DNA of 64,000 nt. Source: Eledone cirrhosa (taxonomy: Eukaryota). Both the position numbers and the translations under genes were made by a program. Shown here piece by piece: positions 1 through 64,000 of the stretch; the stretch's first letter is position 1, and each line of letters begins with the position of its first letter. The DNA lies in contig OZ024741.1 of NCBI GenBank assembly GCA_964016885.1, forward strand, positions 347,386,001 to 347,450,000. Reading direction: 5' to 3'. The notes below the pieces were generated by a model. The model searched no databases. It was not told where the DNA came from and saw only the letters and a program-made list of their open reading frames with translations.

Positions 1-254
1 GAAGGTAATGTTCTGCTGTAGTAGTATTTTGAAATGTTCTTGGATTTAGGGTTCATTTATTGAGAGTCAAGGGTGAGGAAGTTGTGTTGACAGCAGCCGA
101 GAAGGGATATATTTATGGGTTCATAAGGTACTTACAGACATTACTGTGGTATAGAATTAAGAAGGCTAAAATGTACTTAATGATTATATTTCTGTGGTGG
201 TTCGTGCAGTATAGTGGATATCGCAAGTTGAAAGCTAAGTTACGTCTGTTCGAT

Positions 255-2545
255 TCACGCAGGCTTAAATCTTGCGAATTTAGTGGCGATCCTGTGTCTG
301 CAGAAGATTGATCTTTCTACCTTGTTGTTGAGTAGCCTTTTTACATTTCTAAGGATATATAGTAATTCTAGATCACAGAGCCTACAGTGGGACATACCGG
401 TACTGTAGGTCTTTGCGGCCGACAAGATTGACCAGCTGATATTGTAGTTGGTGTTATTGTCCTTAAGTTCCCATATTTTTGTGGCGAGGGTTGTAGAACC
501 CATAAGTGCACGGTTTTTCATCGAGTGTCTGTGCACATACCATCTTTTTTTAAAAGTACCCGCGGTGGATCCAATGTAATGCCAAGTGGAGTTGTCTGAG
601 TTGACCGTACACATGAACACTAGGCTCGAATCAAGGCATCTATTCGTCAATGTGCACCTATCCGGTAGGTGACAGTTACAGTTTGAGGTGTTATTTCGTG
701 CAGCTTCCACACTGCTGTTTTGTACACTGCTATAAGTGGGTTGTGATTTATGCCCGTTGGGGTTTTGCTGCTGCGTGCTTGTATGCGCTTGCGGTTTTGA
801 TACTGTGATGTGTTTATGTTTATAATTTGGAGCTATATTGCGCATAGGTGGGGCGGATTGCCTAGCGGTATTTCTGTGGTTGATCTTGCGTATCTGCGAT
901 TCTATATTTGCTGCCGTAGAGTATGAGTGTTTTATAGTTTTTCTATTGAGTATTTTATGATATCTGTGTGAAATAGGGAAGTGTTTATCTATTAGTTTAA
1001 AGAATGTAGAAGGCAGTCTAGTTTTTACAGAGGAGTTCAAGATTGATTTGAATCATAGGTATTTTCTTTCTCTGATTCTTCTATTGTTTCTAGGGTTTAC
1101 ATTATTGGTGTTTGGACCACTTACTCTAGGTGCTACGTGCCTAACTCTATGTATAGTCCTGTTTCCTCTATTTTTGTGTGAGCGGTTGGTGTAATTGCCA
1201 GTAGGTTTGTTTAAGTTGTCTTTATTCACTATAAACTGCAGTTTATCTTTATGTCCGGCCATATGTAATGCTGCGTTATAATAGTTAGCTTGTTCATTAA
1301 ACATTTCTAGGTTTGAGGATAAGCGGGATATTCTAAGGGATATACTACGTGCTATGGATCTGATTATGGATTTGGGGTGGTTTGAGTTATAACTAATGTA
1401 GGCCAGATTCTCATTATTTTTGTGGAAGGGTTCTATTAATCCCGTATTTAGATTTGGAGTCACATCTAAAAAGTTTACCTTTTTATGGTTCAGTTAGTAC
1501 TTAGGCCTAGTTTTTTGAAGAATGTTCTAATGTTTTTTCTTAATCTTTCCATGCTCTGGTTATTTAAGTTCCTAGCTATAAGGAGCGTGTCGTCTCTATA
1601 AATCCCTCCTTGGAGGTTACTGAATTCCTTATGTAGGTTGTGTGCTATAAATAGCCCCACGACGTCAGTGATTTGCACAGAGTCATTTGATCCCATTGTG
1701 ACATCGAAGCTGTTTATCCTATCTTTTCTTACCCAGTAGCTATTTTCAAATGTTATGATAGTCCTTCTAGTCGCTATTATTATTTCAATTTCCTCAGGGG
1801 TAAGATCGGAGTTAGTTTGGGCAAATATAAGCGCTTTATCTAGGCTGGCTGGGGATATGGATGCATAGTAATCGTTTATATCGAATTGTATGAAGTTATA
1901 TGTCTCCCTATTTCGTATTTTATTGAACCATTCAGTCGCCTCGTTAGTGTTACCTCATAAATTGATTTCTAGTTTACCCTTTATTTGAGCGATTACCGTA
2001 TCTAGAATGTTCTTGCTAATTTTACCTATATCTGACTTAGATGGGCATATTAATCTGATAGTAGGGGTTGTTTCAAAATTATTTTTGTGATCCTTCAGGT
2101 TAAATATGGGGTTGCATGGGGTTAGAGGCTCGGTCCTATCAGGTATTCTGAGTTTATTTACTATCCTAAGGCCCTCCACGTTAATGCTGGTGTGTGTGGA
2201 TTCGTTTGTTTTTTTTGTATTTTTTGTGTAGTTCACGCTGAATAAAATTATTGTATGTGTTAAGGTCCATAGAGTATACGTTTGATGTTTTGTCTGCCTT
2301 TACTATGATACCGTTAGTGTCTTTTAGATTTTTAGTAGTGTATTGATGTCATTTTGTAATTTGTTGTGGTGTGTTCTTTTTTTTTTATTTAGTTCCAATT
2401 ATCATATTCATAAGGTCCAGCTCGAAGGCATCGAGTGTGGGGTTATTTGAAGGGTTTTTGCAGGATTTGAATACGCAATTCTCCTTAGAAAATTCTCTTG
2501 CGTTAATAGCTGCTACTTTGTCGAAGTGGTAAGCCTTCCATCGGA
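255..2545 (-). pseudogene. PLE reverse transcriptase + C-terminal GIY-YIG endonuclease, disrupted
   Basis: Motifs RVRWKA, FIQFDINDYY, GSNDSVQITDVVG, GIYRDD, SNHP, CxCx5C (CNCHLPDRC), YIGST..FKKRW, CRLC. Interrupted by in-frame TGA codons at Trp positions (1955, 1053) and a frameshift near 1490. Confidence 0.9.
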
Positions 2546-3154
2546 CCCTACATCCAAGAACATTTCAAAATACTACTACAGCAGAACATTACCTTCCACC
2601 TGTTATAATTGTTGTCAGCATGTTTTCTCTTTATATATATATATACTAAAATAATAAATATATATATATATATATTGCCTCTTTAACCTCTGTATTAACT
2701 TGCCTATTATATTGCTACTCTGTTAATGTTGTCTTATACACGTATGTTATTGATGATGAGAAAGCTAGACAACCCTTTCATCTAATATAGACCACATAAA
2801 TATTGAACCTAACACCACAAATATTACTATCCTCACTACAGTGATAACTTTTTCATCTGTCAGATAATAAATGATTCTTACGGCCACCAGACCTACATTA
2901 TTTAAAGCCACCGGCTTATCTTTTCACTATATATAATATACCCCATGACAGCTTTTACATGTCAATTTTATTCATCTGCCACATTTCAGCTAGCTTTACA
3001 CGCTAAAATCGTAGATATACTATATTTCTCACCTAGATTGATTTTGAGATTATTTCAAATAATTTATTGCTAGGATTGCTAGCATTGTTGTTACTGTTCT
3101 GATTGAATGCCATTACTACTATATATAGTAGCAATGCCTGTATATTCCTTTCAT

Positions 3155-3278
3155 TCTCACAAGCTCCGTCCGATGAATTGACTGGTTACAACTATGTATT
3201 GGTGATCTAATGACGTGAAAACAAGCGGGTAGCGATCTCTAGACCTACCAGTTCAGAGAAACAATTGTCAGCAATGAG
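3155..3278 (+). ncRNA. Degenerate type I hammerhead ribozyme with long stem II insertion, in the PLE pLTR
   Basis: CCGATGA (3170) - tgactggt...accagttca - GAAAC AATT GTC (3258-3269); flanks tctca..gct / agc..tgaga can pair. Homologous to 47652-47762. Confidence 0.6.
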
Positions 3279-3328
3279 ATTATAAACCTATTTTGTGTAG
3301 CAAACCGTGTCACTATTCATTCCTGAGT

Positions 3329-3400
3329 TATATATAAATATTTATATTTATATATATATATATATATAAATATATATATAGATATATATATATGTATATG

Positions 3401-3487
<87 letters not shown>
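3329..3487. repeat. (TA)n / (TATATG)n microsatellite
   Basis: Direct reading. Confidence 0.98.
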
Positions 3488-3490
<3 letters not shown>

Positions 3491-4757
3491 AAAGTTCTAT
3501 TTAAATTGTTGGGATACAACAAGCAAATATTTTTATAACTGATATAAAGCACTCGACAAATATTTGGAGTAAATATACGATATTAATAAATGGAAACTAT
3601 ATTTATAAAACCATATTTATTTCATTATACATATTTCAAGGATACCATGTTAAATTATGGTATGCCTTCATCAGACAAATACAATATATACCAGTTTTAT
3701 AAATAAACATTGACGTACCCTTTCAAAATGCGACCGTTACTTTTGGAAGACTTCAGCATAGTGGTTTGTTTATTTTAGTAAGTCGTTGTGTTAAGGAGAA
3801 GGAAAAAGACGGAGATAGAGAGAAACCGAGAGATATAAAAGTGGAGAAAAGAAAGGGAGAGATAAATAAAGAAAAAGAAGAAAGAAAAAAGAAAAAAAGA
3901 AAACAGAGAAAAACAACAGAGAGATATCAAACCACCAGACAGAGAGAACAAATCAAGAGAGAGAAATATAGAGATAGAGAGAGGGGGAGACAACGAAAAC
4001 CTTAAGTCATGTCATATTAAGTTGAGTTAACAATTGAGATGAAATGAATAAATAGAATTAGAAATATTAATATTCATGAATGGAATATACATATATAATA
4101 TGAGAAATTAATCATTGTTTAGTTATGATTAGATATTTAGTTTAATAATTGAGATCAATATATAAAAAATTGGAATTTAAACATTACTAAATATATATAT
4201 TGCTAGAGAAATTACCTATCATATAGCACGTACATATACGCACAAATACATAAATATATATATATACACACACACTCAGAAGATACACACTATATCTACT
4301 TCCGCATATAATATATACATAAAAAAGCATAAGTGATTTTTTTTATTACTGCTATATATTCCTTGTTTTATTAAATCACATTTTTTAGTATATATATATA
4401 AATATATAGGATTAACTTTCATGCATTTATGGCTGTTAAATTATGCATATCTGCAATCAAATTGCATGGGTACACATGTACATGTACATACACAATTCCT
4501 ACATATACATATATAAACATATGTGTGCATCTTCACCCAATTGGTAGAGATGCGTCACTCATGCATATATACAGACCAACATATATTCATAAAGATGCAC
4601 ACAACACATGCATATGTATGTTAATACACATACATACATACTTAGTCGTATATAGACAAGTACACATCCATATATTACATAGTACAATTGAGTATATAAA
4701 ATACAAAAGGATTATATATTGGAAATATAATTATATCAATATAACCTAAACCCAAGG

Positions 4758-5151
4758 AATTCTACAAATATCAAAATATTAAATTATTTTAAAATAATTA
4801 ATATATTTTAAAATATTATAGAATATTTTAAGTCAAAATAATATGTTTAATAGATTTAGTATAGAAATTTATCTTACGTATATTTTATTCAAGATATTGA
4901 AAGGATAAACTTTTGAAAATTATGAGAAGCTATCAGAATAAAAATAAACCTAATAAAAAGTAAATAAAATATTATATCAATGTAACTTAAAAGACAAAAT
5001 AATTCTACAAATATCAAAATATTAAAATATTTTAAAATATTATAGAATATTTTAAGTTAAAATAATATGTTAAAATAATATGTTTAATATATTTAGTATA
5101 GAAATTTATCTTACATATATTTTACTCAAGATATTGAAAGGATAAACTTTT
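4758..5151 (+). repeat. Local direct duplication of a ~155 bp AT-rich unit (4758-4914; 5001-5151)
   Basis: aattctacaaatatcaaaatattaaa...caagatattgaaaggataaactttt occurs twice. Confidence 0.85.
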
Positions 5152-5319
5152 CTAGAATAGTTTATTATATTTATATTTATATTTAGGAAGAAAATGTATT
5201 CATACTTGAGTATTTAACCAAAGAAAATGAAAAAGGTGAAGGAATCTAGGCAGAGGCCTAACATCAGTCTAGACAACATTTGAATGTCGCATCATATCTC
5301 TCCGACAACATCTACGAAC

Positions 5320-6304
5320 CTCGAAGCATAGGAGCCCGCTTCTCGAGCAAGTCTATCTGCATGAAACAGATAAGATCATGAGAGTTGGGAAGGAACTCCT
5401 TCAGAGATATTCCCTGTGTGATAATCAAAAACTCACACCCAGGGATGTCACTCAGCAGTATCGCAGTGAATCTATGGATGAAAAACTGCATGCCTATCCA
5501 CAAACAATCATGCATGGATATGTTGCCAGGAAGCTCCAGAGTGAGAGTAATATAGATAAGGAAAGTAGTCTATATTGGACCAACAACCGCTATATTGGCT
5601 CCCACTTTGAAGGATACGCTTTTACAATCCAGGAACAGGAGATTAGCACGAAATGCCTGATTCTCAAAAGTGATAGGGATGCAGGCTAAACACCTAGATG
5701 TGATATCAAGTGCAGACTCTGCAGAACTAACATCGAGGATATCACCCATGTCATCAGCAGCTGTCCAAAGATGTAATCGCGGTACTATCTACCTATGAGG
5801 CATGATGTAGTGGCCAAAACACTGTACAATGCAGTTCGTAAAAAAGATAGCCCCGATAATAAACACGTTAAAAGCTACAACAATGTGGAAGACATCCATC
5901 TACATAATATGAAAGAGTACTGGTGGAATGTTCCAATAAAAACCCCAATAAAATGCAGGCATAACAGACCAGATATTATGATATGGGACAGGGAGAAGAA
6001 AACATGCACAGTAGTGGAAATTAGCTGCCCAGCAGATGCCAATGTAATATCAAAGATTAGTGAAAAGGAGAATATTTATGCAGAACTGATGAGAAATCTG
6101 CAGATACTCCACCCTGATTACACCTTCAGATTTATGCGTGTGATTATTGGGGTACTGGGGTATGTTAGTAACTGCCTCAATACAAATCTTGAGAAGCTAG
6201 ACTTCACAGGAACAGAAAGAGCACAACGAGTTAGGAAACTACAAGTACAATCCATTGATGGAACAGTAATAATATGTAAAACATTCCAAAAATGTTGCAT
6301 CTAA
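5320..6304 (+). pseudogene. 3' fragment of an RLE-type non-LTR retrotransposon (R4/Dong-like, third family)
   Basis: FEGYAFTIQEQEI, CRLC..EDITHVISSC (CCHC), RHD, RPDIMIWD..VVEISCP (PD-D/ExK-type), IIGVLG; in-frame stops. Confidence 0.85.
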
Positions 6305-6854
6305 TAACTGCATATACACATGTTCAGATACAAAGAATATACACATGCACACATACAACTCAAAACATCCACATCCACACATACAATAACATCCATATCT
6401 ACAAATGCATGCATACATACATATCTACCTAGTTGATGTGTAAATTCCAATGAGAGAGTCTTGTGTCTATGTTAGAAACCGACTCTCTCTCTATTGGTAA
6501 AACTTTGCGAAATTATAAAACGAGAACATGTATACATACATACATGATGATGGCTGCCCCCTCGTTATCGAGTATGGCCATTGCACGAGGAGAAAAAAAA
6601 GGAATAATAAATAAATAAAAATAAAAAAAAAAGAAATATATATATATATATATATACATATACATACACATCTACTTACACATACACACACACACACATG
6701 CACACACACACACACACACACACATACATTAATAATAATAATAATAATAATAACAACAATAATAATAACGATAACAACAATAATAATATACATATACATA
6801 TATATATATACACATACACGTACACACATAAACATATCTATACACACACACACA

Positions 6855-9800
6855 CGATAGCAACTAACAGCGCTGCGATCGAATGTGGCTTTTTAGCCCA
6901 GCCAATGATCTAAAATGTCTTGCACAGAGTCGGCAACCAAAACATTCACTGGGAATAGTCGGCTGTGGTTGGAGTTCGTGTACTTTTCCATGTCGTTTGA
7001 GCCCTCCTGCTGATTTACATTCTCTACCACATGTTTGGCAAGCATGATGGTGTAGCATCTCCAACAGCAGCCTGGTAGTCAACCACTGGTCTTACTTTAT
7101 GACTGAGAAGATGACTTTCGAGTCCAGCTTTGCTTAGGCAGAGTCTCGCACAGACGCTGCATGTCAGCACCATAGGAAGACCCTCGCCGTCTGGAAGTGC
7201 AACAGCAATGCCCTTCCTCACATCCCGCTTTACTTTCTCGTATGCGATTCGAGATGCCTCAAAGGCAATTTTTCCCTCATATACCGTCTTTCTCCATTTA
7301 TGACGATCAGCAGCAATATTTTCCCATGTATCAGCAGAGATGTTAGCGTCTTTCAGAGAGACCCTCAAGGAATCCTTATACCTCTTTTTTGGTTTATGTG
7401 GCGGTCGTTTTCCTTTAACCAACTCTCCATAAATGAGTTGTTTTGGTATTCTAGAATCCTTCATCCTGGCAAGGTGACCACTCCAACGGAGTCATTGCTT
7501 AAGCACAAGAGCTTCTATACTGTCACACATAGAGCTTTCCAAAATCTCGACATCACTGATGTGGACCCTCCAGTGAACGCAATGGATCCGTCTGAGACAC
7601 ATCTGATGGAAACGCTCCAATTGCTTAAGGTGGTGTCGATATGTGACCCAGGTCTCGCAGGCATAAAGAAGACAAGAGAGCACACATGCCCTGTACACCT
7701 TTACCTTTGTCCTCCTGCATATGTCTCGCCGACCCCAGAGTCGCCTTTCTACCTTTCCGAAAGCATCACTTGCTTTCCTAATTCTAGGTGAGATTTCACT
7801 GTCAAGGTTGCTGTATCGATTGACAGTGCTTCCCAGGTAGACAAACTGATCAACCACTCCAAGTCGTTTGCCATACACATAGATGTTTGGTTCAGTCTAC
7901 TGCTTACCAGGGGCAGGTTGGTACATGACGAGGTTTTTCTTGAGACTGACAGTCAATCCTAGGGCAGTGCAAGCGTCTGAAAATGCATTCAAAATGTGCT
8001 GCATATCACTCTCTGTGTGCGCTACAAGATCGCAATCATCTGCATAAAAGAGGTCTCTGATGATTGATGTAAATACTTTTGTCTTCGCAGCAAAGCGCCT
8101 GATGTTAAATATGCTGCCTGAGGTTCGATATCGGATGTAAACACCATGCTCGCAATTCCTGAATGCAATACAGAAAACCATGGCAAAGTATATGGCAAAC
8201 AGGGTCGATGCTGGAATATCCCCCTGTTTCACACCATTTTTTACTGAGATAGGCTCCGACATGTTACCTCCAACATTAACCCAAGCCTTCATGTAGTCAT
8301 GGAAAGACCTAACTAAAGCAAGGAACTTATCAGGGCAACCGAGTTTCTGGTGAACCTTCCATAATGCATCTCTGTTAACAGTATCGAAAGCTTTTGTCAG
8401 ATCGACAAAAACCTGATACAGATCCAAGCCTTGTTCCATGCACTTCTCCTGGAGCTGTCTAGCTGAGAAGATCATATCAGTAGTGCCGCGTCCAGCACGA
8501 AAACCAGATTGACTCTCAGGAAGAACACAATCTGCAATGTGTGTCAGCAGACGTCCAGAAGCACCCTACATGAAACTTTCCCTACGACAGAAAGCAATGA
8601 TATACCTCTGTAGTTCCCACAATCATTCCTGTTACCCTTCCCTTGTACAAGACCACCATTACTGCATCTCTCCAGTCCTCAGGTACGGATTCATTAGCCA
8701 ATACCCTTCCAAACAAAGAGTGAATATATTGCAGGAGTCTCTTACCACCATATTGTATGTGCTCAGCATGTATGCCATCCATACCTGGAGATCTTGCACT
8801 GTTCAGCTTCGAAATAGCCATTGCAGCCTCCACAAGCGTCGGAGGTACTGCGAGAACTACTTTCACAGGACTTTCTGGAATGAGATTGAGGAAATCTTCA
8901 CTGACGACAGACGGCTGATTCAAAAGATCATCAAAGTGCTCTCGCCACCTTCGTAGAATTCCTTGTGAATCACGAAGAAGTTCTTTGCCATCCTTGCTGC
9001 GAAGCGGTGTCACCAGAGAAGACGACGGTCCACAAACCTCACGCAAGAGACTGTACAACAGCTTTGTGTTATTGGAATCTGACGCAGTTTGTATCTCACC
9101 AGCCTTCTCACTCCACCACTGATCCTTCATCTGAGAAAGACTCCGCCTAACACGTGATTTTACATCCCTGAGTTCCTCATGCAACGTATTCCTCTCCTGT
9201 GGTTTTGCCGTCAAGTAGCGTGACAGAGAACGCCTCTTATCAGCCAACAAGTCTTCTATATGTACATCATTCTCATTAAACCAGTCCCGATGTTTTCTCT
9301 GCACCAATCCCAGAACACGCTTGCCTACATCATAAACCGACTTTTTAAGGGTCGGCTAATCCTCACCAAGATCTTCTTCAATGTCCTCTTCACATTTTTA
9401 TCCTTAAGACGAGCAGCATTCAATCGTTTGGGCAGGGCAACACCAGGAGCCCGGATTTTACGTTTAGTGGTTAGTTTCACTTTTGCGCGTACCAGGTGGC
9501 GGTCCGTACAGCACTCAGCTCCACGAAGAGCACGAACACACTGCACATCCTGTCTGTAACGCATCCTGACTAGAACGTAGTCCAAAAGATGCCATTCCTT
9601 AGATGCAGGATGCATCCATGTGGTCTTCAATTTGTTCTTTTGTTGGAACATGGTGTTGGTAACACACAGATCCAGCTCCTCACACATCTGCAGCAGGAGC
9701 ATACCATTGTTGTTACACTTTCACACCCTATGCCTTCCGATTACATTCCATGTGTTAAAATCCCTACACACTCTAGCATTAAAGTCACCAAGCACGATGA

Positions 9801-10420
9801 CTTTGTCTGCCTGAGGGATATTTGTTAAAACACCTTTCAGAGCAAAGTAAAAGGACACTTTTTCTTAATCGAAAGATTTCATAGTTGGAGCATGCACACT
9901 CACCAGGGTCGCATATCTTCCTTTGTTCAGCAGAATTCTCATGGACATAAGACGCTCACTAATCCCTACTGGGAATTCTTCTAATTTATTCACAAGTACA
10001 GTCTTAATAGCAAATCCCCCCCCCCAGCCTCTCTTCTGGTTCCTTCATCTCTTCCTTTAAAGAAGAATGTATATTCTCCACAAAATTCTGTATGATGACC
10101 ATCTCCAGCTAACCTCGTCTCAGATAAAGCCACGATGTCAAGATCGTAACGTCGAAGCCCCTTTGCAACAAGAGCGGTCCTTCGTTCAGGACGCTCCAAG
10201 GAATCCCTGTCAAGCAGCGTCCGTACGTTCCAGCAGCCAAGACTAAATGCCTTGTTTGGCTCTATTACAATGGCACGATGACGAGCGGGACCAGGCTGTG
10301 ATAACCTGGCGCCCTGCCCTTATTGCCAATTATCTTTTTTGTTCCAGGACCTAAATTGCCAATTATCTCTTTTATATTGTTCTGGAACATCATTGAATTT
10401 AAAAAAAAAAAAAAAAAAGT
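6855..10420 (-). mobile_element. RTE-clade LINE (APE endonuclease + RT + three C2H2 zinc fingers), frameshifted
   Basis: CWNVRTLL, LSETR, LLDYVLVR, TDRHLV, QSGFRAGRGTTDMIF, DLTKAFD, GVKQGD, YADD, FVYLGS, and three CxxC...HxxxH-type fingers; 3' end abuts (GT)n. Confidence 0.92.
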
Positions 10421-10460
10421 AATAATAATAGTAATAATAATAATAATAATAATATTAATA

Positions 10461-13400
10461 AAGAAGACGCACGAGGTGACGGAGGTCATGAAATCGCTCC
10501 CGTAAGTTTTGAATTTTTAACATATTTAAATCATTTGTGAAATAACAACTCTTAGTACAAATGCTACGTAAAGCACCCGGCGTGAGCCCAAAAAAATTCG
10601 GACCCCAAATATATTGTTATAAGGCTCAAATATTCAAATATTCAACTTTGTATTGTACACTGTATATCCAAAAAAGAAAATGGCTATAAATGGAAGAAGA
10701 ACCCCCCCCCCCCTCCTCCTCTGTCTACACTATATAGAACAGCCAAACTCACCAACACCAGAAACTAGATACACCACCCACCCCATCACCTGTGTACACT
10801 AAACCACCACTGCTCACTACGGCCATCATTACAACCATTATCCCATCACTGCCGCCACCACTCCTTCATTCCTTCACTGCTACCACCGCTACAGCACCAT
10901 CACTACAGTAATACGGTCACATCACCGCCACCACTGCCTCGGTATCGACATCACCACCACCACTGTCTCAGTATCGCTACCGCCGCCAGTCTCCCACTTC
11001 TTTTAGCTGGCTGCTGCCACCACATTATAGAATTCCTACTGCTAAAAAAGAGGAAGGCATCAAAATATATAGATAGACTCAAAAGAAAAAAGAAAAAACA
11101 AACAACAAAAACAAAGCAGCACAGCAACAACAGCAAAAAACGAGAAAAAAAAAAAAAAAAAAAAAAAAAAACCCAAAACGTAAAGAAAATAAGAATGAAG
11201 AGAGAAGCAGGCGGACGGACAGAGAAGAGGGGGGAAAAACTAAAACTTAAAAAACAAAAACTAAGTCAGACATTCGAACACTACATTACAATGAAACTTA
11301 TGCTTATTCATTTTTGGGGCCCTTTCTGCCTGTGTGTTTGTTTGTTTATGTGTGTTCGTATACAGCGTGGTGATAATGCCACACAAGGGCCAAGTGGAAT
11401 GGCGGATCCACAGATGGATATGTAACCATACATTCGCCAATCCTCGATAAGAGTGTTTAAATATCGAACATAAACAGTTCGAATAACGGTGAAATGGAGA
11501 CTAGAACGTCATGTGACAGACTCTCACCCAACAGGTGCCTCCTGGCTCAGCAGCAGGAACCTGACTGTCAACCAAATACTGCTGATGTTGGAGGAAGGAG
11601 AAGAAGGAAAGGGGCCAGAACCAACTGGACGAAAGAATTGAATAGAACTGTTATGCAATGTTACCTGAAAAGTAACCCCAAGGAGAGGGGCTACAGGAGA
11701 CGGATGCATAACATCTGGAACGAGATTGGTTTATTTAAATTAGATGAACAAAAATTGGCCGGGCAGGCTCGGGTAATAAGAACTAATGGATGGATAAGCG
11801 AGCTGGAACTGGAGGAACTGAGCAGAGAGAATGGCTTGGAGATGGCGGGTGTAGTATGCCAGACAAGCGAGCCAGTGGGAAATGAAGGTGAAGAGGTCCT
11901 GAGAACGGAGGAACCACCCGAAGCAGACAATGATCTGAATACTGAGATAAATAATACCTGGAACAGAGATACGGCCACTGAGGAGATGAATGCTGACGGG
12001 CTAGGACAAGATTCGGTTGACATTCTAAATTTAGTGGTAGATGAATTGAACAATGATAGTGGGAGACCTATGAACCTAAGATTTGTAGACAGGAAAAAGT
12101 TAAAAGAAACAACAGCTAAGGTAAACAAAGTCATCCCATACCTTGAGGCGAGGAGCCTTCACCAGTGCAACAATATCCTCAAAGCAACAGCAAATACGGT
12201 GAGGAAACTACTTGGTATAAAAGCGAGAGGAAACAACAGACAAGAAAGAGCAGAGCCGTGGTGGAAGAAGCGACTGAGTGGGCAAATCGGGGAAATGAGA
12301 AATGACATAGGAAAGCTTGAGTCACTACTGAATGGGACACTAAAAAACATAGGCACTAAAAATAGGCTGGAAATAAAATACAAAACTAGGAAGAAAAAGC
12401 TAAATATTATCATAGAGGAACTGAAGCAACGCATTGTAGCAAAGAGTGCAAAAATCAGGCGATACGAGAACAGAGTCAGTCAGTATAAACAGAACCGCAT
12501 GTTCGACAACAACCAGAAGATGCTGTTTGGACAGCTTGAGGGGAAAGAAAGAGGCAACGACTTGATCCCTGGGGCGGAGCAAACTAAAACATTCTGGAGA
12601 GGAATATGGGAGCAGGATGTTAGACACAATGCCCAGGCAGGGTGGATTGAGACAGTACAGAGGGAGATCGGTGAGCAGTCACAACAACAAACTGATTTGA
12701 GTATCACAGTTGAAACTCTTAAGGGGCAGGCCAAAAAACTAACCAACTGGAAATCACCAGGCCCAGATGGTGTGCAGGGGTATTGGATTAAACATTTAAC
12801 ATCCCTCCACCCGAAGCTGACGGCCATGTTCAATGACTGCTTGGTGTCGGGTGAGGTGCCAGAATGGTTGACAAAAGGTACCACAGTCTGATAATGAAAG
12901 ACCGAATCAAGGGTAATGATGTTACCAACTATAGACCTATCACATGTCTGTCCGTAATGTGGAAACTGTTGACGAGCATTGTGTCTGAGGAAATCTACCA
13001 TCACCTCCACACAAACAACTTGTTACCGGACGAACAGAAAGGATGCCGAAAGAAGTCACGTGGTACAAAGGACCAGTTACTTATTGATAAGATGGTAATG
13101 GGGAATTGCAGGAGGAGACACACTGATCTTGCCATGGGATGGATAGACTACAGAAAGGCATTTGACATGGTGCCTCATTCCTGGATCACCAAAAGCCTGG
13201 AGATCTTCAGGGTGGCAGATAACATCAGACAGTTGCTAGGCAGGAGTATGGGGTCCTGGGAGACAGAGTTGACATCAACTGGAGTATCCTTGGGAAGCGT
13301 GAAGATCAAGAGAGGTATCTTCCAGGGAGATAGCCTGTCCCCTCTGTTGTTTGTCCTTGCCCTGATGCCCTTGACCATTATGCTGCGAAAAGTGAGAGCA

Positions 13401-14960
13401 GGATACAAGTTGGGAAGGGGAGAGCTTACCATCAATCACCTCCTCTTCATGGACGATCTTAAGCTCTTCGGGAAAAGTGAGAAGGAGTTGGATGTGCTTG
13501 TTGACACTGTCCGTATTTTCAGCAGTGATATATGTATGCAGTTTGGTATTGGTAAATGTGGAGTCATTGTGATGAAGAGGGGTAGGTTGAGCAGAAGTAA
13601 CGGGATCCAGATACCAACAGGTGAGATGATAAAGGAAATTGACTCTGAGGAAGGATACAAGTATTTGGGCGTTCTGGAGGCTGATGGCATAAAGAACAAA
13701 AAAATGAAGGAATTGTTAAGAACTGAATACATTCGGAGAGTAAGGAGCGTATTGAAGTCACATCTGAACAGCAGAAATGCCATAAGCGCAGTAAATTCCC
13801 GAGCTGTGTCTATTATTAGGTACAGTGCGGGAATTCTGAGATGGAATGTTGCTGAACAAAAAGAAATGGATAGGAAGACTAGGAAGCTATTGACTATCTA
13901 CAACATGTTCCACAAGAGGAGTGATGTCGATAGACTCTACCTAAGGAGATCTGAGGGTGGAAGAGGTCTTATCAGCATAGAGGACTGTGTTCAGATGGAG
14001 AAAAACAACCTATACAAATACGTGACCTATAGTAAGGAGCCAATGCTCAGAACTGTACTGAAGGAGGGGACAGTAGGCCAGGGGATGTCCAAGGAGGAAA
14101 TAACATCAAGGAGGAAGAGCAGCCTTAAGGGAAAATCCCTTCATAGTACCTTCTTTGAGAAAACTGAATTTAGAGATCCACAGACATGGAACTGGTTGAG
14201 AAGAGGAGACCTCAAAAAGGCTACAGAAGGAATGCTAATGGCTGCGCAGGAGCAGGCCCTCAAAACGAAGTGGTTGAAGCACCATATCTACAAGGAGGAG
14301 GCTAGCCCACTGTGCAGGATCTGTGGAGAGAGAGAGGAGACTGTGGCTCACATTGTGTCCGAGTGTAAACACCTAGCCCAGACCCACTATAAGGGCTGGA
14401 GACACGATGTGATGGGCAGGGTGATCCACTGGCACCTGTGCAAAGTAAACAATTTACCACATTCTGAGAAATGGTATGAGCATAGGCCAGAGGCGGTGAT
14501 GGAGAACAATCAGGTGAAGGTGCTGTGGAATTTTAGGATACAGACGGACAAAAAACTGGAACACAATAGACCTGACCTGGTGGTTGTGGACAAAGAAAAA
14601 AGATCGTGTCTGATTGTGGATGTGGCCTGCCCGTTCGACACGAGAGTGCAAGAGAAGGAGAGGGAGAAAATTAACCGATACCAGGACCTAAAGTGGGAGG
14701 TGAAAAGGATTTGGAACTGCCATGAAGTCAAAGTGATCCCGATTGTCATAGGCGCACTGGGGACTATCTCCAAAAGTTTCCAGGGATGGTTAAAGAAAAT
14801 CGGCCCCTTCACGCTTTTTGGAAAGCTTCAAAAGGCATGCTTGCTTGGAACAGCAAGAACCCTCCGATACGTCCTGAATATCTGAGGCTGCAGGTAGTGG
14901 CTTGATATTCAATCCAACGGACTTTCCAGTTAACCAACATCAATGACTGAGATTCAAGGA
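10461..14960 (+). mobile_element. Full-length R4/Dong-type RLE LINE, family A, copy 1
   Basis: Flanked by (TAA)n on both sides; ~1 kb 5' UTR homologous to 35023-35835; single long ORF; short 3' UTR. Confidence 0.92.
11494..14885 (+). CDS. R4/Dong polyprotein (Myb-like N-terminus, RT, CCHC finger, restriction-like endonuclease); one 1-bp frameshift near 12888
   Basis: [75 protein letters not shown]. The third copy has acagttctg where this copy has acagtctg. Confidence 0.9.
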
Positions 14961-14989
14961 ATAACAACAATAATAATAATAATAATAAT

Positions 14990-15791
14990 GAAAACTGAAT
15001 TTAGAGATCCACAGACATGGAACTGGTTGAGAAGAGGAGACCTCAACAAGGCTACAGAAGGAATGCTAATGGCTGCGCAGGAGCAGGCCCTCAAAACGAA
15101 GTGGTTGAAGCACCATATCTACAAGGAGGAGGCTAGCCCACTGTGCAGGATCTGTGGAGAGAGAGAGGAGATTGTGGCTCACATTGTGTCCGAGTGTAAA
15201 CACCTAGCCCAGACCCACTATAAGGGCTGGAGACACGATGTGATGGGCAGGGTGATCCACTGGCACCTGTGCAAAGTAAACAATTTACCACATTCTGAGA
15301 AATGGTATGAGCATAGGCCAGAGGCGGTGATGGAGAACAATCAGGTGAAGGTGCTGTAGAATTTTAGGATACAGACGGACAAAAAACTGGAACACAATAG
15401 ACCTGACCTGGTGGTTGTGGACAAAGAAAAAAGATCGTGCCTGATTGTGGATGTGGCCTGCCCGTTCGACACGAGAGTGCAAGAGAAGGAGAGGGAGAAA
15501 ATTAACCGATACCAGGACCTAAAGTGGGAGGTGAAAAGGATTTGGAACTGCCATGAAGTCAAAGTGATCCCGATTGTCATAGGCGCACTGGGGACTATCT
15601 CCAAAAGTTTCCAGGGATGGTTAAAGAAAATCGGCCCCTTCACGCTTTTTGGAACGCTTCAAAAGGCATGCTTGCTTGGAACAGCAAGAACCCTTCGATA
15701 CGTCCTGAATATCTGAGGCTGCAGGTAGTGGCTTGATATTCAATCCAACGGACTTTCCAGTTAACCAACATCAATGACTGAGATTCAAGGA
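14990..15791 (+). mobile_element. 5'-truncated Dong family A copy 2, head-to-tail with copy 1
   Basis: Nearly identical to 14159-14960; (TAA)n on both sides. Confidence 0.95.
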
Positions 15792-15829
15792 ATAACAACA
15801 ATAATAATAATAATAATAATAATAATAAT

Positions 15830-18326
15830 CAGAACCGCATGTTCGACAACAACCAGAACAGAACCGCATGTTCGACAACAACCAGAAGATGCTGTTTGGA
15901 CAGATTGAGGGGAAAGAAAGAGGCAACGACTTGATCCCTGAGGCGAACAAACTAAAACATTCTGGAGAGGAATATGGGAGCAGGATGTTAGACATAATGA
16001 CCAGGCAGGGTGGATTGAAACAGTACAGAGGGAGACGGTGAGCAGGCACACCACCAAACTGATTTGAGTATTACAGTTGAAACTCTTAAGGGGCAGGCCA
16101 AAAAACTAACCAACTGGAAATCACCAGGCCCAGATGGTGTGCAGGGGTATTGGATTAAACATTTAACATCCCTCCACCCGAAGCTGACGGCCATGTTCAA
16201 TGACTGCTTGGTGTCGTGTGAGGTGCCAGAGTGGTTGACAAAAGGTACCACAGTTCTGATAATGAAAGACCGAATCAAGGGTAATGATGTTGCCAACTAT
16301 AGACCTATCACATGTCTGTCCGTAATGTGGAAACTGTTGACGAGCATTGTGTCTGAGGAAATCTACCATCACTTCCACACAAACAACTTGTTACCGGACG
16401 AACAGAAAGGATGCCGAAAGAAGTCACGTGGTACAAAGGACCAGTTACTTATTGATAAGATGGTAATGGGGAATTGCAGGAGGAGACACACTGATCTTGC
16501 CATGGGATGGATAGACTACAGAAAGGCATTTGACATGGTGCCTCATTCTTGGATCACCAAAAGCCTGGAGATCTTCAAGGTGGCAGATAATATCAGACAG
16601 TTGCTGGGCAGGAGTATGAGGTCCTGGGAAACAGAGTAGACATCAACTGGAGAATCCTTGGGAAGCGTGAAGATCAAGAGAGGTATCTTCCAGGGAGATA
16701 GCCTGTCCCCTCTGTTGTTTGTCCTTGCCCTGATACCGCTGACCATTGTGCTGCGAAAAGTGAGAGCAGGATACAAGTTGGGAAAGAGAGAGCTTACCAT
16801 CAATCACCTCCTCTTCATGGACGATCTTAAGCTCTTCGGGAAGAGTGAGAAGGAGTTGGATGTGCTTGTTGACACTGTCCGTATTTTCAGCAGTGACATA
16901 TGTATGCAGTTTGGAATTAGTAAGTGTGGAGTCATTGTGATGAGGAGGGGTAGGTTGAGTAGAAGTAACGGAATCCAGATACCAACAGGTGAGATGATAA
17001 AGGAAATTGACTCTGAGGAAGGATACAAGTATTTGGGCGTTCTGGAGGCTGATGGCATAAAGAACAAAAAAATGAAGGGATTGTTAAGAACTGAATACAT
17101 TCGGAGAGTAAGGAGCGTATTGAAGTCACATCTGAACAGCAGAAATGCCATAAGTGCAGTGAATTCCCGAGCTGTGTATATTATTAGGTACAGTGCGGGA
17201 ATTCTGAGATGGAATGTTGCTGAACAAAAAGAAATGGATAGGAAGACTAGGAAGCTATTGACTATCTACAACATGTTCCACAAGAGGAGTGATGTCGATA
17301 GACTCTACCTAAGGAGATCTGAGGGTGCAAGAGGTCTTATCAGCATAGAGGACTGTGTTCAGATGGAGAAAAACAACCTACACAAATACGTGACTGATAG
17401 TAAGGACCAAATGCTCAGAACTGTACTGAAGGAAGGGACAATAGGCCAGGGGATGTCCAAGGAGGAAATAACATCAAGGAGAAAGAGCAGCCTTCAGGGA
17501 AAATCCTTTCATAGTACCTTCTTTGAGAAAACTGAATTTAGAGATCCACAGACATGGAACTGGTTGAGAAGAGGAGACCTCAAAAAGGCTACAGAAGGAA
17601 TGTTAATGGCTGCGCAGGAGCAGGCCCTCAAAACGAATTGGCTGAAACACCATATTTACAAGGAGGAGGCTAGCCCACTGTGCAGGATCTGTGGAGAGAG
17701 AGAGGATACTGTGGCTCACATTGTATCCGAGTGTAAACACCTCGCCCAGACCCACTATAAGGGCTGGAGACATGATGTGATGGGCAGGGTGATCCACTGG
17801 CACCTGTGCAAAGTAAACAATTTACCACATTCTGAGAAATGGTATGAGCATAAGCCAGAGGCGGTGATGGAGAACGATCATGTGAAGATGCTGTGGGATT
17901 TTAGGATACAGACGGACAAGAAACTGGAACACAATAGACCTGACTTGGTGGTTGTGGACAAAGAAAAAAGATCGTGTCTGATTGTGGATGTGGCCTGCCC
18001 ATTCGACACGAGAGTGCAAGAGAAGGAGAGGGAGAAAATTAACCGATACCAGGACTTATAGTGGGAGGTAAAAAGGATTTGGAACTGCCATGAAGTCAAA
18101 GTGATCCCGATTGTCATAGGCGCACTGGGGACTATCTCCAAAAGTTTCCAGGGATGGTTAAAGAAAATCGGCCCCTATACGCTTTTTGGAACGCTTCAAA
18201 AGGCATGCTTGCTGGGAACAGCAAGAACACTCCGATACGTCCTGAATATCTGAGGCTGCAGGTAGTGGCTTGATATTCATTCCAGCGGACTTTCCAGTTA
18301 ACTAACATCAATGACTGAGGTTAAAG

Positions 18327-18328
<2 letters not shown>
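15830..18328 (+). mobile_element. 5'-truncated Dong family A copy 3, followed by (TAA)n to 18391
   Basis: Colinear with 12490-14960; stops near 16639 and 18061; 29-bp duplicated 5' end. Confidence 0.95.
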
Positions 18329-18391
<63 letters not shown>

Positions 18392-18697
18392 GTACACTAT
18401 TAATAATTATTAATGCACTCGTGCAATGCCTGTGCGTGACGAATATTTTTAAAGTTAGGAAAGACTGTGCACTGAGCCAATCCCACTCTCTGAGCGACAG
18501 TATCTATAACCCGAAAAGAAGAAAAGATCAGCATCACCGTTAACTACTAAGCCGCAGGTTTTATGTCGGAGTTAACCCAGTTTCCTGAGATGCCTTCTCC
18601 TAGAAGAATGCCCTGACAAGGGCTAGGGGTTCTTCACTCCCAGTGGTTTAACTGTGCGATCGGGAATCCAGCCCGATTATTTCTATGTCCCCGCGCA
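18392..18697 (-). mobile_element. Probable 5' UTR of the RTE element, displaced by the Dong array
   Basis: Minus strand reads cccttgtcagggcattcttctaggagaaggc, which resembles the RTE 5' UTR motif as I recall it. Same strand as the RTE ORF on the far side of the array. Confidence 0.55.
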
Positions 18698-18865
18698 AAA
18701 AAAAAAAAAAAAACTAACTTATTGACACTTATACGTACGACATACACACACGCGCATACATATGCGCGCGCACACACGCATACATACGCGCGCACACAAC
18801 AACATTCACATACAAACAAACACACACACGCTACTCACTTACACACACACACACGCTACTCACTT

Positions 18866-18899
<34 letters not shown>

Positions 18900-19024
18900 T
18901 ACCGTCATTACTGATACAAGGTTACAAAATTATGTCAACTGTTGACTTTCAAGAGTTTGTAGAGTTGAAGCCGATCGTATTACAATCCAGTATTATTATA
19001 ATTGCTTTACAGCATAGAGTTATG

Positions 19025-19150
19025 GCTCTCCACGCTCTGAGCTTAAATCCCGCCGAGGTCAACCTTGCCTTTCATCCCCACGGAGTCAACAAAAGAGAGT
19101 ACCAGTGATGCGCTGAGCCAGTCGCTGGATCCGTGCCAAAAGCAGAAAAA
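19025..19150 (+). mobile_element. tRNA-derived SINE family 1, truncated
   Basis: aaatcccgccgaggtcaaccttgcctttcatcc core shared with 38965 and 42594. Confidence 0.8.
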
Positions 19151-19481
19151 TTATTATTAAAGTTGTTTTCTTAAGGCCCGGTCGCTGGTGATGGTGGTGG
19201 CGACGGTGGTGGCGGTGGTGGCGGTGGTGGTGGGGGTGGCAGTTGATGTTGTTGTGTTGTGTGCGTGTGTGTGTGTGTGTGTTTTGTTATTTTGAGTTTT
19301 TTTGTTTGTTTGTGCTTTAAAACATTTTTTTTTAAAAATCTTTTGATGCCGCTGTTGTTGTTGTAAATGTTCATTTCAATTCATTCTGAAGCTGTTGTTG
19401 TAAACATTAGTGCCGGTGTTGTTGTTGTAGATGTTGGGGTTGAAATCTGGTCGTTTGACTGAGTGATGTATATACACACAT

Positions 19482-19573
<92 letters not shown>

Positions 19574-19957
19574 TCAACACAGAGTAGAGAGTTTGACAAC
19601 AGGTCGATGACTTTAGTCTAGATAGGGTAATGACATGTGATGGTGGGGAGAGAGTGTAGACGTTATTGTGGTGGTGTGGGACAGTGAGATATATCTAGTT
19701 ATTTGTCCGTTTTCTTCTCTTTGCACAATTTGAATTTTAGTCACGTTATATTGAGATGTAAGTAAATGTAAAATGTAAAATATAAATAAGGATTGCTCTG
19801 GTAAAATATACTAAAATATTTGTGTTACTTCCACAAACTTCTGTCGTGACATTCCCGAGTCCAGTGACCAAAGAATTGTTGTATTTTGATGTATCAGAAT
19901 ACAAAAATTAATTAAAAACTTACCTACCCCACGAAAAGACAGCGTGTGTTGTCCTAT

Positions 19958-19987
19958 CTATAAGCTCATACATACATACATACATAC

Positions 19988-20018
<31 letters not shown>

Positions 20019-20105
20019 CATACATACATACATACATACATACATGCATGCATGCATACATACATACATACATACATACATACATACATACATACATACA
20101 TACAT

Positions 20106-20181
<76 letters not shown>
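19958..20181. repeat. (TACA)n followed by (TA)n
   Basis: Direct reading. Confidence 0.98.
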
Positions 20182-20183
<2 letters not shown>

Positions 20184-20285
20184 TTGATTCTTATATTTCA
20201 TATAACTGCTCTGTAAATCATCTGATGTTTTTACATTGAGCTTCTTAACTTACTGGTAATAAGGTAGTAATACATTACTGCCTAC

Positions 20286-20530
20286 CACTATTTAGGGTGT
20301 GTGTAAAATACTTATAACTGCATAAGGTTTTGTATTTACATAACCATAAATAGTATAACAAATACTATATATATATATATGTGTGTGTGTGTGTAAAAGG
20401 TAAACACAAATAATGACACAATCGGTACAGTATACCGAAGGGATATATTAGGTTAACGCTTGATATAGCAGGAAGAGCGTCTTAACTTTTCGGACGATAG
20501 TCCTTCATCAGAAGAATGAAGGAGAAAAAA
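20286..20530 (-). mobile_element. Solo 3' pLTR remnant of the Hydra-type PLE family seen at 55322-58572
   Basis: 20395-20525 matches 56008-56135; the hairpin at 20286-20354 matches 55322-55394. Confidence 0.75.
20478..20516 (-). ncRNA. Minimal type I hammerhead ribozyme
   Basis: tctt CTGATGA a ggac-tatc-gtcc GAAA ag TT aaga: stems I and II intact, stem III minimal. Confidence 0.72.
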
Positions 20531-20574
20531 AATATATATATCAGCCTTAATATCTGTATACAACAACTATAACG

Positions 20575-21362
20575 GTACGCGAAGGTGTCCACCACAGCGC
20601 CGGTGGACAGAATGGAGAAGGCGTTTCCCCGGAGTACGGCAAGGGAGGCGCGCTGGAAAAGCCACTCCAACTCGCGGGTCTCACACCTGTGGCTGGCCAG
20701 CTCAGCGCCTATGGTGGTGAGTAAGGAGGTAGCCTTGGGGCCGAGGACACCAGAAGTCTCCAGTGCCAGGGCTACGACCACAAATCTGTCGGAGAGCGAC
20801 CGGTATTTGAGGTGTTTGGCCCCCTCAGCCCGACGTGCAGCAGAACCTGGGTCAGTCGTAGACTGCACCAGGTTGCGGTTGCAGAAAGTGTCGGTGCAAG
20901 TGGCATCCCAGACGATGGGTTTGCCACCGCGGAACGGGAAGATGGTGATGCCATCTGGCCTTTTGCCGACCCCTCGATCCAGCCCCACCGGCTCGAGCTG
21001 GAAAGGGAAGCCTGTAGCGTCCAAGCCATGCTTAATGACCTCGTTGAGGGCAGCATGGCGTGGAAAGCGGCCGGCACTGTGGCGACAGGAACGCGGGTGG
21101 AGGCCGAAAGAGTCCACGGTGGAACAGTCGCGACATTGGTGTGGCTGGCAGATCCGGAGGCCGAGCCTCAGGGAAACGCCGATGCGCAGGCTATGGTCGT
21201 CCAGCTACGTGCCAGTGGATAAGGAGGGCAGGGCATGGAGCCAGGCACCATTGTTGGGTTTGGAGGCCGCACGAAAACAAGCAAGGTGGTTCTGGTCGAG
21301 CTGGCGCGTGAGCCTGTCTGAGGCCATGCTGCACTGGATGGCATCCCACGTGCGTTGGGGTG
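20575..21362 (-). pseudogene. 3' fragment of a CRE-clade RLE non-LTR retrotransposon
   Basis: GAWLHALPS, LRLGL, C..C..D.FG.H..SC, RH, EPVGL..GKRPDG..P...GKPIVWDATC, ETSG.LG, RGNA; much more GC-rich than its flanks. Confidence 0.82.
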
Positions 21363-21884
21363 ACTACGTTATATGACAGCTGCAGGAATGTAAGCAAAAA
21401 TATACCACCAACAAATCCATGAGTCTAACCATAATATGTAGCTCCTGCAGGGACAAATTGTGTAATGTGGAAATATAAAATTTTCTATTTAAGCTACGCA
21501 TCTCTAAAACCACTCTGGATATGAAGCCAAATCCCTTCAATCGGTTACCACAGCCCCACCGTCCATCTAAAACAAAAAACTTGAAAACTCCTTATTTCTT
21601 AGAATATAGAATCTCTATCAGCACGAATCTGATTCTCTGGCTACAAATATCATTAATCCACATGCACGTGAATTCCACCCCCTTCAAACATGAATAGTTT
21701 CTCGATTAACTTCATATGGATACTACATATTCTTAGATTGTATTGGCTGCCAAATTACATCCTTTAAATTTTGACCACCCAATATATCTAAATCATCTTT
21801 ACATTTATAATTATTACTCTCCTACAAAGAAAACATTTTTTTCCTAAATGACAACATTAATCTTGTATTAAATAATGGTAACGT

Positions 21885-22170
21885 TTAAAGACACCCTTCA
21901 CTCAGAAATTTTGAAAGTTCATCCCCGAGGCACAAATCTGGAAAGGTTTGTATATGGAAGACAAGCACTCTCCTATGCATAACATCCTCCCCTCTCCACG
22001 ACACCGATGTTGTCCAAGGGAAAGACGATGACCAATAGAGCTTGACATCTGTGGTACCGCAACACCCGAAATAAAGTGTTTTGCTGAAAGTCATGATGTA
22101 TCACTGGATTCGCGAATCGGACTCTCATCCTCCCAATCATGATGTTTTAATCACTAAGCCATACGCATTT
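21885..22170 (-). mobile_element. Degenerate tRNA-derived SINE family 2
   Basis: Head tggcttagtg (A box); CORE-like agcaaaacactttatttc; 3' tail homologous to 30604-30730. Confidence 0.6.
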
Positions 22171-22409
22171 ACATTTCACAACAATTAGTTGTATATATAT
22201 ATATATATATATTGTATATGTATATAAACTCAAAGAACTCGTTATGTGTGAAAGCAGCGATTATTTGCTAAAGCTTTAATTTGTTATTTTAATAAATATT
22301 TGCCCAACGGCTTTTATATATACTTATATATATATAATCCTTATCGAGCCCTCTACGGATTTTAGTCTTCACATTTTTTATTATTACTACACACACACTC
22401 ATACACATA

Positions 22410-22463
<54 letters not shown>

Positions 22464-22464
22464 T

Positions 22465-25972
<3,508 letters not shown>

Positions 25973-26767
25973 ATATAATAACTTGTGTGTTACACCTCTA
26001 TTCTTTTAACTATATATATATATATATATATATTTATTTATGATAGATTATTTAGATTAGAAGCTCACTACTACCTCTATAGAAATTGGTGCATGTAAAC
26101 TAATACATCAGTGTCTGATTTCACAGAAAATCTTCAATAATGTGTGTAATCACACAGCCCACTCCGTTTCTTGTAAGTTTGTATTTACTGCTGTGACCTC
26201 CCTCTACCTGTTTTGCTCGATTTGTGGTCCCACCACGCTTTCATATCCACTCTCTCCTCTCTCTCCTCTTTTTTTTCTCTTTCTCGTTCTCCTCCCCCCT
26301 CTCTCTCTCTCTCTCCCCCTCTCTCTCTCTCTCTCTCTCTCTCTATCCATCTGCTCGTTTTACGACACATATCGTATAACGCTTTTGGATTATCTCCCTT
26401 TCCATTCTCCCTCTCACTTCCGATCGATCCATCTCTCTCTTTCTACCCTCACTCTGCTGAGATCGCACGGAACAACATCGCTCCTCTTTATTTATTTGAC
26501 CACAAGACTTAAGACCACAAGACTTAAGACTAATTCGTTCGTTGTAACTTATTCTATGTTTCCTCTGTTACTCACATGCATGTTCCATTGTCATTGTCCG
26601 CTCTCAAATCGGTTTGTTTACTTCGTTTTTTCCTCTTTCCTTTTTCCTCTTTCTTTTTACCTCTTTCTTCCTCTCTCTTCACTATTTTTGATCGATAAAA
26701 TGCCTTGGGCGCGTGGCTGATCGATTTTGATATCCTGTTTTAAACGCCGAAACATCTATTATCTGCA

Positions 26768-26891
26768 GTTAACAGCTGATGAAGGCGTTCTTCTCTTGTT
26801 TCGTCCATATTTCGTCCACTAACCAACCAGCACGCTTCGTTTCTTATCGAACGCGCCTGCATATCAGAGTGGATGAAAAGCTGTCAGTTAT
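26768..26891 (+). ncRNA. Possible hammerhead ribozyme with long stem II
   Basis: taacag CTGATGA aggcgttc...gaacgcgcct...GAAA agct GTC agtta. Confidence 0.45.
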
Positions 26892-27249
26892 GTGACCTTG
26901 AAATGTTCCACATTTTCAGTTCGAAAAATAAGTTACTCAACAATAAAATCGAAAGATCAATGTATTGCAACCATAGTCTTAAAAAAATGTTCGCACTACA
27001 ACTGCAAATCTAACATTTAACCTCCTACTACCACCTAACAAACTGCATATACGTAGACCTTTTACCCTCTTATTGAATCTAACCCCTTTAATTACCCACA
27101 GTAACCAATACTTATGTCCCTGCTCCTCCATCATTCATTTTTTTTCTTTTTTTCGTTTTCTTCTATTCCTCTCTCCCTTTTTTTGTTGTCTTTTCTTTTC
27201 TTCTTTTTTCTCTACCCCCTTTTTTATATATATATTTATCTCTCTATCT

Positions 27250-27293
<44 letters not shown>

Positions 27294-27669
27294 TCTCTCT
27301 CTCTCTCTCACTATAAACAATTTAATTCTCTTTAACTCCCTACACTTTAAATTGACATCAAATCTACGAATCAAAACTGTTCGAGGAATCCTTCCATCTT
27401 TACCCCTCCCTCCATCTCCGTTGTCCCTCTACTTCCTAATTCTTCTCCCCCTCCCCTCTATATATACTAGTAAATACGATTCCCATTTACGAGAATCTTT
27501 TACAAGTAAGTTATTCATTATTTTGAAAATTTGGAGGTGAATAACATGTATCATCGACTGGCTGCTATTTGCAGTATAGCTATATAAGGTTGCGCTTACC
27601 AATGAAACGGTCGTAAATACCTGGATAAAATCCTTTTTTTAATGCTTACCTGTGTTTTCAATTTTATTG

Positions 27670-27710
<41 letters not shown>

Positions 27711-27835
27711 ATATGTATATGATTTGAGCACTTTGTGTTATTCTCTGTTTTGTATAGATTGTTAATCCACGTGGTGTACCCGTTTGGTCAACGGTGAGCT
27801 ACTGCTGCATTTAACCTAGCATTATTTTGACGTGT

Positions 27836-28025
27836 TCGCGGTGGATTAGCAGTAGCGGTAGAGTGTCGGACGCCATGCTTTCCAGCATAGTTACGTACTT
27901 TTACGATCTGAGTTCAAATCCCGCCGAGGTTGACTTTGCCTTTCATCCTTGCGGGGTCGTTAAAATAAAGTACCAGTAATGCACTGGATAATTGCTGGCC
28001 TTGAGCCTAAAGTACAAAATAATTA
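27836..28025 (+). mobile_element. tRNA-derived SINE family 1
   Basis: A-box-like head, gagttcaaatcc B box, and the conserved core. Confidence 0.88.
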
Positions 28026-29009
28026 TGTTGACGAGTTCGCGGCTGGATTAGGTGTGACGAATTTGGTTGTACAGAATCTGGAGCTGCAACTTGTACACAT
28101 TGTATATCACGGTCTGGGATTTTAAACATGTAGTGATTTTTTTATGCGTAAAATCAGCCTGTAATACATGTTACTATATGTGCTGATATGTTTTGGTGAG
28201 CGTATGAATCCGACTGGATTGCACTTTACGGACAATCTACATATTTTGTAAGCTCTGGACCGAATTGTTATCTACGGACAATCCACTTACTTTAAAACTC
28301 TTCGCCAATCGGGGCATATGAAACCGATTGGACTAACCTCTACGATGGATATGCATATGTAGTGACTCCTCGCTAGATGTGTGTTTTTTACAGGAACTAA
28401 ACCATTTTTATGTATTTTTGCTTCAGCTTGATCAAGCAATAACCCCGCTTTGTTTGTGTTTGGCTTGTATTGATGCGGTGCCTGTCTATATACAGGTTTA
28501 GCACTCCTGGTACACGTAATTCCGTAACCCACTAGTTTACCCTGATTATGTATACTATGGGTAGGAATAAAATCCCATTTGGACTTTCTGAAGGTACCTT
28601 AGGAGTCTCTTAGTATTTATATAACTCTAATTTATGGAGAACTAAATGACCTGTTATTATAGTCACCAACGCATAGCTTCCTCTGACTTTTGTGTGCTTT
28701 ACATTTTTTCTTTTTTATCTTTTTTACATTTTATATATCATTTATCTTTTTATATTATTATTTTCCTTTTACTTTATTATTATATGTGTTAACTATAAGC
28801 GTTTTGCTTATGTATGCCCCCCCCCCCACGTGCTTCCGCCTCTTGTGAAAAAGTTCTGCCTGTACCGTAGCATATAGCTGTAGTGTTGAATAACAACACC
28901 ATTATGCACTCTCTCCATACTCCCCATTCCCGATCTCCCTCTTGTTACCCTCTATTGTATTTCTAATGTTCATGTGACTAAGCTTGGTAGAGTTTATACT
29001 CAGCACTGT

Positions 29010-29076
29010 ATTTTTGTTTATAAAGCTCTGATGATTCCTGCCCAATGGTATGTATGAAACATTGTCAACAAATAAA
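29010..29076 (+). ncRNA. Degenerate hammerhead ribozyme followed by AATAAA
   Basis: CTGATGA (29028) ...tgcc caat ggta... GAAAC att GTC (29056-29066); weak stem I. Confidence 0.5.
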
Positions 29077-29213
29077 AATTGTATGAATATGTAGGCGTTC
29101 TTTGATTTCTTTTACATATAACGGCTCTGTTCTCGTACATTGAGCTTATACAATACTGTTACAAATACGACACGATACAGGTGCGTTTTTGCACATACGC
29201 TCCGTGGTCTACG

Positions 29214-29279
<66 letters not shown>

Positions 29280-29529
29280 TATATATATACACACACACAC
29301 ACATATTATTCAAGATTTTTTGTGAAATCACACAACACACCGATATATTAGTTTACATGCACCAATTTCTTTAGGGGTAGTAGTGAGCTACTAATCTAAA
29401 TAATATATAATATTTCTCATATTGTTGATGTAGATAGAGAGATAATTTCGAAATATATTTCTATAATTAATGATATTCCGGTAAGAGGCAAATCTAAATA
29501 CCTACGTGTACTTACGTCGTACTATGTAA

Positions 29530-30135
29530 TTAATTATATCTACGTTCGGCCCAAGGTTTGCAATTATGCCAGTACATTACTGCTGCTTTATTTCCATCGA
29601 CGCCATAGGAATGAAAGGCAAAATTAACTTCGGCAGCATGCGAACTAGGACTGTTGAGGGCCGTAAATTGTATTTCCGTCAGAGAAATATTAGGTAGAAA
29701 TAATGGTTTCTTATATAAGCATAAGGCCAGCAATTTGGGGGGAGGGGAAAGTCGATTAAATTGACCCCAGTACGCTACTAGTGCTTTGTTTTATCGACCC
29801 AGTAAGGATGAAGGGCAAAGTTAACCTCGGTGGCATTGGAACTTACGCCGTAAAGGGCCGTAACTCTATGCTTCAAAGCATGTTGTCCGACCCTCAACTT
29901 ATACTGCCAATCCACAACTCTTGAAAATGATGCACAAAGCCAATCATTTGGGGGAGGGGACAGTCGATTAAATCGACCCCAGTACGTTACTGGTGCTTTA
30001 TTTTATCGACCTCGTAAGGATGAAGGGCAAAGTTAACCTCGGCGGGATTGCAACTTACGCCGTAAAGAGCTGTAACTCTATGCTTCAAAGCATGTTGTCC
30101 GACCCACAACTGATACTGCTAACCCACCGCATTAG
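29530..30135 (-). mobile_element. Cluster of three SINE family 1 copies in tandem
   Basis: Reverse-complement core (gatgaagggcaaagttaacctcgg and a variant) near 29610, 29807 and 30019. Confidence 0.8.
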
Positions 30136-30443
30136 GTAGAAATATATATAAATTAAAATGGTTACAAACGGCGATTAATTGACAAAGTAGACACATACGC
30201 ACACACACCCACATACCCACACATATATATATATATAGGTTTTGTGTTAATGGTAAGTGTTCTGATTTTCCTTTGTACAACATAGCAAAGCAGCTCCTCG
30301 TTGGTATATATATATATATATATATACTTGTTGGGTATGAAATTAGCTGCATGTATATATCTTTTTCAGCATGACCCATTGCGTCAGTTTCGAGTTATTG
30401 CTGATTCTATACAGAAGTGTATATAACTCCTGTTATGTTTGCG

Positions 30444-30603
30444 ATGCAGAAAAATATTGGACAACGCTACGTGATCAAATTTAATATGAAACTCAACAAA
30501 TCTACCACCGAAATATTTAGTAATTTAACCTAACATTATGAAGATGCCATTTATTCGAGAAATAAAGTTTTTAAGTGGCATAACGCCTTCAAAGAAGGAC
30601 AAA
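30444..30603 (+). pseudogene. Mariner transposase N-terminal HTH fragment
   Basis: Own translation: MQKNIGQRYVIKFNMKLNKSTTEIFSNLT*HYEDAIYSRNKVFKWHNAFKEG, matching the mariner QR..IKF...A.E....S...V..W...FK.G pattern. Confidence 0.8.
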
Positions 30604-30730
30604 ATCCGTGACGGGGTGAGGAGAGACTGGCATGCACGGGGGACCTGCTGTTGTTCCACAAACAACCCTGCCCAGACTAGTGCCTCAGAGCGCAAATTCC
30701 ATGGTCATTCGGGACCGAAGGGGTTCCTTA
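30604..30730 (+). mobile_element. 3' tail of SINE family 2 or of its partner LINE
   Basis: ttccacaaacaaccctgcccagactagtgcctc...gaccgaaggggt is homologous to the minus strand of 21890-22010. Confidence 0.55.
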
Positions 30731-30971
30731 GCCATCATATACCTTTATATACCCTCTATATACCGATTTTCTGTGAAACGGAAGTAATCTACGTATTCAT
30801 ATACAATATATATATTATGTTTTCCTCTACCCTGAGTAATGAAGCTATATATGTGAGTTATGGTATATTTGTGCTAAGGATTAAACAACATAGTTACACA
30901 TACGTTTGGTATTACGAACGCGTGCTGAACACATAAGCCGAATCCTCCTGGCACAACGGTCGGGATTTTAC

Positions 30972-31022
<51 letters not shown>

Positions 31023-31034
31023 TCTCTCTATATA

Positions 31035-31096
<62 letters not shown>

Positions 31097-31444
31097 TGTG
31101 TGTCCAGAGAATGCAACGTGATGTTACTGTAAGTTCACCCAGGTGAGCCCTCGATGGTTAGATTCACAATTGTAGCGAGGTGTAGAGCTAAGCAGAGTGT
31201 AAATGTAATAATACAAGGACGGTTTGTTCAGCATTCATTCTGTTTATTGATTGGTGACGTGCCTTTCGCTGTGGTCAGCTCTTCCCCCACCTATCACATA
31301 TGCCAAAACATTCATCATAGCTAAACCACCAATAAACACAAAATAAACTGACCACCAAATGAGAGCGAAACGTTACAGACATTTCTATGCTTCATATGTT
31401 CATTTTGTCATTACATCAACAGAGGTCCAACGAGCATTTGATTC

Positions 31445-31512
31445 CAGAATCGTGCCAGATCGATACAGACCGAACCTTGATTTGATCAGTAGCGAAACGC
31501 GCGTCACCATTC
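31445..31512 (+). ncRNA. Degenerate hammerhead with palindromic stem III; inverted partial copy at 31241-31272
   Basis: gaatcgt..(core mutated: ccagatcga) tacagaccgaa/tttgatcagta GC GAAAC GCGC GTC accattc AATAAA. Confidence 0.55.
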
Positions 31513-31572
31513 AATAAACATAATGAAGGATTAGCAAATCCTCCCTGTATTATTATTATTATTATTATTATT

Positions 31573-34500
31573 CTTTGAGTCTCAGTCATTGATGTTAGTT
31601 AACTGGAAAGTTTGTTGAAATGAATATCAAGCCGCTACCTGCAACCTCAGGCATTCAGGACGTATCGGAGCATGCCTTTTGAAGTGTTCCAAAAAGCCGG
31701 GCGGGGCCAATTTTCTTTAACCATCCCTGGAAACTTTTTGAGCTAGTACCTAGTGCGCCTATGACAATCGGGACCACTTTGACTTCATGGCAGTTCCAAA
31801 TCCTTTTTACCTCCCACTTTAAATCCTGGTATCGGTTAATTTTCTCCCTCTCCTTCTCTTGCACTCTCGTGTCGAGTGGGCAGGCCACATCCACGATCAG
31901 TCACGATGTTTTTTCGTTGTCCCAAACCACCAGGTCAGGTCTATTGTGTTCCAGTTTCTTGTTTGTCTGTATCCTAAAATCCCATAGCACCTTCACCTGA
32001 TCGTTTTCTATCACCGACTCTAGCTTATGCTCATACCACTTCTAAGAATGTGGTAAATTGTTTACTTTGCATAGGTGCCAGTGGTTCACCCTGCCCATCA
32101 AATCATGTCTCCAGCCTATATAGTGAGTCTGGGCTAGGTGTTAACACTCGGATACAATGCGAGCCACAGTCTCCTCTCTCTCTCCACAGATGCTGCACAG
32201 TGGGCTAGCCTCTTCCATGTAAATATGGTGTTTCAGCCACTTCGTTTTGAGGGCCTGCTCTTGCGCAGCCATTAGCATTCCTTCTGTAGCCTTTTTAAGG
32301 TCTGCTCTTCTCAACCAGTTCCTTGTATGTGGATCTCTGAATTCCGTTTTCTCAAAGAAGGTACTATGAAGGGATTTTTCATGAAGGCTGCTCTTTCTCC
32401 TCGTTGTTATTTCCTCCTTGGACATCCCCTGGTTTATTGTCCTCTCCATCAGTACAATTCTGAACATTTGGTCCTTACTATCGTTCACGTATTTGTGTAG
32501 GTTGTTTTTCTCCATCTGAACACAGTCCTCTATGCTGATAAGACCTCTTCCACCTTCAGATCTCCTTAAGTAGAGTCTATCGACATCACTCCTCTTGTAG
32601 AACATGTTGTAGATAGTCAATAGCTTCCTAGTCTTCCTATCCATTTCTTTTTGTTCAGCAACATTCCATCTCAGAATTCCCGCACTGTACCTAATAATAT
32701 ACACAGCTCGGGAATTTACTGCACTTATGGCATTCCTACTGTTCATATGTGACTTTAATACGCTCCTTACTCTCCGAATGTATTCAGATCTTACCAATTC
32801 CTTCATTTTTTTGTTCTTGATGTCATCAGCCTCCGGAATACCCAAATACTCCAAATAATCCAAATACTTGTATCCTTCTTCAGTGTCAATTTCCTTTAAA
32901 AGCTCACCTGTTGGTACCTGGATTCCGTTGCTTCTGCTCCATTTAGCCCTCTTCATCACAAGGACTCCACACTTACTAATACCAAATTGCATACATATAT
33001 CATTGCTGAAAATACGGACAATGTCAACAAGCACATCCAACTCCTTCTCACTCTTCACGAAGAGCTTAAGATCGTCCATGAAGAGGAGGTGATTGATGGA
33101 AAGCTCTCCCTTTCTCAACTTGTATCCTGCTCTCACTTTTCGCAATATAACGGTCAGGGGTATCAGGGCAAGGACAAACAGCAGAGCAGACAAACTACCT
33201 CCCTGGAAGATACCTCTCTTGATATTCACGCCTCCCAAGGATTCTCCACTTGATGCTAACTCTGTTTCCCAGGACTTCATACTTTTGCTCAACAACTGTC
33301 TGGTGTTATCTGCCACCTTGAAGATCTCTAGGCTTTTGGTTATCCAAGAATGCCTTTTTGTAGTCTATCCATCCCATGGCAAGACCAGTGTGTCTCCTCT
33401 TGCAATTCCTCATTACCATCCTATCAATAAGTAACTGGTCTTTTGTACCACGGGACTTCTTTCGGCATCCTTTCTGTTCGTCCAGTAACAAGTTGTTTGT
33501 GTGGAAGTGATGGTAGATTTCCTCAGACATAATGCCTGTCAACAGTTTCCCCATTACGGACAGACATGTGATAGGTCTATAGTTGGTAACATCATTACCC
33601 TTGATTCGGTCTTTCATTACCAGAATTGTGTTACCTTTTGTCAACCACCCTGGTACCTCAACTGACATCAAGCAGTCATTGAACATTCTTGTCAGTCTCG
33701 GGTGGAGGGATGTTACATTTTTATTTCAATACGCCTGCACACCATCTGGGCCCGGTGATTTCCAGTTGGTTAGTTTTTTGGCTTGCCCCTTAAGAGTTTC
33801 AACTGTGATACTCAAATCAGTTTGTTGGTGTGCCTGTTCACTAATCTCCCTTTGTACTGTCTCAATCCACACTGCCTGGTCATTATTTTTACCATCCTGC
33901 TCCCATATTCCTCTCCAGAATGCCTTAATTTGTTCCGCCTCAGGGATCAAGTCATTGCCTCTGTCTTTCCCTTCAAGCTGTCCAAACAACATCTTCTGCT
34001 TGTTGTCAAACAAGCGGTTCTGTCTATACTGACTGACTCTTCTCTCGTATCGCCTAATTTTTGCACTCTTTGCTACAATGCCTTGCTTCAGTTCATCTAT
34101 GATAATATTTAGCTTTTACCTCCTAGTTTTGTACTTAATTTCCAGTCTATTTTTAGTGTCTATGTTTTTTAGTGTCCCATTCAGTAGGGACTCAAGCTTT
34201 CCAATGTCATTTCTCATTTCCCTGATTTGACCATTCATTCGTTTCTTCCACCAAGGTTCTGATCTTTCTTGTTTGTTGTTTACTCTCGCTTTTATACCAA
34301 GTAATTTCCTCACCGCATTTGCTGTTACTTTGAGGATATTGTTGCACTGGTGAAGGCTCCTCGTCTCAAGGTATGGGATGATTTGTTTACCTTAGCTGTT
34401 GTTTCTTTTAACTTTTTCCTGTCTACAAATCTTAGGTTCATTGTTCATTTCATCTACCACTAAGTTTAGGATATCAACCAAATCTTGTCCTAGCCCGGCA

Positions 34501-35835
34501 GCATTCATCTCCTCAATAGCCGTATCTTTGTTCCAGGTATTATTTATTTCAGCATTCAGATGGTTCGGATGGTTCTTCTGTTCTCTCAACCACTTCACCT
34601 TCATTTCCCACTGGCTCGTTTGCCTGGCATACTCCACCCTCCATTTCTAACCTAATCTCTCTGCTCAGTTCCTCAAGTTCCAGCTCGCTTATTCACACAG
34701 TAGTTCTTATTACCCTAGCCTGCCCGGCCAATTTTTGTTCATCTAATTTAAATAGACCAATCTCGTTCCAGATGTTATGCATCCGTTTCCTATAGCCTTT
34801 TTCGTTGGGGTTACTCTTCAGGTAACATTGCATAACAGTTCTATTCAATTCTTTCGTCCAGTTGGTTCTAGTCCCTTTCCTTCTTCTTCCTCCGACACCA
34901 GCAGTATTTGGTTGACAGCCACGTCCCTGCTGCTGAGCCAGGGAGCACCTGCTGAGTGAGAGTCTGTCACATGACATTGCAGTCTCCACTTCACCGTTAT
35001 TCGAACTGTTTAGATTCGACATTGAAACACTCTTATCGATGATCGGTGAATGTATGGTTACATAACCACCGGTGATTTGATCACCCTCGGTGATTTTAGC
35101 GTGGCACTATCACACTGTAGACGAACATAAATATACAAACAAACATATAGGTAAAAAAAAACAAAAATAAGCATACATTTCATTGTAATGTAATGTTTGT
35201 ATGTCTGACTTAGTTATTTTGCTTGTCTGTCTGTATGTTTGTTTTTCTTTTCTTTTTCCTTTTCTTTTCGTTTTTCGTTGCTGCTGTGCTGTTTTGATTT
35301 TGCTTTTTGATTTTTTGATTTTTGACCGGGTCATCAAATAAGTCTACTTATATCTTTTGATGCCATCCTAATTTATTGGGAATACTACGACGCCTGTCTT
35401 AGCAGGAGGTAGTGGGAGGGAATAGCGGTGGTAGCGATAATGAGGCAGTGGTGGTGGTGATGTGATCGTAGTACTGTAGTGATGGTGTTGAAGTTGAAGT
35501 AGAAATAGAAGTTGAGGTAACTTGACTAGAGTTTTTGGCGTGTTAGTGGCGATGGTGGCGGTGGTGGTTTTGGTGGTGAAATTATTTGCCTGTCTGTCCA
35601 CTTAGCCATTTTTCTCTTTTTCGACTATAACATTTCTGATCCAAAATTAAATATTAAGATTTGGGGCCATATGCCGTAATGTGATACGTTGTGGCTTGCT
35701 GAGGGTCAAAACTGTAATCTTATATTTCATTTGTAATAAGAATTATTCTATCACATTTATTTTAAATAAGTAAAAATCAAAAACTTACGGGAGCGATTCC
35801 ATAACGATATATAGCCACCATGTGCGTTTTCTTCC
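31573..35835 (-). mobile_element. Full-length but decayed Dong family A copy 4
   Basis: Colinear with 10461-14960 including the 5' UTR; ATG at 35022; many stops and indels; TAA tracts at both ends. Confidence 0.93.
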
Positions 35836-35861
35836 CTTTATTATTATTATTATTATTATTA

Positions 35862-38632
35862 CAGTTGCATTTATCTTGCTTTATGTTCATACGAGTTATC
35901 ACCAAGTCACAACCAGTGACCTCAAGAGACAACAAGGTCCGCCATGTTCAAGAAAGAACATACATACTCACACATGCATCTTTAGTGTTTAGACTTGTGA
36001 TGTACTTATATTGACAGAATCTTCCTTAGTATATGGGCAGTTCCCATTAGTACTATCTTTTGTATTTCTCCTATACGCAGGTTTCCTGGGATTTGCGATA
36101 AGTAATCATTAGACCCCATAGGTATCATTCCCAGAGCACCTACAACCACTGGTATTGTTTTAGTTCTCAATTTCCATATTTTTCCAATTTCTATCTCCAG
36201 GTCCTTATACTTGCTCAATTTTTCAAATGTTTTTATAGATACATTCTTGTATATTGGAACAGACATATCAATTAGCAGGCATACCCTCTTTTTGAAGTCC
36301 TTCAATATTATATCAGGTCTATTTGCATCTATTTTTCGGTCTGTTTGGATGCTAAATATCCACAAGATTGAGATGTGATCTTTTTCAAGTATGGGAGGTG
36401 GTTGATGCTCCCACCAATTCTTTTGATGGGGCAGGTCAAAATGCTTACACATTATCCAATGTATGTATTGTGCAGCTCTGTCATGCCTGTTTAGGTATTC
36501 GGTTGGAGCTATAGGACTGCACATTGAAATTATATGGTCAATGGTCTCTAGTTGTTTTTTGCATACACGGCATAATGGGCTGCACCCATTTTTTCTTATG
36601 TTGGCTTTGTAATTCTTTGTTGGCAGACACTGATCTTGTGCCGATATAATCAGTCCTTCAGTCTCCGATTTCAGTCCAGAGGATGCCAACCACTGATGGG
36701 TTAAAGTTTTGTCAACATCAGGATTGTTAGCTCGCTCTGGGTATTTTCCATACAGAGGCTTTTCTTGCCATTTCTTAGCCAGTTTCTGTAGCAGTTCTTT
36801 CTTTGCAGTTACTTTTACCTGCTTTGCTTTTTTTGTGTTTTCCATTTCAGCAGTAAATGGGACTTCTGAAATTTGTAGTCCATTACTGTATCTTTGTGCA
36901 TCTTTTGTAATGGAATATGATCTTTTGATATTTTCCTGTTTCAAAACGAATTTGATCATCCAATCATGTGATTCCCTTAGATATGTAGATAACCAATTGT
37001 TGCAGTTTTCAACGCAATGTCTAACTGAATTAACTCACGTCCTCCTTCTTTCCTAGGGAGATATATTCTATCTATATCTGCCTTAGGGTGATGCATTCTG
37101 TGCATGGTTAAGTGTTTTCGAATTTTTGTATCGAGCCTACGGATCTCCGTGCTTGACCAGTTGATGACATTGTAACTGTAGGTTACTACTAGTATGGCAA
37201 GTGTGTTTATGGCATCGATCCTATTCATTGCATTCAATTCCGTTCTTAAGATGCTCTTACTCTGCGGTAACATTCCTTCCTTATCCTTTCCCTCATTGTC
37301 GAGTGCTTGATTCCGTCTCCTTCACAAACACCTAGATATTTGTAAGTTTTTTCTTGATCAAGTTCTCTTATCACGTTCCCCTGATCAAGATTAATATCTG
37401 AACTCTTCAGCAGCTTTCCTCTGGTGAACGTTGCTTTGGCGCATTTGTCTAGTCCAAACTCAATTTTAATGTCATCACTGAACTGCTCCACAGTGTATAA
37501 TATCCCTTGCAATTGTTCATCATTTTTTGCAAATAGTTTCAGGTCATCCATGTAGAACAAGTCATTAATGGTTTTGTCATAGACTATATATCCATGTTTT
37601 GTTTCATTGAGCATTTTACTTAATGGTATAAGTGCGATGCAGAATAAAAGCGGTGATAAAGAGTCACCCTGAAAAATTCCACAATTGATATTAACTTCTC
37701 CAGCTTCCAGTGATTTTGTTTCACTATTCAAAAGGAGTGTCGTTTTCCATGTCTTCATACTGAATGACAAAAACCTCCTGACAACGGGGGATATTTTGAA
37801 AATCTCTAAACATTTTTTAATCCAACTGTGTGGCAAACTATCGAATGCTTTTTTATAATCTATCCAAGCAATCGATAGATTTTTGTGTCTATTATGACAA
37901 TCTTCCAGTATCATTTTGTTAACCAGAAGCTGATCCTTACAGCCATATGAGCCTCGTTTACACCCTTTCTGCTCAATGGGAAATAGGTCATTTGTTATCA
38001 GGTGGTCATATGTGTATTCAGTTAGGACTGATGTTAAAATTTTATACATTGTGGTCAAGCAAGTTATCGGTCTGTAATTTTTGGGATTATTTGTCTCATC
38101 ATTCTTCGGAAGCAGGAATGTAATGCCGTTAACTAGCCATGATGGTATCTTTTCTGGCTCCTTAACTATGTCATTGTAAAGTTGGGCTAACAGCTCACGA
38201 GACTCTGTGAAGGCATTTATCCAAAAATGTTGCATTTTGTCTTTTCCTGGGGATTTCCATTTGCAGGTTTTTCTTAGAGTCAAGCGCAACTGTTCAACTG
38301 TTATATTTTCCCATATTTGTTCCTCAAGGTGAGCTGTATCTTTCATTTGTCTGTCTATCCATGGGGCATGTATGTTATGAACTTTTTCTTCGGCCCAGAT
38401 CTTTTCCCAGAATTCTTGCACTTCCTCCTTGGGTGGTATTGATTTAGCAGTTATTGTTGACTTACCAATTTTTCTGTAGAAGTTTCTTTGGTTGTTTTTG
38501 AACATATTATTGTCCTTATAGAATCTAGATCGTTTTTCAAAGCGCCTTATACGAGCAGCTTTGGCCGACACTTTTTGCTTGATTATTTCTATCAGCATGT
38601 CTATGTCACATGTTGATTTTATTCTGTACTTT
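35862..38632 (-). mobile_element. R4/Dong-type family B, 5'-truncated
   Basis: [62 protein letters not shown]; its own 3' UTR and TAA tail. Confidence 0.93.
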
Positions 38633-38648
38633 ATTATTATTATTATTA

Positions 38649-38952
38649 CAGTTGCATTTATCTTGCTTTATGTTCATACGAGTCATCACCAAGTCACAAC
38701 CAGTGACCTCAAGAGACAAAAAGGTCCGCCATGTTCAAGAAAGAACATACATTCTCACACATGCATCTTTAGTGTTTAGACTTCTGATGTACTTATATTG
38801 ACAGAATCTTTCTTAGTATATGGGCAGTTCCCATTAGTACTATCTTTTGTATTTCTCCTATACGCGGGTATCCTGGGATTTGCGATAAGTAATCATTAGA
38901 CCTCTTAGGTATCATTCCCAGAGCGCCTACAACCACTGGTATTGTTTTAGTT
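38649..38952 (-). mobile_element. Short 3' fragment of Dong family B
   Basis: Matches 35862-36165. Confidence 0.92.
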
Positions 38953-38964
38953 TATTATTATAAG

Positions 38965-39149
38965 GGCGGTGGATTGGCAGTATCGGTAGAGGGTCGGACG
39001 CCATACTTTCCAGCATAGTTACGTCCCTTTACGATCTGAGATCAAATCCCGCCGAGGTTGACTTTGCCTTTCATCCTTACGGGGTCGATAAAATAAAGTA
39101 CCAGTAATGCACTGGGTAATTGCTGGCCTTGTGCCTAAAGTAGAAACAA
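38965..39149 (+). mobile_element. tRNA-derived SINE family 1, full length, in a TTA tract
   Basis: ggcggtggattggcagtatcggtagag head, B box, core; followed by (TTA)n. Confidence 0.92.
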
Positions 39150-39150
39150 C

Positions 39151-39207
<57 letters not shown>

Positions 39208-39208
<1 letters not shown>

Positions 39209-40298
39209 TGCATTTATCTTGCTTTATGTTTATACGAGTTATCACCAAGTCACAACCAGTGACCTCAAGAGACAACAAGGTCCGCCATGTTCAAGAAAGA
39301 ACACACATATTCACACATGCATCCTTAGTGTTTAGACTTGTGATGTACTTATATTGACAGGATCTTCCTTAGTATATGGGCAGTTCCCATTAGTACTATC
39401 TTTTGTATTTCTCCTATACGCGGGTTTCCTGGGATTTGCGATAAGTAGTCGTTAGACCCCTTAGGTATCATTCCCAGAGGGCCTACAACCACTGGTATTG
39501 TTTTAGTTCTCAATTTCCACATTTTTCCAATTTCTATCTCCAGGTCCTTATACTTGCTCAATTTTTCAAATGTTTTTATAGATACATTCTTGTCTATTGG
39601 AACAGACATATCAATTAGCAGGCATACCCTCCTTTGAAAGTCCTTCAATATTATATCAGGTCTATTTGCATCTATATTTCGGTCTGTTTGGATGCTAAAG
39701 TTCCACAAGATTGAGATGTGATCTTTTTCAAGTATGGGAGGTGGTTGATGCTCCCACCAATTCTTTTGATGGGGCAGGTCAAAATGCTTACACATTATCC
39801 AATGTATGTATTGTGCAGCTCTGTCATGCCTGTTTAGGTATTCGGTTGGAGCTATAGGACTGCACATTGAAATTATATGGTCAATGGTCTCTGGTTGTTT
39901 TTTGCATACACGGCATAATGGGCTGCACCCATTCTTTATTATGTTGGCTTGGTAATTTTTTGTTGGCAGACACTGATCTTGTGCGGATATAATCAGTCCT
40001 TCAGTCTCCGATTTCAGTCCAGAGGATGCCAACCACTGATGGGTTAAAGTTTTGTCAACATCAGGATTGTTAGCTCGCTCTGGGTATTTTCCATACAGAG
40101 GCTTTTCTTGCCATTTCTTAGCCAGTTTCTGTAGCAGTTCTTTCTTTGCAGTTACTTTTACCTGCTTTGCTTTTTCTGTGTTTTCCATTTCAGCAGTAAA
40201 TGGGACTTCTGAAATTTGTAGTCCATTACTGTATCTTTGTGCATCTTTTGTAATAGAATATGATCTTTTGGTGCTTTCGTGTTTCAAAACGAGTTTGA

Positions 40299-40301
<3 letters not shown>
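39208..40301 (-). mobile_element. Dong family B 3' fragment with an open CCHC + RLE endonuclease frame
   Basis: Matches 35866-36959; ORF 39349-40301. Confidence 0.93.
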
Positions 40302-40342
<41 letters not shown>

Positions 40343-40352
40343 GTTATTGTTA

Positions 40353-40582
40353 TTCCTTGAATCTCAGTCATTGATGTTGGTTAACTGGAAAGTCCGTTGG
40401 ATTGAATATCAAGCCACTACCTGCAGCCTCAGATATTCAGGACGTATCGGAGGGTTCTTGCCGTTCCAAGCAAGCATGCCTTTTGAAGCGTTCCAAAAAG
40501 CGTGAAGGGGCCGATTTTCTTTAACCATCCCTGGAAACCTTTGGAGATAGTCCCCAGTGCGCCTATGACAATCGGGATCACT
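40353..40582 (-). mobile_element. Short 3' fragment of Dong family A
   Basis: Reverse complement of ~14732-14960. Confidence 0.92.
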
Positions 40583-40612
40583 TAAATTCACAATAAATAA
40601 TACCTGGAACAG

Positions 40613-40665
<53 letters not shown>

Positions 40666-40873
40666 GGCGACCTACGTAGTACATCGTATCATCTTGAGCT
40701 CCGCAAAGGTTTGTTATTTCCGTTTGTTAAAAATTTCCATTTATGGAAAATGTTATTGTTAACTGTTTATAAGCACACATACATTGTTTTCCGAAAAGGA
40801 CACCAAAAAAGATTGGGGCCTTGTGCCCAAAATTTTAACTTTTATTATTATCCAAAAATTTCTTTGAAAAAAA

Positions 40874-43060
40874 ATGGCTAATTCCCCTCTGCACGAAGCA
40901 GCTGAAAGCCTTCCTCACAAAATAACACCTCACACCGACACCACCATTGTAAATGTTACTACGTTTGCCAACACAAAAAAAAATATAAGCAGTAGCAATA
41001 TTTTAAATTTGTCTCAGGCAGACATTCATTTCCCGCCATTACCAATGACTGCAGGTGTTAAAGCCTCCACCACCACCACCACCGCGACAACCACCACCCC
41101 CACCACCACCGCGACAACAGAAACAAAAGAAGAAAAAAATAAATTAACTCGTGATGTCGAAATGAAATCAAGCAAAATGGACTCTTCCGCACCAAAGACG
41201 ACTGACGTCACCACCACCAAAACTGAAAATAAAATTAATATTAACGATAGCAACAACAACAACAATGACATTATAAAACCGACCCTCAGTTTCGCCATCG
41301 TAGCAAAACAATTCGAAGCGTTCACGGTAACTCAAGAAGATTTAGAAAATGCCAAACAAATGGTAAAGAAAGATGGGTACAGGGTCAGCCTCACCCCCCC
41401 ACCTAATAAAATGGAGCATCGGCGCCTGTGCACCGTGTCGTATAGAACAATAAATGTAAAATCGCGCCGAGTGGAACGGGCATCCGAGTCCCAAATCCAA
41501 AAAGCTTTGGGACATGTGTGGGCAAGAAAAACCCACATCAGACGTGGGCAAAAGTATGGAACCGTGGATGTGTTCTTTGAAACACCAGAGGAGGCTAGAG
41601 AACACTCCATGGCCCCATTAAAAAGTGACGACCTCACACTCGTCCCAAGCTATTGTGGCCAGAGACTCGTAAAGATCAGGGTGACCCACGTTCCACCGGC
41701 GATCGAAATTCCCTGTCTAATAGCGGCTGTCCTCACCGGCATCGAAGCCAACACGAAAATAATAGCAGTAGCAAAAGAAAAGCAGGAAAACTGGTCCGGA
41801 TCTGGGATGGAGCTCCTGATCCAAGCGGACCAAAAAAGCATTGAGGAGATCCCAGAGGTAATAGACCTCACTGACGGCAGCCACCTCACGGTAATTGTCG
41901 AGGGCAGAAGACCTAGTTGTGTCGTTTGTGGTGAAGGAACCCACCTAAGGGCTTTCTGCCCTCAGGCTAAAAGGCTGAGGCCACCTCTCCTACCCACCCC
42001 AGTGACACAACCATCAACACCACCAGTAGCAGAGATGGCAGCAACAACTGTAGCAGCAACAACAGAAGCAACTATAACAGCAACAACCCCAGCAACAGTA
42101 GCAAAACCAACACCACTACCACCACCAGCAAAACCAACACCACCACCACCCAACGCTTCAGAACTAGCACCAGCGCCTACACCATCCACCAGACCACAAC
42201 CAAAACTAACGGCTGTGGAGGATTTTCCACTCCCCGGCCTATCACAACTGGAGACAGATTGTGACGACGAGGAGTGGGAAACGATATCCGGAAAAAAAAA
42301 GAAACCAAAGAAGAAAAAATTATCTTCCTTCCCCCTCCAAAAACAAAATACAGAGGGAAACAAATAAACTAAGAAACAAAAAAGTTAGGACAGATATGCC
42401 ACCATCCACACCAGCATCACCAACCCCATCAACCCAAACACCAACACCATCACCATCATTATCCCCAGCACCACCATCACCTACACCACAAAAGTCACCA
42501 AAATTCGAAACAGAAACAAACCCACAACAAACGCAAACAAAACAAAACAACCAAAACGATACACACTACACAGCATTAAATTTGAACAACAAGGGCGGTG
42601 GATTGGTAGTATCGGTAGAGGGTCGGACGCCATGCTTTCTAGCATAGTTACGTCCCTTTACGATCTGAGTTCAAATCCCGCCGAGGTTGACTTTGCCTTT
42701 CATCCTTACGGGGTCGATAAAATAAAGTACCAGTGAGGCACTGGGTAGTTGCTGGCCTTGTGCCTAAAGTAGAAACAATTAAATTTGAACAACAAGCAAT
42801 TATTACACTACATCCAACACAACACCAGCATCACAGAAAAAGACTACACAACAACCCCAAAATTCACACCACCTCCACACATACAAATCACTCGCATCAC
42901 ACAGAAAACGTACATGACACTAAAACAAAAATTCCCCAAAGACATCGGAGACTTCCGACAAGCACTCTCCAGGAGGATTTATAAGGACATCCTTCCTGAG
43001 GAGGCCACAAGCAGTGAAAAGGATGGAAAAGCCGTCCTTCCCCTACGAGAAGTAAGGTAA
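40874..43060 (+). CDS. Tx1 ORF1 (gag-like, CCHC knuckle), interrupted by a +1 frameshift in an A9 run (42292-42300) and a SINE
   Basis: CVVCGEGTHLRAFC (CX2CX4HX4C); Pro/Thr-rich tail; frame 42261 rejoins frame 42785 when the SINE and one TSD are removed. Confidence 0.8.
42594..42777 (+). mobile_element. SINE family 1 inserted in Tx1 ORF1 with a 19-bp TSD
   Basis: attaaatttgaacaacaag at 42575-42593 and 42778-42796. Confidence 0.95.
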
Positions 43061-43094
43061 GTGGTCTTTCCCATCTTTTCCACTCCTTTTCAAC

Positions 43095-46000
43095 ATGACC
43101 TCACTCAGAATAGGCAGCGTAAATGCGCGTGGCTTGGGGTCGTCATGGAAGCAGGGCCACCTGCTCAACGACCTCAGGTCACTAAACATAGATGTAGTGG
43201 CCATCAGCGAGACAAGAATCTCCGAAGCACAGGCTTTCGCACCGATCTTCGGCGGCTACGATGTGTACGCATCTCCCAGCCGTCCGGGATCGGGGGGAGG
43301 ATTTGCTGTGCTTTTTCGGAGAGGTTTGGACCTTGCCATACGGGCCATCTTCCTGGACCCAGAAGGTAAGTTGGTGGTGCTGGACGTGACCAGCGGAGAC
43401 GGGCAAGCTTTCAGGTTAGTGGGCGTCTATGCCCCGACAGGAGCAGGGCGGCCTGATTTCTTCCGGCGTCTGGAGACCTTTCTTGGAACGTCCCGCTCTT
43501 TAGTGTTAGTGGGCGACTGGAACGGGATCTTAGATGCACGCTGGGATTGTGTGGGATTAGTGGATAGGGAAGGAGGGTGCAAGAGTCTCACCAACCTGCT
43601 CAGACGTTTTGAACTGTCTGACAGGTACCGAATGGATTTCCCGAATGTACCAATGTGGACTTGGACAAATCGCATAGGGTCATCCAGATCATATCTAGAT
43701 AGAGTATTTTGTAGGGAAATAGATAGGTCTAGCATAGGCTGTCCACAATTCAAGACAGTCAGCTACACGGACCACAAATTCGTGATCTGTGTGCTTGACT
43801 TAGATAGGCTTCATAGACGAGGACCCGGCTACTGGAAGCTAAACGCGTCTTTACCAGCGCGCAAGGCCTACAGAGACCGGATTAGCGAACTAGTTAAGCG
43901 GGCGTTGACGGGGGCCATTGTCAACAACAAGTGGTGGTTTGCTCTGAAAAGAGCAATTAGAATAGAGTCCATTAGGTTTAGTAAGACTTTAGCAATAGAG
44001 AAAAATAGAGCAGAGGGAGAATTAGTTAGAAAATTAGATGAGGCGCTTAGCAAAGGCATCGCGACCGACGTACTTGCGGCGAAATTGGCCCTTGACCAAT
44101 TCTTCAATGCAAAGCACGAAGGCTGCGTTGTCAGAGCTAGGGTGCGTGCTCTCAGACACGAGGGGACGAAAGCCGTTCAATGGGCCCGAGTGGCGGAGGC
44201 GCGTCGTGGCAACAAAGCCACGATCCGGTCTTTGGTGGACCACGACGGGCGCATGCTACTCGATCCCGGGCAAATGTGTGAAGCTTTTCAGCGACACTTC
44301 GCTCAACTGTTCGGGGGCAGTGGCGGGCCGGATCGAGGGATGGACTTTAGTGTCTACCTCGACGGACTGCCGCGGCTTTCGGCCACTGAGGCGGAGTGTT
44401 GCGAAAAGCCGATAACAACCGCTGAAGTACGGGATGCAATGACTAGTTGCACAAGGGGCAAATCGCCTGGTTTGGATGGTCTGCCCTATGAACTTTACGT
44501 ACAAATGCCAAACTTGTTCGGAGGCCTCTTGGCGGACGTCTACTGCAACTGGCAACAGAACGGGAGAATTCCCAGCTCTGTGAGCCGAGGAGCGGTGGCG
44601 CTGCTGAGAAAGGATCCGAACAAGGGGGATAACATAGATAATTTTAGGCCCATAACTCTGCTAAACACAGAGTTCAAGATTTTGGCCAAGGTGCTAGCAA
44701 AGAGGTTGGCGCTTGTCGTTGGCGGTCTGGTGAGAGAGGCACAGACATGCGCCATTCCCGACAGATCCATCCACGACAACCTCCACCTCATGCGATACAT
44801 CGTAGAGAGGGTAGCTAGGGAACCTGGCACGGGTGGGTCTTTGATCAATTTAGATCAGTCGAAAGCCTTCGATAGGGTCGACCATCGTTACGTAGCGGCA
44901 GTCCTGAGGGCGGCTGGCTTTGGGCCCGTCTTCAGAGGCTGGATCGCTGCCATGCACAGCGACATCTGCTCTGTAGTGAGAGTGAACGGTCACCTTTCGG
45001 AACCGTTCAACATCATGCGCTCGGTCCGCCAAGATGTCCCCTCTCGTCCCTATTGTACGTATTGACTCTCGAGCCATTACTGCACAAACTGGAGACGTTG
45101 AGGGGGGTCCCGCGCGAACTAGGATGCGGAAGATCCGTGTCAGCATATGCCGACGATGTCACCGTAGTGGTGTCGAGCGCCAAACACATCGAGGCGATCG
45201 GCACTACACTAAGAGAATACGAAGCGGTGACAGGAGCAATGATCAACCAGGAAAAGTCAGTGGGCCTGCAGCTCGGCACCTGGAGAGGCAGGTCCATGCC
45301 GTCCAACAGCGTCGTCGGGCGCTGGACGGACGGACCGGTTAAATTGCTAGGGGTCTGGTTCGGTCCAGACCTCCAGACGGACAAATACTGGGACGAGGTG
45401 ACGAGCAGGGTGGCTTCTCTCACCCAGAAATGGGCCGAGAGGAAGCTATCACTGAAAGGTCGAGCGGAGGTGGCGAATGCGTACATCGCATCCGTCATCT
45501 ACTACCGCCTGACCGTCGTACCTTGTCCTAAGCCCCGCCTGACTGCGCTGGAGCGTTTGCTCTTTCGCTTCTTGTGGAAGGGACGCGCTCCGATGGTCAG
45601 GCGGTCCATCTGCTGTCAACACCCGCTACGTGGAGGGCTGGGCGTGCCGTGGCTGATGATGCGCAGACACGCGCTCAGGCTACGACATCTCCACCTCTTC
45701 CTCGACGGTGATCAGGTGTGGTCGCCGTTTGCAAGACACGTTTTTCCCCAGCTCGTCTCCTTGACGGAGCTGCAGTCCTGGGTCAAGCGAAGACCGAGAG
45801 GGAGCGCTTGGAGACTGGAATGTCTTCAGGCTCTCACAGCCCTCGACCAATCGGGCAATGTGATCGGTGGAAACTCCACCTTGGCGTTCTATAGGGGATT
45901 AGTGGAGGGGAAGAGCGACGACGTACTTGGAGAAACTCTAGGCGTCGACGAAAATCAACTAGCCAATCTCTTCGGAAGGACTTTCGGGCCGGGGCCTATG

Positions 46001-46576
46001 GACAACTTCCAGAAATCCCTGGCCTGGCAGTGCTACCGAGGAGCTTTGCCAGTTCGGGATAAACTCTACAGGCATGGAGGTGCCGTCAGCCGGGCATGTC
46101 CGAGATGCGCGCAGGGCGACGAAACCGTCCTGCACGCACTCGTCCAGTGTCCCAGCATTGCTGACTTGTGGGTTTATGTCGAACACCTGCTGTCACGTGT
46201 AGGACGGATCCAGCTATCAGCTGAGTCCATCGTGAGGATTGCCCCGCCCCCTTCCTTTAGCCTGGAAGGGCAGGCAGTTTTTATCTGTCTGGTGGCCATG
46301 GCGAAAGAGATAGTATGGTGGACACGTTTGAAAGGGCTGAAGACGAGCACTTACCTCTTCGGTGATGCCCTGATTAACTTTTTCAAATTTCATTTGAAAA
46401 GGAAAATCAGGGTAGAGAGGGAAGTGCTCTCTTCCCAGCATTTTGTTGAAAGATGGGTGAGAGAAGCAAGTATGGCCCGAATGAATGAGCCTTCTCTGAG
46501 TATGTGTCGTAAATTAAAGGTGGAAAACTGGGAGAGGGCACTTGCCCTGGTGGTCAGGGCCACTGTGGTCTTTTAA
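43095..46576 (+). CDS. Tx1 ORF2: APE endonuclease, RT, C-terminal CCHC; single 1-bp deletion near 45035
   Basis: SVNARGL, SETR, GDWN, YLDR, TDH, SPGLDG, FRPITLLN, DQSKAFD, VRQ(G)CPLS, YADD, LGVWF, CPRC..ETVLHALVQC. Confidence 0.92.
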
Positions 46577-46754
46577 TGGGCTTGACCCACAAATGTCCCT
46601 TGGAAGTCTCCCCCCTATTGGGGAATTTTTCTTTGTTATTTTATTTCAACCTCTGTTTTTTTACACGCAGAAATGCCCATTTGTACCGTCCTGTATTGTC
46701 CTGTACTGTCCTTAATGTCTACTTTATGTGAACCCTTGTGGTTAATAAAGAAAA

Positions 46755-46835
<81 letters not shown>

Positions 46836-46837
<2 letters not shown>

Positions 46838-47557
46838 TTAGTCCTTCATTAGTGATCTTCCAACCATCATTGGTATTTCATCGCTTTAAAGACCATATAC
46901 CTCCGGTTGGTGCGATCATATGTAACCCATTAGCAACCCAGCATCACGTTTTTCTCATATTTACACATATTTTTTCTCCGCTTTTACACGTCTATTTCGT
47001 TCTTACTGCTTCCTCTTTCTCTGTATCTTTACCCTCTCTAGCAGTCACTCTGTCTGTTAGCCTCTTCCTCACCCTTCACTCACTCATTCTCTGTTACTAC
47101 CTCTCCTCCTCCTCTTCCTCCTCCTCCTCCTTCTCGTTTGACCTGTGCGTAATTCTTTTGTTTAGCACCCCTGGCCTGGCAAGTCGCATTTTTTTTCTCT
47201 CTCTCTCGTCTACGATTTCACAGAACTTACGTTCACCGAAATCCCAGACTAGATCCCTTCTTCCTCCCCTTAGACCTGTACGGAATTCCTTCCTTGCTTA
47301 CATTCCAACCAGGTATGATGGTCTTTATCCTCTCTCGTTCACGATTTCACCGAATTTAAATTCATGAAATTTGGGACTTGACTCCTTCGTCCACACTTTC
47401 CGTTGCTTCACCATTTTGTTTGTTTACACTCGTGTCCCCTTTAATTACGTATCCCTACGATTTTTTAGCCGTTGCTCGCACCAACCGGAGGTATATGGTC
47501 TTTGAAGCGATGAAATACCAATGATGGTTGGAAGATCACTGATGAAGGACTAACTTT
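46836..47557. repeat. ~82-bp inverted repeats (46836-46918; 47476-47557) enclosing pyrimidine-rich DNA, between (TA)n tracts; MITE-like or inverted PLE remnant
   Basis: agttagtccttcattagtgatc...ggtgcga and its reverse complement. Confidence 0.75.
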
Positions 47558-47558
47558 A

Positions 47559-47630
<72 letters not shown>

Positions 47631-47651
47631 AAGAATGAAGAGTAACATGAT

Positions 47652-47762
47652 GTACTCTGATGTGTTGACAAGAGGTAAATAATGTATTGGAGATCGAGTG
47701 ACGCAACTTCAAGCGATTAGCGAGCTCTAGACTCACCTGATCAACGAAACAATTGTCGGTAC
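47652..47762 (+). ncRNA. Type I hammerhead with extended stem II
   Basis: gtact CTGATGT gttga...tcaac GAAAC AATT GTC ggtac; stems I and II pair; flanked by a short inverted repeat (47625-47649 / 47794-47819). Confidence 0.7.
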
Positions 47763-47960
47763 TTTAAATAAAGCCCCTAATTGTACAGCCAGCCATGTTA
47801 CTCTTCATTCTTTCCCTATTATTAATCCAAGTATAACCTGCATAGAAATTACCGCGAACTCGCATCTTGTTGAGCCAAACAGAGCAGAACGTTAAAACTC
47901 TCCACGGCACAGAGTACTCACAACCTCTAACTGGATTACCAATAACGATAACTTGTTATC

Positions 47961-48016
<56 letters not shown>

Positions 48017-48811
48017 CATTTTCGCTCTACATGGCTGAATACAATAAATATAATCTGAGTTTTTCGAATATTAACAATAACATTCGATTTGTTTGCAATT
48101 ATGCAAACAAGCCTCATTTTTAAAGCCATGTCAGTAGAATGAACACTTCATTCTTGCTCTTATGTTGGTATGTGAACAGAACTGCAGCTACTAATGTTTC
48201 TAAGTATCACCCTTCATCAGTACAGATCGCTGTTCATCGCCAACTGTCAGAGCTAGTGAAAATATATGCTACTTTCTAAAATACGCAGTGACTTATTGGT
48301 CTGAGTTGCATATTAGCAGACTGGCAGATCAGTCATATCTGCATATTAGAATATCGACTGATGAGCCAGATTTACATATCAGCAGAGTGGCCAGTCAGTT
48401 TCCTGTATACAAGCGATATATGGCCGGCTTTGTCACATTCAAATGAAAAAAGAAATTTCCGCTCTACATGGCTGAATACAATAAATATAATCTGAATTTT
48501 TCGAATATTAATAATAACATTCGATTCATTTGCAAACAAGCCTCATTTGTAAAGCCATGTCAGTAGAATGAACTCTTCATTCTTGCTCTTTTGTTGGCAT
48601 GTAAACAGAACTGCAGACTCTAATGGCAGGTGAACAGTGAGCTGTACTGATGAAGGGTGATACCCAGAAACATTAGTGCCTGAGTTCTGTTTACATTCCA
48701 ACACAAAAGCAAGAATGAAGCCTTCATTCTACTGACATGGCTTTAAAAATGAGACTTGTTTGCATAATTGCAAACGAATCGAATGTTATTATTAATATTC
48801 GAAAAACTCAG

Positions 48812-48815
<4 letters not shown>
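48017..48815. mobile_element. Non-coding tandem + inverted pLTR-like unit carrying hammerheads (48185-48225 minus; 48640-48685 plus)
   Basis: 48017-48187 is repeated at 48455-48616 and inverted at 48618-48814; CTGATGA a gggt gat accc a GAAAC atta GT. Confidence 0.75.
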
Positions 48816-48897
<82 letters not shown>

Positions 48898-49474
48898 TAG
48901 TTGGTTGTATGTGTGTGTGTCTGCGTGCCTGTGTGTAAGTGTGTGCGTGACGTGTGTGTACACGTACATGTTTCAAAAAACACCAACATATTGTGGTTGA
49001 TGTTAAATAAGTATATTAACTTAAATGAAAAGTATATTATTAAGACAGTCATATACACCGACTAATGCACCTGTAGTCATATATACATTCAATATGCATA
49101 TTTCTTATAGAAAACAAATAGACAAATATTAGAAAATCAAAAATTAAACAGATGAAACGAACGGTAGGTAAAATGGAATATAGCTGAATAAAAGGAAGAC
49201 TGGTACTTTTTACACTAAATGGATCTCAAAGTGATATGATATTCATAGATATGCTGTGAGAAATAATAACATTTTACGAGTTGAATTATGAACTGAAGCA
49301 AATATAATTTAAAATTCGCCTCAAATGAAACGAAAAATAAATAATTTAGTAAAAACACAGAGTGCAAGAATATTTGTGTGAAACAACGCGACAGTGAAAC
49401 TGTTAAATAGTTATATAGAGGTATCAGAGCGGGTAAATAATACATGGTTGAAAGAGTAACAATTATGTATAACA

Positions 49475-50345
49475 CCCAGGCAGCCTAGGAGTACCATTAA
49501 GGATCACAAGCCCGAACTTTAAATCTGACTTCCCGGCTAGACTAATAACCCCATTTGGGTCGGGCCTGGGGGTCATCAGCAAAAGTATACTCGATAGGAT
49601 TTTGCTAAAACTTAGGAAAAAAACTAATTTACAACAATGGTCATGTACAGAGTAGGTAATAGAGTGGTTTACTTAATTACCTGGGAAGAATAGGACTAGC
49701 TTTATCCAACTGGATATCGCTCGTTACTACTCCTCAATCTCGCCCATCGTCCTTAATAAGGTCCTTATTTTCGCGATGTCTAAAATTGACTTAAGCCGCG
49801 AAGAGGAGGGCATCATCTACGCCGCTCGGAAGACCTTGATCCATTTCGGGGACCTCTGGACCAGGAGTGATTGGCTAAACAACTTCAACATCACGATCGG
49901 CTCGAGTGATTCTGTACAGGTAACGGACCTGGTTGGCCTCTTCATACTGAAGCAAATAAAAGTGAAAATCCCTAACATCGGCGGCGGACTATACCGCGAT
50001 GATGCTCACTTCACCGTCTACGGTGAAGAGAATGAAGAGGAGAATTAGATTTTTTTAGGAAACGTGGGCTCAGTATAGAATTAGACACAATATAAGGTAG
50101 TTAACTTCCTGGACACCACCTTAAACCTAAATACTGAACTATTATGCCCCTATCATAAGCCTAACGAGAGGTTGGTATATGTTAATGCTAAGTCCAACCA
50201 CCCTAGATCTGTTATTATGGCCTTAGTCAAGAGTGTCTCGGACAGGATCTCCAACTTGTCCGCAATTAAGGAGATCTTGGATAGTAGTGCTGATCATTAT
50301 AATACAGCTGTAGTTAAGGCGGCATATGACCAAACTATATCTTGT
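49475..50345 (+). pseudogene. Hydra-type PLE RT fragment
   Basis: ISKSILD, FIQLDIARYY, GSSDSVQVTDLVG, GLYRDD, VNFLD, PYHKPN, SNHP. Confidence 0.88.
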
Positions 50346-50661
50346 AACACAAGGCGCCATGATATAGAAACTCTATCGGGCCTTCCGATATGCAGTATCC
50401 GGAAGAGGAAAACGCCAAGCAGTACAGGTAGGGTAGAAGCCACTGCACTTAAACCCCCCAAACGTGGCAGCACCACGCTTGCGAAAAGGATACATACGCC
50501 TGGGCATGCGAATAATCCCAGTACGTGAGGTGGGTTTAGAGACGCATTTTTATTTACAACAATAATTTCTACAGAATCAAATATATAATCTGAATACTGA
50601 ACACTGAATACTGAGCATTATTTTTGCATATGAGAGAATTCAGTGGCAGTTGGGTATGTTT

Positions 50662-50964
50662 TTAGGTAACGATCTGTGAAACAAATTGTTTCTCAGTTTC
50701 ATGTTTTCTGAGAATGTTATTGTAATCCTGAATGAGTTTAACATCTGTTTCTGCAACATCATTCACAACAACTGTCTTCTCAAGCTTTTCAAGTCCACTT
50801 TTGTAACCAAGGTCATCCTTCCATGTTGAAGGTTCTTTATCGGAGAAATCGCTGCTGATAGAAAATGTCGTGAAGAGAGTTTTTGTACCAGGAGTTACAA
50901 AAGTCGAAAACTCGATGTTTGTAAAAGAAGAAAAGTCATGTTGGTGCAGAGTGTACCTCTTCAA
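50662..50964 (-). pseudogene. C-terminal fragment of a hAT-like DNA transposase
   Basis: P..W.DD..Y.........VVND.AE..VKLIQDYN.L...E..KQ...QIV pattern. Confidence 0.55.
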
Positions 50965-51901
50965 TTGAATTGTTCTTCTTCCTCTTCTTCACCTCTGCTG
51001 CTTCCAGCATAACTTGAGCAATATTTGCCTTAAACTCTCCTCGCTCACTTTGGCCCTCATTTTCTCATTTCTCTCCTTACTCTCCTTCCTCTCCTTGCGC
51101 TCCTCGATCTCCTTTTATCCTTGCTCTCCTTGCTCGCCTTTTTCCTTGCTCTCCTTGTTTTCCTTTTTCTCATTGCTCTCCTTGCTCTATTTTTCTCCTT
51201 GATCTCCTTGCCCTCGTTGCCCTCATTGCTCTCCTTTCATCCTTGCTCTCTTTGGTGGCCTTGGTCTCCTTTTCTGATGGCTTTCCTTACTCTCCTTTCT
51301 CCTTACTCTCCTTTTCTCCTTGTATCTATGTACATGTTTATATACAAATACAATGAGAAAAATGGAGCAAGGGGAAATATTAAAGCAAGGATAGTAATGA
51401 GAATATATATATATATTGTTATACTTGGGGAGGGTCATATTTGTGTAATATTGCCAGAATTAATAACAGAACACACTCACTGTTTGGTTGGTTTTCGCTT
51501 CTCGCTGTCTTTTATATCGGTAATCTAACTTACTCGGACCTCAATGTTGCCATTGACTGACCGACGGTCAAAAATAATACAGATACAATATAGACACGAA
51601 CACATATATATAGTTTATCATAAATCTTTCGTTGCACATCTGCAACATCGTCAGTGGTGTTATATTTTCCTCCCGTTGTGTTGTATGTCTACGCCATTTT
51701 TATTCAGTCTGTCTATATATTTATTTATTTATTTGCTTGTTTGTTTATTTTATTTTGTCTTCTTTGCGCATGCGTTTGCGTGTGTGTATAGTGTTATGTT
51801 TGGTGTGTGATGGGTGACTAGTGTGTGTTTATGTGCTTGTTGTTATTGTGCTTGTGTATGTGTTTATTTATTTATTTATCTTATTTTATTTACTTATTTA
51901 T

Positions 51902-51987
51902 ACCCCGACGGCAGAGCTCAAGCCGTTTCGACGGCTATTTCTGGAGTGAAATAGCCGTCGAAGCGGCTTGAGCTCTGCCGTCGGGGT
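51902..51987. repeat. GC-rich near-perfect palindrome: 40-bp arms, 6-nt loop, one G-T mismatch
   Basis: accccgacgg...ctatttc tggagt gaaatag...ccgtcggggt. Confidence 0.97.
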
Positions 51988-52078
51988 CATCCATTTTCCT
52001 ATTTCCCACTCTACTACCCTAAGTACTGAGTACTCTGGTGCGTTATGGTCCATCTTGTTCCTTACCACAATTCCTTTG

Positions 52079-52127
<49 letters not shown>

Positions 52128-52419
52128 GATTCAGGACCACGACGGCTGACCACCGGCCGTTTCGCCAGCTATATATTACTCCCCGCAAACCACAGGCAAG
52201 GTATTAAAGCCATCACAATGTTAATAAGGAGGGAAATACCAAGGCTGAGATATAATCATGCAAGGAGAGAGAAGATAGCAAATGATAATGCTGTTTGTGA
52301 AAGCAATGTGTTCCAGCAGAAATATTTTGCTAAGAGGAGGATGTATTTCAAATCCGAACAGAAACAACCAGAAAATATATCAGAATATACCAGTTACTCA
52401 CATAAAGCAAATAATTGTT

Positions 52420-52592
52420 TCTACTTTTGGCACAAGGCCAGCAAACAGCCAGTGTATTACTGGTACTTTATTTTATCGAACCCGTAAGAATGAAAGCTAA
52501 TGTTAACCTCGGCGGGATTTGAACTCAGAATGGAAAGGGCCGTAAATCTATGTGTCAAAGCATAGCGTCCGATCCTCTACCGATACTGGCAA
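52420..52592 (-). mobile_element. tRNA-derived SINE family 1
   Basis: Reverse complement of the head, B box and core. Confidence 0.85.
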
Positions 52593-53730
52593 GCAAATAA
52601 TAAAGTAAGTAATATGCTAACTGAAAATGCCACAAGCTACCTAATTTTAGGAAATGAATATTTACACGTTAATATGTTTAAATATGTTGTGAACATTTTT
52701 CTGTAACATTCAATTTTCATAGACAAGCCATAAAGCAATATATGTAAAAAGAGACAATATGTAGAACTCTACGCTTAATGATGTCCATTCTAGATATAGG
52801 TAAATATTCAAATTCAAATGCGATATGCATATGTATATCATTTAAGATGCAAATATTTATACCCGTACCTTTAAAAACGTTACTTTCCTTCTGACCTGTA
52901 AGGCAGAAACAATCACTGTCATTTCGATAGGTCCCAGCTTGTCTTTATTTTGTATACTACACTGACATTTATCCAAATATATAATTAAATCAATAACGTT
53001 GCGAGTTTAGCTAGTTATGCTGTTTCACACTACGAATAATTCCAATCCGAGATATACATTTTATGGAATAATATTATAGCCATGCATTTGCATTCCTTAC
53101 GTTTCTCCAGCTTCTGTCTTTTCTATTAGCAACGTCAGCTTTTAATTCTAACATTTTCCAGGTGACTGAGTCATGTATCGGATTGTCTCAAACGTAAATG
53201 GATATTATATTAGATACTTTCAAAAGCAAATACACACATTTAAGTTTGCAAACAATTACACTTCCGTATGTTACACATACAAACACACATACACACACAG
53301 ACACAGTCATCCACCTGCATATATATATATATATACACATACACACACAAACACACACACACACACACACACACACAGTCATCCACATGCATATATATAT
53401 ACACAGACACATGTATATATACACACACACACACACTACTGTTTGCTTGTGATGAATGTTATCACGCGTGTGGGTGTCATTGTTACTATATTTACGAGAA
53501 GTAACAGACAGCGAACGTTGAGTTATGGGAGTGTATGACCATAATAAATACTAATACACTAATATATATTATTATTTCTGATACTGCATAAAGAAATATA
53601 CATATAGACTGTGTTATGGTGTTAACGTATATTATACACATGCATTTTTATAGTAGTGCATGCAAACACACAGGCCTCCATTGGTAAATATTACACTTAA
53701 ATTCATACACATATAGGCATAAGTACACAT

Positions 53731-53787
<57 letters not shown>

Positions 53788-53832
53788 CATATATATATAT
53801 ACATATATATATATACATATTTATATATATAC

Positions 53833-53863
<31 letters not shown>

Positions 53864-53884
53864 CATATATATATGCATATATAT

Positions 53885-54006
<122 letters not shown>

Positions 54007-54212
54007 CTATATGTCAAAATGTCAACTGCACTAGTTTCATGTATTGCTTTCCTTAAATATGGATATATTTTATGACGTCTTGCAATAGATTAAATATAAA
54101 TCGGAAATATTGATTGCACGATTCAACAATTACTGAATAGAGAAATATGGTAACCTATAACCTTAAAGTGTCTGGAATCTTTTGTAGTGAAACTGGCGCA
54201 GAGATGTACCGT

Positions 54213-54275
<63 letters not shown>

Positions 54276-54647
54276 CACACACACAAATACACACACACAC
54301 ACCCATACACACACAAACACACACACACATATACTATCTAAATGACAATCAAAGAGTGTTTAAACTTTCAAACATTTAATCACTAACGATTGTTTCACCC
54401 TAGCACAAGGCCGCATTCACTCTGTGAATGTCATTTACACTGTAGTTGCACACTGTATTATACTTGTTATTTTGCATCGAACTATTATCATAGTTGTAAC
54501 TGGGTAATATTTATTATTTCCCACCATATCTATATATATAGTAATAATATTAATAAAAGTGAAGACTAAAATCCAAAGAGGGCTCGATAAGGATAAATAT
54601 ATAAGAACCCTAGAGCAACAATTCTTTGCTTAAACTTTAATCTGTTA

Positions 54648-54705
<58 letters not shown>

Positions 54706-55321
54706 TTACAGTAATCAAAGTTCAGTTTAAGTCATTTATTTGCTTACAATTGTTTCCTCCAAACCGAGGTTTGGATTCTTCGGAGCAGTTATTTATAACA
54801 TACTTGACCTCCTTTTCAACCCAAGAGACACATAAAACATATGCACATATTGATCAACAGTGGGGTGACATTCATCAAATGAAATAGCGTGGCAATTTAC
54901 ATATAAAGTGTTACATGATAAAAATAAAGTGTTACATGATAAAAATAAAATAAAATAAAATAAAATAAAAGCAAGAGTGAAAATAAAGATAAACATGAAG
55001 CGTTGGCAGTCTATGAAGATAAAGCAAGAGGAAAGCTTCGAGTAGTCAGTGCATGAAGCAATCTCGCGTGTAGCATGCACACTTGTCTTATCTATACATG
55101 ATTAGAGTGCGTCAGAATGATATTTGCAGGGTCAGGCAGTTGAAGCAGGCAATCGATCTTATAATATATGCTGAATTATTAAGTCATTAATTCTCATACA
55201 TCTGTATGATATACAGTCTCGGATGTGGGGAAACACCAAAATATCAAAAACCTTCAACATACTATAAACCTTATTGTATCGTAGGCAAGGTCGTACCACT
55301 GTTTAGATTAAAGACTATCTC

Positions 55322-55402
55322 TCACTATTTAGGGTTTGTGTATATATAATATATTACCATCAAAGGTTTTATTGCATACATAACCATAAATAGTACCCTT
55401 AA

Positions 55403-55463
<61 letters not shown>

Positions 55464-55908
55464 GATACATTAACGGAGGCATAGGCCTAAACTAGCTGGA
55501 CACTCAATTTTAAAATTATCTTAGTGTTGTCTGAAATGTATAGCCTTACACACCCTGATGAACCGTGACTAGCCCATTTCTTTCAACAAATTATTAGAGA
55601 AACATATCATTGGATTTGTACGTGTGTTATATAGTTATAGAGGTATTTATTTACGCTTTAATTTATATTTTTAATTATCGGGTCTATAGTCTGCCTTTCA
55701 TAGGTTATAGATTCCATGCACTGGTTGGTTTTTTCCCTGTATTATTGATAACGCACTGTATATCTCTCTCTGGTGTGTTACCTTTTCAACATATTGTATA
55801 TATATATATATATATATATACATATAGCTATATTTATATATATATATAGCAATCTTTATATATCTTTCGAATGAAACAGTTCTAGTCCTGTAGAAGCCAC
55901 TTATATAT

Positions 55909-55992
<84 letters not shown>

Positions 55993-58572
55993 CGTGTGTG
56001 TGTGTGTAAAAAGTAAACAGAAATACCAACACAATCGGTACAGTATATGGAAGGTATATATTAGTTTAACGCATGATATCGCAGGAAGAGGTTCTTAACT
56101 TATCGGACACTATTACTTCATCAGAAGAAGGAATGAGAAATAAAATCGATTGAGGGGGTGGGCAGGATGTAATTTGAAAAACTGTCTGTAGATAAAAATA
56201 ACAGGTCCATTCATGTTGATATCTCTTGCAAAACATTTGGTGCTGGCATTTTGTTTATGATTTGTCTTTTAGAAAAGTGGATGATAAAGCGCGTCTACAT
56301 GAAATGGAAAAAAAAACGTTTTGTAAAAAGCGCTATACCTGAGCACGTACGTAAGCATGTGCTTGTGTATGTGTGTCTGTATGTATGTGTGTGTGTATCT
56401 GTCTGTGTGTGTGTATGTGTGTGTGTGTGTGTTTTATAGGTCCGCACGGAGCTAAGAAGAAATGTGTGTGTATATGTGAGTAAAAAAGTATGTGTGCATG
56501 TAAGTACGAAGCTATGAGAAAAGGTATGTTAATATAATGGTGTGTATCGGCATTGGGGATGAAAAGAGGTCAAGCCGGTGAAAGGTACACGAAAATTTGA
56601 TGTTATTAAACAATAATGCTAGTGTTAAAATGGAAGGAGAATAATATTTTAGGGTAAATGTGTTAGTGAGAAATACCAATCTTATTTAAAATACAAGGAA
56701 TTTAGATCTATATCAAGAAATTAAATTAATTTAATTGATAGGTATACTTATAATGTATATTAATTGTATTAATGTATATTAATGTATATTAATTGTATTA
56801 ATGTATATTAATTGATATAATGTATATTAATTGATATAGATGTGATAGATAAGAGTTAGATGTTATTAAAGAATGTTGTTAAAAACGAAGGAAAAAAAAT
56901 GTTGGGATAAATATATTAGTGAGAAATAATAAACTTATATAGACTACAAGGAATTTAGATTCATAACATGAAATTAAAATAGTTTATATGTATACTTATA
57001 AGTATTAATTTTAGGAAAAGAGAGCTATAAAAGGGAAATAAAATTATGAAGTTCTCAGTAGTAAAATACTAATTATAGGTTAACTAAATTAAAAAGACTA
57101 ATTATAATAATTCGTAAAATATAAGTGTAACGTGTATATTAATTAGGTTTATAATATTTGAAAGTTCTTCTAATTCTATGATTGCACGATATAATTAATT
57201 CTTGTCGCTTATTTAATAGGATATTCTTAGATTTCATTATTTCAAAAAGTTCCTGGGAACATAATCTACACTCATATCTGTTATTTTGATAAGGGGTGGC
57301 CCTTTTGAACACATTCCAGGTCAGGTTATAATTGATATTCTTTTTTCTATAATTATTAATTGTTTCAGCCAAGGATGTTGTATTAGCTAATGCGGCATTT
57401 TTAAAACTATGTTTGTGGGTATTAAATCTTACTTTAAATTGGTTAGAAGTAGCTCCTATATATGAATAAGTTGAGTCCTTAGTGCTAATTTTACATTTAT
57501 ATACTATGTTATTAATAAGACAATTTCCTTTTAATGGGCAATTTCCTTTGTATCTACAGTTACAACCATTCGTGAATATTATATCAGTGGAGTTAGTCAA
57601 ATTTGGTGTGGAATTTACTCGACTTGTTATATGTGAAGGAGCTGGAGGTTTGTTGCGGTATATTTTAGTATTATTTTTAGTTTGATGTGTTAGTGGTATA
57701 TTCATGTTTTTTTGTAGATTAAATGGAGCATTATCCCAAGTAACACGTCTATTACGGTTTCGATGTTGTTTTTTATATTTATACGATGTATCAGGATGTT
57801 TACTAAGAGAGTTAGTATTAGTGAATTTATTATATATAGGTTTAGTTGGATTAACTGATTTAGGTGTTTTAGTCTGATTATTAGGAATTTGGTTAGTAAT
57901 GTTATTAACGTATATTGGAGCATTAGGATGAATGGTGTTTTGAGTTATTATATTGTATGTGAGAAGAGGTAGAGAAATTAAATTTTAAGTTGGTATTTTG
58001 GGGTATAGTGTGAGTGGCATTTAGGTGTGTGTTTTTCATTTGGTGTTTGTTGGTAATGTTGGGTTGTATGTTTGAAGTATTAGTGGTACAAGGTATATAG
58101 ACTAATTTGTTCTTGTAGCCGCTTCTGGCTAAAGCTTCGTTATAAATGCTTGCATTTTTATCGAATACATCCTGGTTAGATGAAGGGTTAGAAATTCTGA
58201 GTGAGATATTATATGCTAGGTTTTTAAGGATAGATCTAGGGTGATTGGATTGTGTGTATATGTAATGTAAGTTTTGGTTATGTTTATGATAAGGTTGGGT
58301 AGATACCCGTAGATAGGTCTAAAGTTATATCAAGGAAATTAACTATTTTACTGGTGTTTTCAAATGTAATAGTGAGACTATAATAGTTTTTGAGGAAAGT
58401 TCTAATTTTTTTATGTTTTTCAATCTCTGATAGGCTAAGGTTAGTAGAAAGAAGAAGACAGTCATCACGATATAAACCACCTTTAAGGTGGGGAAAAGAA
58501 GCTTTTATATTAAATACAAGAAAGAGGCCCACAAGATCGGTAATTTGGGCAGAATCACTAGAGCCCATTATA
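55322..58572 (-). mobile_element. Hydra-type PLE, 5'-truncated, with 3' pLTR, degenerate hammerhead (56090-56130) and terminal hairpin
   Basis: MGSSDSAQITDLVG, GLYRDD, VNFLD, SNHP, CNCRYKGNC, NNIVY..YIGAT..FKVRF, CRLC; 5' end abuts (TA)n. Confidence 0.88.
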
Positions 58573-59711
58573 ATGTATATATATATATATATAATAGATT
58601 AATACAGAGTTGATACCTCTACGTCACCAATAAACATTAAAATAATTCATGATACATAACCCTGCCGTTTGTGATGTGATGCTGTATTACATTAAACTAT
58701 ACCAACATTGTTTGTGATGTGTTGGATAGAGAATTTGTAACTAAATCTCCTATATTATGCTGAATTTATAACTCTTGTGGAACGTATGGTGTGTTTTATA
58801 TTGTTGAGTCACATATACTGTAGTTATTTACACGGCGTTTCTTTCTCGGAAGCATAATGGATCTAGTAATATCAAATTGGTGTTTTCAAGAAAAAACAAT
58901 CAATGTGTAATACGAAATGGGGATTGGTCCCAGTGATAACAACAAAGTAGAATCTAATAAATTACCCGAATTCAGCAGCCACTCACCACAACTAACAGAA
59001 CAAGGGGGCGTTGTGTCTTATGGCTATGTATGGGTATAAAGACGCTTATTTATTGTTGGGAAATATTCAAATACATACATCAAGTGTAGCAATAAAGGGA
59101 TTAATCATTTCCTTATTGTATTGTCTTACTTTATTTATGATATTTATGAAATATATTAAACCAATATTTAAAATTTTCCTAAAATGCTTTTCCCAATGGC
59201 ATAAGATTCTTTCAGCTTTTATCCTGAAAACTTCCATAAAAAAAGTAACGAATCGTATTAAGATATATTAAACTTAGTAAATATATTGATGAATAATATC
59301 CTAAATTAAAGAAATCCGACCAACATGCATACAACTAATTCTAATATTGTATTGAATTCCGCCGAAATTAATAATATATACTTACTTGTGCTTATTGTTC
59401 TCTTTTACTTAAAGAACTCTCTTTCTGTCATATATATGATTATTTGCGTCTTTTTCAGAGGAAGAAAATACGTTTTGAATTATTTCGAACCAAATATGTA
59501 AACATTGTTAATTTGGAGCTAAAACAACATTTAGAACATGAAAGTATCTCTATAGATCTATTGAATTTATTAGCAATTGCCAATTTACTATTGACACCCA
59601 GATAATAACTATTTAAACAAACGTGTCAATATGCATATATACGTATATTTTACAAGCATATATACACAGACAACATACACAAATTAATATACAATAAAAG
59701 TTCTGTGCAGA

Positions 59712-60790
59712 TGATAATAATAATTACTATAATTTCGTTACTGTGCACAAGGGCCTACATATAGGGGACAATACAGAGACATGGACAGTGGTTGTATTCT
59801 TACATAAATACGTAGAAACAATATAAATGTCAAACACATAATAACAACAAAACTACAGCAAATTACATTCCCCAATACGGGGATAATCATCCAGTGTCGA
59901 CTCAGGTACTCCACTTATACTGAACCACCCGATGCTTCAAGGGCACCCGGGATTGGCACCCTCTCCTCTTCAAATTAACCATCCTACAGGCGCATGCTCA
60001 GGTGATTCTCTCCACATTCACACACCTATTGGGAAATGTACTAGGGTGCAGCACTTCTCTTTTCACACTCATCTTTCATTCAAAGTGAAACTTGAAAAGG
60101 TTGATGAGAGATTGGCCGAAGAGTAAAATGTCTGACTTCACTCCGTTCACATGGTTCACCCAACAACCTCTTTCACTACCACCTCCAGACTGAAAAATTG
60201 CCTGCCCTTCGCGGTCAAAAGAACGTAGCAGGTCGACCTTTACTATTACTGGCCCGATAGCCGGATCCGTTCTACACGCGACAACAACTGTTCGATTTAA
60301 CTCCACAAGTCAGCATTGCACGGACACTGGACGAATGCATGAAGAACGGTTTCGTCACTCTGCTCGAATCCCGAGTAGGTCCGTCTGAAAACAATTCCGT
60401 GCCTGTAGAGTTTATCTTGAACCGGCAGTGCCACAAGGTAACATTGTCAAGCGGGAGATTTCTGAAGTTATCTATAGTCCTCAGCTCGAAAATCCTCCGG
60501 AACTGACTTGTCAGTTCGAATTGGTCGCTGCACAGAGCCTCTCCGAGTGCATCGTCTCACTTGCCCACCATCATTCCTATATAGAACGTGCCACTCACTG
60601 CGTTGCTCGTCTGGTAGAGGATAGCGAGTGACTGGCAACATTTCAGATGTCAGGTGCCCAGTGTTGGTCTCTTCGTTAGCCAGGACTGCAATTTGAGTCA
60701 AATAGACGAACTGTGGAAAGGAATATCTCACAAATGGCCAACACACATGTTCAGCGTTTTGGCAGAATGTCTTCTCCCAATAGGTGCCTT
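59712..60790 (-). mobile_element. Old 3' fragment of a related Tx1 family with an (ATT)n end
   Basis: WPFVRYSFPQFVYLT, ETVLHAFVQC, LINLFKFHF are homologous to the ORF2 C-terminus at 45715-46500; the 3' end resembles 46730-46760. Confidence 0.8.
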
Positions 60791-61743
60791 AATATATTTT
60801 GCAAAATAAGTTGGTGGACGACAAACTATCCTCTGCTGATTTGAAGTGTGTTCTGTCCGCAAGATGGAAAAGCCAAAATTCAAAACACGATAACAGCAAC
60901 AACAACTCGGACGTTCATGATGTTAACTTCCCACTTATTTACAATTTTAACGATGCTCTCAACTTCACAATATCAACAAAATATCTCAAACACAACCAAA
61001 ATCATCCACAACTCTGACACAACTACTGCCAAAACCACCACTGCAATAATAACAATACAAGAGAATCAATAAACAAAATTAAAGAAGAACAATAAAATCG
61101 AAAACAGCTACAACAAGGAAACATTTGCTCAACAGGAAGAGAACATTTTAACATGAACAATTTGGCAAAAGACATATTTTTCGACTAAGCAACTAAATTG
61201 ATCAACCTAGAGAAGCCATGGTCTAACGTAGCCGTCCTATTCGAGGTGTTGGCAAAGCACAAAACTAAAATGTAATATATAAATGCATTCTCACTAACAC
61301 TAAATCCTGTGGATTCGATGCCAATCAACAATACATATCAACAAACAGCCAACCACACAGGCCCAAACCTTCGTTCTTGTGAAGAATGTCAACGGAAAAA
61401 TTGATGACCCTCTTAGTACGTGAGGACATTGAAAGAGCGTTTTAGATGTTGGAACCGCAACGTTTAACGTTCCACAGAGAGTGCTTGTATGCATAGAAGG
61501 TGACGGTTGAGGGCTCGAGTGAATGGGCCTACCCTCAGCATGCTCCTGTAGTCTGGAGATTTCAGAGAGGAGGGGAAAATACCTGGATCTGTAAGGTTCT
61601 TAATCTGCTCCTGGCTGATGATATCACCATTGGGGAAGTCTGCTGTTATTGATTTATTGTTAATTGTTGCCTATTTTCGTGTCCCTGATCTTTTGTATTC
61701 TCCTTTCACGTTCGGCCCTGTTGGCCAAAAAGAAATAATAATT

Positions 61744-61857
61744 AGTAGTAGTAGTTTCTGTGGTGGAGCTGCTTTTGGTGATGGTGGTGGTAGTGTTTGT
61801 GCTAATAGTAGTAGCAGCAGCAGCATAAACAGTAGTAGTAGTAGTAGTAGTAGTAGT

Positions 61858-61892
<35 letters not shown>

Positions 61893-61917
61893 TAGTAGCA
61901 GTAGTAGTAGTAGTAGT

Positions 61918-61972
<55 letters not shown>

Positions 61973-62035
61973 ATAGTAGTAGTAGTAGTAGTAGTAGTAG
62001 TAGCAACAGCAGCAGCAGCACAGCAGTAGCAGTAG
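61744..62035. repeat. (AGT)n/(AGC)n compound microsatellite
   Basis: Direct reading. Confidence 0.97.
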
Positions 62036-64000
62036 CGATAATGTTTTATTGACTTGAGCGGGACACGGTATTTCGTTTTGATAAAAAAACTGCCAATGAC
62101 TAAAATTTCTTTGCAAAGATTCAGTAAACTCTCTACATTTTGATTTAAAATGTTAACCCGATTTCCCACAATTCAATCGCTGAAGTTTATATTCATTCAA
62201 TTATTATTAGTATTATTCAAAACGTGCGAATAACACAAATAGAATATCACTTATATGGAAGCTATACATATTCAGCTTCATTCTTGCTCAACGTCAATTC
62301 AGATCCCTCCCCTGTTGATGTTCCATTTCTCCTTTGAAAAGGGCATTTAATCGTTTATTATTTCGAGAGTGATATATAGCCTTGTTTTTAACATCGCGTA
62401 TATTTGTATTTACGTGATAAATAAGATACTTTCTAAACATTGCAGTTAAGTGAAAAGAATTTCAAATAAGCCCTTTTCTATATTATCTGAATCTGAATGT
62501 TGCTTCTGTCGTTTTTCTTTCGCGTTTTACTATTGGGGATTGATTTAGTTGAACATTATATTCCTACTCTGCGCACTTGCAGTATTGTGCCAAATCTCGA
62601 ATTCGATTATCATTATATGTATTGCATTGTGACAAGAGAATGAGATTTTCTTTCTGGATTTACTTATCTCACTTTCCTGGCAGTAACATCTGTTATCTCC
62701 AGTCGAACCTTTACTATAACTGTAATTTGCATTATAATTATAATGCACTAAAGTGGTTTGGTGGAATAGGAATAATGGAAATTATGTGCGCCAATCTTGA
62801 GTTACTACAGCTTATGCGTGCGTACAATCGTGCGTGTTATGAGATCTGTAGTAAAGAATAATAAGATATATACTAGAATTTTACTCATCATAATGACAGG
62901 TACAATTCGGAGTATACTATTTGCATTGTTATGTTAATATTCTATCTCTCTATTTATCTCACTCCCGCACCCCTTTCTCTCTCATTCGCCCCTCTTTTTC
63001 CTTGCCCCGCCTCTCTATCTCCATCCTCTTCAGTCTTATTACCTCACTTTCTTCTCAATATAAGTTAACAGACGTGAAAATGGATCAACCAACACAGAGG
63101 GTATTATATATTAGATATATAAAGGGTCGATTTAACTTCTTAAGACAATAATTAATATTTTATCGGTGTCGGTATCACGGCAATCATCTAATCACTATGT
63201 TACAATAAATACGGAAACAATGTTAACATATTACAGTTCATATCACGTTTTTAATTTCACGTTATCACACGCATTAACAGAAGAGCTAACCATGTTTAAG
63301 ACAAGGGAAATCAAGTGGAGCTCCTCTAGAGGGATAGAATTTGGAAAACAGATAAAGCGCAACCTTAATTCATGTCTTATCAATATTGTATTAACTTACA
63401 CAATCTCAGTAACTAAATTTGCTTCTAGAAGACAACACTTGCGAAAGAGCGTGATTAAGACACTGGTGTCAAAACGTGTATTCTCTACATAAAGTTTATA
63501 GATTCATCCGCAATTCATGAATTTGGGGTTGATATAAATCAAATTCAGAGTGACTCGAATTCGAAATTTATTAAACAAATTTTGCAAGTGTATGTTGAAG
63601 CTAGAATAATTCTTAATGATATTAGAACGTATCTCATTTTATGTTAATGAACTAGCATCATACTGGTGGACTTAAAATATGGATATTTGGATGAGGTGTA
63701 AAAAGATGGGGAAATATGGTAACAATGTATACAAGGTGATTGAGTAGTAGATACTTTCTCTTTAACCTTTCCCCGCTTTTCTTCCTTCACGTAAAAGCAC
63801 GTATCTCACTATAGCCCTTGCTTCCCTCGAAAAGCTCGATTTTATTGAGAGTTTTCAGATGTCCTAGCATGTATACTGATTACAATTTGATACCGAGCGC
63901 TTATACGGTGTTTCTTTGGAGATGATACATGCATAATGAGGGTAAAACTTAAGTTGAATACGCTCTATTCGAGTGCCACAAAGTAATGGACATTCATATA

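Follow-up and report, generated by a model that had tools for sequence, protein, structure and literature searches.

A 5' Splice Donor, Rarely Used, Shared by R4/Dong-like and L1/Tx1-like Retrotransposons of Eledone cirrhosa, and Its Likely Origin in a Captured 5' Module

R4/Dong-like Elements in the Window

The window analyzed here, a stretch of 64,000 nucleotides from the genome of Eledone cirrhosa, contains two copies of a non-LTR retrotransposon referred to below as family A. Copy 1 (10461–14960, plus strand) is full-length, contains a reverse transcriptase (RT) domain and is flanked by (TAA)n runs; copy 2 (31548–35837, minus strand) belongs to an older subfamily. A single open reading frame (ORF) occupies 11494–14885 of the plus strand in copy 1, with a frameshift near 12880, and the family A frame of 1141 codons is intact in many other genomic copies. 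The first in-frame ATG of copy 1 is at 11494, and position 11461 corresponds to an ATG in copy 2 and reads ATA in copy 1. Pfam searches detected RVT_1 in this ORF, found no APE domain in it, and at its N-terminus detected no SANT/Myb-like domain, which was sought by Pfam only. The C-terminus, as read directly from the translation, contains CRIC...HIVSEC and RPD...D motifs, which we take to be a CCHC knuckle and a restriction-like endonuclease motif, and the closest solved structures to the protein are those of R2 proteins (E 3e-30). TAA runs border the element at both ends, and (TAA)n is the target named for the R4/Dong clade, with which family A also shares the single RT ORF and the C-terminal CCHC and restriction-like endonuclease motifs (PMC7998251). 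Placed by motifs, TAA target and nearest solved relatives rather than by a tree, family A fits an R4/Dong-like element, and the clade assignment of the preliminary description is upheld.

Two 5'-truncated family A copies (14990–15829 and 15857–18384, plus strand) stand head-to-tail behind copy 1 with TAA runs between them. Such arrays, of family A and of a second R4/Dong family termed family B, occur throughout the genome because each tail serves as the next target. The window also contains an L1/Tx1-like LINE (40668–46576, plus strand), recognized by translation and motif comparison, with a CCHC-bearing ORF1, an ORF2 with APE and RT, and a diverged 5' motif (GCTCCGCAAAG then GTTTGT, near 40696); the clade name Tx1 is presumptive. 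Other retroelement fragments were recognized by eye in translations at 255–1954, 23253–24601 and 57139–57984 (minus strand), at 7024–9355 (minus strand) and at 20482–21376, and comprise Penelope-like RT/GIY-YIG pieces, an RTE-like LINE and another restriction-endonuclease-type element. In a metagenome scan, none of 40 loci matched upstream of residue 253, so that none shows a 5' untranslated region (UTR). From another species, one contig of sequencing run X6 (organism C) spans the opening two bins of the segment compared, where the donor described below is located.

Organization of the 5' Untranslated Region

In copy 1 a leader (10461–10501, plus strand) precedes a consensus splice donor, reading ATCGCTCCC then GTAAGT with its G at 10502, and a TACAG ends at 11365, so that 864 nt lie between donor and AG. 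In copy 2, on the minus strand, the corresponding G is at 35788 and the AG ends at 35115, giving 674 nt. These boundaries, which the preliminary description had taken for the ends of a spliceosomal intron, were recovered exactly in both copies, and the distance from donor to AG ranges from 672 to 1304 nt among family A copies. The same description depicted conserved ends around a variable middle. Both ends do align and the middle is gapped and of low complexity, but in this alignment of two copies the internal blocks at ~10895–10935 and ~11260–11310 are as well conserved as the ends.

The low-complexity middle (10701–11255, plus strand) is delimited by the two-copy alignment and by the spread of family A lengths. 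SINE-like insertions have entered it at internal TAA runs in the older lineages, and an internal TAA run 250–570 nt in is present in 10 of 17 R4/Dong copies examined. The block at 11260–11310 (plus strand) is a possible branch region or cis element: 25 of its 55 columns hold a shared variant, versus 105 of 113 just upstream. A T-rich tract with TACAG follows (11336–11365, plus strand), which is acceptor-like by sequence and, in the junction searches reported below, was never seen joined to the donor. The most conserved stretch before the first ATG is 11426–11493 (plus strand), with 7 of 68 columns variable and no significant fold. Between 11366 and 11425 and in homologous segments, all length changes are multiples of three (103, 106, 121 and 124 nt to a fixed anchor); they arise from a GTG duplication and 18-nt palindromic repeats, show no conserved frame and may be due to chance.

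Each UTR contains 11–18 upstream ATGs. That of the leader, at 10488 in copy 1, would be out of the ORF frame if the leader were joined to 11366, and such a mismatch is found in 19 of 20 family A copies. A conserved upstream ORF or N-terminal extension created by splicing was accordingly rejected, the twentieth copy (L031) being without that ATG (another was scored). An argument from premature polyadenylation proved weak, AATAAA occurring only 0–2 times per UTR.

Structured RNA was sought as well. An Rfam ribozyme search of the 5' region gave sub-threshold chance hits only, and a descriptor for HDV-like ribozymes, run without a positive control, found none. The folding of the sequence 3' of the acceptor does not exceed that of shuffled sequence (z -1.49), and the alignment fold showed two-sided change in 1 of 23 pairs. 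In family B, the region ~180–60 nt upstream of the ORF (for example L034, L045 and L059) likely forms an RNA pseudoknot. Among 23 distinct segments, most pair AGAACGA with TCGTTCT, about seven carry the two-sided change AGGAC/GTCC, two have a G-U intermediate and none has a mismatch. The order of its helices resembles that of HDV-like ribozymes, which include a P4 helix and a catalytic linker; both of these seem to be missing, and there is no Rfam hit.

Census and Conservation of the Donor

The motif TCGCTCCC then GTAAGT (10494–10507, plus strand; GT at 10502) recurs on a genomic scale. A 15-mer across the donor has 2,062 matches in the 3.0 Gb genome, versus 2 for a control. The first 30 matches lead into family A (20) or family B (8), two being unresolved, and the 20 of 28 resolved loci, a non-random sample, give an estimate of ~1,470 family A copies; the donor count and the junction searches alike register exact motif matches only. 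By chance, GTAAGT would be expected 0.17 times in the copy 1 UTR, and only 0.01 times if the first 60 nt alone are considered; therefore its position there is unlikely to be fortuitous. The motif keeps a fixed placement 30–50 nt from the 5' end, and its conservation takes in the eight bases 5' of the GT (TCGCTCCC), which are a poor exon-end consensus. Family B, with 48% RT identity to family A, agrees with it in the leader, in the donor and over several hundred bases beyond, but is devoid of the family A acceptor block.

Spliced Copies in the Genome

The GT at 10502 is a functional spliceosomal donor, because spliced and re-inserted copies exist. Six junction rows represent five events, in each of which a segment is lost from the first base of GTAAGT, so that spliced RNA can evidently be re-inserted. 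The loss ends at an AG in four of the five, twice at an internal AG and twice at that of an antisense SINE-like insert. Two family B copies, L177 and L178, resume right after the AG homologous to the cryptic AG at 10675–10676 (plus strand) of copy 1, without microhomology; they belong to different family B subfamilies (100/97 branch) and thus represent independent events. Family A contributes a single spliced copy, L187, whose sequence picks up directly behind the AG of an antisense SINE-like insert. Its unspliced relatives L273 and L280 have TAG at this site, and several other relatives have TTG or TTA. The family B copy L181 resumes at the same SINE position, where the AG is presumed; its parent was not found. 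An AG stands at this acceptor position in 36 of 63 SINE contexts (duplicates included), and the window itself contains, by sequence match, an example of the type used elsewhere in the genome by L181 and L187 (TTTCTACTTTAG then GCACAAGG, 39127–39146, minus strand). The fifth event, L175/L176, resumes 5 nt before the internal AG, on AA, and is unexplained.

Breakpoints near the donor were compared over positions -6 to +5. This control yielded 12 rows. The break falls at the donor in 4 of them and one base before it in 2, where there is microhomology to the end of a different element; the remaining 6 comprise unrelated sequences, mutated ones and exon-2 repeats. L177, L178 and L181 extend to the family 3' end and TAA tail; L187 matches unspliced relatives, its 3' end not having been located. 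Target-site duplications are masked at the spliced copies, the insertions lying in simple TAA runs. Five events against 2,062 donor matches correspond to a spliced-copy rate of ~0.24%. The earlier proposal that unspliced RNA is the template normally copied is supported.

Two arrangements deserve a separate record. At L175 (G000:C2:146869955-146875273) one and the same spliced family B 5' end flanks an intact full-length family A copy on both sides, an arrangement suggestive of a duplication of ~280 nt on insertion at an internal TAA run. At L261 (G000:C4:195326576-195326690) a family B copy is preceded by three repeats of the leader, two of which adjoin the 3' end of a different element at a point of microhomology.

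The Proposed Junction and the Regulated-Intron Reading

The preliminary description went further and read 10502–11365 as an intron removed to give the translated mRNA. In its developed form, this reading holds that spliced RNA is translated and only unspliced RNA is copied, because integration would depend on a cis element located within the final ~250 nt of the intron. Several features speak for it. A canonical and functional donor, a T-rich tract and a YAG are all present and are similar to those of five host introns; the acceptor, which resembles the five host ones, persists throughout the young subfamilies of family A, in a survey that left out L210–L239 (chosen for mutated AG) and L061–L100. 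Splicing would also remove 7–15 ATGs from family A copies, and the 3' part of the segment, with the block at 11260–11310, is retained in L187.

A search for intron-less copies gave a different picture. No genomic copy joins 10501 to 11366, although other spliced RNAs were re-inserted at cryptic acceptors. The direct junction-pattern search of the genome returned 0 matches. Among 63 rows in which a base other than G follows the leader, 43 had mutated donors, 16 were unrelated and 4 were junctions; among 29 rows in which the leader is followed by G and then a non-T, 18 were mutated, 9 unrelated and 2 junctions. None reached the proposed acceptor. In the reverse direction, 40 rows of acceptor-side sequence without the preceding G included 0 joined to the leader. 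With ~1,470 family A copies, the rule of three sets a ceiling of ~0.2% for 10501–11366 copies; spliced RNA, if common, would be expected among re-inserted copies. Three candidates were rejected on inspection: the L250 match lies inside tandem repeats after the acceptor, the L024 'donor' is a SINE match, and L229, whose first base is the one that follows the AG, proved to be truncated at its 5' end and preceded by TAA repeats.

Nor is the AG at 11365 better conserved than its neighbors. In 120 of 126 family A segments (6 were dropped), shared variants occupy 4 of the last 12 'intron' columns, 7 of 18 columns upstream and 8 of 20 downstream, against the 7 of 68 at 11426–11493, low divergence limiting the power of the comparison. 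The acceptor is absent from family B and from the older family A copy L377 (~75% protein identity), which has CCCCAAAA in its place. Moreover, hypothetical splicing would still leave 1–4 upstream ATGs 3' of the acceptor.

RNA evidence comes from sequencing run X4. No run is recorded as RNA, and X4 was classed as such by our own test on the host CCT gene, because one of its contigs joins CCT exons at CT..AC ends; by the same test, run X1 is DNA. Unspliced X4 contigs run across the donor (10461–10635, depth 156) and across the acceptor (11290–11644, depth 145), the former extending 29 letters outside the segment used for this comparison. Unspliced RNA thus exists, and these contigs may be read-through from host transcripts. 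No 10501–11366 joint is among the 15 of 18 joints listed for X4, a single RNA run whose contigs can neither prove absence nor exclude a minor spliced form. It is possible that a minor or tissue-specific spliced mRNA occurs and is barred from retrotransposition. How translation proceeds past 11–18 upstream ATGs is otherwise unexplained and is the best remaining argument for a regulated intron; taking all this together, we regard that reading as unlikely.

A 5' Module Shared with L1/Tx1-like LINEs

The donor motif is common to three LINE families, namely the R4/Dong families A and B and L1/Tx1-like elements. The motif search gave 139 matches outside a family A or B context, mostly L1/Tx1-like. 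All nine of the motif-bearing elements fetched have ORF1 and APE-RT ORF2 homology to 40868–46576 of the window element, so that they too are L1/Tx1-like. Their insertion sites are (ATT)n runs, which correspond to the R4/Dong target read on the opposite strand. Most of the cross-family sequences were found through the motif itself, which inflates its apparent conservation; free of this bias are only L278 (an unrelated element starting ~32 nt before TCGCTCCC then GTAAGT), L228, the set from the search with the upstream part of the motif alone, and the sets fetched for the hexamer count. The upstream-part search gave 440 matches, and the 100 listed nearly all read CCCA then GTAAGT.

Several observations touch on the distribution of this motif. 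L371 and L373 carry motif and module before sequences in which no family A, B or L1/Tx1-like ORF was detected, and are possibly further families or decayed copies. Some L1/Tx1-like elements (L304, L320, L334 and others) have a conserved T-rich tract ending in GTAAG before a G, 55–60 nt after the donor, which could close a mini-intron of ~58 nt; no spliced copy of it was seen among the 100 listed of the 440 matches. A sequence close to the LINE 5' motif, TCGACCCCGTAAGG, also occurs in an abundant SINE-like repeat (39075–39088 and 42704–42717, minus strand), and one SINE variant has TCGCTCCCGTAAGG (L378).

It might be supposed that the motif is a DNA element, a transcription-factor or core-promoter site of a captured promoter, and that its donor activity is accidental. 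The conservation of the eight poorly exon-like bases before the GT, the fixed distance from the 5' end and the rarity of splicing all agree with this, and human L1 offers a precedent in a donor lying inside a RUNX3 site (PMC5860796). The largest L1/Tx1-like group, however, has an extra base between TCGCTCCC and GTAAGT, and the hexamer is still perfect (in 25 of 30 L1/Tx1-like elements fetched, despite the 1-nt insertion), which fits two separate signals. Tolerance of this insertion favors a separate U1 signal over one DNA site. GTAAGT is not universal in L1/Tx1-like elements, since the window element has a diverged motif without the hexamer, yet that element is still donor-like there, with AG followed by GTTTGT. 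We find an accidental donor unlikely, but given the L1 precedent it is a rival to be taken seriously.

Resemblance extends beyond the motif. Over ~170 nt after it, the alignment to the L1/Tx1-like 5' UTR is weak but colinear, and it ends at the ORF1 ATG. A profile of 52 L1/Tx1-like 5' UTRs, with the motif excluded, was matched by 35 of 52 R4/Dong segments at scores beyond the 99th percentile of shuffles, and 33 of the 35 lay on the diagonal; of the 5,200 shuffles in the control, 50 exceeded the cut-off and 4 of these were on the diagonal. Scores are low (13.1 bits at best, 10.6 for copy 2 and only 2.0 for copy 1), the copies are related rather than independent, and young family B copies fall below the cut-off. 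By this profile match, 10508–10700 (plus strand) of copy 1 is colinear with the 5' UTR of L1/Tx1-like LINEs and likely represents a captured promoter module. The ATG at 10680–10682 (plus strand), at the position of the L1/Tx1-like ORF1 start, is likely a relic, as it opens only 12–44 codons in R4/Dong copies.

Low profile scores, and AT-rich flanks that align easily, would also suit a motif of convergent origin, or one acquired through short-patch exchange, with no complete 5' module having been captured. Against this stand the on-diagonal placement of 33 of 35 scoring segments, compared with 4 of 50 scoring shuffles, and the fact that the match stops at the L1/Tx1 ATG position; we consider such an origin very improbable.

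Proposed Origin and Role of the Segment

The explanation that we favor, and hold to be somewhat probable, is that the segment is a likely promoter-bearing 5' module, likely captured from an L1/Tx1-like LINE, with a working donor that is almost never spliced, and not a regulated intron. The segment plausibly holds promoter sequence, and we infer that capture ran from L1/Tx1-like to R4/Dong. The first step would have been insertion of an R4/Dong element into an L1/Tx1-like one, at a TAA run near the 5' end of the latter, by its TAA-rich ORF1 start. If the R4/Dong protein then reverse-transcribed a transcript initiated at the internal promoter of the L1/Tx1-like element, the foreign 5' end would have become fixed. 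The captured ORF1 start would subsequently have decayed into the low-complexity middle, and the module may have passed between families A and B. The donor may be retained through U1 snRNP binding 30–50 nt from the cap, which would shield the nascent RNA from early termination. Protein would be made from unspliced RNA, and occasional splicing to the nearest usable AG would yield dead-end copies resembling the SpIREs of L1.

A bolder version of this explanation, which we put forward as tentative, is that a restriction-endonuclease-type LINE swapped its ribozyme-made 5' end for the Pol II promoter of an APE-type LINE directed at the same microsatellite, and that the module then reached a second R4/Dong family. 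The orphan U1 site would disguise the RNA as an intron-containing mRNA and so evade early termination, making the module a portable anti-surveillance cassette between LINE clades.

Comparison with Known Systems

Penelope-like elements retain introns that are truly spliced, and are alike in that genomic retroelement copies keep splice signals; they differ in enzyme class, and the intron proposed here shows no splicing. The evolution of L1 subfamilies includes replacement of the 5' UTR, and here too a LINE lineage gains a new 5' end; the source in the present case is apparently another active LINE clade, however, and two R4/Dong families share the result.

U1 telescripting assigns a comparable role to a donor near the start of a transcript. 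In mouse cells, a 5' splice site blocks attenuation by Restrictor without splicing (PMC12211998). The promoter-proximal 5' splice sites that protect from Restrictor/ZC3H4 resemble the present donor in being strong, near the start and independent of splicing, but they were studied in mouse-cell reporters, not retrotransposons, and protection of this kind in the present elements is hypothetical.

SpIREs make up 131 of 6,609 full-length human L1 copies, ~2%, and use several acceptors (Larson et al. 2018, PMC5860796). As in the family A and B elements, a conserved donor lies near the LINE 5' end, and a few spliced copies have been re-inserted; the L1 donor is maintained by a function apart from splicing, as is probable here. 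The present elements differ in clade and enzyme, in the lower rate (~0.24%), in acceptors that are an internal AG and inserted SINE-like repeats, and in a donor that is shared between clades.

Dong of B. mori and the nematode R4 of Ascaris begin with a self-cleaving HDV-like ribozyme (PMC3774820). Family A differs from them in having a UTR of ~1 kb, the front of which is common to an L1/Tx1-like LINE. In TART, introns are described only in antisense RNA (PMC1636488), and, as far as consulted, neither that article nor PMC9341512 bears on sense 5' UTR introns. A literature search, with most subscription journals and repeat-database notes outside its coverage, found no report of SpIRE-type splicing or 5' replacement in R4/Dong.

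Significance

SpIRE-type leaky splicing and replacement of the 5' end are each of a known kind; what is new is the R4/Dong setting and, apparently, the transfer across clades. The spliced copies extend the SpIRE type beyond L1. Should the intron reading be true instead, it would represent a rare division between mRNA and template in a LINE. The elements bear on two open questions, namely how the intronless RNA of retrotransposons escapes the surveillance that ends intronless, donor-less transcripts early, and how non-LTR retrotransposons switch between ribozyme-made and promoter-made 5' ends. For both, they offer a natural test set in which one donor motif is found in three LINE families with two enzyme types, in thousands of copies and together with fossil spliced copies.
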